DNA of 56,751 bases from the NCBI GenBank assembly GCA_017983775.1, contig JAGOAT010000001.1, positions 1 to 56,751 of the forward strand, in the 5' to 3' direction. The position numbers and the translations under genes are program-made. This document shows positions 1 to 56,751 of the stretch, in pieces. The notes under the pieces were generated by a model. That model did not search any database. It saw nothing but the letters and a program-made list of their open reading frames with translations, and was not told the origin of the DNA. Position 1 is the first letter of the stretch. Every line of letters starts with the position of its first letter. This DNA is from Candidatus Saccharimonadota bacterium (lineage in GTDB: Bacteria > Patescibacteriota > Saccharimonadia > JAGOAT01).

Positions 1-1
1 A

Positions 2-196
2 TACCCAGCAGTCGGTGATTTATTCCGACCTCACATTACCCTAACCCGTCTTAAGGAACATAATCCAAATGTATTAGAGTTGCTGCAGCAAGACATCACC
101 ACTTTTAATGGTGTATTTGATAGGTTAGGGCTTTTTGAGATGGGTGAAAATGGTACTTGCATACGAAAAATAGCAGAGTTTCCATTTTCAAATTAA
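2..196 (+). CDS. 3' end of a gene cut by the window edge; possibly a 2H phosphoesterase / LigT-like protein
   Basis: Frame 2 is open from the window edge to TAA at 194-196. The translation ...RPHITLTRLKEH... has one H-x-T-x motif. Only ~65 aa are visible. Confidence 0.3.
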   Translation, partial: YPAVGDLFRPHITLTRLKEHNPNVLELLQQDITTFNGVFDRLGLFEMGENGTCIRKIAEFPFSN

Positions 197-369
197 GGCA
201 AAATATCATTATTGTATAATATGTTAAATAACAGGGGTGGGCGAAAATAACTCTTGCACTTGACAGGCACTATTGTCGCTAAATAAATGACTCTACCCCT
301 GTTAGGGTGTGTCGCTGAATGCACAATGTGCGACACTCGACAATACTCAAACCTGTATTCATGGGAGTA

Positions 370-1104
370 CTATTTAAGTTCAAAATCTAAAATCAAAGCA
401 TTATGGTCAGAGATTATAGTCTGGTCCATAGTAAATTCTTTAACGTCAATGTTTTGACTAACGAAGATGTAATCGCACACTTCATTTTTATAGGTTAATA
501 GTGAACGTGTGGTTTTTAGTGAATACTCAACGGAAAGGTTTCGTAGAACTGAATCGAATTGCTTAATCGATTCACTCTCAGGTGCAAGATTAAAATCTCC
601 ACAAAGTATTACGGCTCCCTCAAGTTGCTTGATGTAATCAATAATCATTGAGGTTTGACGTATGGTTTCTTCGTCACCCAGCTTGTGAGCATCAATGTGG
701 TGCCCATGATGATTAAGAATATGTAGCTTTTTGCCGTTAACCTCTAATGCTACGTGCTGTAATGCCCGTATATTGTAGTCGTCAGCGTCAAAATCAAAGT
801 CTGCCTTATATGAGCCACGTGTAAATATGTTTTCACTCTGTTCGAAGGGCAGTTTAGAATAGATAACGTTTCCAAATGAGAGGTCATTCTTGCCAAATTT
901 TGTTGAATTAAGGGGTGAAAAGAACTGTTGATTAAGTCGAAGGCTTTCACCGATTTTCGAGTATGAGCTGATAATACCACCAGTTTTACCACCGTAATCC
1001 ACTGCTTCTTGCATACATGCAAAATCTATATCTTGTTGTTCGAGATGCTTTAATAGGACTCGTTCAAGTCGTCCTTGCCATACGTTGAGTGTCATTAGTT
1101 TCAT
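370..1104 (-). CDS. endonuclease/exonuclease/phosphatase (EEP) family protein
   Basis: 244-aa ORF. The N-terminus MKLMTLNVW...CMQE and the C-terminus ...SDHNALILDF are typical EEP-fold motifs. Confidence 0.75.
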   Translation of the reverse strand: MKLMTLNVWQGRLERVLLKHLEQQDIDFACMQEAVDYGGKTGGIISSYSKIGESLRLNQQFFSPLNSTKFGKNDLSFGNVIYSKLPFEQSENIFTRGSYKADFDFDADDYNIRALQHVALEVNGKKLHILNHHGHHIDAHKLGDEETIRQTSMIIDYIKQLEGAVILCGDFNLAPESESIKQFDSVLRNLSVEYSLKTTRSLLTYKNEVCDYIFVSQNIDVKEFTMDQTIISDHNALILDFELK

Positions 1105-1361
1105 GAGGGTTATTATATCATCAATTCAGGGGTGGATAGCCTTTAAAAAACGTAGTTAATCAGCATTCAGTATATTATCTTTTCAGTGGCTGCTCTTGCC
1201 GTTGGTATTACTAGTTTGTCTGTAACGTAGCCATCCAAAAGTGCATTAAAAAGTTTGAGAAGATTCTGTAAATGTGCACCATTACAACCCAAATGATACT
1301 TTAATAGGGAGCTTTCTAACATTGAGCTTAAAATAGGCTCTTTTTTTGTTAATCTTTATAT

Positions 1362-1862
1362 ATGGGAAGTTATAAGAAATATACTAAAAAAGACCAAAAA
1401 CTAATGGCGACTTGGTCGCTGGATTGTGCTGAGCGAGTATTGCCATTATTTGAAGTAGCCAATCCTGACGATGAAAGGCCTAGAAAAGCAATTGAGGCTG
1501 GTAGGGATTGGGTCAGAACAGGTAATTTTAAGATGGCCACTATACGAGCCGCCTCATTAGGTGCACACGCAGCTGCTAAAGATGTAAAACAAAGTAACGA
1601 TGAGTGTTTTGCGGCACACGCAGCAGGACAAGCCGTTGCAACTGCCCACGTACCACAGCACGCATATGGCGGCTCATATTATGCGCTCAAGGCAATTGCA
1701 GCTGCTAACCCTGAAAATGCAAAGGAAGAAGTAGAGCAAGAGCTTCAATGGCAAGAACAGAAACTACCCGAACATCTGAGAAACGAGATTATCAACAGAA
1801 TTATTGTTGATGATAGTAAGAGCAAATTAAGAATATCGATTGATAAAAGTGAAGGGTTTTAA
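1362..1862 (+). CDS. helical protein resembling Imm-5-like putative immunity proteins
   Basis: 166-aa ORF. The pattern W..DCAERVLPLFE....DERPRKAIEAGRDW...AA..AHAAA...AAGQAVATAH matches my recollection of this family. Not verified. Confidence 0.45.
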   Translation: MGSYKKYTKKDQKLMATWSLDCAERVLPLFEVANPDDERPRKAIEAGRDWVRTGNFKMATIRAASLGAHAAAKDVKQSNDECFAAHAAGQAVATAHVPQHAYGGSYYALKAIAAANPENAKEEVEQELQWQEQKLPEHLRNEIINRIIVDDSKSKLRISIDKSEGF

Positions 1863-2358
1863 CTATTTAGTGGTCACCAGATAAATTAAATAGTTCGACT
1901 AAATGTTTTAGTTTATAGTCATCTTGTGCATCAATTGCGGCTGTTTGGACTAAAAACTGAGAGGGTTTTATTCTTTGCCTCAACAATAATCATATGAGAA
2001 TGGTTTAACATATCTCTTTGTCGCTTAATCCGGCGATTGAATAACCCTCTCGCCATAGAAATTTGCGAGATCAAAATTAAAGTATATTAGGTGTTACGCC
2101 CTGCGAAGTGTTTTGATAGTCTGGGGCTATAAAGGGCAATTTTGAAGCCATAAGGCTATATAGCAACCGGCTTAATACACATATTCCAAAAGTTTTTATT
2201 GTAACGCTTTATCACCCCACTCCGGACAACTGCTCGACCCACTGAGCCGAATCAAATGCGATTGCTCTGCGGTGGTTGGTGTATATTTCAATACCCAAAT
2301 CAGCACTACCTAGCAGCTGACTACACATTGATGAAAGGTTGATTACACCATCAATCAT

Positions 2359-3564
2359 TTATATCCTTGATGGTCTTAGGAAGCGATGGTATTGGGCATT
2401 TTTAAATGTATCAATAATAGCTTGTCTGTCCCCATCTGTGAAATCAAACTTAGTAAGTAGATAGGTTAATCCTTCTTCGTTGCCGCCCAAACCAAGGCCA
2501 TGCGCAAAAGTTATAGCAATTACTAATAATGCTACATACTCTTGGCCTGGAACAAACAACATATCCAAAATATCCCTACGATCCAGCAATCCAATAACTT
2601 TACAAAAATCATACCCTAGGAATAAGTCAACTGAGCCCTCTTCTGCTAATCGACTGAAATAATCTTGCTTTGCTCGGAGAATAGTGTCCATAACAGCGTT
2701 GCCCCATTCGTAGGTGCCTTCTGGTTTTTTGAATTGTTCGATCATTGATTCCCATAAACCGTCAATTATATGAACCTTAGCCAATATTTCTTCAGCTTTA
2801 CTGAAATTACTAGCCAGCATAGCGGAAGTTAGCTCCCTATTCGCTTCCAGACGAGCTACACTCTCCCTCCAAGAGTCAGTCGTGATCAGCCCTTTAGCTC
2901 GAGCAGCAGTTTCGGGGTCACTTTCTCCCAGAACAACTATGATGTCGAATAGTGCCTCGTTGATCCAGTATGGAGGGGCATCTGTAACTTCGCCTTTTAT
3001 TTTTAGCTTCCGACTGTAAGACTCGACTAATTCAATAATAGGTAAGGCAAACTCAGTAATCGCACTGGTGTATAGGTGATCATAGCCTCTACCCATACAA
3101 CATAGTACTTCCTTGAGATCAAGATAAGCACCTCTTTTAAGTTTACCTTTCTCTTTAATCAGGGACCTAAAATGCATTAGTGCAATCTCAAAACACTTGC
3201 CCATTAATTCATCTTGTTGCGGCTCTGCAAAGTAAACTTTAGCGTATTCGAAAATCGTAAGGGCTACTCTTCTGTTAGGGAAGTTGCTGGCCTCCCAGGC
3301 TAAAACCTTAAACCCTAGACTTTGCTCGTCTGTGTCTTCTGAGTCAAACAGTGGCTCTATAGCTACGCGCATCAGGTCCAAAGATACGCGCATCAGGTCC
3401 AAGGCATCTATCCCTAAAGCTTTTGCCTCACATCGAGCTATAGTTAGAGCTTCTTGTAAGCCTTTCTCGCTTAAGGTATCCCTTAGTAATTTGTTAAAGG
3501 CCTGAGTCTTATCTCCACTACCCTCATGAGAATGGCTGGTATCTAGGTCACCTGTCATAAACAA
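2359..3564 (-). CDS. hypothetical protein (alpha-helical), contains an in-frame 21-nt tandem duplication
   Basis: Long 401-aa ORF with no motif I recognise. The duplicated peptide is LDLMRVS/LDLMRVA. Confidence 0.5.
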   Translation of the reverse strand: MFMTGDLDTSHSHEGSGDKTQAFNKLLRDTLSEKGLQEALTIARCEAKALGIDALDLMRVSLDLMRVAIEPLFDSEDTDEQSLGFKVLAWEASNFPNRRVALTIFEYAKVYFAEPQQDELMGKCFEIALMHFRSLIKEKGKLKRGAYLDLKEVLCCMGRGYDHLYTSAITEFALPIIELVESYSRKLKIKGEVTDAPPYWINEALFDIIVVLGESDPETAARAKGLITTDSWRESVARLEANRELTSAMLASNFSKAEEILAKVHIIDGLWESMIEQFKKPEGTYEWGNAVMDTILRAKQDYFSRLAEEGSVDLFLGYDFCKVIGLLDRRDILDMLFVPGQEYVALLVIAITFAHGLGLGGNEEGLTYLLTKFDFTDGDRQAIIDTFKNAQYHRFLRPSRI

Positions 3565-3673
3565 TCCTTCGTATTTATTATGATATTACCCTAGCATAAC
3601 CCCTATTGCAAGCATAAGGATTAATAGTCTACTAGTAGTGAGGGATTACTGATGCAATATAGGAACAAGCCTA

Positions 3674-4057
3674 CTAAATCCTGACAACATTTTCCCCACC
3701 CTGATTGGCCAATCGTTTGTCAAATGTCGCCAACTGATTGTTACCGGTAGTGGCCTCTGTCGCTACATAACAATCTACTATAGATAAAGCAGCATGATCA
3801 CGATATAAACTAATCACTTCAGGTAGAAAATCTCGGTTTGTAGCCAAATTTGGGAAATTAAAAAAATCACCGACAAGTCTCGCAATGTCTTGTCTAGGTA
3901 TTTGAAATATTTTTTCTAAGACATAGATAGCCTCGATTATCACTACCTCGGTCACATAGACTTGATTATTCAAGATTAGATTTTCTACCTTTTTGGCTTG
4001 TTCGGGCAAGTCATTAAGTAGGAACCTTAATACCAAATTGGTGTCCAGGCTAATCAT
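3674..4057 (-). CDS. vapC: PIN-domain toxin (VapC-like)
   Basis: MISLDTNLVLRFLL... is the N-terminal acidic PIN motif. An ATG at 4057 overlaps the stop of the upstream antitoxin ORF by 8 nt. The track ORF extends to 4165, but that extension overlaps the antitoxin. Confidence 0.75.
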   Translation of the reverse strand: MISLDTNLVLRFLLNDLPEQAKKVENLILNNQVYVTEVVIIEAIYVLEKIFQIPRQDIARLVGDFFNFPNLATNRDFLPEVISLYRDHAALSIVDCYVATEATTGNNQLATFDKRLANQGGENVVRI

Positions 4058-4319
4058 TGATATCATCAACCCAAGAATCACCCCTGGCTTTATTGAGAGC
4101 TTCATCCGATAAACCTTTAAGACAAGCTGGGATATTCTTCGTGATACGAGATCTTGTTTTTGCAAAAGACTTGATATCAGTCCCAGCGTTTAGAATGATA
4201 TTGTTATTCTCATCAAGAGCTAGGGTTAGTTTTTGACCAGATTTGAGGTTTAATGCTTTACGCAGAGGAGAGAGTATAGTAATCGTGCCTTTACTGGTCA
4301 AAGTAGTCTTATAATTCAT
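4050..4319 (-). CDS. vapB: AbrB/SpoVT-family antitoxin (VapB-like)
   Basis: 89-aa ORF. TLTSKGTITILSPLRKALNLKSGQKL is a swapped-hairpin AbrB-type motif. It lies directly upstream of the PIN gene and overlaps it. Confidence 0.7.
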   Translation of the reverse strand: MNYKTTLTSKGTITILSPLRKALNLKSGQKLTLALDENNNIILNAGTDIKSFAKTRSRITKNIPACLKGLSDEALNKARGDSWVDDIND

Positions 4320-4640
4320 GTATTACATACTAACATGCGTAATACATATCGTCAATTTCTTACGTAATCATCCCCCACTTTGCAACATAAATGGTAGGCG
4401 TCCTAAACTGTAGTTACTATTAAATAATTACGAAAGGAGCCTACCATGGCTTATTCTAATAACCCTAGCCTACCTAAAGCTAGAGCAGTTGCTATGCAAT
4501 TACTCATCAGAGAATAACTTCTACTATTGGGTGGTGCATTTTCAAGGAGTCCTCTTGAAAATGGTTTATTAAAATCTATAAGATATTTTGGATATATACT
4601 CAACTTTGAGGCTAGGTAGGCTAGGTGTTAAAATATTCAG

Positions 4641-5396
4641 ATGACTATCACAATCATCGGATATGGGCAATTTGGCAAGTTGCTTGCAAAATTGCTCTCT
4701 CCCTATCTAGAAAAGATTTATCTGGTATCCTCCAAGCAACTAACCAATCTACCAAAAGGTTGCCAGCAAATGAGCCTTGAACAAGCAGTCAACAAATCCC
4801 AGCTCATCATTCCCTCTATTCCAATGCAAAACTTTGATCTAATGCTAGAAAAGATTGCTCCATTACTCCAGCCTGACACCATTATAGTAGACGTTAGTTC
4901 AGTCAAGGTCTATCCGATAGAGCAAATGCAACGATTATTACCCTCAAATGTATCAATCCTCGCTACCCATCCCCTGTTTGGCCCAATCAGCATCAATGAA
5001 CAAGGATTGGTAGGCCAACAAATTGTCCTCTGCCCTACTCGGATCAATTTACCTCAATACCAAATGATCAAAGATTTTCTAACCCAAAAGCTAGGTCTGG
5101 TAACAATCGAAATGTCCCCAGCTGAGCATGACCAAGAAATGGCCTGGATCCATGGTCTAAGCTTTTTTGTTGGCAGAGGTTTGACTCAAATGAGCTTGCC
5201 AAAACTCAAATTAAACACGGGATACTTCAAGAAATTAATTGAGCTGTCAGAGACAGAAAAAACTCATAGCTGGGAACTTTTTGAAACTGTCCAAATCTTC
5301 AATCCGTATGCCAAAAAAGTTCGTCAAGATTTCCTCGACATACTATCCAAGCTCAACCAGCACGTATTAAAAAGCGAGAAAAATGACAGAGATTAG
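4641..5396 (+). CDS. tyrA: prephenate/arogenate dehydrogenase
   Basis: N-terminal Rossmann motif IIGYGQFGK, VDVSSVK, and the ATHPLFGP motif characteristic of prephenate dehydrogenases. Confidence 0.7.
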   Translation: MTITIIGYGQFGKLLAKLLSPYLEKIYLVSSKQLTNLPKGCQQMSLEQAVNKSQLIIPSIPMQNFDLMLEKIAPLLQPDTIIVDVSSVKVYPIEQMQRLLPSNVSILATHPLFGPISINEQGLVGQQIVLCPTRINLPQYQMIKDFLTQKLGLVTIEMSPAEHDQEMAWIHGLSFFVGRGLTQMSLPKLKLNTGYFKKLIELSETEKTHSWELFETVQIFNPYAKKVRQDFLDILSKLNQHVLKSEKNDRD

Positions 5397-5931
5397 TAAT
5401 TCAATCTATATTGATACCCAGTTACAGCTCAGAGCCCTGAATCCCGATGATTCTCCTGCCCTATTTGCCCTAATAGATACCAATCGAGAATATCTAGCCC
5501 GGTTTCTTCCCTGGGTAGAGGACACTCTTTCTATCAATGACTCTCTAGGATTTATTAATAAATCATTTGAAAACTACGCTAATAATATAGAATACAACTT
5601 CGGGATATTTTACCAGGATAGGTTGGTCGGCATGATATCTATCAGAACAGCCAATCATCTCGGGGCACCCCTAGAGATTGGCTACTGGATAGCTGAAGCA
5701 TACTCCGGCAAAGGTATTACCACTCAAGCTACTGATGCGATTACCAAATATGGCTTTGACCAATTAGGCCTCAGTCAAATCTCAATATTCGCCCAAATAG
5801 ACAATCCTGCCAGCAATAAGATTGCTAAGAAGATTGACTACCAACTGATCGACAGTAAGACAAAAATAGATGGCAAAATTATAAATCATTGGATAAAGTA
5901 TCCACCTCCTGACCAAATCAATCCAAAATAA
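5383..5931 (+). CDS. GNAT family N-acetyltransferase (RimJ/RimL-like)
   Basis: 182 aa. LRALNPDD...YLARFLPW...IGYWIAEAYSGKGITTQA is typical of RimJ/RimL-type GNATs. Confidence 0.75.
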   Translation: MTEISNSIYIDTQLQLRALNPDDSPALFALIDTNREYLARFLPWVEDTLSINDSLGFINKSFENYANNIEYNFGIFYQDRLVGMISIRTANHLGAPLEIGYWIAEAYSGKGITTQATDAITKYGFDQLGLSQISIFAQIDNPASNKIAKKIDYQLIDSKTKIDGKIINHWIKYPPPDQINPK

Positions 5932-6161
5932 TGAGACGTAAATACCAATCCCACCGAAGAAACTACTTCAAGCCTTCAGATAGAGCTATCAAGAGGTCTC
6001 AGACTGCCAAATATTTGTCCGATCGCAAGAGAAAACTCCATCTAGCAGATCAAGTGGTAACGATTACCCTTGCTATTCTTGCCATATTGATTATTCAGTT
6101 CTTGTCATACAAAATGCTTAGTCCTACAGAAAGACTGTTGATCCGACTACTGGGAAGGTAA
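5931..6161 (+). CDS. small basic protein with one TM helix (hypothetical)
   Basis: 76-aa ORF whose start abuts the preceding stop. It has one hydrophobic helix. Confidence 0.3.
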   Translation: MRRKYQSHRRNYFKPSDRAIKRSQTAKYLSDRKRKLHLADQVVTITLAILAILIIQFLSYKMLSPTERLLIRLLGR

Positions 6162-6346
6162 GCTATTCTAAAGTGATAATATAAATATTGTCTCAAATAT
6201 CACCCTCCATGAACTCAAAGAACTTGCCCGAAATATATTCGGCGTATTAGTAAAAGCTGACATTGATATCGCGCAAGAAATTGTAATACTAGATATGCTC
6301 ATACACTACGATGGTGAGCAAGACCTAGTGAGGCAGGGAGTCAAAC

Positions 6347-6940
6347 CTATTTAACTTGTACAATAGCCCGATCGGATCTAGCAGAGTTAGGTTTCCAGAT
6401 CATATACTGATGACCTTCCTCGATTGGTACCTCAAAAACTACTTGACCACTTGCAGTACCTCCACTGACAAGGTCTCCATAACCTAAAGCATTGTCAGCA
6501 AGTAATGATTTATCATCTAATACTTGCCCCTGAGCGGTCTGGATACGAAAGTTAGCCTGACTATAAGACACAACCTTATCACTAGTATTTTCTAATACTA
6601 CATCAGCAACAACATAGGTCTTGCCATCACTAGTTGTAAAGAATTGATCGAGACTTGTAGTATAGTTAACCTTACTTACAGTCATCTTCACCCCATCAAC
6701 TGTCCCAGCCTCACCAACTATTATCTCTACATCTTTTTCTTGCTTATCTACCCTATCCGCAAATCGATACTCTTTCGTCTGACTAGAGCTTTCAGATGAG
6801 CTATTTGATTGACCACCATTACTATTGTTTGACTTACTTCCCCCTGAGCTACCTATTATTGCCAAAACTACTAGCACAACGATTACCGTTAGTACTTTAT
6901 GTCGAGCAAACCAGCTCTTTTTCTTATTTGATTCAGCCAT
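6347..6940 (-). CDS. membrane-anchored DUF4352-like protein
   Basis: N-terminal TM helix, a Ser/Gly/Asn-rich linker, then a beta-rich domain ...VVADVVLENTSDKVVSYSQANFRIQ.... An AGGAGG RBS precedes the ATG. Confidence 0.6.
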   Translation of the reverse strand: MAESNKKKSWFARHKVLTVIVVLVVLAIIGSSGGSKSNNSNGGQSNSSSESSSQTKEYRFADRVDKQEKDVEIIVGEAGTVDGVKMTVSKVNYTTSLDQFFTTSDGKTYVVADVVLENTSDKVVSYSQANFRIQTAQGQVLDDKSLLADNALGYGDLVSGGTASGQVVFEVPIEEGHQYMIWKPNSARSDRAIVQVK

Positions 6941-6985
6941 TTTATGACCTCCTATTAGTTAGTTTATTAATCGGAGGCGATAACC

Positions 6986-7106
6986 AAAAAGGACAGCCTC
7001 GCTATGTTGTCTAGACTAATAGAAGAGATTGAACCCTACTATTTGCGTGGCTGCCCATTTCTTAGTTCAATCCACGCAAGAGGCGTTTTCTTCTATTAAT
7101 CTAGAC
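6986..7106 (-). promoter_or_regulatory. structured 5' leader A (riboswitch-like; long P1, H-type pseudoknot, U-tract)
   Basis: P1 pairs 7009-7026 with 7089-7106 (17 of 18 bp). P2 pairs 7027-7034 with 7065-7072. P3 pairs 7043-7050 with 7072-7079 and is interleaved with P2. The loop GAAATGGGCAG (minus strand) is conserved. A T-run follows on the minus strand. It is a paralogue of the element at 25326-25443. Confidence 0.45.
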
Positions 7107-7284
7107 TCAATCATCTTACCATCTAGTTCAAATAATCTCAAAATCTTACAAATTTGAAGGTTATAAATCAGGTATCTTTATTGAAAAATTCAATACACCT
7201 ATTACCCTTGACATCGGGAGTATAATAAGGTTAAGAGATAAATAAAGATAGAATATTACTAACTAATATGATAGGAGGGATGCT

Positions 7285-7848
7285 ATGGCAAAGAATATTG
7301 CTGAGCAAGCTGGCTATGATCTGAGTGGGATCTTGATGGCCAGAGGAGTATTTACAATTATTTTTGGGGTTATTGCCCTAGTCTGGCCAGGTATGACCTT
7401 GGTCACTCTAGCAATAATCACTGCAATCTGGCTGTTTGTCAGCGGTATTACTGGCGCATTATCCAGTATATTCATGCGAGACAATCACCAATACTGGTTC
7501 CTGAGACTAATCCTCTCACTAATCCAGTTTGGAGTAGGGGCATATCTGGTGCAACGACCTGGAATATCCATCCTAACCTTTATGCTAGCGATTGGACTGA
7601 GTTTCATCGTCGAAGGTGTGATCGAACTAGCCATCTCCTTCACAGATTCAGGCATGGATGGTGGTAGTAGAATGTTAGGAGTACTACTTGGTCTACTAAC
7701 AATGGCTGGAGGAATCATGGTCTGGAGATATCCAGATACTGGTTCACTAGCTTTCATTTGGGTTCTCGGTCTAGTAGCTCTAGTCGGTGGTACTGCCACC
7801 CTCTGGAAAGCTATCGATATGCGTCGAGATCTCAAAAAAGACGAATAA
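7285..7848 (+). CDS. HdeD/DUF308 family membrane protein
   Basis: 187 aa with six hydrophobic helices. RGVFTIIFGVIALVWPG is a typical DUF308 repeat. Confidence 0.65.
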   Translation: MAKNIAEQAGYDLSGILMARGVFTIIFGVIALVWPGMTLVTLAIITAIWLFVSGITGALSSIFMRDNHQYWFLRLILSLIQFGVGAYLVQRPGISILTFMLAIGLSFIVEGVIELAISFTDSGMDGGSRMLGVLLGLLTMAGGIMVWRYPDTGSLAFIWVLGLVALVGGTATLWKAIDMRRDLKKDE

Positions 7849-7878
7849 TTCACTAAGGCTTTATTCACTCCACTCAAA

Positions 7879-7905
7879 AACCCGGCTTATAGAGTCGGGT
7901 TTTTT
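7879..7905. terminator. bidirectional intrinsic terminator between convergent genes
   Basis: aacccggc-ttataga-gtcgggtt is followed by TTTTT and preceded by AAAAA. Confidence 0.55.
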
Positions 7906-8245
7906 ATTGAATAACTGCCCCACCTGCAGACTGCAAATCATCAATTCCACCAAGATTTACGACATCAGTATATCCTTCACGCTCTAGGATCTTTTTAGCA
8001 ATCCCTGCCCTGCCCCCACTCCGGCAGTAGAGATAGGTCTTCTGATTTTTGGCTAGCCTGGGCAAGTCCCCATTAGTCAATCTGGCTAAATCCCAATTGA
8101 TTGCTCCCGTAACATAGCCAGTCCTGAACTCTTCAGGAGTCCTGACATCGATCAATGTCACCTGGCCTTGCCTAGCCTCCTCAACTGCTTGCTTAATCTT
8201 GGCTAAATTACTATCTTTATTGGCCAAAAACCACGTATCTGGCAT
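7904..8245 (-). CDS. rhodanese-like sulfurtransferase domain protein
   Basis: LIDVRTPEEF..G...GAIN and the active-site loop CRSGGRAG. Confidence 0.8.
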   Translation of the reverse strand: MPDTWFLANKDSNLAKIKQAVEEARQGQVTLIDVRTPEEFRTGYVTGAINWDLARLTNGDLPRLAKNQKTYLYCRSGGRAGIAKKILEREGYTDVVNLGGIDDLQSAGGAVIQ

Positions 8246-8277
8246 TCTACGATAAATAATCCATATTAAGCCAAATA

Positions 8278-10893
8278 TTAGATAGACTGAAACTTAAATT
8301 GTCCCGACTGATACTCGATGCCAATCCTGTCCCCTTCTTTAATCTGACCATCAATAATCTCGAGAGCTAAGAGATCTAGAATTTCGGACTGAATTAGCCG
8401 CTTGAGTGGTCTAGCCCCAAAGGCTGGATCATATCCAGCAATAGCTAGTTGTTGCTGAACGCTACCATCAAACTCCAGATGAATATCTCTAGCTTCAGCG
8501 ATTTGCTTAGCAACTTTGTCTAGCTGAACTTTGACAATCTCAGTCATATGCTTCTTGTCTATCCGCTCAAAGATCACGATATCATCAAGTCGATTAAGGA
8601 ACTCTGGCCTAAATTGTCGTTTGGCAATATCAATCACCGCTTCACGCATTTTTTCAAAATCCTTGCCATCCCAATCCTGGATATAACTTGAACCAAGGTT
8701 GCTGGTCATGATGATAATCGTATTGGTAAAATTGACCACCCTACCCTGTCCATCGGTTAACCTTCCGTCATCTAATACTTGCAATAAGATATTGAAAATA
8801 TCTGGACTAGCTTTCTCGATCTCATCAAAAAGAATAATCTGATATGGTCTCCTGCGAACTGCCTCTGTCAACTGCCCACCTTGCTCATAGCCAACATATC
8901 CAGGAGGTGAACCAATCAGTCTAGCTACCGAGTGAGACTCCATGTATTCACTCATATCGATCCGAATCATCGCTCGATCATCATCAAAAAGTTCACTAGC
9001 TAGAGCCTTGGCTAGCTCTGTCTTACCCACACCAGTCGGTCCCATGAAGAGAAATGAACCTATTGGGCGATTCTGATCACCAATACCTGCTCTAGACCTT
9101 CTAACGGCACTAGAAACAGCCTTGACTGCCAACTCTTGACCTATCACACGCTTGGCAATCACCGATTCTAGATTGACCAGCTTATCAGATTCACTCTGAA
9201 GTAGCTTATTGACTGGTATACCTGTCCAACGCGCCACAACTTTGGCAATATCTTCACCTGTAACCTCATCCCTCAATAAGCGTTGGCTATCAGGTATCTG
9301 GGCTAGCTGAGACTGAAGCTGCTTGATCTTGTCTTCAGATTTTGGGATCTTATCAAATCGGATCTCACTCGCTCCGGCCAGATCTCCTCCCCTTTCGGCT
9401 CGTTCTTCATCGACCCTTAACCCCTCAATCTCTTCGGATATCTGATTGATCTGATCGATCAAGTCCTTTTCCTTCCTCCAGTGCCCTTCAAGTACTTTAC
9501 TCTTCTCTCCTAGATCAGCTATCTCTTGATTAATCTCAGATAAGCGAGCCTTGGCACTGGCTGATTTGTCCTTTTTGACTGAAGCTTTCTCAATGCTGAG
9601 CTGAGTAATCTTGCGCTTTTGTCGATCGAGTTCGGTAGGCATCGAATCAATCTCAATCTTGATACTACTCGTAGCTTCATCTATGAGATCAATGGCCTTG
9701 TCGGGCAAGAATCTATCCGGTATATACCTTGCAGATAATGTAGCAGCAGAAACAATTGCATCATCAGTGATTCTGACACCATGATGTACTTCGTACTTAT
9801 CCTGTATACCTCGCAAAATCGCGATAGTATCTTCCTGGCTTGGCTCCCCAACATATACTGGCTGAAATCGTCTCTCAAGTGCACTGTCTTTCTCTACATA
9901 CTGACGATACTCGTTGAGGGTTGTGGCACCAATCATATGAAGCTTTCCCCTGGCAAGTAATGGCTTGAGCATATTACCTGCATCTACTGCACCATCAGCC
10001 TTACCAGCTCCGACAATAGTATGTAATTCATCGACAAAAAGAATGATCTGACCATCACTCTTCTCGACCTCTTTAAGGACAGCCTTAAGCCTTTCCTCAA
10101 ATTCTCCACGATATTTTGCTCCGGCAAGTAAGCTAGATATTTCCAGCGAAATTATTCGTTTATCCCTGAGCGAACTTGGCACATCCCCAGAAATAATCCT
10201 CTGAGCTAATCCTTCGACAATAGCTGTCTTGCCAACGCCTGGCTCACCCAATAACACTGGATTATTCTTAGACCTACGAGACAGCACTTGCATACATCTT
10301 CTGATTTCCTCATCTCGGCCGATTACTGGGTCTAATTGACCAGATCGAGCAAGTTCGGTGATATCTTGACCAAATTTCTCTAGAGTATTAATAGTGCTTT
10401 CTGGTGAATCATTTTCCACTTTCTCTCCTCCTCTCAATTTATCTATTAGATCAATTAATTGATCCGGATCTAGCTCTTTCAGTAAATCAATTCTAGCTTG
10501 CTTGACTACTCCAACCAAAAGATGCTCTGTCGATAGGTGACTATCTCCCAGCCTATTTCGTATTTGATCTGCTTTGCCCAACAAATCAACCATACTCTGA
10601 TCTGCTTTCAAATTCATCAGATCGATTGCCTGAGTCAAACTGGGCAATTGTTCAAGCTGGAAAAGCAGGCTGGTACTTAATCCGATTTGATCTACCTCTA
10701 GCTGTTCAAGAATCAAGCAAAAAATCGTATCGGTTTGTAGACTCAGAGCCCAGATCAAATGATCAGCACTCAGGCTAGGATTCTTGAGCTCCAAAGCCTT
10801 GGAACTCGCTACCTCGAACCCCTCTCGGACTTTCTGTGTCATCATCTCAGGCTTCATATTACTTAGTATTATCCCACCAACCCCTTTTTGCAA
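8278..10893 (-). CDS. clpB: ATP-dependent chaperone ClpB
   Basis: Two AAA+ modules (GEPGVGKT and GPTGVGKT Walker A motifs), a long coiled-coil middle domain and a Clp N domain. The true start is probably ATG at 10845 or 10842 (MMTQKV). Confidence 0.95.
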
Positions 10894-10904
10894 GTCTTAC
10901 CCAC

Positions 10905-10963
10905 TCTCCAGGTGCAAGGTCTGACCTCGTTATCATGTCTTCCAACAGATATGAAAAGTCGAG
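10905..10963 (+). promoter_or_regulatory. paired-palindrome promoter cassette, copy 1 (type A)
   Basis: caaggtctgacctcg - N - CAACAGATATGAA - N - cgaggtctgaccttg, about 70 nt upstream of the ORF at 11032. Confidence 0.45.
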
Positions 10964-11031
10964 GTCTGACCTTGTAACAGCAGGATACCTGGCTCTTGAC
11001 AGGGGTAAAACAAACACCCTAGACTAATAGT

Positions 11032-11649
11032 ATGCCAACTCGAAAACCCAATTCAATTCTACCAAAATTCCTACTGATTTTGAGTGTTGTTCTGATATTG
11101 TCGGGCATTGCCTTGACCAAACAAGCTAATCAGATTATTTCTTCACCAGTGGCTCAACAAACCAACACAGCTAATCAACTGACCTCTACTGAATTATTTC
11201 AGATCGAATCAGACCTTACTCCCAACCCGCAACAAGCCTTAACTAAACTTAATCAATTCTCAGCAATAATCTATCTACCTAGTGGTACTCAAGAAACTGG
11301 ATATCAAGAAAATGCCCTGACTCGCAACATTGGCTCAATCAACAACTTCGGCCAGCTCTTCTCCAATCTTCTAAAAGGTCCAAACTATCTTGAGGCCAAT
11401 CAAGGTATTCTACCGGTATTTGAACTTTCAGGAAAGAGTCCAAATATCGACAACTGCCTGAAACACTATGATTACTACCAAAAAGAAACTGATCAAGAAA
11501 TCGTTATCAGGTTCTGTCGAGATATTAAAATCATCGACCAAGATCCAGAATATCAAGCTTTAGCCAAAGACCTGATTAAAAAAACTCTTGATCAAAATTA
11601 TAATAAAGCTTGGCAACTACTCGACAAAAATGGACAACCCCTGCTCTAG
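11032..11649 (+). CDS. hypothetical secreted/membrane-anchored protein
   Basis: 205-aa ORF with an N-terminal signal-anchor helix. No recognisable domain. Confidence 0.45.
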   Translation: MPTRKPNSILPKFLLILSVVLILSGIALTKQANQIISSPVAQQTNTANQLTSTELFQIESDLTPNPQQALTKLNQFSAIIYLPSGTQETGYQENALTRNIGSINNFGQLFSNLLKGPNYLEANQGILPVFELSGKSPNIDNCLKHYDYYQKETDQEIVIRFCRDIKIIDQDPEYQALAKDLIKKTLDQNYNKAWQLLDKNGQPLL

Positions 11650-11688
11650 TAAGCAGACAAATATCTACCAATCAAAAACCCCTTAGTG

Positions 11689-14607
11689 TCAAGCAAAAAA
11701 CTGATCAAACTTGACAGAGCTTCTACCAGAAGCTCGAAAATCCCTCTTGGCTATACCGTCAGCAACCTGACTAATTAACTCCAGGGTCTTATCATGATCG
11801 ATATTATTAGTAGATGTCAGAATATTATGCTCAACAAATTCTAGGCTCAACCTATCTACCTGTTCTTGCATCTCCATCATCCAAGCCAAAGCATAAATTG
11901 GCAATTGGATATTCTCCTTAAGCCGCTTATCCGCCTTCTTCTGATCATCCAGATTGCTAGTCTTATAATCCCGAATCTCTACTAGCCCTTGCTGATGGTA
12001 GATAGCATCAATTCTTAGATTGATTATTACCTTCTGATCTGTCAAAACAATCCTCAATGGCTTTTCAACAATATCTGGAAATATCCCCTTAGCCTCAGAT
12101 AAATCATAATAACGAATAATAGTCTTCTCTGCCTGCTTGAGCCTACCCTTGATATGTGAATAATTAAAGAATCCATCCAGCTTCCAGTTGTCTCTTACCA
12201 CCTGAATTAGCTGGTCTCTGCTGATAACTTGACCCGAGATCTTAGCCCTATTATAGACTTCAATCGCTGCATGAATAGCCGTACCATAAACCAAAGAATG
12301 ATGAGGATTTCTTGGTAATCCAATAACATTCCAATACCAAAATTCCTGAGGACACCTCAAATATTCCTCAATCATATGCGGGGTTAATACTAAATAACCA
12401 TCCGGGTTATAAAGCCTACTGGCCAAATCTTGATCTGTCTTTGGGCTAGTTTGACTAGGATTAATAATCTTCGCCAGATGACTCTGCCATCCAGCTTCCG
12501 ACTTAGATTCAATCATTTGATCGAAAAACTCACTCAAAAATTGAGATGGTTTGCGCGCTCGTTTACCACCATGATCCTTGGAGAAGCTTAGCCAAATGCG
12601 CTGTCTTGCGCGAGTTGTAGCTACATAAGCCAACCTTCGCTCTTCAGCAATATGCCTCTCGCGTGACTTCAGATGGTAACCCTTGATCAACCCAGAGGGC
12701 AGTTCTATCTGATTTTGACGATTTGTACTAGGAAAAGTATTTTGAGATAAATCATAGACAAAAACATAGTCAAACTCTGTACCCTTAGCATTATGAATGG
12801 TCATGATCTGAATCTTTGATGAATCAACTAGCTCTTCAGCCTGATAACTTCCCCCGCTCAAACTAGCCTGCTCCAAAAAATACCAGAAATCATAGACTCT
12901 AGCAGTGTCTTCTATCTCAGAAAATTCTCTAATCAAATCAAAAATTTTACTGATATTTTGGATTTTTCTGGCTGAATCCTGATCGATATCGGCTAGATTG
13001 ATCAGACCTTGAAGATAGCCTGACTGATCTAGAAAACTATACAAAACTTTCCCCACTCCTTGACTTCGAGCCATTAATCGATGTTGATTAACTAAATCTA
13101 GGATATTATTTAAAATATCAGCAACCTCTTGATCTCGATCTTCCAAGACAAGATAATCCTTGAGTATTTGCTCAATCCCTTGATGTTGACGAACGGACTG
13201 TCCAAGTAATTTTACTAAGCTTAGCCAAATATTCCCCCAGATATCTGCAGATAAAAAATTTGCCCAAGCTTGATTGTTATCAGGTTGATTCAGGATAGTC
13301 AAAAAATCCAAGAGAAATTTGACCTCTGGTTTAGTTAATAGTTCCTCGGGATGATGAGTATAGTACTCTAGACCTTGCTTATCTAGAGCCACCTCCAAAC
13401 TCCTAGCCTGACTATGATTGCGAATTAAGATAGCAATCTGTCCAGCTTCAACCTCTGAGCCTTCAAGAACTTGCTTGATCTTGCTAGCCACCAAATCAAC
13501 CTCTTCGACGGTATTACTTGCTAGTAACAATTCTGGCTCAGCACCAATCTGATGGTTGGCAATCAGTCGCTTATCCAGCCCTAGAATCGACTCTAGTCGA
13601 TCTGGATTATTATAACTAATCAATCGATGTGAGTAATTTAAAATACTCTGGTTACTTCGATAGTTATCAGTTAATACAATCAATTTATCTTGATCGATTG
13701 ACTTAGCATAATTCAAGATATTACTCAAATCTGCCCCTCTAAACTGATAGATTGCCTGATCATCATCTCCGACTACCATCAGATTGCCCCGTTCACCAGT
13801 AATCAACTCTACCAACCGATCTTGAGCATAATTGGTATCCTGATACTCATCGACCATCATATACTCAAATCGCTTCTGCCATTTATCTCTAATTTCTACA
13901 TCCTGTTCAATAATCTGAATTGGTAAACTAATCAAATCTGAAAAATCTACTAGCCCCTGCTCTGTCTTATTTTGCTGATAAACTTGATATGCCTCGGCCA
14001 ATTCTTGCTGCCTACCAGCAAACTCTTGCTCCAACTCAGTATCGACAGGAAGTTGCTTAGCCCAATCTTGATATTGCTCTGGTGATACTAAATAATCTGC
14101 CAGTCTTGAAAAATACTGGACTAGTGACTCCAGATATTGCTCTGGCCTATTGAGCGGTGCATAGTATTTAAGACTGAGCTTATCCCAAATAGCACGCAAA
14201 AAAATCTTTTGCTGAAAACCGCTAATCAATCTAGGCTCGCGCGCATAACCCATCCTTAGATATTCTTCAGACAGAATCATCTGACCCAAACTATGAAAGG
14301 TCATAATATTAGTCCCGACTAATCCCAAGGGTACCAATTTATCTACCCTAATCTCCATCTCCTCGGCTGCTTGATCCGTGAAAGTCAAAGCCAAAATCTT
14401 GTCGGGTGCTACTCCTCTATTGGTAATCAAATAGGCTATCCTCCTGGTCACAACCGTAGTTTTGCCAGTACCAGCCCCAGCTACTACCAAGTAGCGACCT
14501 TGATCTGCCAAAATTGCCTGTTCCTGAGCTGCATTCAAGCCCTCAAGAAGTGTCTCGATTCTTCTTGCCATTGATTTATAGTATACTATAACCATATATG
14601 GCATCAC
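11689..14607 (-). CDS. UvrD/PcrA-like superfamily 1 helicase fused to a C-terminal PD-(D/E)XK nuclease domain
   Basis: Walker A GAGTGKTT, DEYQDT, the helicase motif VGDDDQAIYQFRGA, and YVATTRAR. The C-terminus has RIDAIY...EIRDYKT, a nuclease-like motif. The likely start is MARRIE at 14571. Confidence 0.85.
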   Translation of the reverse strand: MMPYMVIVYYKSMARRIETLLEGLNAAQEQAILADQGRYLVVAGAGTGKTTVVTRRIAYLITNRGVAPDKILALTFTDQAAEEMEIRVDKLVPLGLVGTNIMTFHSLGQMILSEEYLRMGYAREPRLISGFQQKIFLRAIWDKLSLKYYAPLNRPEQYLESLVQYFSRLADYLVSPEQYQDWAKQLPVDTELEQEFAGRQQELAEAYQVYQQNKTEQGLVDFSDLISLPIQIIEQDVEIRDKWQKRFEYMMVDEYQDTNYAQDRLVELITGERGNLMVVGDDDQAIYQFRGADLSNILNYAKSIDQDKLIVLTDNYRSNQSILNYSHRLISYNNPDRLESILGLDKRLIANHQIGAEPELLLASNTVEEVDLVASKIKQVLEGSEVEAGQIAILIRNHSQARSLEVALDKQGLEYYTHHPEELLTKPEVKFLLDFLTILNQPDNNQAWANFLSADIWGNIWLSLVKLLGQSVRQHQGIEQILKDYLVLEDRDQEVADILNNILDLVNQHRLMARSQGVGKVLYSFLDQSGYLQGLINLADIDQDSARKIQNISKIFDLIREFSEIEDTARVYDFWYFLEQASLSGGSYQAEELVDSSKIQIMTIHNAKGTEFDYVFVYDLSQNTFPSTNRQNQIELPSGLIKGYHLKSRERHIAEERRLAYVATTRARQRIWLSFSKDHGGKRARKPSQFLSEFFDQMIESKSEAGWQSHLAKIINPSQTSPKTDQDLASRLYNPDGYLVLTPHMIEEYLRCPQEFWYWNVIGLPRNPHHSLVYGTAIHAAIEVYNRAKISGQVISRDQLIQVVRDNWKLDGFFNYSHIKGRLKQAEKTIIRYYDLSEAKGIFPDIVEKPLRIVLTDQKVIINLRIDAIYHQQGLVEIRDYKTSNLDDQKKADKRLKENIQLPIYALAWMMEMQEQVDRLSLEFVEHNILTSTNNIDHDKTLELISQVADGIAKRDFRASGRSSVKFDQFFA

Positions 14608-15563
14608 TTGGTATCAATTTAGTCCAGCTTCGTACCCGGCCTCAACAAAGCAAAGGTGTCAATGATTTTATTGTGATCAGCAATACTGATCACTGGTTGA
14701 TCAACCAGGGTACCGATAATCTAGTAGAAGCCCTGATAGTAGCCGAACTATCTGGCTACAAAGTCACCAAGCCAAACCAAGCTTTCAAAGATACCTTAGA
14801 AAAGATTAAACTCAATCTTGATAGACATCTCAGGGGTTTTAACTTCCAAAAAGCCTCCCTCAAGAAACGTTTTTTAGCAGCATTAGAACAAATCAACCAG
14901 CAAGTCCCTATTTCAAATGAATATGAATTCAATATCTGCCTTTGCCTAGTCCGTGATCAGCAAGTCTTGATTGCTGAAGCTGGCAATAATCGAATCTTTC
15001 ATACTAGGGGAGACGAAGTTGCTGAGCTAAGTGAACCTTCTGACCCTGAAGCGATCAAGAAGCTTTTTTATAATCTGACTGAAGGATCTCTAATACTGGG
15101 TGACAAGCTAGTTATTACTACCAACAAGCTAATATCCCAGTTTAGTCAAACTAAGCTACTAGAATTATTTGACTCTAGTTCTAGTAGTGAATTAGTCGGG
15201 AAGATGGCAGACTATATTAGTACGAAATCCAGTAGTGGAGGAAGCTATGCTGGATTTTGCTTTGATAGTATTGTCCATGCCGACATCACTCCGACCGAAG
15301 AAATAGTCCTGGAATACAAGTCAAACCCATTAAGCTCTATCTTTGGAAATTCCAAATCAATTCCTAGCTCGATCAAATCTCTTTCAGTTAGTAGCCTTGA
15401 GTTGGCCAAAAGAACTACCACCCATCTAGACCTTAGCAAGTTTCGTGAATTCGCCAATGCTAGCTGGCAAACACTTTGGCAAAAAGTATTCAACCGCTAC
15501 CCGAGATTAACTATCATTGGCTTAATCATCTTGGTAGTCCTAATAGCTACAAGATTCATCTGA
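14598..15563 (+). CDS. hypothetical protein with C-terminal TM anchor
   Basis: 321-aa ORF with no confident domain. The C-terminus is the hydrophobic LTIIGLIILVVLIA. Confidence 0.4.
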   Translation: MASLGINLVQLRTRPQQSKGVNDFIVISNTDHWLINQGTDNLVEALIVAELSGYKVTKPNQAFKDTLEKIKLNLDRHLRGFNFQKASLKKRFLAALEQINQQVPISNEYEFNICLCLVRDQQVLIAEAGNNRIFHTRGDEVAELSEPSDPEAIKKLFYNLTEGSLILGDKLVITTNKLISQFSQTKLLELFDSSSSSELVGKMADYISTKSSSGGSYAGFCFDSIVHADITPTEEIVLEYKSNPLSSIFGNSKSIPSSIKSLSVSSLELAKRTTTHLDLSKFREFANASWQTLWQKVFNRYPRLTIIGLIILVVLIATRFI

Positions 15564-15573
15564 TTCACTCTGT

Positions 15574-15999
15574 ATGAAAATCATTGCCAAAAACAAGAGA
15601 GGGGTCTATGACTACCAAATTTTGGATAAATGGCAGGCTGGAATTGTCTTAAGAGGGTTTGAGATCAAGGCAATTCGAGCTGGTAAGGTAAATATCTCTA
15701 CTAGCTACTGCAGTCTAAAAAATCATGAAATCTGGCTGGTTAATGCTACCATAGGACACAACTCTGATTCTGATCAATCAATCATTGCTCGCCACAAGCT
15801 ACTCCTCAAGCATACTGAAATTGATAAGATTGCAAAATTACTTGAGCAACAAGGTACTAGCCTAATTCCTTTGGCTATAGGGCTAAACCGACATCTTGCA
15901 AAGCTTGAAATTGCAATCGGTAAAGGCCTAAAGAAGCACGACAAAAGACAAGTAATCAAAGCCCGCGAGGCTCAGCGAGAGATTTCTCACAAAATCTAG
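15574..15999 (+). CDS. smpB: SsrA-binding protein SmpB
   Basis: IAKNKR..YDY.I....AGIVL.G.EIK..R.GKVN......C......E.WL and a basic C-terminal tail. Confidence 0.9.
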   Translation: MKIIAKNKRGVYDYQILDKWQAGIVLRGFEIKAIRAGKVNISTSYCSLKNHEIWLVNATIGHNSDSDQSIIARHKLLLKHTEIDKIAKLLEQQGTSLIPLAIGLNRHLAKLEIAIGKGLKKHDKRQVIKAREAQREISHKI

Positions 16000-16114
16000 T
16001 ACTACACAATTTTTGCACAATATCTGTCTAAGAATTTTGAGGTGCTATATCTGTTAATGAACTACTAATGTGTTCTTTATATAAAGTTATCCACAGATTT
16101 GTCACTTCGAAGTG

Positions 16115-16300
16115 TTGACAGCAAAAGCCTTATTAGCATAAGATAGATGCAGTGCTGAGCACGTTAGTTGATCCAAAACACAAACAAACAGCCAGAGGTT
16201 GGCTCCAGTAAGCGACCTTTGGCAAACCAGACAAAAGTGAGGGTAAACAAAAAAGCAAAAATAAATGCCCCTAAGACCGCCAGTAGGCGGTCTTTTTTTT
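16115..16300 (+). ncRNA. candidate small RNA unit (promoter-like TTGACA-16-CATAAG through to a strong terminator), function unknown
   Basis: TTGACA at 16115-16120 and a -10-like CATAAG at 16137-16142. There is no ORF of useful length. A terminator lies at 16274-16300. Confidence 0.3.
16274..16300 (+). terminator. intrinsic terminator
   Basis: agaccgcc-agta-ggcggtct followed by T8. Confidence 0.75.
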
Positions 16301-16556
16301 GCTCGGACTATCTTTGCTTCTTATGACAATATTATCCTTGGCAAAGGGGGTATTTTTGAGTCCTGTTCCCTAAGTAATTCTTTGACTCAAGGGTGCTTAA
16401 TTTGATATTGGAATAACCTTTTTATCAAGAACCCCCACTGTGGAATTAAGGTTATGAAATGAAGGGACTATTCTAGCTCAGATTAACTATTATCACCCTT
16501 AAATACTGTGGTTGCTGGCTTGTTGGCTAACCACACCACCACCATCATCAATCTGA

Positions 16557-18362
16557 CTACCCAATCCCAAACTCCTCAAGCTGCTGATGAGCCTGATACG
16601 AACTATCACTCTGGAGCTTGAGCAGTCTGGCATAAATCCCATCTGGATGTTTTGCCAGCTGCTGGGGTGAACCAGATTCCACCACTCTACCCTGTTCAAT
16701 CCCATAAATCTTATCGACCCTAGCTATGGTGCTCAGTCTATGGGCAATGATGACTGTAGTCCGATTCTTCATCAGATTGTTCAGAGCTGTTTGCACCTCC
16801 CCTTCAGCAATACTATCAAGGGATGAGGTTGCTTCATCGAGAATCAAGATCGGAGCATCCTTGAGAATTGCTCTAGCAATCGCAATCCTCTGCTTCTGTC
16901 CTCCGCTCAACTTAACTCCTCTCTCCCCGACTTGGGTATCATATCCATCGCTAAGTTTTTCTATGAATTGATCGGCATTAGCAAGCTTGGCTGCCCGCTT
17001 AACCTGCTTGAGGCTAGCCTTGGTTCCGTAGCTAATATTCTGATAAATGCTTGTAGAGAACATCCAAGGATCCTGGAAAACAATAGCTATCTGAGATCTC
17101 AAGTATTGCAAATCATATTCCCTAATATCTTGGCCATTGATCTTAATTTCACCCTGATAATCTGAATACAGACCGAGTAAAAGATTGGTAATAGTCGTCT
17201 TTCCTTCCCCACTCCTCCCAACCAAAGCAACCTTTTGCCCTGGCTCTACTGCCAAATTGATATCGCTGAGAACTTGATTACCCTGCTTGTAATAAAAACT
17301 AATATGCTCAAAGCTAACTCGAGCTTGCTTCATCTTATCAATAGATTTTGGCTTATGAGTACTCGGCTTGGTATCCTTAGTGGCCAAAGTCTCGATCTCT
17401 TGATCAATCAAGTCAAAGTATTCATTTGTCCCAGTTCTAGCTCTCTGAACACTGTCGACAATAAAAGATATGGCAAACAGTGGAAACTTCGCCTGGGCAA
17501 TCAATTGTATTATCAAGGCGAACTCACCAATATTGATTTTTCCTTTGTAGGCCATCCAGACAACATAGAGATTGACCAGTCCGAGTAAGATATTGAGAAT
17601 AAATTTTCGATAAAAATCATATTGATGCCAACTATTTGATTGCTTGAGGTGGATACTCTCGACATCCTTACGATTCTGATCAAATATTTGCTTCTCAAAT
17701 ACTTCACTGGTATAAGACTTGACCAGTCTCATCTGGGAAGCCACCTGCCCTAATCTACCAAATGCAGTATCTTGTAATTGATTGATTTGCTTTTGAAACT
17801 TCATCCAGCGCTTTGATGATTGCCTAGTAAGGTAGATGTAAATTGGGAACAGTAGGACCAGGATTATCCCTACTGGACCCAGGTAGTAACTAGTAGCAAT
17901 AATCACAAAAATTGTTGTCAGGATAGTACTAATCAAATTGTTGGCCATATTCTGGAAAAAACTCGTCACCGAGGACATCCCCCTATGCAGATATGAGATT
18001 AGTTGACCACTCTCCTGGTCATCAAAAAACCTCTGAGGCAGGTACAGTAACCTATCCAAATATCTTGATGTCAGAATGGTATCTAATCTGACTGCCAATC
18101 TATCCCCCAATCTACCACCAACAAACTGTAAGAAGGTCTGAAATAGATCTGCAGTAAAGATGATTGCTACCAACATAGCTAGAAATATAAAATCATGACG
18201 ATCTGGATTGCCCACTACTTCTACCAGTTGATTAACGATTGAACGAATCGTAAATGGATAAACGAGATTCAGTGAGGCAACCAGCAGATTGATAATTGCC
18301 AGCTTGATATAGAAATCCTTTAAGACAGCCGTGTGTCTAATGAGTTTAATTATTTCTTTCAT
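16557..18362 (-). CDS. ABC exporter, fused permease/ATPase (MsbA-like type I exporter)
   Basis: Six N-terminal TM helices, Walker A GRSGEGKTT, signature LSGGQKQRIAIARA and Walker B ILILDEATS. Confidence 0.9.
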   Translation of the reverse strand: MKEIIKLIRHTAVLKDFYIKLAIINLLVASLNLVYPFTIRSIVNQLVEVVGNPDRHDFIFLAMLVAIIFTADLFQTFLQFVGGRLGDRLAVRLDTILTSRYLDRLLYLPQRFFDDQESGQLISYLHRGMSSVTSFFQNMANNLISTILTTIFVIIATSYYLGPVGIILVLLFPIYIYLTRQSSKRWMKFQKQINQLQDTAFGRLGQVASQMRLVKSYTSEVFEKQIFDQNRKDVESIHLKQSNSWHQYDFYRKFILNILLGLVNLYVVWMAYKGKINIGEFALIIQLIAQAKFPLFAISFIVDSVQRARTGTNEYFDLIDQEIETLATKDTKPSTHKPKSIDKMKQARVSFEHISFYYKQGNQVLSDINLAVEPGQKVALVGRSGEGKTTITNLLLGLYSDYQGEIKINGQDIREYDLQYLRSQIAIVFQDPWMFSTSIYQNISYGTKASLKQVKRAAKLANADQFIEKLSDGYDTQVGERGVKLSGGQKQRIAIARAILKDAPILILDEATSSLDSIAEGEVQTALNNLMKNRTTVIIAHRLSTIARVDKIYGIEQGRVVESGSPQQLAKHPDGIYARLLKLQSDSSYQAHQQLEEFGIG

Positions 18363-19495
18363 CTATATAGAATATCATCTAGTAGCTTGATAGCAAGTTC
18401 TGAATCTACTATTGGCACTGCCTGATTAATAGCCTGAGCCAGTAAAGCTCTCTTGGGCTGGTCTTGGATTAAATCAATAATCAATTGATACAGCTTATCG
18501 CTTGTCAGACCGTCCTCTTTCTGCCAAATAACGGCATTTTTTGACTCTAAGTACTGCGCATTAAACTCAGTTTGATGATCTTTTTTCGTAATAATGATAC
18601 TAGGTTTGGCAAAAGCAGCTATCTCTGTCAAAGTAGATAAGCCACCTCTACCTACTACGATATCTGCCATCTCTAAGACTGCCTGAAACTCATCTCTGGC
18701 AAGGTGTTTAAAAGAATGGTATGTTGGATACTTGTGACTAAAAGCTCTAGATTGGAGATAATTTTCCCTACCTGTTTGATGAAAAATATTTGCCCTAATG
18801 CTCAGCTTATCAATTAAACCAAATACTAGCTGATTGATCCGATCAGCACCCAATCCACCCCCTGTTACCAGGATAACCGGCAAATCTGGTCTGATACTAT
18901 CATGCCATTTTTCATCAATCGCTACAGCTTGATAATTGGAAATAAAATTGCCAATACTCTGAGCTTGATTACCTGCAATATTATCTAGCGGAAATACAGA
19001 CGTCACAAGATTCGCCGACCTAGCCATTATCTTATTGGATAGTCCTACTAAAATATCTTGTTGGTGTACCCAGGATTTGATTCCAAAAAATCTAGCGGCT
19101 AGATGGACTGGCACTGATACAAATCCTCCTGTAGTGACCACAATATTAGGTCGAATCTTGGCAAGTAATGATATCGTATAAAGCAAAACAAAAGGAGCCT
19201 TGATAATATCTCTTAGGTTTTCAAAACTAAAATATCTCCTAAGCTTGACTGTGGCTAGCCTATAGACATTGAGATCTAACCCATTATCCCGATAATACTT
19301 TCTGATAAACTCGTTTTCCGGGCCTTTCCTGGTAATAATCCAAGTAAACTCTATCTCTGGGCGTTGTTGTCTCACAATATCTTCGAGTGCCAGGAGTGGG
19401 ATTACCGAACCCAACGTTCCTCCGCCCGACAAAACTATCCTACGATCAGGTCTCTTATCTCGATTTGCTATATATCTATCTATCCGATCTTTCAC
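18359..19495 (-). CDS. murG: MurG-like GT28 glycosyltransferase
   Basis: N-terminal GGGTLGSVIPLLAL. The C-terminal half has VTGGGLGA...GRGGLSTLTEI, typical of MurG/GT28. It overlaps the ABC gene start by 4 nt. Confidence 0.6.
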   Translation of the reverse strand: MKDRIDRYIANRDKRPDRRIVLSGGGTLGSVIPLLALEDIVRQQRPEIEFTWIITRKGPENEFIRKYYRDNGLDLNVYRLATVKLRRYFSFENLRDIIKAPFVLLYTISLLAKIRPNIVVTTGGFVSVPVHLAARFFGIKSWVHQQDILVGLSNKIMARSANLVTSVFPLDNIAGNQAQSIGNFISNYQAVAIDEKWHDSIRPDLPVILVTGGGLGADRINQLVFGLIDKLSIRANIFHQTGRENYLQSRAFSHKYPTYHSFKHLARDEFQAVLEMADIVVGRGGLSTLTEIAAFAKPSIIITKKDHQTEFNAQYLESKNAVIWQKEDGLTSDKLYQLIIDLIQDQPKRALLAQAINQAVPIVDSELAIKLLDDILYR

Positions 19496-19554
19496 TGTCT
19501 TTTCTATTATAGCAAGGTTAAACCAAAATTAGAAATCCTTTTCTAGCCCTCTCC

Positions 19555-19629
19555 CAAGGAGTCCCCTTGAAATCGACCACCTCAACAGATATAAATCGAC
19601 AAGGGGTGCCCTTGAAAATGGGATTTTAT
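19555..19629 (+). promoter_or_regulatory. paired-palindrome promoter cassette, copy 5 (type B)
   Basis: caaggagtccccTTGAAA - 17 nt - TATAAA - tcga - caaggggtgcccttg - aaaatgggatttt. No plus-strand gene follows it. Confidence 0.4.
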
Positions 19630-19689
19630 AGCTTAAGATCTGCTAAGTTGTTTACTGCCCTAAAACCATTATCTTCGAACTGTTTTATA

Positions 19690-20260
19690 CTAGTTAGTAG
19701 TAGTAGTAACCCCTATAAAATCAATACCTGCTCCATGGGCAGCATAGCCATCTACTAAGCTATCACCCGATATAGAGCATCTTATCGGTGAATATCTGCA
19801 TTGATTGATAATTACTAATAAGGTGCCCAAATACCCTAGAATCAGGTTTGTAATAAGGCTCAGTATCCTCACTAAAATAAAGACTATCAAAATACTTATC
19901 ATAATCTCCGAGTAAATCCTCTAGGGTTGGTCTTGAGACCAACCCAGATCCACCAGAAAGAATGGAGAGTTTTATGCCCCTACTGATCATCTGATCCAAC
20001 ATATGTCTTACTCCAGTCAATAATGCTCTCTTATACTCCTCCTCTTGATTCTTTATTCTAATAAGCTCAATCATCTTACTAGTATCTTCTATCCCGAAAA
20101 GTGCTCTAAGGTATTTGTCCACTGGCAGACCCCAATTTTGGTCAATCTGTTCAGTTGTCAAACTCATCTGATATTGTTCGAGAGCAATATCTTTAAGTAA
20201 ACGCTCAAAAGCTAGGTGACTATCGACAATGGTATCATCAAGATCAAAGATATCAATTGC
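19690..20260 (-). pseudogene. HAD-superfamily hydrolase, frameshifted and lacking a canonical start
   Basis: HAD motif I, DIFDLDDT, is encoded at about 20235-20258 with no ATG/GTG/TTG between it and the upstream in-frame stop. The motif YIGDSLVDG is split by one extra G in the run ATCGGGTGA at about 19763-19771. Confidence 0.55.
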
Positions 20261-20287
20261 TTAGAATTACTAATCCCAAGCACAATA

Positions 20288-20845
20288 CTAGCCTTGACGT
20301 GCTGGAATCAAATCCTTGATTGTTGGCAAACTATATTCTAGTGCCAAGTAACCGACTAAACTATACCCTACGTTACCGATTAATGTGTTGCGGAAAAAAG
20401 GCAAAGCATAATAATAAGCCAAACTTAGGCCAGATAGGTCTTTACTGTACATATCAGTAAATAACCAAACTGCAAAGTTTGTAATCAAAAAGAAAGCCAA
20501 ACCGCTCATCAGGGCAAGACTAACGATATTTAAAACTGAACGGTTATTTCTCAAATAATTGTTTGCAAAAGTAATAAGCAATAATGACCCATAAACTGCA
20601 AGCATTATCCCAGCTTGATAAAAGCCCAACCATAGATCTCCAATCAACATGCCTGATAACCCGACAATCCAAGCAAACTTTCTGCCCTGATAGATACTTG
20701 CAAGCATGATTATTGCGCCAACTGGTACCAGATTGTAAGCATGAGGCAACAACCTACTAATCACTATCACTGCAATCAGTAAAATCGCGAGTACTATCTG
20801 GCTAACCTCAATCTCTGTCGACTTTTTCCCAAAACTTATATTCAT
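20288..20845 (-). CDS. polytopic membrane protein (hypothetical)
   Basis: 185 aa with about 5-6 hydrophobic helices. Confidence 0.5.
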   Translation of the reverse strand: MNISFGKKSTEIEVSQIVLAILLIAVIVISRLLPHAYNLVPVGAIIMLASIYQGRKFAWIVGLSGMLIGDLWLGFYQAGIMLAVYGSLLLITFANNYLRNNRSVLNIVSLALMSGLAFFLITNFAVWLFTDMYSKDLSGLSLAYYYALPFFRNTLIGNVGYSLVGYLALEYSLPTIKDLIPARQG

Positions 20846-20921
20846 AGTCCGTTAATTGTAACACACCGCTGCACCCTATGGTCAACCCCTCCCAAAATCC
20901 ACTCAACCAACTACCACCCCT

Positions 20922-20998
20922 GCGAGGTCTAACCTCGCTTTTGACCCCTGCAACAGATATAAAATTGCGAGGTCTGACCTCGAAATGTGCGTTTTGGG
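20922..20998 (+). promoter_or_regulatory. paired-palindrome promoter cassette, copy 2 (type A)
   Basis: gcgaggtctaacctcgc ... CAACAGATATAAA ... gcgaggtctgacctcg aaatgtgcgttttggg, ending ~25 nt before ATG 21022. Confidence 0.45.
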
Positions 20999-21021
20999 AA
21001 TCGAAAAAAGATGGTAAGATA

Positions 21022-21999
21022 ATGCTTATGTCTAACTTTTTGACTGATTTACCAAATGATTTAGTTTATATTGATATGGCACCGGAATTCAGGCAAGGAT
21101 ATTGGTTTGGCGAAGAAGTAATTATCGCACCAAAGAGAGGCAAGAGACCCCATGAAAACGAAGATAACTCTAGTCTATCGGAGCCACACCTCAAACGATC
21201 CGAGATTGGATTAAGGTTGATTAATGAGCCAGCTATAGATCAAATAGAAGATATTGACGGTAACTGGATCGTAAAATCCATCCTCAATGGCTTTCCTACA
21301 ATCACAGAGGACAATACCAAAGCAAAAGGTAAACAAGAAATTATCATTGATACACCAGAAATTGACAAAAACTTTGAAGATCTAGACATTGGGCAGCTGG
21401 TTAATCTATTTGGTTTCTATCAGGCTAGATCTCGTGCTCTTAGTCGAGTGCCTGGCATTCGCTATATATCGATTTTCAAAAATCAAGGTATCCATTCTGG
21501 AGCTTCAATCGCTCACCCACATACACAGGTTTTTGCCCTCGAACGAATACCTGAAAAAATCCAAAGGCAACACAGGCAATTATTAAGGTTGGACTCATCA
21601 AATCCGATCCAAGACACGATAGAGCAAGAGCTTTCCCAGGCTACAAGACTAGTCACACAGACTGACCAATGGGTTGTATTCTGCCCTTATGCTAGTATTA
21701 ACCCGATGGAAGTCTGGCTAATCCCACTGAGAGGAATCCTTGAATTCTCCCACCTAGACCATCGTGAGATCATTCAACTCACTGGCTTAATCTCACCCCT
21801 AGTCAAACGACTTGGAAATTCAGGAATAGACTTCAATCTGCTAATCGAAAATGGCTTTACCCATCCAGATAGATTGATTATCAAGCTAGTACCCCGTGGA
21901 CTGATCAATTCTGGAGGTCTTGAACTCAGCACCAATATTATCATCAACCCAGTCTCCCCTGAGTCGGCTACTAGCTGGTACAAGCAAGGGTATTTATGA
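21022..21999 (+). CDS. galT: galactose-1-phosphate uridylyltransferase-like HIT-family protein
   Basis: The HPHTQV histidine-triad-type motif (GalT H-x-H-x-Q) in ...GASIAHPHTQVFAL. The start is moved to ATG 21022 because the track's N-terminal 48 aa translate the repeat cassette. Confidence 0.65.
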   Translation: MLMSNFLTDLPNDLVYIDMAPEFRQGYWFGEEVIIAPKRGKRPHENEDNSSLSEPHLKRSEIGLRLINEPAIDQIEDIDGNWIVKSILNGFPTITEDNTKAKGKQEIIIDTPEIDKNFEDLDIGQLVNLFGFYQARSRALSRVPGIRYISIFKNQGIHSGASIAHPHTQVFALERIPEKIQRQHRQLLRLDSSNPIQDTIEQELSQATRLVTQTDQWVVFCPYASINPMEVWLIPLRGILEFSHLDHREIIQLTGLISPLVKRLGNSGIDFNLLIENGFTHPDRLIIKLVPRGLINSGGLELSTNIIINPVSPESATSWYKQGYL

Positions 22000-22011
22000 T
22001 AAACTTGTTCT

Positions 22012-23100
22012 ATGATCGAAGATAACTCAACCTCCCCCTCACAATCCAGCAAAAAATCCCCAAAAGACCAAGAGGATTACAAATTACCAAATATCATCCA
22101 TCCTGCCAAAGACGATCTAGAGATTATTTTTAATCTAAACTTAAATTACTTCTTACCAAGGCTCAATGAACATAACGTTGATCAAGGCACTGTCACCAAA
22201 CTCATATCCAACCTCGCTAAGGAGTCCCACAGAAATCAAGCATATAACGATTTGCGCAAACTATTAAAAAAAGCCAATCTAGATAAGAATGACTATGCTT
22301 ATTGGGCTGCGATTCGTGAATACCAGCTACTAGATGATAATCTTATATACCTATATCAAGACCTCGATGGTCAAGCAGGATCTAAGCTAGTTAATCGAAT
22401 TGCTTGGCAGGCTGGTAAATCTGGTATTAAGAAATTTGATGCCAAATCACTCTTTGAGAAACTTGCCCAAGCCAATCTGATAATTGATACAATCACAAGA
22501 AATATGATAGAAAGTATCTATCAAGATTTCAAAGATAGGAAACCTAGCAATCAGAATAAAAAAGATTATGCTAATTCAAAAATATACATCCTAGAACTTG
22601 CCTCAATCGCCCAAACTATACTCAACTGGCTGACCAACCATGACTATCGAATAGTTGAAGAGAGCTCCGCTCAGAGGTTAGCAGTTTCCTCAGTTATTCT
22701 AGCAAACCAGCTTAATATAATAATAAATCCAGGAATACCAAACTATTATATTTATCCCGAGCTCTTTGATGCCCTAGAATACCCTACACCCGAAGAGGCA
22801 GACTTTAGATTGCAAGTATTGATGAAGGAGCTTATCAATAGCTCTCCTGCTATTGAATTTCTACTTGCCAATCTACCAATCGTACCAAAACAATGGCAGG
22901 AGATAATTACAGAATACAGCAAGGTATTGGAATCGATCGATCCTAATAACCCTCCAGAATTTCCTAAGCCTAAGCCCAAGCAAAAACCTGACAATAAGAA
23001 GGCTGGTAAAAAACCAGATAAAACTTCTTCCCCCACTAAAGATAAGGTATCAAAAGAAACCAAGAAAGAACCCGAGTCTAGTAGCGACATCCAAACATAG
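22012..23100 (+). CDS. hypothetical protein with Lys/Pro-rich C-terminal tail
   Basis: 362-aa ORF with low-complexity PKPKPKQKPDNKKAGKKPDK at the C-terminus. Confidence 0.45.
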   Translation: MIEDNSTSPSQSSKKSPKDQEDYKLPNIIHPAKDDLEIIFNLNLNYFLPRLNEHNVDQGTVTKLISNLAKESHRNQAYNDLRKLLKKANLDKNDYAYWAAIREYQLLDDNLIYLYQDLDGQAGSKLVNRIAWQAGKSGIKKFDAKSLFEKLAQANLIIDTITRNMIESIYQDFKDRKPSNQNKKDYANSKIYILELASIAQTILNWLTNHDYRIVEESSAQRLAVSSVILANQLNIIINPGIPNYYIYPELFDALEYPTPEEADFRLQVLMKELINSSPAIEFLLANLPIVPKQWQEIITEYSKVLESIDPNNPPEFPKPKPKQKPDNKKAGKKPDKTSSPTKDKVSKETKKEPESSSDIQT

Positions 23101-23179
23101 CCATACTTACGACCTCAAAATTCAGCAGACTACGAGAATTTCTTACTTATTTATCGCAAAGAATCTAAGCATATACAAT

Positions 23180-24145
23180 TTATATCGAGATATCCCGAAC
23201 CTCTTTGCCAGCCTTAATATCATCAAAAATTCCGAAATACACCTGATACTTATCCTCTAGCTCAGCCAACTGAGCATTATGCTGATCGGCTAGATCATTG
23301 TAACGATCAACCTGAGCATTATAATTAGCAACTCTGCCATTATACTCACCAATCTGCCCTTCAGCCAGTAACTGTTCGAGCTCTACATTTTGACTTATAA
23401 GGTCTTGATACCTTGCCTCGAGTAAGATACTACTCTGATCCAAGTCACTTGCCAAGTCATTGATTTGATCTAGAATTGGACGAAATATCTGATCAAACTG
23501 TTTGGCAGCATCAACAATCCCTTCTCTATTGTCTAAAATCTCTAGATAAGACTTCAAAATTACTGGATAATCCTGATACTGAGTATCATCTAGTTCTGAT
23601 CCAGCAATAGCATATAGCTCTTTATGTTGATCCTCCTCTGGTAAGTCATTATAGCCAAGAAATCGTTGATCTCGATATTCTGCATTCAAATTGTCCCAGA
23701 AATCATCCAATTGATTGTCGAGAGCCAATTTTTCACTATCAGACTGGAGTTGGTATTCGAAGTGTAATACCTCATGCACCAAGACTGCTAGCTGATAATC
23801 TTTGATTTCTGGTTCCTCGATATCCAAAAGATAAATTCTATACTCAGAGCCATTGTCAGAAAAGAAGCAGCCAAATATCAACTCCGTCTTCCCTTCACTC
23901 CCCTCTGGGCACTTGTCTGTCAAAGTCTGATAATCCACTATCTCAGGATTTGATTGTAAGAATATCGACAATCCATGGTGGCTGAGACCTGCTTTTTCTC
24001 CCAATTCTACTATTGATGGATCTCCTTCGTAGGTATATATCATAAACTGGTCGTATAGCCATTGCCTTCTTGAGTAACCAAAAACAGCTCCCAAAATCAG
24101 AGCGATAAGCAATAGATACTTTAGGACTCTAAAAAAGTATTTCAC
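23180..24145 (-). CDS. membrane-anchored hypothetical protein with HExxH motif and C-terminal coiled coil
   Basis: N-terminal TM helix and VLVHEVLHFEY (HExxH). Acidic, coiled-coil C-terminal half. Confidence 0.4.
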   Translation of the reverse strand: MKYFFRVLKYLLLIALILGAVFGYSRRQWLYDQFMIYTYEGDPSIVELGEKAGLSHHGLSIFLQSNPEIVDYQTLTDKCPEGSEGKTELIFGCFFSDNGSEYRIYLLDIEEPEIKDYQLAVLVHEVLHFEYQLQSDSEKLALDNQLDDFWDNLNAEYRDQRFLGYNDLPEEDQHKELYAIAGSELDDTQYQDYPVILKSYLEILDNREGIVDAAKQFDQIFRPILDQINDLASDLDQSSILLEARYQDLISQNVELEQLLAEGQIGEYNGRVANYNAQVDRYNDLADQHNAQLAELEDKYQVYFGIFDDIKAGKEVRDISI

Positions 24146-24195
24146 AATCTCAAATCTACCATGCTATCATTAATATCAATCAAAAAATGCTAACT

Positions 24196-24732
24196 CTACC
24201 CCAATCTTTCTGCCATCCAATAAAGCTCACTTAAGACCTGCTCTACCTCTTTTTGCTTACTATCATCAATTGGTTCACCAGTATTCTGATCAAAAAATCC
24301 ATAAGAATTACTAAAGTGAATATCATGAGACAATGCTACCATCCCCATCTGCCTGACAGCAGAAAGGATGCTTTCAATAGCCCTGACCCCACCAAAACCA
24401 CCGACAGATACTCCAGCAAAACCAACCGGTTTATGCAAATAATTAGCTAGCTCTGTATCAAGTAGCATTTTGAGACTCCCAGCAAAACTATGGTTATATT
24501 CAGGTAAAACCAGCAGGAAGGCATCTGCCCATTCAGTTAGCTTTGTGTATTCTGGATTTTTATTGTCTGGATCATTACCTTCATGTGGACTAGGATAATC
24601 TTCGGGACAAATTAGCTTGACCTCAAAACGCTGATTCTGATTGGCCAACTTTTCCAAGTATTTTGCAGCAAATATTGATCGACGCTGAGCCCTAATACTT
24701 CCCTCGATAATCAATAGATTTAGCTTTTTCAT
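24196..24732 (-). CDS. NAD(P)H-dependent FMN reductase family protein
   Basis: LLIIEGSIR..R.S......PEYNHS.....K..LD, a typical flavodoxin-like FMN reductase. Confidence 0.8.
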   Translation of the reverse strand: MKKLNLLIIEGSIRAQRRSIFAAKYLEKLANQNQRFEVKLICPEDYPSPHEGNDPDNKNPEYTKLTEWADAFLLVLPEYNHSFAGSLKMLLDTELANYLHKPVGFAGVSVGGFGGVRAIESILSAVRQMGMVALSHDIHFSNSYGFFDQNTGEPIDDSKQKEVEQVLSELYWMAERLG

Positions 24733-24974
24733 AGTCCAAGTGCCTTGTCGAGCTTTGGTTTATCAAAGCCTAAGATACCTATTACTGACCCATCATCTTG
24801 CTCAACCTTGATACAGGGTACCCCAAGACTGTTGCAGGTCTTGATTGCCTCCTGGGCTCTTTCTGGCTGATCGTCTAAGAGCACTTCCTCAAAAGCAATG
24901 CTTTTTGATCTAAGATAATCCTTTGCCAGATGGCAATATGGACACGTTTTGGTGGAATAAACCGTAACATTCAT
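24729..24974 (-). CDS. glutaredoxin/NrdH-like redoxin
   Basis: 81 aa with VYSTKTCPYCHLAKDYL (CPYC active site). Confidence 0.8.
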   Translation of the reverse strand: MNVTVYSTKTCPYCHLAKDYLRSKSIAFEEVLLDDQPERAQEAIKTCNSLGVPCIKVEQDDGSVIGILGFDKPKLDKALGL

Positions 24975-24975
24975 G

Positions 24976-25299
24976 CTACTCCTTATTATGAATTAATTTT
25001 TGATCCATTCTGATGATTTGCGAAATCTGTTGATATTCCTCAAAATCTTGACTAACCTGATAGCAAACTTTCTTTCCTTCTCTGATGTGTTTAATCAGCC
25101 CTGAATTTTCAAGGATCTTTAACTGCTGAGAAACTGCTGGAATACTAACATTCAATTGGCTAGCTAGCTCACTAACACAGATGCCTGGATAGATGGTTAA
25201 TAAGCTATAAATTTGATATCTAGATTGATCACCAAGTGCTGAAAATATCTCTCTTATATTAGTTACTCCTGAATTAGTCATATCACCATCATAATCCAA
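24976..25299 (-). CDS. ArsR/SmtB family transcriptional regulator
   Basis: ALGDQSRYQIYSLL....CVSELA..L.VS.PAVSQQLKILENSGLI is a winged-HTH signature. Confidence 0.8.
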   Translation of the reverse strand: MDYDGDMTNSGVTNIREIFSALGDQSRYQIYSLLTIYPGICVSELASQLNVSIPAVSQQLKILENSGLIKHIREGKKVCYQVSQDFEEYQQISQIIRMDQKLIHNKE

Positions 25300-25325
25300 A
25301 AATACCTTTAAGTAAATACTTAAAC

Positions 25326-25443
25326 AAAAAGGACAACCACTGGTTGTCTATTCCAGCAGAAGGTTTGTATTCTGCCTAAGTGGTTGCCCATTTCATATAC
25401 AAACCACTTGAGCTAGAAGCTCCATATACTGGAATAGACAACC
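25326..25443 (-). promoter_or_regulatory. structured 5' leader B (riboswitch-like; P1, pseudoknot, intrinsic attenuator)
   Basis: P1 pairs 25342-25356 with 25429-25443 (15/15 bp). P2 pairs 25362-25370 with 25397-25405. P3 pairs 25378-25383 with 25404-25409. On the minus strand the terminator GACAACC-agt-GGTTGTC plus T5 (25326-25348) competes with the P1 3' arm. A promoter-like TTGATT-17-TATATT lies at 25446-25474 (minus strand). Confidence 0.5.
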
Positions 25444-25502
25444 CTAATATATATCATCTGAGTACTAAAATCAAACGCTTTCAAATGTGTTAGAATGCTT
25501 AT

Positions 25503-28061
25503 ATGACAAAACCAACAAAAATTACCCAGCTCAGCCAATTCCTTCATATTGATAGCTATCAAATTGAACTCAATATAGACAGATTAGGACTTTGTTACCA
25601 AGGCAAAGTCAAAATTGATGCTACCTGCCAGATAGACCAGGAGTATTTACAGCTTCATGCTAAAGATCTAGAGATTAATGATGTAAATATATCTATAGAC
25701 TACCTAGAGTTTACTCCCGCAAACTACAATCTAATCCCCGCAGATGATCTGATTCAAATCCTAAATCCTACTAAGTTGGAATTCAAAAAAGATCAAAAAG
25801 TAATACTAGAGATCAATTTCTCTAGAAAAATATCAAATAAATTGCAAGGTCTATATCCCTGCAACTATCAAACCTTATCTGGTGAGACTAGTTGGCTACT
25901 TGCTACTCAGATGGAAAGCCACTATGCTAGAGAAGTTTTTGTCTGTCTAGACGAACCAAACGCCAAGTCAAAGTTTGACCTAACTGTAATCCATCACCCA
26001 GCGGACCAATGCCTAAGCAATACGCCGATAATTGAGACAGAGCTAATCTCTGAAGACAAACAAAGGACTAGATTTGCCCAGACTCCAACAATGTCAACTT
26101 ATTTGCTAGCACTAGTAATTGGAGACTTAAGGTACCTAGAAACAATCTCAGATAGTGGTGTAAAAATTCGTACATATGCCACACCTGATAAGATTAAGCA
26201 GACCAAATTTTCTCTAGAAATTGCTAAGAAAGTCCTTGATCTATATGAAAGATTTTTTGAAATACCCTACCCATTAACCAAACTAGATATGGTAGCCTTG
26301 CCAGAATTTGAATCAGGAGCAATGGAAAACTGGGGACTAATAACCTATCGTGAGGCCTGCCTGATCTATGACCCCGACTCGACTAATGTTTTTGTCGAGC
26401 AATTTATCGTCGAAGTCATCGCACATGAAATCGCACACCAATGGTTTGGTAATTTGGTAACAATGGATTGGTGGGAAGATCTTTGGCTCAATGAAGGATT
26501 TGCTAGCTGGATGGCGATCTATGCTGCTGACCAAATCTATCCAGAATGGAATTATTTCGAACAATTTGTAGGCCTCGAAAGACGCAATGCAATGGAACTC
26601 GATAGCCTAAGTGATTCCCATCCAATTGAGGTTGAGATTAATCATCCAGACCAAATTCGAACTGCCTTTGATCAAATTAGCTATGGCAAGGGAGCAAGTA
26701 TAATCCACATGCTTGCTCACTATTTAGGACTTGAGATTTTCCGCAAAGGCATTGTGCTCTATCTAAATCAATATAGTTACAACAATGCCACCACCAAGCA
26801 GCTATGGGACGCCCTGGAACAAGTATCTAGCCAGCCAATCACAGACCTGATGCCAAACTGGACAGAACAATCGGGGTTCCCAGTATTATCGATTGAGGTC
26901 AATAAAGATACTATGACCCTCAAGCAGACTCAATTTTCTTACCAAGAAGAGAATAATCATAAAATCTGGTCTATTCCTCTTAACTTTTCAGATCAATCAT
27001 ACAACCAGCTTCTGATTGGCCAACAAACTGAAATACAGCTTTCCAGCCCATCTGAATTGCCCCCATTGATCAATCCTAACCAAGTAGGCTTTTATTTGAT
27101 CAAGCCAGATAAAACTTATCAAGATAGCCTCAACTCTAGACTTCAGGGTAACCAACTAAGCAATCTTGATATTCAGGCGATAATCCTTGACCACTTAATG
27201 CTTAGCCTCAAAGGAGATAGAAGTATTATCAATCTACTCGATACCTTGGAAACTGTGGCTAATTCGTCTACAAGCTTCCTGGTGTGGTCAGCAATATCTG
27301 AAGTGATTAGTGAGCTCAGGATAAATTTCTACCCAGATAAATCCCAATTTGTGCCTCTATCAAACTGGATTCAAAAATTGATTAAGATGCCACTTGGCCA
27401 AATAGACTGGCGACCCACTCCTGAAGAACCGAAAAACCTTACCCAATTAAGAACACTGTTGCTGGGACTTGGTCTCATCTATAATTATCAGCCTACCACA
27501 GATTGGCTGACTCAATTACCAATACTAAGCCATCCGGACCTAGACCGGCTTTCATTGAAAGCCAAACTGAAAGCTCAACCAGCCAAATTCCAAGCAGAGT
27601 TGCTAGATCTATACTCCAAAGAGTTAAATCAACAAAAGATCTCTGACTACATCTCAGCTTTATCTAGTCAACCAGAACTTAGTCAGTTTGACCAACTCTG
27701 GCAATTTACGATGTCCGATAATGTTCGCAAACAAGATATCCGCTCCTGGTTAACTAATCTCGGTAGCAACCTTAGCTTGCAATCTGTTTACCTTGATAAA
27801 TTATTCTCTGACTATCAGCAAGTCATCAACAAGCTCGACGGTAAAGAACCAATCGCGAGAATCTTTAATCAGATAGGTAGGTATTTTGCTAATTCTGATT
27901 CTTATAAGCTATTCAAAGATTTTGCTGATCAAGACAATCCTGCTATCCAAAGAAGTTATGACCAGCTAATTGAAACTATTGAACTAAGGTTGGCATTCCA
28001 AGACCGTGAACAAACCAAGGTGTTGAATTATTTCAATCAAATTGAGACTAATAATGGATAG
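25503..28061 (+). CDS. pepN: M1-family aminopeptidase N
   Basis: The GAMENWG exopeptidase motif and the zinc motif HEIAHQWFGNLVT...WLNEGFA. Confidence 0.92.
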   Translation: MTKPTKITQLSQFLHIDSYQIELNIDRLGLCYQGKVKIDATCQIDQEYLQLHAKDLEINDVNISIDYLEFTPANYNLIPADDLIQILNPTKLEFKKDQKVILEINFSRKISNKLQGLYPCNYQTLSGETSWLLATQMESHYAREVFVCLDEPNAKSKFDLTVIHHPADQCLSNTPIIETELISEDKQRTRFAQTPTMSTYLLALVIGDLRYLETISDSGVKIRTYATPDKIKQTKFSLEIAKKVLDLYERFFEIPYPLTKLDMVALPEFESGAMENWGLITYREACLIYDPDSTNVFVEQFIVEVIAHEIAHQWFGNLVTMDWWEDLWLNEGFASWMAIYAADQIYPEWNYFEQFVGLERRNAMELDSLSDSHPIEVEINHPDQIRTAFDQISYGKGASIIHMLAHYLGLEIFRKGIVLYLNQYSYNNATTKQLWDALEQVSSQPITDLMPNWTEQSGFPVLSIEVNKDTMTLKQTQFSYQEENNHKIWSIPLNFSDQSYNQLLIGQQTEIQLSSPSELPPLINPNQVGFYLIKPDKTYQDSLNSRLQGNQLSNLDIQAIILDHLMLSLKGDRSIINLLDTLETVANSSTSFLVWSAISEVISELRINFYPDKSQFVPLSNWIQKLIKMPLGQIDWRPTPEEPKNLTQLRTLLLGLGLIYNYQPTTDWLTQLPILSHPDLDRLSLKAKLKAQPAKFQAELLDLYSKELNQQKISDYISALSSQPELSQFDQLWQFTMSDNVRKQDIRSWLTNLGSNLSLQSVYLDKLFSDYQQVINKLDGKEPIARIFNQIGRYFANSDSYKLFKDFADQDNPAIQRSYDQLIETIELRLAFQDREQTKVLNYFNQIETNNG

Positions 28062-29364
28062 GTCTAGCCCCTTTAATCTAGGCAAGTATTTGCTTCTTGC
28101 AATCATTCTAGCTTCAATCTTGCCTTTCGGACTACTAATGGAGGGGACCCTTGACCAAGGCATCAGTTTTGCTGAGTTAATGCTAAAGATTAGCTCAATG
28201 TCTGGGTTAATCGCAGGGGTATTATTCTTTTGGCAGATACTGATTGGTAATCGGTTTTTTAGCATTCTAGTCACTGATGATATCCTTTGGGTTAATCGAA
28301 TTCATCGCCTAATCGGTAAATATGGCGTAATCTTTGCCTTGATTCATCCGATTGCCGTCACTCTCGGCTATAGTAAATCTTTAGCTTGGATAGTATTTCC
28401 TGACTTTCCCCTAGACTTTAGCGATCTCTATCAGCGGGCTTTGGCATTTGGTCGGATTGGACTTGCCCTCCTAGTCATTGTCTGGCTATCGAGTATCACT
28501 CTCCGTTCGGCTATAAAGTATCGCCCCTGGCTATATTTACATTACTTGTCCTACCCAATGCTAGCACTTATATTGCTACACGCCAAAGATATTGGCAGTA
28601 GTATTGCCCAATATCCCGTGCTCAAAGCATTTTGGATCAGCCTGATGTTTCTATCAATATTAGTTTTATTGACTAGACTTTACCAGGCTACCAATCTTGG
28701 TAAGATACCTTACATAGTTACGAAGACTCAAATATCTGGAGATATTGTAATGTTAGCATTAAAACCTCAAAAATCTTCTCGATTTATCACTCCAAGTACT
28801 GGACAATATTGCTATATTCAATCGGGTAAGATTGCTAATTCTCACCCTTATAGTGTACTCCATTACCAAGAGAATAATAGGCTACTATATTTTGCTGTCA
28901 AACAAATCGGTAAACAATCAAAAACACTCAATAATCTCAAACTAGGATCTACTCTCTACTTGGATGGACCCTATGGTAGCTATCTATATGGATTAAATAA
29001 ATCCTTGCCTGTACTGGCAATCATCGGATCTGTTGGTATAGCTCCGTTGTTTGACTACCTTCTAATTAACCCTGTTTCTAGCTATCTAATTTATTGCGGG
29101 ATGCGTCAAGAAGATTTGATCTTTGCTTCCAAATTAAAAACCAAACTAGGTGATCACTACAACCAAATTATTTCTGATGGTATTGGGCCTGACAAGATTA
29201 CTCCTGAAAAAATTACTGCATTTCTTGATCAGCAAAGCCTGAATGTCAAGGGGGTTCAATTTTTGATCTGTGGTAGTCCAGGGTTTAATCGAGGAATCAA
29301 ACAAATGATTTTTGAACTTGGCGTGAGTGACTCCCAAATTCGAGTCGAAGACTTTGGTCTATAA
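28042..29364 (+). CDS. ferric-reductase-like transmembrane protein fused to an FAD/NAD(P)-binding domain
   Basis: The N-terminal half has ~6 TM helices with conserved His residues. The C-terminal half has HPYSV (an R/HxYS FAD motif) and GSVGIAP (an NAD motif). The probable start is ATG 28054, overlapping the pepN stop. Confidence 0.65.
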   Translation: MRLIMDRSSPFNLGKYLLLAIILASILPFGLLMEGTLDQGISFAELMLKISSMSGLIAGVLFFWQILIGNRFFSILVTDDILWVNRIHRLIGKYGVIFALIHPIAVTLGYSKSLAWIVFPDFPLDFSDLYQRALAFGRIGLALLVIVWLSSITLRSAIKYRPWLYLHYLSYPMLALILLHAKDIGSSIAQYPVLKAFWISLMFLSILVLLTRLYQATNLGKIPYIVTKTQISGDIVMLALKPQKSSRFITPSTGQYCYIQSGKIANSHPYSVLHYQENNRLLYFAVKQIGKQSKTLNNLKLGSTLYLDGPYGSYLYGLNKSLPVLAIIGSVGIAPLFDYLLINPVSSYLIYCGMRQEDLIFASKLKTKLGDHYNQIISDGIGPDKITPEKITAFLDQQSLNVKGVQFLICGSPGFNRGIKQMIFELGVSDSQIRVEDFGL

Positions 29365-30231
29365 ATTATCAAACAAGCTAACTTTTGGGTGCTTAGTATG
29401 ATATTCAGAGTCAACCATTAAGTAATCGATTGTAAAATTATCTATAAATTTTTGTCTCTGAATATCCGAAGCTACAGCTATACTCGTAGCCATAATATCT
29501 GCTTCCAGGGCAGTCTTAGCAACGACTAGACTAGCGATCATCCTTTGTCCATCTGAATATATCAAGTGGGTATGATTCTGTCCTGCTTGATCAGTCCAGC
29601 GCCTTTTGACAGGAGATGAATAGGCTAATGCCTGGCTATTCAATAGGATTTTTCCCAAATATTGGCCAGGCTTCCATGGATCCTCTAAGGCAATCCCAAC
29701 CCCAGAACTATCAATATCACCTGCCCTAAGATCACCCCCTCCATTAATCAGATATTTCTTAATCCCATAATCTTGTTCAAAGCTTCTAGCAAGCTTGTCT
29801 ACCAAGTAGCCCTTACCTATGCCCCCCAAGTCTAGCTGCCGATCTCCCGCCAGTATCACCCTATTCTGATCAAAACTAATTATCTGATCCAATCTAGACT
29901 GGAAGTCAGTTGTGGCAATTATTGGTTTACCATAACCATGCTCAGTTAATTGATGAGCCTGACTAATATCAAATACCCCTGCCGTTAATTGATAATAATG
30001 TAGACCAATATCCAACAGATCTTTAAATTCGTCATTTACTTCAGCCTGCCTATTTTTATTGAGCTGGCTTAGTAATGAGTCTGACTTGAAGCGAGAGTAA
30101 TCGGCCTCAAACTGATTTATAGTAGAAAAAAGTTGTTCTTTGAATACTTCTTGATTATTTATCTGTTCAAAGAACTCAAAATACCAAACCGTACCCAAGG
30201 CCTGATACTCAAAACCAAATATAGCTTCCAA
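29359..30231 (-). CDS. apbE: FAD:protein FMN transferase (ApbE family)
   Basis: S.F...S....LN..., DLGGIGKGYLVDK and ...GGD... are characteristic ApbE motifs. Confidence 0.8.
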   Translation of the reverse strand: MEAIFGFEYQALGTVWYFEFFEQINNQEVFKEQLFSTINQFEADYSRFKSDSLLSQLNKNRQAEVNDEFKDLLDIGLHYYQLTAGVFDISQAHQLTEHGYGKPIIATTDFQSRLDQIISFDQNRVILAGDRQLDLGGIGKGYLVDKLARSFEQDYGIKKYLINGGGDLRAGDIDSSGVGIALEDPWKPGQYLGKILLNSQALAYSSPVKRRWTDQAGQNHTHLIYSDGQRMIASLVVAKTALEADIMATSIAVASDIQRQKFIDNFTIDYLMVDSEYHTKHPKVSLFDNL

Positions 30232-30750
30232 CTAATTCTGTTCTGCTTGATTAGCGATATTATCTAATGCTAAGTTGAAAGCATTAGTGGTCAGACTTGC
30301 TCCTGCTACCCTACTGAGATTGATCTGGTTTAAGCTCTTACCGACAACCTGCCCCCTAATCTCTGAATCAAATAGACTTAAAAATGCTCCAGAATCCGGA
30401 TTTGACTCTTGATACCCAAAGTCCATTGCGGTTACAACCTGATCAACAAGTGTTACCCCTACATCTATTGAATCTGTTCTACCACCAGGGGCAAGGTATG
30501 TCTGGTTGGCCTGATATGTACCATCTTGATAGCTACTACCACTCGACTGGTTAGTATTTGAGCTTGTCCCCTGATATTGAGTGGTGGGTCTATCTGTATC
30601 TGACAAATCTGTGTCATCAGAAGTGCTCATCGTAAGCTCTTGTTGAGTACTATTATTATCTTGATCGCCAACAAGACTGATATAAACTATCACAAACAAT
30701 CCTACACTCACTCCTGCTATTGCCAAAATCTTTATCAAACGGTTATTCAT
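30232..30750 (-). CDS. secreted/anchored FMN-binding-domain protein (likely ApbE substrate)
   Basis: Signal anchor, a Ser/Thr/Gln-rich linker, then DGTYQA...V.V.....V......., and VAGASLTTNAF, which resembles the flavinylation motif (GAT-x-TS) of FMN_bind domains. Confidence 0.55.
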   Translation of the reverse strand: MNNRLIKILAIAGVSVGLFVIVYISLVGDQDNNSTQQELTMSTSDDTDLSDTDRPTTQYQGTSSNTNQSSGSSYQDGTYQANQTYLAPGGRTDSIDVGVTLVDQVVTAMDFGYQESNPDSGAFLSLFDSEIRGQVVGKSLNQINLSRVAGASLTTNAFNLALDNIANQAEQN

Positions 30751-30886
30751 AGTAGACTCCTAATTCTTAAACTAAAATTTAATAAACCACAAGCTTAATT
30801 GTATTCTATTGTCCCCTATATTTGCAAGAGTTATATCGGTATATCGACTGTAGCTAGAAAGCTACAAAATCTCCCCCTGTAAAAAA

Positions 30887-32152
30887 CTAACCGAGACTTC
30901 CTCCATCACGCTTGATATGGTCCCAGCCACCTATATCTTGCTCGAGTTGAATAATCTTACGATAATTGAATATACACTTTAACAAAGCCGAATATTCCAC
31001 CAATCCAACTACCAAGAAGAATATGTACCCCAATGGGGCATAAGCTACCAATCTAAATCTTGCCGCAAGACTTAAACGATCTTCAGTCATAGTGATAAGT
31101 AAAACAAAGATCATATAAAAAATAATGATAAATCTAAATGTTCCATAACTACCCATGCGTATAGAAATAGTTAACCAAAAAATAATAATGAAAGGATCAA
31201 GTAATGAAATCAATTCTTGAATTAATGACCAGGGAAGATAAAAAAATGTCAAACTTCGACTATATTTATGATCCTTATTGAGGAATAACTTACGATTTTT
31301 GACAAAAGTCTGAAACCTCCCATACTTCCAGCGATATCTCTGCTTGAGTAAAGCTCTAAAACTACCTGCCCCTTCAGTATAGGTGATAGAATCTCCAGCA
31401 AAGATGATGCGGTTGTCTTTGTTGCCAAGGCTCACAAGCTTTAGTGTCAAATCAATATCTTCAGTCACCGTATCCGTATCAAAAAAACCAACCTTTTTTA
31501 ATGCTGTGTAACGAAAGAAACTCATGCCTCCAATGATATACTCCATATTAAAGGTAGTAAGTGCCCTCTTGAAACGAAAAGATGAACTAAATTCTAGGAG
31601 TTGAATTGCTCCGACTATGCTATTTAAATTGTGAGTGATCCGAACATTGGTAGCGGCTGCTACTACTCTGGGGTTATCAAAATGCCTTACTGCAATTGAA
31701 ATCGTATCTGGTTGAACTACAGAGTCAGCATCCAAGACCATCACTAGGGCAGAACGAACTTTGGCCAGAGCAAGATTGAGCGAATCAGCCTTGCCAGAAT
31801 TTTTTTTGCTAATCAATTGCAAATTGCTAAATCCATGTAATGCCTTAAAATTCTTGACCAATACGGCAGTCTGGTCCGAAGAACCGTCGTCAATCACTAT
31901 GACTTTAATCCTTTTGTACTCACTTGCAAATACAGACTCCAAACAACGGATTATTACACTATCTTCATTGTGGGCAGGTATTAATACTGTAACCTGATAG
32001 CTCTTGGGTTGAAAATTTATAATACTACTAAATCTACGACGCTTAATGATTCGCTTGATCTCATAGATATCACTACCCACAAAAAATAATGTAACTCTAA
32101 GCAGAGTAATTACACCCAAGATTGAAAGAAACCCAAAAATAATATCGGTCAT
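30887..32152 (-). CDS. processive family-2 glycosyltransferase (membrane-embedded)
   Basis: VLIPAHNE, VIDDGSSDQT, LDADS, TEDIDL and the QRYRWKYG (QxxRW) motif, plus C-terminal TM helices. Confidence 0.85.
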   Translation of the reverse strand: MTDIIFGFLSILGVITLLRVTLFFVGSDIYEIKRIIKRRRFSSIINFQPKSYQVTVLIPAHNEDSVIIRCLESVFASEYKRIKVIVIDDGSSDQTAVLVKNFKALHGFSNLQLISKKNSGKADSLNLALAKVRSALVMVLDADSVVQPDTISIAVRHFDNPRVVAAATNVRITHNLNSIVGAIQLLEFSSSFRFKRALTTFNMEYIIGGMSFFRYTALKKVGFFDTDTVTEDIDLTLKLVSLGNKDNRIIFAGDSITYTEGAGSFRALLKQRYRWKYGRFQTFVKNRKLFLNKDHKYSRSLTFFYLPWSLIQELISLLDPFIIIFWLTISIRMGSYGTFRFIIIFYMIFVLLITMTEDRLSLAARFRLVAYAPLGYIFFLVVGLVEYSALLKCIFNYRKIIQLEQDIGGWDHIKRDGGSLG

Positions 32153-32736
32153 TCTACTAAATTAACTGGCTGAAACTTTGACACCAATCTCTCGCTGTCG
32201 AACAATCCGTAACAGGTGAGCAAGGACAACTGTGCCTGACCTTGATAATAAAATATTGATGTATCATTTGGCTTCAAAACTTCAAAACCCTTGAATGTAT
32301 AGGCAATTTTCTTACCTGACTGGTCGGTTAGGATCAATATATCTCCATTGATAAGATCCTTGAGGTTACCAAAAATGTTTTCGAGGTTATGACCATAGAT
32401 CAATGTATTGCCTTGATCAAAATTTGGTAACTGAGTTTGTAAAGCATAGTGGGCACTATCATTACTAAGAGTCCAGGTGCTATTAGAAGAATCGTACTCT
32501 CCATCCAATACATTCAGTTCTATATCAAGTCTCTCAATTTCAATCTTGACAGGAGGCGCGGGAACATAGCTACTATCTTCTTTAGCTTCTTGGCTAATAA
32601 CTGCTAGCTGTTCTTGATTCTGTTCGGATACTGTATGTTCTTGGTATTTAGCATAAATTTCATTACCAAAAAATAAAGCAATTACAACCAAATAAACTAA
32701 TCCAATCTTTAGGCTAAATATTAGCCTATTCATCAA
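32149..32736 (-). CDS. sortase family transpeptidase
   Basis: N-terminal anchor, LIYGHN (catalytic His region) and LSLLTCYG (TLxTC catalytic Cys motif). Confidence 0.75.
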   Translation of the reverse strand: MMNRLIFSLKIGLVYLVVIALFFGNEIYAKYQEHTVSEQNQEQLAVISQEAKEDSSYVPAPPVKIEIERLDIELNVLDGEYDSSNSTWTLSNDSAHYALQTQLPNFDQGNTLIYGHNLENIFGNLKDLINGDILILTDQSGKKIAYTFKGFEVLKPNDTSIFYYQGQAQLSLLTCYGLFDSERLVSKFQPVNLVE

Positions 32737-32742
32737 TACAGC

Positions 32743-32967
32743 CTATTGATATTTTTTAGCTAAATAAGTAATCAGATTGCTGGTCAAAATAACCAACCCA
32801 CAACCCATAGCCACTAATATAGCAAGATGCAAAGCAATCTCGCCACCAGTGCTAGGTAAGGTAGTAATTGCACCTAGTCCATCACCTGATGTCGCACCGA
32901 GAACTGAACCAGCTCCCCCTACTGTTGTTGCTACACCCAAAACTGTTTTATTATCCACGTTTGACAT
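32743..32967 (-). CDS. very small LPXTG-type sortase substrate
   Basis: 74 aa. A Gly/Thr/Ala-rich segment is followed by LPSTGGE, a hydrophobic helix and the basic tail KKYQ. It lies immediately upstream of the sortase gene. Confidence 0.55.
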   Translation of the reverse strand: MSNVDNKTVLGVATTVGGAGSVLGATSGDGLGAITTLPSTGGEIALHLAILVAMGCGLVILTSNLITYLAKKYQ

Positions 32968-33192
32968 TAATCGATCTCCTTCTTATCTTATTGATTACTA
33001 AATTGATTTTATTTATGCTCTAATTATCTATTATAACTTAGATAAAGTCAATACCTCCGAAAACGTAAAGCACCTCCAGAAATACAACTAGGTATAGAGA
33101 TTTGACAACTCTATTCTAGAGGTCTCGGGATCTCTCGTTTGACCTATGTGATCGAATTGAATAGATATACCTTATTATCTTAGTTAACAAGC

Positions 33193-34014
33193 CTATTGAT
33201 CAGCTGGCTCAAACTCATATTGACCACCGCTGACATCAACTATATCCTCATCTCCAATACTATCCTCACTGAGAACCCTCAATGTAGCCCTGAATAAGCC
33301 TATCAATATCTTCTTAGCACCTATTAACTCTTGTTCGTCATACCCTAGCACATCTCGATAGATATCCAATACACTAGCCAAATCAAGTACATAGTAATAA
33401 TCATCGTGTTTTTGCATTAGGTCACGATCGGCACACAAGCTAGAGTCATCAATGATTAGACCCTTTTTTGACATATGTTGACCTGTCCTAGTAATCAGCG
33501 AAACCCCCTGCCTTGAACCTTCTGTACTACTAGTAAAGTTCTTAACTGTCCAGCTGGGGTCGTATACACTAAGATCAAATAATGACTTTGGATCTATCTG
33601 GGAATTATTGTCTTCAAAATATTTTGTTAATATCTTTTCTAATTTAGCCAGAAAACCACAGCCCATCCACCGTTCTTGACCTGAATCATCGTTATGCAAA
33701 CCAACTTCGATGCCATTGCCTGATAATGGTCTCTGAAAATTATTGATAAAACTATCAATAATCTCCCGAGGTTTCTTGTTTTGATTAGGATTAACTCCCT
33801 TTACCATATAATCGGTCAATGCAAATCCAGCTAGTCCTCCAGGCACCCCTAACAATATTTTTTCAAGTTGCCGATCAGTCGGCCTATCATCTACACAGCC
33901 AATTAACTGCTCTCTTTTAGGATCTTTCTCTACAACACAAGCTAGACGACTCTCTGGCGTTTCTTCTACACCTGGATTATGGGCTTCTATTGGTTGACTT
34001 TCAGATTGTGGCAT
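33193..34014 (-). CDS. hypothetical protein
   Basis: 273-aa ORF with no recognisable motif. Confidence 0.45.
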   Translation of the reverse strand: MPQSESQPIEAHNPGVEETPESRLACVVEKDPKREQLIGCVDDRPTDRQLEKILLGVPGGLAGFALTDYMVKGVNPNQNKKPREIIDSFINNFQRPLSGNGIEVGLHNDDSGQERWMGCGFLAKLEKILTKYFEDNNSQIDPKSLFDLSVYDPSWTVKNFTSSTEGSRQGVSLITRTGQHMSKKGLIIDDSSLCADRDLMQKHDDYYYVLDLASVLDIYRDVLGYDEQELIGAKKILIGLFRATLRVLSEDSIGDEDIVDVSGGQYEFEPADQ

Positions 34015-34141
34015 CTTATCTTTTATCCTCGTTTATTTATTGACTATAAATTTGACACGCTGATAATACTAACAAATTATCCTGTTAGAAATCAATAGAA
34101 TAATTTATCAAAGTATAGCCGCCCAAACCGGACTGGTGTCT

Positions 34142-35266
34142 TTATGAATCCACTTCAGGACGTTTTCTTCTATGCTCGCTGATTGATACAAGTAGCCTAT
34201 TTACAATAACACTAGTATATCCCATAATATTATCATAACCTATCTGAATCTTGATATATCCTTGACCTGTTTCTATACCCAATATCACACTGCTAGTATC
34301 CGTTAATACTACATCGTCTAGAATATTTCGTTTTCTGGTACCTTCAGGCATGTCTTTTGCAAATTGAGAGACACCCTTTAACTTACCAACTTTCATTAGA
34401 TCTCTCAAATAATTTTCAATACCTTCTCTGGAAATCTCAATACTGTCCTGGTTAAAAAATAGAGTCAAATCAGCAATGCTACCTGTATCAACATCTACTC
34501 TGATAGAGGTTACTGGTGGAATTACTAGCTTGGCAACCCTACGATCCAGAAGTCTTAATTCCTCAGTTGCCCCAGAGCCAGATACTATCATATTGCCTTT
34601 AATTGCTTCCGGATCATTACTATTTGTCCTAGCATGAGTTGTATTAATAGTTGCAAAATTTGGCGTGATATTTACTTCTTCCAGATAATCCAATAGCCCC
34701 GCCAAAATTGGCAGTGTAGCATTTGTAGTACATGAACTTACTGCAATAACCCTCTTTTGAAAGATATTGGCAATATTTTCAGGCGTATCATTGTAACCAC
34801 AAACAATAGTTAGACCCCGTCTATTTGGATCAGAACCAAATGGACCAGTCAAGATGGCTACCCTTCCATCGTGATCTAGAAAATCTCCATATCCTTGCTG
34901 AGCTGAATCTGGATATTTAAATTCCCCTGTTGCATCTAAGATTGTATTTACGTCTGCTGGCCAGAGAGTATCGGGTCCCCTAGAAACAAGCTTGTTTACA
35001 GGTCGACCTCCAAACAGTAAGTTGCCTTCATTATCCAGCTTTAAACCTAGGCCTAGATCTGGATATTTTGGATGTCTATCCCAACCTTCTTCTGATGTAG
35101 CAGAACCACTTGGCCAGAGATTGGATTCTCGAGTACTAAGAGCAGCTAATGTACCGGGATGACCTGAGTTATCTTGGCAAAATACTGCAATAGCAGCCCT
35201 ACCAATATCACCCCTTGAACCTCTAATTCCTACCTTATTACCCCCTGAACTCTCTTTACTCATCAA
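34142..35266 (-). CDS. gap: divergent glyceraldehyde-3-phosphate dehydrogenase family protein
   Basis: SSCTTNATLPIL (catalytic Cys motif SCTTN), NTTHARTN and RVDVDTGSIADLT parallel canonical GAPDH motifs. The N-terminal half is unusually divergent. Confidence 0.65.
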   Translation of the reverse strand: MMSKESSGGNKVGIRGSRGDIGRAAIAVFCQDNSGHPGTLAALSTRESNLWPSGSATSEEGWDRHPKYPDLGLGLKLDNEGNLLFGGRPVNKLVSRGPDTLWPADVNTILDATGEFKYPDSAQQGYGDFLDHDGRVAILTGPFGSDPNRRGLTIVCGYNDTPENIANIFQKRVIAVSSCTTNATLPILAGLLDYLEEVNITPNFATINTTHARTNSNDPEAIKGNMIVSGSGATEELRLLDRRVAKLVIPPVTSIRVDVDTGSIADLTLFFNQDSIEISREGIENYLRDLMKVGKLKGVSQFAKDMPEGTRKRNILDDVVLTDTSSVILGIETGQGYIKIQIGYDNIMGYTSVIVNRLLVSISEHRRKRPEVDS

Positions 35267-35321
35267 TCCTCCCCTCTTTTATTACCACCTTAGTTGTACC
35301 AAACTATCCGAATCCCCGCAA

Positions 35322-35396
35322 CCAAAAATCCCATTTCGAGGTTAGACCTCGCAAATTTATATCTGTTGAGAGGTACTAATTCGAGGTTAGACCTTG
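35322..35396 (-). promoter_or_regulatory. paired-palindrome promoter cassette, copy 3 (type A), upstream of the gap-like gene
   Basis: Minus strand reads caaggtctaaccTCGAAT - 17 nt - TATAAA - tttg - cgaggtctaacctcg - aaatgggattttt. It is near-identical to copy 4. Confidence 0.5.
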
Positions 35397-35427
35397 CAAA
35401 AATTCTTATGTCTTTGTAATGTAGGTA

Positions 35428-35724
35428 TTGATGAATAATCAAGAAAATAGCTTTTGGTTTAAAAGGAAAAGATATGGTTATGGCTGGGTACCAGCCACCA
35501 AGCAAGGCTGGATCATTATAATCAGCTATATTAGCATTGTGATACTTGGCGGAATATCTATCGAAGATCAATCCGACAACCAACTTACTGCTGAGGTTCT
35601 CACCTACTTATTGCTAGTTTTTCTTGCTACAATTCTTGTAATAGCTATCTCTTACAAGAAAGGACCCAGACCAAAATGGCGTTGGGGCAAAGCAAGTACA
35701 GATAACAGTAGCCAAGACTGGTAA
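35428..35724 (+). CDS. small membrane protein (hypothetical)
   Basis: 98 aa with two hydrophobic helices. Confidence 0.4.
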   Translation: MMNNQENSFWFKRKRYGYGWVPATKQGWIIIISYISIVILGGISIEDQSDNQLTAEVLTYLLLVFLATILVIAISYKKGPRPKWRWGKASTDNSSQDW

Positions 35725-35730
35725 CCCACT

Positions 35731-36375
35731 ATGAATAACACTAGCCAGCCAAAATTTGCTATCTATGATTTGATCCTTGTTAGCTTTGCTGTCTTATTTC
35801 TAATCTCTAATCTATCTGCTACCAAGCTAGTATCATTTGGTCCAATTATTACCGATGGAGGAGCAATCCTATTCCCTCTTACCTATATTTTGGGGGATGT
35901 CTTGACTGAAGTTTATGGGTATAAATATGCAAAAAAAGCAATTTGGGTAGGTTTCGGAGTAATGCTACTAGGCGTAGCGGCCTTTACAATAGTCAGATAC
36001 TTGCCAGCAGCTCCTGAATATACTGATCAAGAAGCATTTGAGACTATCTTGGGCTTTTTCCCTAGGATTGTCCTAGCTAGCCTTTTAGCCTTCCTTGCAG
36101 GATCTTTGCTCAATTCAATCAGTCTAATAAAAATTAGATCGGCCACACATGGCAAGGCTCTCTGGGCAAGACTGATTGGCTCTACTATGGTCGGTGAATT
36201 CTTCGATACTCTAATCTTTGGCGTGGTTGCTTTCGCTGGAATTCTCAGTAATTACGACCTATTCAAGTTCATCCTGATTGGCTGGGTCTTCAAAACAGGC
36301 ACAGAAATCGTACTACTGCCGATAACATACAGAGTAATCGATTGGGTAAAAAAGATTGAAAAATTAGAAAACTAA
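35731..36375 (+). CDS. yhhQ: queuosine-precursor transporter (YhhQ/DUF165 family)
   Basis: GGAILFPLTYILGDVLTEVYGYKYAKKAIW is the hallmark YhhQ region. Adjacent to tgt. Confidence 0.8.
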   Translation: MNNTSQPKFAIYDLILVSFAVLFLISNLSATKLVSFGPIITDGGAILFPLTYILGDVLTEVYGYKYAKKAIWVGFGVMLLGVAAFTIVRYLPAAPEYTDQEAFETILGFFPRIVLASLLAFLAGSLLNSISLIKIRSATHGKALWARLIGSTMVGEFFDTLIFGVVAFAGILSNYDLFKFILIGWVFKTGTEIVLLPITYRVIDWVKKIEKLEN

Positions 36376-36380
36376 TAGAG

Positions 36381-37592
<1,212 letters not shown>

Positions 37593-37640
37593 TTAATTAT
37601 CCTAACATACTGACTAGCAAAACCGCTCTACTTTGCTCCC

Positions 37641-37714
37641 CAAAAATCCCATTTCGAGGTTAGACCTCGCAAATTTATATCTGTTGAGAGGTACTAATTC
37701 GAGGTTAGACCTCG
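37641..37714 (-). promoter_or_regulatory. paired-palindrome promoter cassette, copy 4 (type A), upstream of tgt
   Basis: Roughly 72 nt identical to copy 3. It is flanked by a 10-bp tandem duplication, ctcgtggcaa x2, at 37711-37730. Confidence 0.5.
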
Positions 37715-37791
37715 TGGCAACTCGTGGCAAAATTCATCGGAGTATGACGGAGAAGGCTTAGCCAATTTTGGACAATGGTACTCCGATCAAG

Positions 37792-38679
37792 CTAGGTGAT
37801 CGATGCTTGATAAATGCCCTGAATAGTATCAGCCAACTTTTGATTGAATTGCTGATCAGATTGATCTACTGACAAACCTTCAGCTAGGGCTCGGCTAAAG
37901 CTAGCGATTAGACCTTGATTTCTAGCAAGTCGCTGATTGGCAATCCCCCGATCATATCCTCCAGATAGTGCTACCACTCGTACAACATTTGGAAGACCCA
38001 TCAGATCTTGATAGATATTGTCTTGTTCGGGTATAGTGAGCTTGAGCATTACCAGCTGGTCGGGTGTGAGGTTAGCTAATTCTTCCTGCAGTAAGCCATG
38101 CAAAAGCGATTCTATCTCTCCTTTGCCATCTGCATTGATATCCACCTCTGGCTCGACAATCGGTACTAGGCCAGTAGCACTGATTGCTCGTGCCAATTCA
38201 AACTGTTGCTCGACTACTTTTTTAATGCCAATGCGATTGTTCTGCTTGATCACTGAGCGCATCTTGGTGCCAAAGATATTCTTAACTTTTGCTTCAGCCA
38301 AGATTTCCTCTAGATTGGTAATTGGTTTCATCAACTGAACACCATCCTTAGTATCAGCAAGCCCTAGATCAATTTTGAGAAATGGAACAATTTGCTTCTT
38401 ATTCCACAAATAATCAGCAGTATCAAGACCCTCGATCTGACTTCTCATTGTCTGCTGGAAAAGAATTGCTCCCAAGATATATTCACTAGAAAAAGCTGGG
38501 CTAGTGATGATCCTAGTACGCATCTGGTGGACGAGGTCATACATCTCTACTGCATTATTGTAACTATCCTCCGTGACACCATATGACAAGAGAGCCTTTG
38601 GGGTAGAGCCACCGCTCTGGTCTAATGCAGCTATAAAGCCTTGATTATTTTTGATTTGGTTGAGTTGTGTTTTGTTCAT
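37792..38679 (-). CDS. fba: class I fructose-bisphosphate aldolase
   Basis: [17 protein letters not shown] and ...PFLKID..L... are typical of bacterial class I FBA. Confidence 0.85.
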
Positions 38680-39265
38680 GGTTCTAATTATATCATGCTA
38701 CAATAACCAGATGGAAAACATTACTCCTGATGAAAGTAAAATATTGCTCAATGAAGCACTTAAACAGTTTAATAAAGATCTATGGGAAAATCCAAATTCG
38801 AGACAACTTCTAGCCATCATTAGCGATCTCAATACCCTCAATCTAGATCAAGATACTCCACATCCCGACTTCGAACCAATGATTGACTTATCAAACTACC
38901 CGATAACAACGATATATATCCAATTTGGGACTACTATACTACATCAAGATGGTACTATTTATCAGTCCATAGATGAATTCCCTATTGCCAACTTTGATGA
39001 TCAACCTCAACAAGAAAATATAGAAGAAGCAACAATAATAGCAAAAAAACCAAATTGGCATCCTGTATTCTTACCTGAAACTATCCAAATAAATCCAACT
39101 AAAGAGCTGGCGGAAATAGCAGCCGAGCACAAACTAGACCCTAATGCTCTACTTGAACCTATAATCAACGCGATTCATCAATATTATTGGCAATCCTTTC
39201 TGTATTCTGTATTTAATACTGATGATGGAATTCTTGACCCCTTGACAGAAAAAACTAATCACTAA
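38651..39265 (+). CDS. hypothetical protein
   Basis: 204-aa ORF. The probable real start is MENITPDE at 38711. No domain recognised. Confidence 0.4.
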
Positions 39266-39266
39266 G

Positions 39267-39767
39267 ATGGGTATCATAATAATCCTCGACAATATCCGTA
39301 GTTGTCACAATGTCGGAGCAATCTTGCGGACTGCTGATGGCGCTGGAGTCAGTCAGATAGTCTGTACGGGATTTACTCCCTACCCAGAAATAGTCGGTGA
39401 CACTCGTGATCCCAGAATAATTGCTAAGAATTCCTATCAGATATCCAAGACTGCCCTTGGCGCAGAAAAGACAATAAATATAAGGTATGATATAGATATA
39501 ATTACTACAATAAACCGCTTAAGGTCAGAGGGTAATACCATCCTGTCATTAGAAGAGACCGCAGGCTCTATCGACCTTTATGCTAACCTCTCCGAACTAA
39601 AGTCTTATCCAAAAATTGCCCTAGTGGTGGGCAATGAAGTGACAGGTGTTCAACAATCTGTACTCAATAAATCCGATCAGATCATCTGCCTACCTCAGAT
39701 GGGAGCCAAAAACTCCCTCAATGTTTCAGTGGCTACTGGAATTGCCCTATATAGCTTGCGGTTCTGA
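39267..39767 (+). CDS. SpoU/TrmH-family RNA 2'-O-methyltransferase
   Basis: LDNIRS.HNVGAILRTADGAGV, VVGNEVTGV and IPQMG...SLNVSVATGIALY. Confidence 0.85.
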   Translation: MGIIIILDNIRSCHNVGAILRTADGAGVSQIVCTGFTPYPEIVGDTRDPRIIAKNSYQISKTALGAEKTINIRYDIDIITTINRLRSEGNTILSLEETAGSIDLYANLSELKSYPKIALVVGNEVTGVQQSVLNKSDQIICLPQMGAKNSLNVSVATGIALYSLRF

Positions 39768-39813
39768 CATTGCCACAAGAGTTGCACGGAATTATTCTTT
39801 GCTAAATTTTGAT

Positions 39814-39948
39814 CAAAAGTCATCAGAGTCTTCAGCCAAAACTGCCCTAGTCTCAGATATGAGATCTTCCTTGATAGTTTGTCCGAGATCACGCAAATGA
39901 ACATGGATATCTACCAATCCTGGTAAACCCAATTTATCCTGACTCATC
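39814..39948 (-). pseudogene. 44-codon remnant resembling the N-terminus of a dihydroorotase/amidohydrolase
   Basis: The translation MSQDKLGLPGLVDIHVHLRDLGQTIKEDLISETRAVLAE... contains the D-x-H-x-H metal motif and then stops. No continuation in the same frame. Confidence 0.3.
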
Positions 39949-40086
39949 ACCCTAATCATGCACTACTTTAGTAGGCTTTCTTACTCGACGCTATCAAACC
40001 GCCCATGCTTGCTATCAATAGATTTTAGCGCTAATCTATATACAATAAATTATTATTTTTACTAAATATTATTAACGCTCAAACCA

Positions 40087-41589
40087 ATGCTTACCCTGAC
40101 ATATAGCACTGCCCATATGGGTTTGAATAGTAGAATTATTGACATAGAAACCCATGTCTCGAGTAGGGGTCTGCCCAATATCATTGTAGTTGGACTCGGA
40201 GATAAGGCAATCGAAGAAGCCAGAGAAAGGATCAGCGCTGCAATTCGCAATTCTGGACTCCAGATTCCTCAGAGCCGTATCACGATCAACCTAGCTCCAG
40301 CTGATCTACCCAAGACTGGTTCAAGCTTTGATTTAGCACTAGCTATTGGGATCTTGTCCTGTAGTCAACAAATTACTCCACCCAACAATAAATCTCTATT
40401 CATAGGTGAATTATCCCTGAATGGCAATCTCAGACCGACCAATTCAGTAGTAGCTAGTACTCATCTAGCTATGGAGCAAAAGTTTGATGCCATATATCTA
40501 CCTGCCCAAAATGCTGAGCAAGCCTCCATCATTAACCAGATCAAAATCTATCCGATCACAAGTCTAATCCAGCTCGCTAATCATCTTAATGGTACAGTGC
40601 CAATCAAGCCAATCAGACCCAAGCCACTGAGACTGACAAGAGTAGTTCCAAATCCTGACTTTGCCGAAATCTATGGCCAAAAGGCGGGCAAAAGAGCAAT
40701 GATAGTCGCAATTGCTGGAGGTCACAACATTTTGCTTAATGGCACACCAGGTGCTGGCAAGACAATGCTGGCCAAAGCAGCTAGAGGCATCCTGCCACCA
40801 ATGAATAAATCTGAAATGATGGAAGTCAACAAGATTCATTCTCTGACTCGTGAGCTAAATGACCTAATTAGTGAGAGACCTTTTCGCTCCCCCCACCACA
40901 CCGCTAGCAATATCTCGCTAATCGGCGGGGGCAAGATACCAAAGCCTGGTGAAGTCAGTCTCGCCCACAATGGTATCCTTTTCTTAGATGAGTTACCAGA
41001 ATTCCCCAAAACTGCTCTCGAGGTACTTCGTCAGCCACTGGAAGATGGGTATGTAAGCATCGCTAGAGCTCAAGCAAGCCTGAGCTTTCCGGCTGACTTT
41101 ATCCTGATCGCTACCCAAAACCCTTGTCCTTGTGGCTACTATGGAGATAACCTCAAGGAGTGTATTTGTAACCTTCATCAAATCCAGAGATATCAAAAGA
41201 AGATCTCTGGCCCACTATTGGACAGGATTGATTTATTAGTCAATATTGAGAGAGTACCCCTAGACCAAATGCAAAATCAAACCAATCTAGAGACCTCCGA
41301 AAAACTCAGATCCCAAGTAATCACAGCCCGCAAGCTCCAATCAGATCGCTACAAAGATTGTTCAATCAACCAAAATAGCCAGCTAACCAACAAGCTGATT
41401 AAGCAATTCTGTTCTCTAGATAAAACCTGCCTTGAACTAACCTATCAGGCACAATCGAGACTCAAGCTCACAGGAAGAAGCTATCAGAGGGTTCTTCGGG
41501 TAGCCCGAACAATCGCTGATTTGGATGGTGCTGAAGATATCTCCAGTGATCACCTCCTTGAAGCCCTGAGCTATCGACCAGCTTCTTAG
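40087..41589 (+). CDS. comM: YifB/ComM family Mg-chelatase-like AAA+ ATPase
   Basis: Lon-protease-like N domain (INLAPADLPK.GS.FDLA.A.GIL), Walker A GTPGAGKTMLAK, LFLDELPEF and a Cys cluster C.CGY.......C.C. Confidence 0.9.
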   Translation: MLTLTYSTAHMGLNSRIIDIETHVSSRGLPNIIVVGLGDKAIEEARERISAAIRNSGLQIPQSRITINLAPADLPKTGSSFDLALAIGILSCSQQITPPNNKSLFIGELSLNGNLRPTNSVVASTHLAMEQKFDAIYLPAQNAEQASIINQIKIYPITSLIQLANHLNGTVPIKPIRPKPLRLTRVVPNPDFAEIYGQKAGKRAMIVAIAGGHNILLNGTPGAGKTMLAKAARGILPPMNKSEMMEVNKIHSLTRELNDLISERPFRSPHHTASNISLIGGGKIPKPGEVSLAHNGILFLDELPEFPKTALEVLRQPLEDGYVSIARAQASLSFPADFILIATQNPCPCGYYGDNLKECICNLHQIQRYQKKISGPLLDRIDLLVNIERVPLDQMQNQTNLETSEKLRSQVITARKLQSDRYKDCSINQNSQLTNKLIKQFCSLDKTCLELTYQAQSRLKLTGRSYQRVLRVARTIADLDGAEDISSDHLLEALSYRPAS

Positions 41590-41866
41590 CGAGGCCTGTG
41601 CTGATGAGATCTTCAGCTCCAGACTGCACATTCTGGGCTATAGTTATTGTCTTTTCTCATCTCATCATCTTGACTAACGTTATTATGATATAAACTTGTG
41701 AGGCCAAAACGGATGATTTTTATTCCGTATTGACAAAATGTAACAGCCGCTATGATGTCTAACAGTCCCAAACTAATAGCGGAAGGATTTGTCATCCTCC
41801 GATTGTCCGTAGGCTCCTCTTCTCGTCATCCCCCGAAACCCTCCCCTGTCTCGTCATCCTCCGATT

Positions 41867-41937
41867 GTCCATAGGACAATACGGGGATCCACCTCTACTG
41901 AGATTTGGATAATTAATCGATACGGGATACTGGATCT
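41867..41937 (+). repeat. left copy of the ~71-nt direct repeat flanking the CRISPR-Cas module
   Basis: tgtctcgtcatcctccgattgtccataggacaatacggggatccacctctactgagatttggataattaat. It matches 47494-47566 at roughly 90% identity, by eye. A partial extra copy lies at 41809-41830 and an inverted ctcgtcatc motif at 41981-41995. Confidence 0.85.
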
Positions 41938-42047
41938 CCGATCTTGCCCATCTAGCAACCCGAAGATGACGAGGTGGAGGGCTGGATTTTGGAAGGTGAC
42001 GGAGTGGAGTCAGACCCTAAACTCCACAACCCCATTGAATCTATCAC

Positions 42048-45000
42048 TTAGCGTAATCCTGGATCAAAACCCACTGATGGATAAGTAAGCTGGCTACGGA
42101 TTAGCTCATAAAATGTATCCTGATCCCATTGCTTTTTATCGGATTGTTTCTTGGTGTCTAGATACTCTGATTTTAGTTTTAAATAACCTCGCAATGCTAT
42201 ATTGAGAGCAGCTTGCAAATCTGCATCTGCAATATGTAGACAATCCAAGTATGGACATACAAAGATAGCCGAGTTGGCATTTTGATTGACCCAATCCTTC
42301 GCATCAAGTTCGCTAAAAATCCTATGATAATCCTTATTCTTACCAATAGCGAATTGCATTGCTTGACTATGTATAGGTGGCCTCATAAAAGCATAGATTA
42401 GCTTAAGTTTATTGATCTCCTGACCGCTCACCTGACCAAAATTACCCCCCGTATATGCTAGCAGTTTATTGTTGTCACCAGTGTCAATAGTAGCTAATTC
42501 AGAAAAATCCTCTAGTATTTCAAGCTGATACTGCTCCTTATCTTTGATGTCATATTTGTACCAACGTTTACATTTACCACAAGTCTGACTAGTGCCAGAA
42601 GCAGATACCTCGATTCCTGGCCTTCTTGTCCGTCCCTTTGCAGCTTTACCCCAGTAATGCTCCAGCTTGGCATTGTCCGCACTATTTTGCCCAAAGACAG
42701 ATCCGACTTTGAGTGATTTATAGACTTTGACAATTCGATTTCCACCAGTCTCAAAGGCATTAATATTAAACTCATAGCTAATTCGTGCCTGATACTTCAA
42801 GGCCAAAGCTTCTACTCTAGCTTGATAGCTACTGGCCAATGACTTGCGCAACTCTGCTATATGGGTAGATTGACTAGAAAAAGTTGCAAATCTTTGACGT
42901 TTTTTGAGCTGAGTTACCTGACCGGAGAGAGCCTGGTGTTGATTGTCACGAATAAATCCCTGATCTACAATGACAACATTACCTTCATCACCTACTTCAA
43001 TAACCAACCATGCTAGACCTTTCTCCCCTACATCTACACCAACTATCCGATTGGGGATTTGTTGCTTCTCTAGCCCAAATGCACCCTTTTTGGATTCTTT
43101 GGCCAGGATATTGAAAGGAATACTTGCAAACACCCTCTCCGAACCCTGAATGTTTTCTATATGAAGTCTAGCCTGATCATCCCATCTAATCTTCTTGCGA
43201 GTTTCCGCAATGCTAAAGCCTCCCATAAATGATAATGGATTATGTTTATATTTTGGTTTCTTGATCAACCACCATAAGAATTGTTTCTGATATCTACTAC
43301 CTCCTATACGGTACAGTGCAGAATTCTTTGCTGGCTTATAAGGCTTAGCAACGGGCAAACTACCTGATTTCGGTTTTGGAAATTGTTTGAGATCGTCAAA
43401 GCCACCCTTAAGCTCAGCACCCATCAATCCACCATGTTGCTCTATGTAATATTTTGTACTAGTCACTGGATCTTTTGGATCAAATACTAGCTTGATTTGT
43501 GCTCCATTGACTTCCTGAATAGCAGATCTCTCTATGTATTCTCTCTTTGAGACCAAACTCAACAACCCCTTGAGCTCAGCTAGCAACATTGTCTGCAAGA
43601 AGGTATTTAGGCTGTGATTATTGAGCCTATAGTCCCTAAGAGCTAGGTATATGTCTTGCAGTTTATTAATAGGCTCTACATTGTCTACCTCAAACTGATC
43701 AACCTTACTAATCAATATACTAGATAATATCTTGATCAATTCAATATAGTCTATTGTAGAATCTAGTTGTCTAATGACCGTTACTGGATTCCTAATCTCC
43801 TCTAGGGTCTCTTCTAATATCTCAATTATTGGGAACCTGCTAGCTGGGGTATCTTGATAGCTGATCAATTCCCTCTTTTGCCTAGCAAAAGGTGAATTGT
43901 AAAACACCTTATCTTCGATATTGAGGGTTTCCATATTAAGTCTCAGCTCAACAAGCGCCAATATCTTGAGAGATTTGTGTGATCTCAGCGATACTGCCCA
44001 TTTCCTTAGCCTCTCCAAATCTTTTGCTTGCAAATAAGCATCTGATTGGTATTTGATAATAGGACTAATAGCACTAAGAAGCTTGGTGAATTGACTGATC
44101 AAACCTTGATAATTATCTTTATAATTTACGACTTTGATAAACTTCTCTCGCGCTGACTCTCCAAGCAAGTTTGGTATCCTAGGAAGTTGCTTGGTGAGAT
44201 CTCTAAAATCAGTCTTGAAATCCAAACCCAACCCTGAGTTGGCCTGTAAATGGGCATTTAGGTCTCTCCTAATCCTAGGTAGTAACAATTGAGCACCTTC
44301 TGTCAATAATGGATCAAGGTACTGATCTGCGTGATAGGTATCTAGCAAAGACTGATAGATATTGATCAGATCATTAATACCTATCCCCAAATCAGGGTCT
44401 TGATCAACCAACTTATCTTGATACTTCGTCAGGTTATCTAGGTGTTTGCTGGCTACAGTGACTATCTCCTCTTCTTGCCTCAGCTTATTACTATAAAATG
44501 AACTCATCTTACTAGCGAAATCAACCCGATAGTCACCCCAACTATTAGCTAGCTTGGGCTGGCCAATATTTTTGGCCAACTCAGCTAGTCTTAGCAATCT
44601 AGCTCGCACTATTTCCCTTTCCCGATCTGTGTATTTGAGATACACACTCATGTCATCCAGGTACTGATTGATCACTTCAGCCCCTTGAGAAGCCAGATCA
44701 TTAAAGACTTGATTGAGGAAATTACTGAAACCACTTGCACTATTGGCTAACCCGATCAACTCCTCGATATCTTTTGCATTTAGACGATCTGTCTTGTCTA
44801 CCAAGTCCAAGTGTAACCTCCGAATAATCTGTTCAAACAGCTCAGTCTTACTATCCGCCTCCAGTTCTTCCCAGCTAGGCAAAATCAAAAATGAGATGGA
44901 TTTTCTGGGACTAACGGGTAGTTGTGGGTCTTTGATGCCAAATAATTCTAGCTTGAATAAGGTCTTTTGATTATCCCCAGTAATCTTATTGATTTGCTTG

Positions 45001-45530
45001 GCAAACTGATGAGCTATCTCTAGCAATCTGTCTGAAGGTCTCTCTTGAGCAGAAATTGTAGCATAACGCTTGAGAAAAATCTCTACCAATTCTGTCTCAG
45101 ATCTAGCATTTAATCTACTAGAGGTCAGTATATTTTGCTCCCAACCAGTATAGTTGAGCTCTTGTTTTAGTGCTGGATCTGGAATCTGATTAAATAAGCT
45201 TTCTAGATAAGAATCATTATCTAGAATTATTTCTCCAAGCTTACCCAGTCTAGCTGTCGAGTACATAAAAACTCCGCCCATCGCCAAAGTCTCCAGCCAA
45301 AACTCTAAGATTGAAGACCTCTGAGCTAAATCAATATAATCACTTAATTGCAACCTACCATAAAGTCCTCGGTAGTCACTAGCTATATTCTTAGTCAATG
45401 CTGGTATGTCATCGCCATAGAGTGGAAACTTGATTGTCCGAATTGCGGTACCATTTTCTGCCCAGGACAATCTAGAATCATGCAAGCGATACCCTGTCAA
45501 TAATCTTTGTGATTTGTTGCGTTTTTTCAT
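42048..45530 (-). CDS. cas12d: single large CRISPR effector, RuvC-only (type V; CasY/Cas12d-like)
   Basis: 1160-aa ORF ending 118 nt from the array. RuvC-I is IVGVDVGEKGLAW (D833, nt 43032-43034). RuvC-II is ISYEFNINAFE (E920, nt 42771-42773). The Zn ribbon is CGKC (984-987) plus CPYLDC (1092-1097). RuvC-III is HIADADLQAALNIALRG (D1102/D1104, nt 42219-42227). There is no HNH motif, and the N-terminal ~800 aa have no motif I recognise. The locus has cas1 only, 25-nt repeats and 18-19-nt spacers. Confidence 0.85.
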   Translation of the reverse strand: MKKRNKSQRLLTGYRLHDSRLSWAENGTAIRTIKFPLYGDDIPALTKNIASDYRGLYGRLQLSDYIDLAQRSSILEFWLETLAMGGVFMYSTARLGKLGEIILDNDSYLESLFNQIPDPALKQELNYTGWEQNILTSSRLNARSETELVEIFLKRYATISAQERPSDRLLEIAHQFAKQINKITGDNQKTLFKLELFGIKDPQLPVSPRKSISFLILPSWEELEADSKTELFEQIIRRLHLDLVDKTDRLNAKDIEELIGLANSASGFSNFLNQVFNDLASQGAEVINQYLDDMSVYLKYTDREREIVRARLLRLAELAKNIGQPKLANSWGDYRVDFASKMSSFYSNKLRQEEEIVTVASKHLDNLTKYQDKLVDQDPDLGIGINDLINIYQSLLDTYHADQYLDPLLTEGAQLLLPRIRRDLNAHLQANSGLGLDFKTDFRDLTKQLPRIPNLLGESAREKFIKVVNYKDNYQGLISQFTKLLSAISPIIKYQSDAYLQAKDLERLRKWAVSLRSHKSLKILALVELRLNMETLNIEDKVFYNSPFARQKRELISYQDTPASRFPIIEILEETLEEIRNPVTVIRQLDSTIDYIELIKILSSILISKVDQFEVDNVEPINKLQDIYLALRDYRLNNHSLNTFLQTMLLAELKGLLSLVSKREYIERSAIQEVNGAQIKLVFDPKDPVTSTKYYIEQHGGLMGAELKGGFDDLKQFPKPKSGSLPVAKPYKPAKNSALYRIGGSRYQKQFLWWLIKKPKYKHNPLSFMGGFSIAETRKKIRWDDQARLHIENIQGSERVFASIPFNILAKESKKGAFGLEKQQIPNRIVGVDVGEKGLAWLVIEVGDEGNVVIVDQGFIRDNQHQALSGQVTQLKKRQRFATFSSQSTHIAELRKSLASSYQARVEALALKYQARISYEFNINAFETGGNRIVKVYKSLKVGSVFGQNSADNAKLEHYWGKAAKGRTRRPGIEVSASGTSQTCGKCKRWYKYDIKDKEQYQLEILEDFSELATIDTGDNNKLLAYTGGNFGQVSGQEINKLKLIYAFMRPPIHSQAMQFAIGKNKDYHRIFSELDAKDWVNQNANSAIFVCPYLDCLHIADADLQAALNIALRGYLKLKSEYLDTKKQSDKKQWDQDTFYELIRSQLTYPSVGFDPGLR

Positions 45531-45576
45531 CTTAATTGATACTTAATCTATATGTTATATCTGTAAATCGCGAGAT

Positions 45577-45620
45577 AGTTGGAAAGGCAAGGTAGCGAAT
45601 CAAACGCTACGGAACCAACT
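45577..45620 (-). ncRNA. candidate scout/tracr-like RNA core (stem-loop with a short anti-repeat)
   Basis: Minus strand reads AGUUGG-UUCC-GUAGCG-UUUGAUU-CGCUAC-CUUGCCUUU-CCAACU. The outer 6-bp and inner 6-bp stems are perfect. GCCUUU in the internal loop is complementary to AAAGGC at the spacer-proximal end of the repeat. The transcript ends are unknown. Confidence 0.35.
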
Positions 45621-45647
45621 TTAATTAAAACACTGGGGAGGTGACTA

Positions 45648-46194
45648 ATCTTTTTCCCCATATTTTTCGGGGCTCTCCGCTGCCGCCTCGGCCTTTTTCC
45701 CCATATTTTTCGGGGTGCTTCAGTCCGCTAGGGGCCTTTTTCCCCATATTTTTCGGGGGGCTAAATTACTTGCAGTAGCCTTTTTCCCCATATTTTTCGG
45801 GGCAACAAAAGGATTGGCAGTGCCTTTTTCCCCATATTTTTCGGGGGACATTGCTGTCCCCTCCTGCCTTTTTCCCCATATTTTTCGGGGGCCATGGGGC
45901 AGGTTAGTGCCTTTTTCCCCATATTTTTCGGGGTAGACGCTTACTGGGCGAAGCCTTTTTCCCCATATTTTTCGGGGAGGTCAGTAATAACTTCTTGCCT
46001 TTTTCCCCATATTTTTCGGGGACAGCACGCACGCGTATGTGCCTTTTTCCCCATATTTTTCGGGGTTGTAAATGTAGCTCCTTGCCTTTTTCCCCATATT
46101 TTTCGGGGATGGTAAAATATAGTCAAGCCTTTTTCCCCATATTTTTCGGGGAGCCAGAAAACCTGGATCGCCTTTTTCCCCATATTTTTCGGGG
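45648..46194 (-). CRISPR. CRISPR array with 13 repeats and 12 spacers
   Basis: The plus-strand repeat is GCCTTTTTCCCCATATTTTTCGGGG (25 nt), present as 12 identical copies starting at 45691, 45734, 45778, 45822, 45866, 45909, 45953, 45997, 46041, 46084, 46127 and 46170. A degenerate terminal copy lies at 45648-45672 (ATC in place of GCC). Spacers are 18-19 nt and all unique. The strand is inferred from the degenerate repeat at the left end and the AT-rich leader at the right. The crRNA-sense repeat is CCCCGAAAAATATGGGGAAAAAGGC. Confidence 0.97.
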
Positions 46195-46303
46195 AGATCC
46201 CGCGAATTTACAGATATAAATTTACAAAAAACTATTGTTTTTCTGTTTATATATTAGCAGTAAGTTGATAATTTTCAAGCCAAATTCACGACAATGCATT
46301 ATA
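46195..46303 (-). promoter_or_regulatory. putative CRISPR leader / cas1-array intergenic control region
   Basis: AT-rich sequence next to the non-degenerate end of the array. It contains the right arm of the array-flanking inverted repeat (46197-46219). Confidence 0.4.
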
Positions 46304-47377
46304 ATGGGACAAAATAGTATGAAAATCAAATCCCCAACCAAACAAGCGCATCATAACAAATCTCCCAATAAATCTCGACGTGTACCCGTATGGATTCCTT
46401 ACCCTTCAAGTATCAGCATAGACAGGCAAGCAAAATTGATTACCGAATACAACGGTGGTGATCTCGAAGCTAGCCTAGATGAGATATCTAGCATCATGAT
46501 CTATGGTGAGACAAAAACTAAGATCGAGATATCTACATTAGAAAAGATTGCCCGTAAAGGAATACCCATCATTATCCATAGGCGCAACATGCATCAATCT
46601 ATCATTATTACTGGCTCTGGCAGACCAGACCCTGATGACACCCTAACCAAGCAAATACTATTCCGCACAAACCAACACAAGAGAAACCATATTGCCCGAT
46701 CTTTGCTCAATGCCAAATTTATTTCATCCAGATGTCTAGTATCAGAAACCATCAAACTTGATAAAGATCTAACTCTTGCAGAAATGAGACAGATTGAAGC
46801 CCAATTGGCTAGAGAATATTGGTCAAACTTCTTTGATCAATTATCACCTGATGCTAGTCTTGCTAGAAGGAATAACAACCCATACAGCAAAGCACTGGAT
46901 GCCAGTAGCAAGTTTCTGACTGGAATAATACTACGCTGGGTAAGCTACCATCACCTCTCTCCTTTCCATGGTTTTCTACACGAACCAACTAGCTACCCTG
47001 CATTGATTTATGATTTAATTGAACCCTATCGACCTATATTTGAATATAAGATTCTCCAGAGTTGGCAAAATGTCATCAGTCCAGACCCCTTAAAACTTAC
47101 AGGTATAGCTATTGATACCATAAAAGATAGTCTCAATGAACAAGTCTACGTACCTCTTACTCGGCAAATAGTCACTAGACAGGAGCTACTTCATGGAATA
47201 GTGCTATCACTCAAGCATTATTTGCTAGGTAATCAATCTCGTCTACTGATTCCTCTGGAGGGTAAACCCAACGGAGGAAGACCTCCCAAGGTAAATTTTA
47301 GACTCTATGGTAGGCAAGCTGGCAAGACTGACTTCTGGCAACAAGCCAGCAAGGTAGCAAAAAATTCTCCCACCTGA
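46304..47377 (+). CDS. cas1: CRISPR-associated endonuclease Cas1
   Basis: ...FHGFLHEPTSYPALIYDLIEPYRPIFE... is the Cas1 His / acidic-residue signature (YDLIEPYRP at 47009-47035), with an upstream EAQLAREYW glutamate region. The start is set at ATG 46304 (alternative ATG at 46319). The track ORF begins at TTG 46235. Confidence 0.9.
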   Translation: MGQNSMKIKSPTKQAHHNKSPNKSRRVPVWIPYPSSISIDRQAKLITEYNGGDLEASLDEISSIMIYGETKTKIEISTLEKIARKGIPIIIHRRNMHQSIIITGSGRPDPDDTLTKQILFRTNQHKRNHIARSLLNAKFISSRCLVSETIKLDKDLTLAEMRQIEAQLAREYWSNFFDQLSPDASLARRNNNPYSKALDASSKFLTGIILRWVSYHHLSPFHGFLHEPTSYPALIYDLIEPYRPIFEYKILQSWQNVISPDPLKLTGIAIDTIKDSLNEQVYVPLTRQIVTRQELLHGIVLSLKHYLLGNQSRLLIPLEGKPNGGRPPKVNFRLYGRQAGKTDFWQQASKVAKNSPT

Positions 47378-47493
47378 CTAAATATTTGCTCAAGGCATCG
47401 ACTCTGACCCCTATCAAGATATCACTTTCTTAAAGTAGCTGTTGCTTAGATTTGCGGGATAACCCTTTGCCCTGCTAGTCCTTTGTCTCGTCA

Positions 47494-47566
47494 TCCTCCG
47501 ATTGTCCATAGGACAATACGGGGGATCCACCCCTACTGATATTTGATAATAATTATTTTTGTTTTG
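47494..47566 (+). repeat. right copy of the ~71-nt direct repeat flanking the CRISPR-Cas module
   Basis: tgtctcgtcatcctccgattgtccataggacaatacgggggatccacccctactgatatttgataataattat. Confidence 0.85.
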
Positions 47567-47640
47567 GTTTTTTAATAACACAAAATTTCAGTCAAGTACT
47601 GAAGATGACAGGAAGGTATAAACCCCTCAATAAGCTCCCC

Positions 47641-47994
47641 CTACAAGGTAAAGAATTCGATTGCCTGGCCACCCAGATCAGTCTTCTCTAGAACGAAGTA
47701 GATAGCCAGATAAATCACCCCTACTATCATCACCATCATCAATGACCGTTTAATCTCACGCGTAACATAGTGCAATCTCTGATCAATGTAGACCTTATCA
47801 TGCTCTGCCTTGGCTGATAGTTTAATCTTCCCTGATCCCTGAACAGGTTTGACTCCATCTGTAGACCTACCCTTGGCTATACTCGGCTGAATAGCTTGAT
47901 CAGAATCCTTGGCAATAACCTTAGGTTTATTACTAAGCTTTTGCTTCTTCTTGATGTGAGATTTTGGCATAGCTACATCATAACACAAATCCAT
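47641..47994 (-). CDS. hypothetical basic protein with C-terminal TM helix
   Basis: 117-aa ORF with a Lys-rich N-terminal half and one TM helix. Confidence 0.4.
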   Translation of the reverse strand: MDLCYDVAMPKSHIKKKQKLSNKPKVIAKDSDQAIQPSIAKGRSTDGVKPVQGSGKIKLSAKAEHDKVYIDQRLHYVTREIKRSLMMVMIVGVIYLAIYFVLEKTDLGGQAIEFFTL

Positions 47995-48013
47995 ATGCTA
48001 TGATTAATAGTAC

Positions 48014-48487
48014 ATGGAAAGAATTGTTCTAGGTATAGCACTTGTGAGCTTATTGCTATCAGTATTTGCAATCAAAAAATTACTTGATCTCAGAGCTATT
48101 TATAATAAGATCTTTACTCTTAATCAGTCAGGTGATCAGACGACAAGCCTCAAGGATCAGCTAGAGCAGTACAGTAGTGAAGTCAACCAGTGCCTAGACC
48201 AACTCGACCAATTGGCTAGCTATACTGCCAAACTCCACAAACAACTCCAGACTAGCTCTCAAAAGATAGGCCTAATTCGCTTCAACCCTTTCCAAGATAC
48301 TGGTGGCGATCAAAGCTTTTGCTTGACTATTCTCGATGCCAAAGACACTGGATACTGTATATCTAGCATCCATACTAGATCAGGTACTAGGGTGTATTGC
48401 AAAGAAATCCAAAAAGGCAAGAGTCTCCATCATCTTTCAGAAGAAGAACAAGCTTCTATTGCCAAAGCAATCAGTGTAAAATATTAG
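48014..48487 (+). CDS. DUF4446 family protein
   Basis: N-terminal TM helix, a coiled coil, then GLIRFNPFQDTGGDQSFCLTILDAKDTGYCISSIHTRSGTRVYCKEI. Confidence 0.7.
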   Translation: MERIVLGIALVSLLLSVFAIKKLLDLRAIYNKIFTLNQSGDQTTSLKDQLEQYSSEVNQCLDQLDQLASYTAKLHKQLQTSSQKIGLIRFNPFQDTGGDQSFCLTILDAKDTGYCISSIHTRSGTRVYCKEIQKGKSLHHLSEEEQASIAKAISVKY

Positions 48488-48491
48488 CTGT

Positions 48492-48869
48492 ATGTTATTT
48501 AGAAAAAAGCTCCAAAACCATAAAGTATCCCAGCAAACAGCTGTCTTATTTGAGACAGTCCTTGGTGACAATCTCGAAAGTGAGGGAAATCTATATAGTG
48601 ATACTGATATAGTGATCAATTCCAAATTTCGAGGTCAGATCAAAACGACTGGCAAACTAACTGTGGAACAAAATGCAGAAGTAGACGGCGAGATCCAGGC
48701 TCAGGATTTGATCGTAGTTGGCAAACTCAGTGGCAAAGCGACAATCAATGGTCAATCTATCCTACTTAGTACAGCTATCACCAATGCTAATATCCGTACT
48801 GGCACATTAAGGGTCGAAACTGGTGCAATATTAATCGGCAAAATCTCTACTGCCGTGGTAGGTAAATAA
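48492..48869 (+). CDS. bactofilin (polymer-forming cytoskeletal protein)
   Basis: Beta-helical repeats: G....D..I.....G.I.T.GKL.V...A.V.GEI.A.DLIV.GKL.G. Confidence 0.8.
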   Translation: MLFRKKLQNHKVSQQTAVLFETVLGDNLESEGNLYSDTDIVINSKFRGQIKTTGKLTVEQNAEVDGEIQAQDLIVVGKLSGKATINGQSILLSTAITNANIRTGTLRVETGAILIGKISTAVVGK

Positions 48870-48870
48870 A

Positions 48871-49689
48871 ATGTATGCCTTCTTGCTCGATACTACCGCA
48901 AAACTTGGCAACAAGAAAGATCTGCTCAAAAAAATCCGCCAATCAGCCGCCAAACAATCTGTATTCGGAGCCAATTTTGCCTTGTCAGATGAAAATCGGG
49001 CAGGTCAAGAAATCTCCTCTTTTGTTAAGCAGGTCAAGAAAGATTATCAGACTATTATAGTAGTAGGTGATGACTGGACACTTGAGAGTGTGATCAACGA
49101 AGTCCATAGCCAGCAAGCAGATATTACCCTAGGATTTATACCCATCGATAAGAACTCCCATTATGCTGAGCTGCTCAATATCAAAGGCTGGAAGCAAGCA
49201 GTCCAAATACTACCTCAACGTAGGACAGTTGGTCTGAACCTTTGTTCAATCAATAATGAACTTTTTATTGACCAAGCAAAGCTCAGAATTATCAATACTT
49301 CTACTGACCTGCTTCCTCATCTAAAATTTCAATTTGACGACAAGCTAACTGTCAAAGCTAGCACCGTCTGGGGTATCCGAGTAATCAACAACAACCTTTG
49401 GCGAACCGAAACCTTAGACCAGTACCAAAGAAACCTTCTGGTTGAAGGCTATGGAGGTGACCAGTCTGGCAAAATAATGGGCACAAAATTACTAAAAAGA
49501 CTCAACAAACCCCTGCAACCCCAGCTCAGTGACCAGCTAATCAATATCCATGCTGATAAATTAGAGATCACTATTCGCAATGGACACTTCCACTATCAAG
49601 GTCAAGAACTCAGCGTCAACAAATTGACTATTGGCGAGAGCTACCCAAGGCTCAACTTCATTGTGCCAAAAAAAACCCTGTCTAGATAA
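48871..49689 (+). CDS. diacylglycerol-kinase-catalytic-domain-like protein (divergent)
   Basis: IIVVGDDWTLESVINEV...LGFIPIDKNSHYAELL parallels the GGDGT...lGiiPlGtgNdfa pattern, but the glycine motif is degenerate. Confidence 0.45.
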   Translation: MYAFLLDTTAKLGNKKDLLKKIRQSAAKQSVFGANFALSDENRAGQEISSFVKQVKKDYQTIIVVGDDWTLESVINEVHSQQADITLGFIPIDKNSHYAELLNIKGWKQAVQILPQRRTVGLNLCSINNELFIDQAKLRIINTSTDLLPHLKFQFDDKLTVKASTVWGIRVINNNLWRTETLDQYQRNLLVEGYGGDQSGKIMGTKLLKRLNKPLQPQLSDQLINIHADKLEITIRNGHFHYQGQELSVNKLTIGESYPRLNFIVPKKTLSR

Positions 49690-49741
49690 GATTAATTACA
49701 GTCTAGGCTATAGTTAATCTTGATCAAAAGGCTCCACAAAG

Positions 49742-49917
49742 TCATATTTATTTAAAATACACAAATCAAACCATAAAATCTTGCAAGCCTATCCCTACAA
49801 AGAGCCAAATAACCCCCTTCGTGCTTTTCAAGGAGTCCCCTTGAAAAGCACTATCCCAACAGATCAAAAAGCCCAAGGAGTCCCCTTGAAATGGCCAAAA
49901 TTGACCTTGTTTTGAGA
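49742..49917 (+). repeat. left arm of a 176-bp inverted repeat (contains promoter cassette copy 6 at 49829-49900)
   Basis: It is the reverse complement of 53322-53497 with one mismatch seen (C at 49895 versus T). It is followed by a vestigial proS-like start, ATGAAATTCTCAAAATTT..., at 49920. Confidence 0.9.
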
Positions 49918-49946
49918 CTATGAAATTCTCAAAATTTTCTATCAGT

Positions 49947-51554
49947 CTAAAAAGTTAATTTTGTCATCACCTGACTAGGGTAAATCAAAGCCAAATCTCC
50001 ATCACCCAATTCCTCAATGTCAGACCATTCTCCAAGCTGGTTTTTTATATCCTCAACACCGCAATCACTGAGTGGTCCCCTGATTAACTCCTTGCCAACA
50101 ATGATTGATGTTTTCTTGTCCCGATCTTCTATCTTATCAAATACTCCTTTGTCAAAAAATAAATTGACCTTGTATAGCTTATTGTCCCGACAATCAAGTG
50201 GGAAAATCACCTTATCTGAATCCCTACCAAAAAAATATTCTGCAGGGATGGCCGTGCTCATATCAGCATATCCATAGCTAAAATCACTACCAACAATATA
50301 ATCGTATCGTCTCTCTAGGACATCAATTCCCTCCAATCTATTATTACTAACCCCAGCCAGCGACCGAATTAATCCGTAACTATTAACCAATATTACGACT
50401 GTAAATATTGCTATCAAGCTCTGCTTTGGCACTGCCTCCAAGGTAGCTATCAACATAATCAATCCCGGAAATAGCATGATCAAATATCTTGATGTTCCAG
50501 GCAAAAGAGGCTGTCCACTCGCAAAATATATAGCTACAGGAAAAACCAATGCCAATACTATCAATACCATCAGCTTCCTATTATGGCTATACAGTTTGTA
50601 TCTGATATATAGCCATACCGTCATAGCAAATAAATATAATGTGAAGACATTATTGAGACGCCGTCTCCACCTGCCCATTTCCTCGGTACCTGAAAAAATA
50701 TCAAGGATATTCCTAATGGTTTGCTTTATTGCAGGGCTAAGATTATTTAAGACATCCAAGCTTTGATTCAATGATCCAACCTTGAAAAAAACTATACCAA
50801 AAAATTTTCTTGCAAAAAGCTGAATAGCTAAACTCAACAAGAAGGCTATTAGTATCACGATCAAGACCTTGATCGCTGATTTTTTATTCCGTCTATCAAG
50901 GAAGAGGCTATCTAGTATTATATAGGCAGCTAGTATTGTACCCGATACATAGATCTGCATAGGATCTGAGAAAAATACCAGAGCTAAGTAGATTACAAAA
51001 GGAATCAAGGATACTAGAGACTTACCCTCATAACACCTAATCCCGAGATAGATAATACCAAGACCAGCAACAATCTCTAGGTTTCTTGAATTCGAAAATT
51101 GTATCCAAAACACCGATCCTGCTATAGTAGATATCCATAGAAACATCATATTAAAATACATCCCAGGATCAATACTAAACTTTTTTAAGATTCTATAGAG
51201 GATATAGTAGATGCCGATTATGGTTAAGATATTGATCAACAATGTAGACAAGATCAAAAATAACGTTGGATCTAGATTGAATATCTCCGCTGGCATATAA
51301 AATACAAAAATCTTGAATATATAGTTTGTAGGTGCAGTTAAGACACCCTCAGTATAGCCACTAAGCCAATGCCTAGCTAATAATTGTTGCCCTATCAAAT
51401 CAAAGTTTATAGGCTGAGAAAGAAATCTAAAGATTGTCCAAATTGAAACTATTGTACAGCTTAAAAAAATTGTCACTATAGTAGACATATTTCGCCTTAC
51501 AGTATGCCAAAAATTTGCTAACAATCTTGAATTCATAACCCAGGATTGTCCCAT
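49947..51554 (-). CDS. polytopic membrane protein, possibly a GT-C-type glycosyltransferase
   Basis: 535 aa with about 12 hydrophobic helices followed by a soluble C-terminal domain. The assignment rests on architecture only. Confidence 0.4.
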   Translation of the reverse strand: MGQSWVMNSRLLANFWHTVRRNMSTIVTIFLSCTIVSIWTIFRFLSQPINFDLIGQQLLARHWLSGYTEGVLTAPTNYIFKIFVFYMPAEIFNLDPTLFLILSTLLINILTIIGIYYILYRILKKFSIDPGMYFNMMFLWISTIAGSVFWIQFSNSRNLEIVAGLGIIYLGIRCYEGKSLVSLIPFVIYLALVFFSDPMQIYVSGTILAAYIILDSLFLDRRNKKSAIKVLIVILIAFLLSLAIQLFARKFFGIVFFKVGSLNQSLDVLNNLSPAIKQTIRNILDIFSGTEEMGRWRRRLNNVFTLYLFAMTVWLYIRYKLYSHNRKLMVLIVLALVFPVAIYFASGQPLLPGTSRYLIMLFPGLIMLIATLEAVPKQSLIAIFTVVILVNSYGLIRSLAGVSNNRLEGIDVLERRYDYIVGSDFSYGYADMSTAIPAEYFFGRDSDKVIFPLDCRDNKLYKVNLFFDKGVFDKIEDRDKKTSIIVGKELIRGPLSDCGVEDIKNQLGEWSDIEELGDGDLALIYPSQVMTKLTF

Positions 51555-51557
51555 AGA

Positions 51558-53303
51558 TCACTTCAAAGAAGTAGAAGCCTGATCAATATTTAACATCTCT
51601 ACCTGATCTTGATTGCGATATTTGAGCTCAAGTTGATTATCGGCCAGAGTTTTAGCGCTAACTACCAAGCGAATTGGGTTACCGATCAGATCAGCATCGG
51701 CAAACTTCTCTCCTGCCCGAACATCCAATCGATCATCCCAAATCACCTCCAAGCCTTGACTAATCATCGACTGATATAATTCTTCTGTTCTAGTATAAAC
51801 AGGGTCATCCTCACTCCTGGCTAACGAAATCAGATGATATTTGTATGGAGCTACAATTTCAGGCCAAATTATTCCCTTATCATCATGATATAGCTCAACA
51901 ATTGTGGCAATTGTTCTTCCAACCCCTATCCCATAACACCCCATATAGTATGGCTTTCTGTCTCCATCCTGATCAGTATAATTAGCATTATCCATTAATG
52001 TCGAATAGTGATACCCCAACTGAAAAATATTACCAACCTCCACACCCTTCTTACCTTCAAGCTGTCCTCCGGAAACTGCAATATACCCCGACTGAGCTAG
52101 GGCGATATCTGCGACTTTATCAGCTAGAAAATCACGCTGATAATTGATACCCAGATAATCAAAGTTCTTTTTGTTTGACCCGCTGGCAGCATTAACCATC
52201 TTGGCCACAGTATCATCAATAATAACTATTAACTCTTCATCTTCTGATAAATTCTCCCTGATATCTACTGGAGAAATGAAGCCTGGATAACTACCTAGCC
52301 GCTCAATTACTTCTTGATCCGTCAATGGCTCAATATGGTTGGCATCGACCTGATGTGCTAGCTTCACTTCATTGACATCTAAATCTGCCCTAATACAAGC
52401 TAGTACGAGCTGATTCTTTCCTGTCTTGTAGGCAACATTCTTGATGTGATTAACTAAACTCAATTTATGGAATTCTACTCCGTCTGCCATTGTCTTACCC
52501 CGATTGGCCTCTACCATATTAAGCTTTTGAGGCTTGCTCTTCTGGGTAATTTTCTCTGGTTTTGAGCTACTATAATCATAGCTTTTATCAAAAACGGCTA
52601 CATCCTGATGGGCTTGATAAGAACCAGTTTGGTCGACCAAATAATCACTTTCTCCAGCATCGGTATCAACGATATATTCATGACAATACTCACCCCCGAT
52701 GTAGCCATTGTCGGACTCCACACGATGAGCATCAAGACCCAGCTTGGTGAATATTGCCTGATAGGCATCTGACATTGATTGATACTCATTAGCAAAATCA
52801 GCCTCAGAACTATGAAATGAATAGGCATCTTTCATAATAAATTCTCGAACTCGCAATAACCCTCCCCTAGCCCTCAGCTCATCTCTAAATTTCATTGAGA
52901 ATTGGTAAAGATTTAGTGGCAAATCTCGATAGCTAATATTAAACTTCCTGATCAGGTCTACCACCATTTCTTCAGCGGTACCTCCCAAGACAAATCTTGC
53001 CCCCCTCCTATCTTCGACTTGCATCAGTTCAAAACCTGCCGCCTGATCTCGATTGGTCTCTTGCCATAGATCTAATGAATGCAGGACTGGGGTGATGATT
53101 TCTTGAGCCCCTCTCATATTCATTTCTGCCCTAATCACTTCAGTCAGTTTATGCTGAACCCTAATACCAAGTGGCAACAAATAGTACCTTCCAGCACTAG
53201 ATTCCCTAATAAATCCTGCTTGGGTCAAAAGCCGATGTGAATCAACCTTATAATCCAGCCCAACCTCTTTACTTGGTTTGGCGAATAACTTTGAAAATCT
53301 CAT
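51558..53303 (-). CDS. proS: prolyl-tRNA synthetase
   Basis: MRFSKLF.KP.KE......SH.LL..AGFI......G.Y..LPLG..V..K, class II aaRS motifs, and a C-terminal anticodon-binding domain. The start is set at ATG 53303 because the track's 15-aa extension translates the repeat. Confidence 0.92.
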   Translation of the reverse strand: MRFSKLFAKPSKEVGLDYKVDSHRLLTQAGFIRESSAGRYYLLPLGIRVQHKLTEVIRAEMNMRGAQEIITPVLHSLDLWQETNRDQAAGFELMQVEDRRGARFVLGGTAEEMVVDLIRKFNISYRDLPLNLYQFSMKFRDELRARGGLLRVREFIMKDAYSFHSSEADFANEYQSMSDAYQAIFTKLGLDAHRVESDNGYIGGEYCHEYIVDTDAGESDYLVDQTGSYQAHQDVAVFDKSYDYSSSKPEKITQKSKPQKLNMVEANRGKTMADGVEFHKLSLVNHIKNVAYKTGKNQLVLACIRADLDVNEVKLAHQVDANHIEPLTDQEVIERLGSYPGFISPVDIRENLSEDEELIVIIDDTVAKMVNAASGSNKKNFDYLGINYQRDFLADKVADIALAQSGYIAVSGGQLEGKKGVEVGNIFQLGYHYSTLMDNANYTDQDGDRKPYYMGCYGIGVGRTIATIVELYHDDKGIIWPEIVAPYKYHLISLARSEDDPVYTRTEELYQSMISQGLEVIWDDRLDVRAGEKFADADLIGNPIRLVVSAKTLADNQLELKYRNQDQVEMLNIDQASTSLK

Positions 53304-53321
53304 AGTCTTATCATATAGGAC

Positions 53322-53497
53322 TCTCAAAACAAGGTCAATTTTGACCATTTCAAGGGGACTCCTTGGGCTTTTTGATCTGTTGGGATAGTGCTTTTCAAGG
53401 GGACTCCTTGAAAAGCACGAAGGGGGTTATTTGGCTCTTTGTAGGGATAGGCTTGCAAGATTTTATGGTTTGATTTGTGTATTTTAAATAAATATGA
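53322..53497 (-). repeat. right arm of the 176-bp inverted repeat (contains promoter cassette copy 7 at 53339-53410, upstream of proS)
   Basis: See 49742-49917. Confidence 0.9.
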
Positions 53498-53534
53498 TAA
53501 GTTAGTAACGAATAAATGATTAAGAATTTCAAGT

Positions 53535-54074
53535 TTGAATAACAAAGCGTCACAACCTAGGCGCGACTATGTGCGGATCAATCATCAGATACGCGCTGAA
53601 GAAGTGCGTGTTTTGTCTGAAGATAAAGAAATGCTAGGCCTGATGACACTGTCAGATGCCCTTGCCAAGGCTCAAGCAGCTGAGCTAGACTTAGTCGAAA
53701 TATCACCTGATGCCAAGCCTCCAGTAGTCAGGATAGTGGATTGGGGTAAGTATCGCTATGAAAAAGAAAAACAAGCCAAGCAAAATCAGAAAAATCAAAA
53801 GCAACAAGAGCTCAAACAAATTCGCCTAAGTCTAAAGATTAGCCCCCATGATTTGGAAATCAAAACTGATCAAGCGAAAAAATTTCTTACCAAGGGCCAT
53901 AAGGTCAAACTAACTGTCAGGCTCAAGGGGCGCGAGATGCACCATAGCTACCTGGGTAAAGAAGTGCTAGAAAAATCCCTAGAGATCCTTGCTGACTATG
54001 CCAAAGCGGATAGCACTGTCCGCAAATCAGGTCGAGAATTCTCGATCACTGTCTCACCGATTAAGAAGAGTTAA
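53535..54074 (+). CDS. infC: translation initiation factor IF-3
   Basis: INHQIRAEEVRVL...G..LG.M....AL..A....LDLVE.SP.A.PPV.RI.D.GKY.YE..K. The start is non-ATG (TTG), as is common for infC. Confidence 0.9.
   Translation: MNNKASQPRRDYVRINHQIRAEEVRVLSEDKEMLGLMTLSDALAKAQAAELDLVEISPDAKPPVVRIVDWGKYRYEKEKQAKQNQKNQKQQELKQIRLSLKISPHDLEIKTDQAKKFLTKGHKVKLTVRLKGREMHHSYLGKEVLEKSLEILADYAKADSTVRKSGREFSITVSPIKKS
54032..54067 (+). repeat. 36-bp direct repeat, copy 1 (within the infC 3' end)
   Basis: tcgagaattctcgatcactgtctcaccgattaagaa is identical to 56116-56151. Confidence 0.9.
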
Positions 54075-54817
54075 AATAACTGAAGATTTGAGCCAGAAGC
54101 ATCAGTCTTTTCCCGAAATCCAACGTAATCTCTCCAATATAGCCAAACAATCGCCTGAAGCTGATTGGGTACTAAATCCAATGCCTTAGCAGTATCAGTA
54201 ACCATCTTCGAAGATTTTTCGTACTCATCTGGTGATAACCAATTCTTGTCATGCCTACTTATTGGTGTGCCGACCAGTAGTCCAAACATGTGACGATCAA
54301 TAGTAACGTATTCTGGATTATCTGGCTCTGCTATATTCATAAAAAATGCACGCATTTTTGGGTTATTACGCTCTGGATTAAACAACACATCCTTAGGATC
54401 TTCACCATTATTAATACGCATAGCGTCGTTTCTCGTATATCCAAGTCCGCTATATTTACCGTTTAGCACAAGCTCCCTGGCATTAACCAAATTCCTTGTC
54501 CATGACTGCATGGGCGAGGTAGCAGCAACAATTCCAGCTATACTTTCAGGGCTCAACTTGACATCCTTATCCATAGAAAGCTCTTGGCACCATTGATGTG
54601 CCTTTTGATACCACTCAAGCCCTGAATTCTTGTGAGGTAATGTTGCAAGATTAAATGCGATTATAAGTCTTCCAATTCCCGTGTCTAAATCAGGGAAGGT
54701 TGGCATCCTCCTTTCTCTTTCTCCAGAGTTTAATTCAAATAATCTTTCTAGCTCTACCATTTCACTAAGAGTTACTACCATTAAAAGTCGATGCCATTGA
54801 CTGTACAGCAGTCCCAA
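54071..54817 (-). CDS. hypothetical protein carried on the insertion
   Basis: 248-aa ORF. The probable start is MVELERLF at 54760, just after the upstream gene's stop. No domain recognised. Confidence 0.45.
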   Translation of the reverse strand: MGLLYSQWHRLLMVVTLSEMVELERLFELNSGERERRMPTFPDLDTGIGRLIIAFNLATLPHKNSGLEWYQKAHQWCQELSMDKDVKLSPESIAGIVAATSPMQSWTRNLVNARELVLNGKYSGLGYTRNDAMRINNGEDPKDVLFNPERNNPKMRAFFMNIAEPDNPEYVTIDRHMFGLLVGTPISRHDKNWLSPDEYEKSSKMVTDTAKALDLVPNQLQAIVWLYWRDYVGFREKTDASGSNLQLF

Positions 54818-56033
54818 GATTATTAAAGAGGGTTTCTATTACTCTTGAATCAGCCACCACTGTACAAAAAACTTCTTTGTGAGCTGACAAAACATGTTGC
54901 AGATCACCATTTGCAACACGGGTCACCCCGTCTAATGCTTCCATAAAACGTTGCCTTGCTTGATCTGAATAAGTCTTAAAGAGATCTGCCTGGCTTTCTT
55001 CAAAAAGCCTTAAGGCGTCATTCTCTTCCTGAGCCTCAGACCAGCTAGCCTTGTAACCACGTGCACGTTGTTTAAAAAAGCCCACTAATGCCCTCTTTTC
55101 AGATCCAGTCTTATCCTGAATATGAGCAATCTCAGTTCCAAGAAAAAGAATCCACTGTTCTTTTAACTTTTCTTCTTCATCATCGGTTAAGCTATCTTTG
55201 CTCCTTCCTTTAAAAAAGGTTCTCATCTGATAGTCTCGATAGGGCTCTTCCAGCATAGCGAGTTCTACACCTATAGTATAACTCAACAACCCCCCTCGAA
55301 ATATATCTCGATACGCCCCAGGTAACCTAGAGAATGCTATAGCGCTCTTAATTCTTTTGTAGCTAATTTTATCTCTGGACTCTCTCGCAAATTCTGCTGG
55401 AGAACTCCATAGATTATTTTCTAGACCATAGTAATATATTTCAACTATTGCTAGAAGTTCTCTTGCTTCTGAAACATTACTATGGATATTTTCTGCAATC
55501 TGTATCTCTAATATTTCTTGGGGAGAGGGTAAAAAATGCAAATCACAAGCCACATATGCAATATCTTCATCCTTAGCAACAATATTCCTGATTGCCTGAA
55601 TCCTACTATGACCAGCCATAACCACTAGATAATACCGTCCATTATCCATTATAAAACTATCTCCAGGTGGATACTTGTTAATTAAAGCAGCTATCATCTG
55701 TTCTGGAACGGCTGGCATGTCCTCCAACCTGTGTTCTGATCCCCATAAAGAGTTGACAACTCTAATATATTGATCTAACCCATCTTCAGACATCAATGCA
55801 ATTGTGGGTTTATGAATCAAACCCACCTCGTTAATCGACCTCTGTAATGCTGCCATTGACCGATTGGTATCTTCTCTAGTTTGTGACAAGCTGATTATTG
55901 AAGGCAAAGGTAGACTGTGATTCTTAGCAGATCCAAATTCTACCCTGTCCCTACAACCGTCACCCCCTAAATGATATCTGTCCTCGTCAAGCGTTAACTT
56001 ACCTGAACTAATTCCACCTTTCAAGCTATCCAA
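54765..56033 (-). CDS. ParB N-terminal-domain-like (ParB/Srx nuclease fold) protein
   Basis: ...LPSIISLSQTRED...L.RSINEVGLIHKPTIAL... and VVMAGHSRIQAIR resemble the ParB-N box (GHxR). The remainder is unassigned. Confidence 0.5.
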   Translation of the reverse strand: MDSLKGGISSGKLTLDEDRYHLGGDGCRDRVEFGSAKNHSLPLPSIISLSQTREDTNRSMAALQRSINEVGLIHKPTIALMSEDGLDQYIRVVNSLWGSEHRLEDMPAVPEQMIAALINKYPPGDSFIMDNGRYYLVVMAGHSRIQAIRNIVAKDEDIAYVACDLHFLPSPQEILEIQIAENIHSNVSEARELLAIVEIYYYGLENNLWSSPAEFARESRDKISYKRIKSAIAFSRLPGAYRDIFRGGLLSYTIGVELAMLEEPYRDYQMRTFFKGRSKDSLTDDEEEKLKEQWILFLGTEIAHIQDKTGSEKRALVGFFKQRARGYKASWSEAQEENDALRLFEESQADLFKTYSDQARQRFMEALDGVTRVANGDLQHVLSAHKEVFCTVVADSRVIETLFNNLGTAVQSMASTFNGSNS

Positions 56034-56115
56034 ATCACAACCCCCTCAATTATTTCTTTAAGAACATTGTACTTCAAAAAATATTTTATAGCAAAAACGA
56101 TAAATTTCTATCCTT

Positions 56116-56151
56116 TCGAGAATTCTCGATCACTGTCTCACCGATTAAGAA
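56116..56151 (+). repeat. 36-bp direct repeat, copy 2 (orphan infC 3' end; reads ...REFSITVSPIKK-stop)
   Basis: Identical to 54032-54067 and followed by TAA in the infC frame. Confidence 0.9.
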
Positions 56152-56160
56152 ATAACTTTG

Positions 56161-56361
56161 TTACCAAACATTTGGGTCACGCTTGAGCAGGGCTTTGCAA
56201 AAATCCAATAAGTTCCATACCTTGCCATCTCTTCCTTTCTCTACCCAGATTGATAGAATAGTTCTGGCAAGTCTCCTTTTTGTGGTGATATCTCTTTCTT
56301 GGTCAGTATTAGGCTTACTAGGTGGTTCGCTTAGAATACCTAGGTTGACTTGCTCACTCAT
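56161..56361 (-). CDS. hypothetical small protein
   Basis: 66-aa ORF whose start overlaps the upstream ORF's stop by 8 nt. Confidence 0.3.
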   Translation of the reverse strand: MSEQVNLGILSEPPSKPNTDQERDITTKRRLARTILSIWVEKGRDGKVWNLLDFCKALLKRDPNVW

Positions 56362-56692
56362 GATAGCCCAAAGCTACCTGAGCAAACTCTAGTGATTGAT
56401 CAACACAATTTTGGGTAGTTGTCACTACTATACCTGTTGTACTCGGTGTCTCAGAAGAATTCGCTCCTATAGTCAACTCATGCTCACCTGAAGCAGCATA
56501 TTGAGCTAAGCCAGCAATTATTCTCTGCAAGAGTATCTGATCTATCGCTTGACCAAATGAGTCTTGCTTGATCTTTTGATCTGCTAGATCTTTATTATCA
56601 GGAAATTGTTCTCGTATACCCTCAAGAACACTAATATAAATCTGCCCTAATGATACATTTAGCTCAGTAGCCCCATCCTCTAGCTTGTTCAA
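56354..56692 (-). CDS. hypothetical protein
   Basis: 112-aa ORF with no recognisable motif. Confidence 0.35.
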   Translation of the reverse strand: MNKLEDGATELNVSLGQIYISVLEGIREQFPDNKDLADQKIKQDSFGQAIDQILLQRIIAGLAQYAASGEHELTIGANSSETPSTTGIVVTTTQNCVDQSLEFAQVALGYHE

Positions 56693-56751
56693 ATCCCACC
56701 CTTCTTCATTGACATACTCTCCACCAATACGAATCGTAAACCCTTCTAGGG

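What the first reader, a model, noticed from the sequence alone, without database searches (positions are those of the whole stretch)
45648..46194. CRISPR array with unusually short 18-19-nt spacers and an inferable transcription direction
There are 12 identical 25-nt repeats plus one degenerate terminal repeat at 45648-45672. The 12 unique spacers are 18 nt (7 spacers) or 19 nt (5 spacers), or 17-18 nt if the repeat is counted as 26 nt. Most CRISPR systems use spacers of about 28-38 nt. Such short guides imply a different ruler in both acquisition and targeting.

The degenerate repeat sits at the effector-proximal (left) end and the AT-rich flank at the cas1-proximal (right) end. This points to minus-strand transcription, giving the crRNA repeat CCCCGAAAAATATGGGGAAAAAGGC followed by the spacer. 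CCCC and GGGG can pair within that repeat.

Several spacers (for example ctctccgctgccgcctcg and acagcacgcacgcgtatgt) are much more GC-rich than this genome, which suggests foreign targets.
Basis: seen in the sequence. Interest (0 to 1): 0.8.

Follow-up and report, generated by a model that had tools for sequence, protein, structure and literature searches.

The report
Ordinary type V-D (Cas12d) CRISPR array
This is a real CRISPR array, but its 18-19-base spacers are the published hallmark of the Cas12d (CasY) type V-D immune systems of tiny CPR bacteria, and this very locus is already annotated as Cas12d in GenBank, so it is an ordinary member of a known kind.

Summary
Positions 45648-46194 hold 12 identical 25-nt repeats, one degenerate end repeat and 12 unique spacers (6 of 18 nt and 6 of 19 nt, not 7 and 5).

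It is the array of a complete minimal type V-D CRISPR-Cas locus:
- cas12d at 42048-45530(-): NCBIfam Cas12d equivalog, 1024 bits, RuvC residues intact.
- A scoutRNA at 45577-45620(-).
- The array, read on the minus strand.
- An AT-rich leader.
- A divergent cas1 at 46319-47377(+). There is no cas2 or cas4.

The exact proteins are GenBank MBP6005326.1 (Cas12d) and MBP6005327.1 (Cas1), from a Candidatus Saccharibacteria MAG.

Short spacers are the family rule. In 24 related Cas12d loci every repeat is 25 nt and ends in AAGGC, and 239 of 258 spacers are 18-19 nt.

The minus-strand repeat matches the KbCas12d (CasY.1) crRNA repeat at 18 of 25 positions in the same register. An independent assembly shares the nine cas12d-proximal spacers and differs only at the cas1 end.

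No convincing protospacer or PAM was found.

One side observation may be new. An inverted repeat brackets array plus scoutRNA here and in 10 of 12 related loci with the same layout.

The parts
42048..45530 (-). cas12d (casY) effector gene, 1160 aa
   Evidence: NCBIfam NF033951 Cas12d equivalog: E=0, 1024 bits against a cut-off of 250, full-length match. D833, E920 and D1104 (RuvC) and C984/C987/C1092/C1097 are invariant or nearly invariant in a 16-sequence alignment. The exact sequence is GenBank MBP6005326.1, 'type V CRISPR-associated protein Cas12d [Candidatus Saccharibacteria bacterium]'. The nearest other cluster representatives are only 38-40% identical.
45555..45576 (-). Inverted-repeat arm B (ATCTCGCGATTTACAGATATAA). 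It lies directly 3' of the scoutRNA, about 25 nt before the cas12d ATG.
   Evidence: It matches leader arm A in inverted orientation with one substitution and one single-base gap. The predicted RNA duplex is -28.7 kcal/mol against -6.5 +/- 2.3 for shuffles. Its function is unknown.
45577..45620 (-). scoutRNA gene (AGUUGGUUCCGUAGCGUUUGAUUCGCUACCUUGCCUUUCCAACU): outer stem, UUCC, inner hairpin, then the invariant GCCUU that is complementary to the repeat's 3' AAGGC
   Evidence: It has the same architecture as the experimentally used KbCas12d scoutRNA. In a hand-made structural alignment of 17 loci, 99.6% of cells are paired and 16 of 17 pairs change on both sides. A descriptor scan finds the same element just upstream of cas12d, on the cas12d strand, in most related loci. 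The centroid fold gives both stems, z = -3.1. The descriptor alone is weak, with 0.79 chance hits per random window; position and homology carry the argument.
45621..45647 (-). Trailer segment between the last (degenerate) repeat and the scoutRNA
   Evidence: It has no match of 10 nt or more anywhere else in the window.
45648..45672 (-). Degenerate terminal (trailer) repeat CCCCGAAAAAUAUGGGGAAAAAGAU. It has lost the last two bases of the AAGGC anchor.
   Evidence: It is identical in four independent assemblies. Degenerate 3'-end repeats sit at the same end of the array in six relatives.
45648..46194 (-). CRISPR array: 13 repeats of 25 nt and 12 spacers of 18 nt (6) or 19 nt (6). crRNA sense is the minus strand.
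   Evidence: Orientation.
46195..46318 (-). Leader / divergent promoter region between array and cas1. It contains inverted-repeat arm A (46196-46218, ATCCCGCGAATTTACAGATATAA on the + strand) and minus-strand promoter-like sites at 46278->46251 and 46325->46298.
   Evidence: consensus matches only. Its repeat-proximal 105-124 bases are 100% identical in the four other assemblies that cover them. A motif of the form TTTAYA(A)TCTGT and a CT dinucleotide before the first repeat recur in relatives. New-spacer polarity is shown.
46319..47377 (+). cas1, 352 aa, the only adaptation gene
   Evidence: Pfam Cas_Cas1 E=2.4e-20. The motifs IEAQ, FLHEP and DLIEPYRP align with the corresponding motifs of a solved Cas1, 4wj0; I take these to be the catalytic motifs from general knowledge of Cas1. 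The 352-aa product is GenBank MBP6005327.1 and is found identical in four other assemblies. No cas2- or cas4-like ORF was found between 41500 and 48100.

Best explanation
This is the array of a complete, apparently active, minimal type V-D (Cas12d/CasY) CRISPR-Cas system in a Candidatus Saccharibacteria (CPR) genome.

Shown here:
- The gene order is cas1(+), then on the minus strand the leader, 13 x 25-nt repeats, a degenerate trailer repeat, the scoutRNA and cas12d.
- New spacers enter at the cas1-proximal leader end.
- The repeat's invariant 3' AAGGC is complementary to the scoutRNA's invariant GCCUU.
- The conserved RuvC and Cas1 motif residues are present.

Inferred from published work on KbCas12d/CasY.1, Cas12d15 and type V-C Cas1:
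- Cas1 acts without Cas2 as a compact integrase whose geometry sets the roughly 18-bp spacer and 25-bp repeat.
- The array is transcribed on the minus strand from the leader.
- Each crRNA (5' repeat, 3' 18-19-nt guide) docks through AAGGC onto the scoutRNA, and both load into Cas12d.
- The RuvC site of Cas12d cuts double-stranded DNA next to a 5'-TA/TG PAM.
- The last repeat ends in AAGAU and so cannot dock. It should give no functional guide.
For: - Effector: NF033951 Cas12d equivalog at 1024 bits; catalytic and zinc residues conserved; GenBank already names it Cas12d.
- Adaptation: cas1 only.
- Array.
- Family rule: 24 related Cas12d arrays have 25-nt repeats ending in AAGGC on the cas12d strand. 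Their spacers are 16 nt (3), 17 nt (11), 18 nt (168), 19 nt (71) and 20 nt (5).
- crRNA strand: 18 of 25 positions identical to the KbCas12d crRNA repeat, in register.
- scoutRNA.
- Polarity and activity: L040 shares nine trailer-side spacers and differs at the leader end. Two other samples with about 99.8% identical cas12d DNA carry entirely different spacers.
- Literature: V-D has 17-19-nt spacers, cas1 plus cas12d, a scoutRNA and a TA/TG or TR PAM (bioRxiv 10.1101/2023.12.12.571249; PMC7889808; PMC11127173). V-C and V-D lack cas2, and V-C Cas1 integrates alone as a tetramer into a 25-bp repeat (PMC6977970, citing Wright 2019).
Against: - No transcript data are available. Promoters are consensus matches only.
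- No convincing protospacer was found, so the PAM and the nature of the targets are unverified.
- The scoutRNA alignment was fitted by hand to the structure, so the pairing percentage is biased upward.
- Here the scoutRNA lies downstream of the array, whereas the KbCas12d paper places it upstream of the array.
- Cas1-alone integration has been demonstrated for V-C, not V-D.
- This Cas12d is at most 40% identical to any other cluster representative, and no Cas12d structure matched by sequence.
Confidence: 0.93

Rival explanations
1. The locus is a decaying relic: the array and genes persist but no longer acquire spacers or interfere.
For: The terminal repeat is degenerate. No protospacers were found in seven viral scans and one metagenome spacer scan.
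Against: Twelve repeats are perfectly identical. The RuvC and Cas1 motif residues are intact. Near-identical strains differ in spacer content, with leader-end differences in L040 and complete replacement in L038 and L039. That implies recent acquisition.
Confidence: 0.05
2. The array is read from the plus strand, or its leader is at the cas12d end. The crRNA would then be the reverse complement of what the reader proposed.
For: Two strains with about 99.8% identical cas12d share none of the cas12d-proximal spacers. Taken alone, that could suggest the cas12d end is the variable end.
Against: L040 shares nine cas12d-proximal spacers and differs only at the cas1 end. The repeat matches the KbCas12d crRNA in minus sense. 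All related arrays are on the cas12d strand, with a conserved leader upstream and degenerate repeats downstream. The complementary GCCUU of the scoutRNA is on the same strand.
Confidence: 0.02
3. The locus belongs to another short-spacer subtype (type V-C / Cas12c or an unnamed relative) rather than V-D.
For: V-C also has cas1 only, repeats of about 25 bp, short spacers and a scoutRNA (PMC6977970, PMC9522604). There is a weak Cas12c model hit of 41 bits.
Against: The Cas12d model scores 1024 bits over its full length, against 41 bits for Cas12c where the cut-off is 250. The scoutRNA architecture matches KbCas12d.
Confidence: 0.01

Closest known systems
KbCas12d / CasY.1 (Katanobacteria) type V-D system
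   Same: It has cas1 plus cas12d only. The repeat is 25-26 nt and matches ours at 18 of 25 positions in register. Spacers are 17-18 nt. The scoutRNA has an outer stem, UUCC, an inner hairpin and GCCUU. The RuvC Asp and Glu shown to be catalytic there (D827, E913) most likely correspond to D833 and E920 here, which are invariant in the family alignment; KbCas12d was not aligned directly.
   Different: Identity to other Cas12d cluster representatives here is 25-40% (KbCas12d itself was not aligned). That paper places the scoutRNA upstream of the array. Here, and in most relatives with this layout, it lies between the array trailer and cas12d. The host is Saccharibacteria rather than Katanobacteria. 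This ortholog has not been tested experimentally.
Cas12d loci in GTDB genomes (L005-L037) and JGI locus L001-L003
   Same: The module is the same: divergent cas1, leader, 25-nt repeats ending in AAGGC, spacers of 18-19 nt, and a scoutRNA immediately upstream of cas12d.
   Different: The closest relative (L001, P0002) has only 38% identical Cas12d and 59% identical Cas1. A subgroup (L013, L014, L022, L024, L027, L029, L037) has the array downstream of cas12d instead.
Type V-C (Cas12c) with the Cas1 mini-integrase
   Same: It has no cas2, a repeat of about 25 bp, short spacers, and a scoutRNA/tracrRNA that docks on 3-5 nt at the repeat's 3' end (PMC6977970, PMC9522604).
   Different: The effector is a different family: the Cas12c model scores 41 bits against 1024 for Cas12d. 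Cas1-alone integration and RNA processing were demonstrated for V-C, not V-D.

Membership tests
Type V-D CRISPR-Cas (Cas12d/CasY) | Cas12d effector of about 1100-1250 aa matching the family model | tested here: met
   NF033951 equivalog at 1024 bits (cut-off 250), covering residues 11-1118 against model positions 1-1179 of 1180. There are 144 cluster representatives with E<1e-30. GenBank names it Cas12d.
Type V-D CRISPR-Cas (Cas12d/CasY) | Intact single RuvC active site (D, E, D) and C-terminal zinc ribbon | tested here: met
   D833, E920, D1104, C984, C987 and C1092 are invariant and C1097 is nearly invariant in 16 sequences. The mutants D827A and E913A are dead in KbCas12d.
Type V-D CRISPR-Cas (Cas12d/CasY) | Adaptation module of cas1 alone (no cas2, no cas4) | tested here: met
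   Cas1 is at 46319-47377. No other cas-like ORF of 40 aa or more was recognised in 41500-48100; neighbours of 60 aa or more were scanned against Pfam and NCBIfam. The rest of the 56-kb window was not scanned systematically for cas2.
Type V-D CRISPR-Cas (Cas12d/CasY) | Repeats of 25-26 nt and spacers of 17-19 nt | tested here: met
   The repeat is 25 nt and the spacers are 18/19 nt. The same holds in 24 related arrays. The literature gives 17-19 nt.
Type V-D CRISPR-Cas (Cas12d/CasY) | scoutRNA with a conserved 5-nt sequence complementary to the repeat | tested here: met
   The element lies at 45577-45620(-). GCCUU is invariant in 17 of 17 scoutRNAs and AAGGC is invariant in 23 of 23 repeats. 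Expression was not tested.
Type V-D CRISPR-Cas (Cas12d/CasY) | crRNA- and scoutRNA-dependent dsDNA cleavage next to a 5'-TA/TG (TR) PAM | not testable with these tools
   No reliable protospacers were found. One 18-nt viral hit has a TA flank, but the hit rate is at chance level. Metagenome hits have CG and TC flanks.
Type V-C CRISPR-Cas (Cas12c) | Cas12c effector matching the family model | tested here: not met
   NF033950 scores 41 bits against a cut-off of 250, over the RuvC region only.

The most novel reading that the evidence does not exclude
The array and scoutRNA are bracketed by a conserved inverted repeat. The last 20-40 nt of the leader is an inverted copy of the sequence directly after the scoutRNA. 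This holds in the window and in 10 of 12 related loci with this layout, although the arm sequences differ between loci.

The most novel reading is that the pre-crRNA and scoutRNA are made as one transcript whose two ends pair into a long-range stem. That stem could act as a processing or stability clamp, like the stems flanking rRNA precursors, or as a switch coupled to cas12d expression. No such feature is mentioned in the papers I could read (the primary V-D papers were not available).
Probability: 0.15. Interest if true: 0.45.

Novelty: already known. Interest (0 to 1): 0.14.

Why it matters
As found, it matters little. It adds one more uncharacterised Cas12d ortholog, at most 40% identical to other cluster representatives, from an oral/environmental-type CPR lineage (Saccharibacteria). 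It confirms that the published V-D rules hold across about 25 further loci: 25-nt repeat, 18-19-nt spacer, cas1 only, and the scoutRNA GCCUU:AAGGC dock.

The practical value is a ready-made crRNA and scoutRNA design for this ortholog, and natural evidence of leader-end acquisition by a Cas2-less Cas1.

The inverted repeat around array plus scoutRNA is the only element that might be new biology.

Tried and rejected
1. Rfam found nothing at gathering thresholds over the whole window, and only sub-threshold noise over 45400-46400. No scoutRNA family or matching CRISPR-DR family exists there.
2. A PDB sequence search with Cas12d gave no hit.
3. An exact scan of JGI metagenome contigs for the repeat gave 0 hits.
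4. Protospacer hunts:
   - Seven spacers were scanned against IMG/VR. Six gave 0 hits. AAGGAGCTACATTTACAA hit three contigs that share no common flanking sequence, one of them with a TA flank, and no other spacer hit those loci at two mismatches or fewer.
   - ACATASGCGTGCGTGCTGT hit two independent sites in 60% GC contigs. The one whose genes I examined (L050) looks chromosomal, carrying UvrB and a glycosyltransferase. The flanks are CG and TC, and the number of hits is what chance predicts.
   - No self-target exists in the window at three mismatches or fewer, apart from one 3-mismatch hit that I take to be chance.
5. The plain MAFFT alignment of scoutRNAs gave no RNAalifold structure. I replaced it with a hand-made structural alignment, so the pairing statistics are biased. 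I gave up on building a covariance model because the junction lengths vary too much for MAFFT to keep register.
6. The search for related loci failed with 16 sequences because they were too divergent. It worked with 5.
7. Harrington 2020 and Wright 2019 are not in the paper library. Their content is cited through secondary sources.
8. Tests on the inverted repeat:
   - The transition bias between arms was 14 G-U-compatible against 7, which is not decisive.
   - No inverted repeat exists in loci with downstream arrays.
9. The weak RVT_1 hit in Cas12d (E=0.009, below cut-off) was dismissed.

Full report

Yes. Reading 45400-46500 and running two repeat finders shows a regular array with a period of 43-44 nt. 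An exact search finds GCCTTTTTCCCCATATTTTTCGGGG 12 times between 45691 and 46194 and nowhere else in the 56,751-base window on either strand. A 13th copy at 45648-45672 differs in its first two plus-strand bases, AT instead of GC.

The 12 spacers are all different. Six are 18 nt and six are 19 nt. The bases adjoining the repeat are not conserved, so the unit is 25 nt rather than 26.

An independent assembly of another sequencing run (L040, SRR23867504) contains the same array with nine identical-order spacers. This rules out an assembly artefact.

**2. What is it?**

The flanking genes identify it.
- The 1160-aa ORF at 42048-45530(-) matches the NCBIfam Cas12d/CasY equivalog model end to end, at 1024 bits against a cut-off of 250. 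The Cas12c and Cas12e models score only 41 and 24 bits.
- The ORF on the other side is Cas1 (Pfam E=2.4e-20). The IEAQ, FLHEP and DLIEPYRP motifs align to a solved Cas1. Its real start is the ATG at 46319, because that 352-aa product is on record in four other assemblies.
- No cas2- or cas4-like ORF lies nearby.
- An exact-sequence look-up shows both proteins are already in GenBank as MBP6005326.1, [quoted passage not shown], and MBP6005327.1 (Cas1). They sit on a 56,751-bp contig, which is this window.

**3. Are short spacers unusual for this system?**

No. The literature describes type V-D as cas1 plus cas12d plus an array with 17-19-nt spacers and 26-nt repeats, found in CPR bacteria. It requires a scoutRNA and has a TA/TG (TR) PAM (bioRxiv 10.1101/2023.12.12.571249; PMC7889808; PMC11127173). 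Types V-C and V-D lack cas2, and a V-C Cas1 integrates spacers alone as a tetramer into a 25-bp repeat (PMC6977970).

I checked this directly. A scan of GTDB genomes with a Cas12d alignment returned 33 loci, most of them labelled as Patescibacteria/CPR lineages. In the 24 related arrays I could parse (23 from that scan plus JGI locus L001), every repeat is 25 nt and lies on the cas12d strand. The 258 spacers are 16 nt (3), 17 nt (11), 18 nt (168), 19 nt (71) and 20 nt (5). All 23 aligned repeats end in an invariant AAGGC.

**4. Strand and polarity.**

- The minus-strand repeat CCCCGAAAAAUAUGGGGAAAAAGGC has the same length and register as the KbCas12d/CasY.1 crRNA repeat used in cleavage assays (cuccgaaaguaucggggauaaaggc plus an 18-nt guide). 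Eighteen of 25 positions are identical.
- In every related locus, cas1 diverges from one end of the array. That end carries a conserved leader: a motif of the form TTTAYA(A)TCTGT in the Saccharibacteria-like group, and a CT dinucleotide before the first repeat in almost all loci. Degenerate repeats occur at the opposite end.
- L040 shares the nine cas12d-proximal spacers with the window, one of them with a single SNP. It differs only at the cas1 end, where the window has three spacers and L040 has one different spacer. This is the classic signature of leader-end acquisition.
- Minus-strand promoter-like hexamers lie in the leader. These are consensus matches only.

Two further samples (L038, L039) have about 99.8% identical cas12d DNA and the same trailer repeat and scoutRNA, but share no spacers. 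So whole arrays turn over between strains, and the system looks active.

**5.

Between the trailer repeat and cas12d, at 45577-45620(-), lies AGUUGGUUCCGUAGCGUUUGAUUCGCUACCUUGCCUUUCCAACU. Its layout is an outer stem, UUCC, an inner hairpin, a short linker (2-4 nt), GCCUU, and the closing strand. That is the layout of the KbCas12d scoutRNA (aaaggguuuccaguuuuuaacuaaacuuuagccuuccacccuuu).

The same element sits in the corresponding place in the related loci. In a hand-made structural alignment of 17 sequences, 99.6% of cells are paired and 16 of 17 pairs show changes on both sides. Sliding the partner drops pairing to 35-45%. Because I fitted the alignment to the helices, the pairing percentage is inflated. 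The recurrence of two helices around invariant UUCC and GCCUU at a fixed genomic position is the real evidence.

The centroid fold of the 44-mer gives both stems (z = -3.1). A simple descriptor finds 0.79 chance matches per random window. A match falling in this 117-nt gap on the correct strand has a prior of about 0.001.

GCCUU is complementary to the invariant AAGGC at the 3' end of the repeat. This fits the short "dock/anchor" described for scoutRNAs (PMC9522604). The degenerate trailer repeat ends in AAGAU and so loses the dock. That gives a simple reason why it would not yield a guide. This last point is inference.

**6. Mechanism, with shown and inferred steps separated.**

Shown:
- the parts list and its order;
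- intact motif residues;
- leader-end spacer gain;
- the complementarity between repeat and scoutRNA;
- the family-wide ruler of 25 nt plus about 18 nt.

Inferred from KbCas12d, Cas12d15 and V-C studies:
- Cas1 alone integrates spacers of about 18 bp.
- Minus-strand pre-crRNA is made from the leader.
- crRNA and scoutRNA load into Cas12d.
- RuvC cuts dsDNA next to 5'-TR.

Not determined: the PAM and the targets. Seven spacers scanned against IMG/VR and one against JGI metagenomes gave only chance-level hits. Spacer GC (48.6%) exceeds the genome's (40.1%), with P about 0.002. That is compatible with foreign DNA but says nothing specific.

**7. Side observation.**

The array-plus-scoutRNA module is bracketed by an inverted repeat. 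Leader arm A at 46196-46218 (ATCCCGCGAATTTACAGATATAA) matches arm B at 45555-45576(-) (ATCTCGCGATTTACAGATATAA), which starts right after the scoutRNA.

The same relation holds in 11 of 13 loci with this gene order, counting the window. The z-scores are 3.7-13.8 against shuffles, and the arm sequences differ between loci. It is absent from the seven loci whose array lies downstream of cas12d.

The two arms could pair as RNA (-28.7 kcal/mol against -6.5 +/- 2.3 for shuffles). The mismatch pattern is 14 G-U-compatible transitions against 7 incompatible, plus 12 transversions and 15 gaps. That does not separate an RNA stem from duplicated outward-facing promoters or operators for cas1 and cas12d. 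I leave it unexplained.

**8. Verdict.**

The finding is correct as an observation and largely correct as an interpretation. It describes the textbook signature of a known subtype, in a locus that GenBank already labels Cas12d. Novelty: already known. Interest: low.

Noticed in passing
window 46196-46218 (+) and 45555-45576 (-); also L001, L005, L006, L009, L010, L015, L017, L019, L028, L032: A 22-23-nt inverted repeat brackets the array plus scoutRNA. The end of the leader next to the first repeat is an inverted copy of the sequence right after the scoutRNA. This recurs in 11 of 13 V-D loci with this gene order (counting the window), with locus-specific arm sequences. It is absent when the array lies downstream of cas12d. 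It could be an RNA clamp, a duplicated promoter/operator, or a DNA-level feature.
   Followed up: partly
L038 (SRR28595016), L039 (SRR32548962), L040 (SRR23867504) versus window 45648-46194: Four assemblies carry the same cas12d (identical protein, about 99.8% identical DNA), scoutRNA and trailer repeat. L040 shares nine spacers with the window, whereas L038 and L039 share none with each other or with the window. The sequence just beyond the cas12d stop also diverges in L038 and L039.
   Followed up: partly
L004 (ENA ERZ25067264 contig), array 3138-3916, cas1 4199-5233, cas4-like 5240-5926, effector 6001-9768: A distant relative (1255 aa, 27% identity over 42% of the query) sits next to Cas1 AND a PDDEXK/Cas4-like gene. 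Its array of 25-nt repeats (AACCGAATCTAACAGGGTAAAAGGC in the reverse sense) also ends in AAGGC, with 18-19-nt spacers. The array is on the strand opposite the effector. A scoutRNA-like element lies at 4105-4143(-). This may be a Cas4-bearing variant of the V-D-like systems.
   Followed up: no
L001 5190-5260: In the closest relative's locus, a second strong hairpin followed by AAAAGCCUUCC lies between the last repeat and the scoutRNA. That locus therefore has two GCCUU-bearing elements.
   Followed up: no
L044 (IMGVR_UViG_3300017913_002256) 805-822 (-): The 18-nt spacer AAGGAGCTACATTTACAA (window 46066-46083) matches a viral contig exactly, with a 5' TA flank, which is the published V-D PAM. 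Two other viral hits have AC flanks. The hit rate is at chance level, so this is unconfirmed.
   Followed up: partly
L047, L049, L050 (JGI metagenome contigs), e.g. L050 5721-5739: The L040 variant of one spacer (ACATAGGCGTGCGTGCTGT) matches three homologous 60% GC contigs from different metagenomes, with a CG 5' flank. In L050, the only one whose genes were checked, the match lies in an unannotated ORF near uvrB. It is probably chance. GC-rich hosts of Saccharibacteria (Actinomycetota) would be worth checking.
   Followed up: partly
L007, L010, L012, L013, L017, L026, L034, L036: Several Cas12d loci come from MAGs labelled as non-CPR taxa: Actinomycetota, Gammaproteobacteria, Burkholderiales, Leptonemataceae, Bdellovibrionales and Propionibacteriaceae. 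This is either binning contamination by epibiont DNA or a wider host range for type V-D than usually stated.
   Followed up: no
window 1-56751; 49947-51554 (-); 47641-47994 (-): No Rfam family, including tRNA, reaches threshold anywhere in the 56.7-kb window. A 535-aa ORF and a 117-aa ORF with a hydrophobic C-terminus next to the CRISPR locus have no Pfam or NCBIfam match.
   Followed up: no
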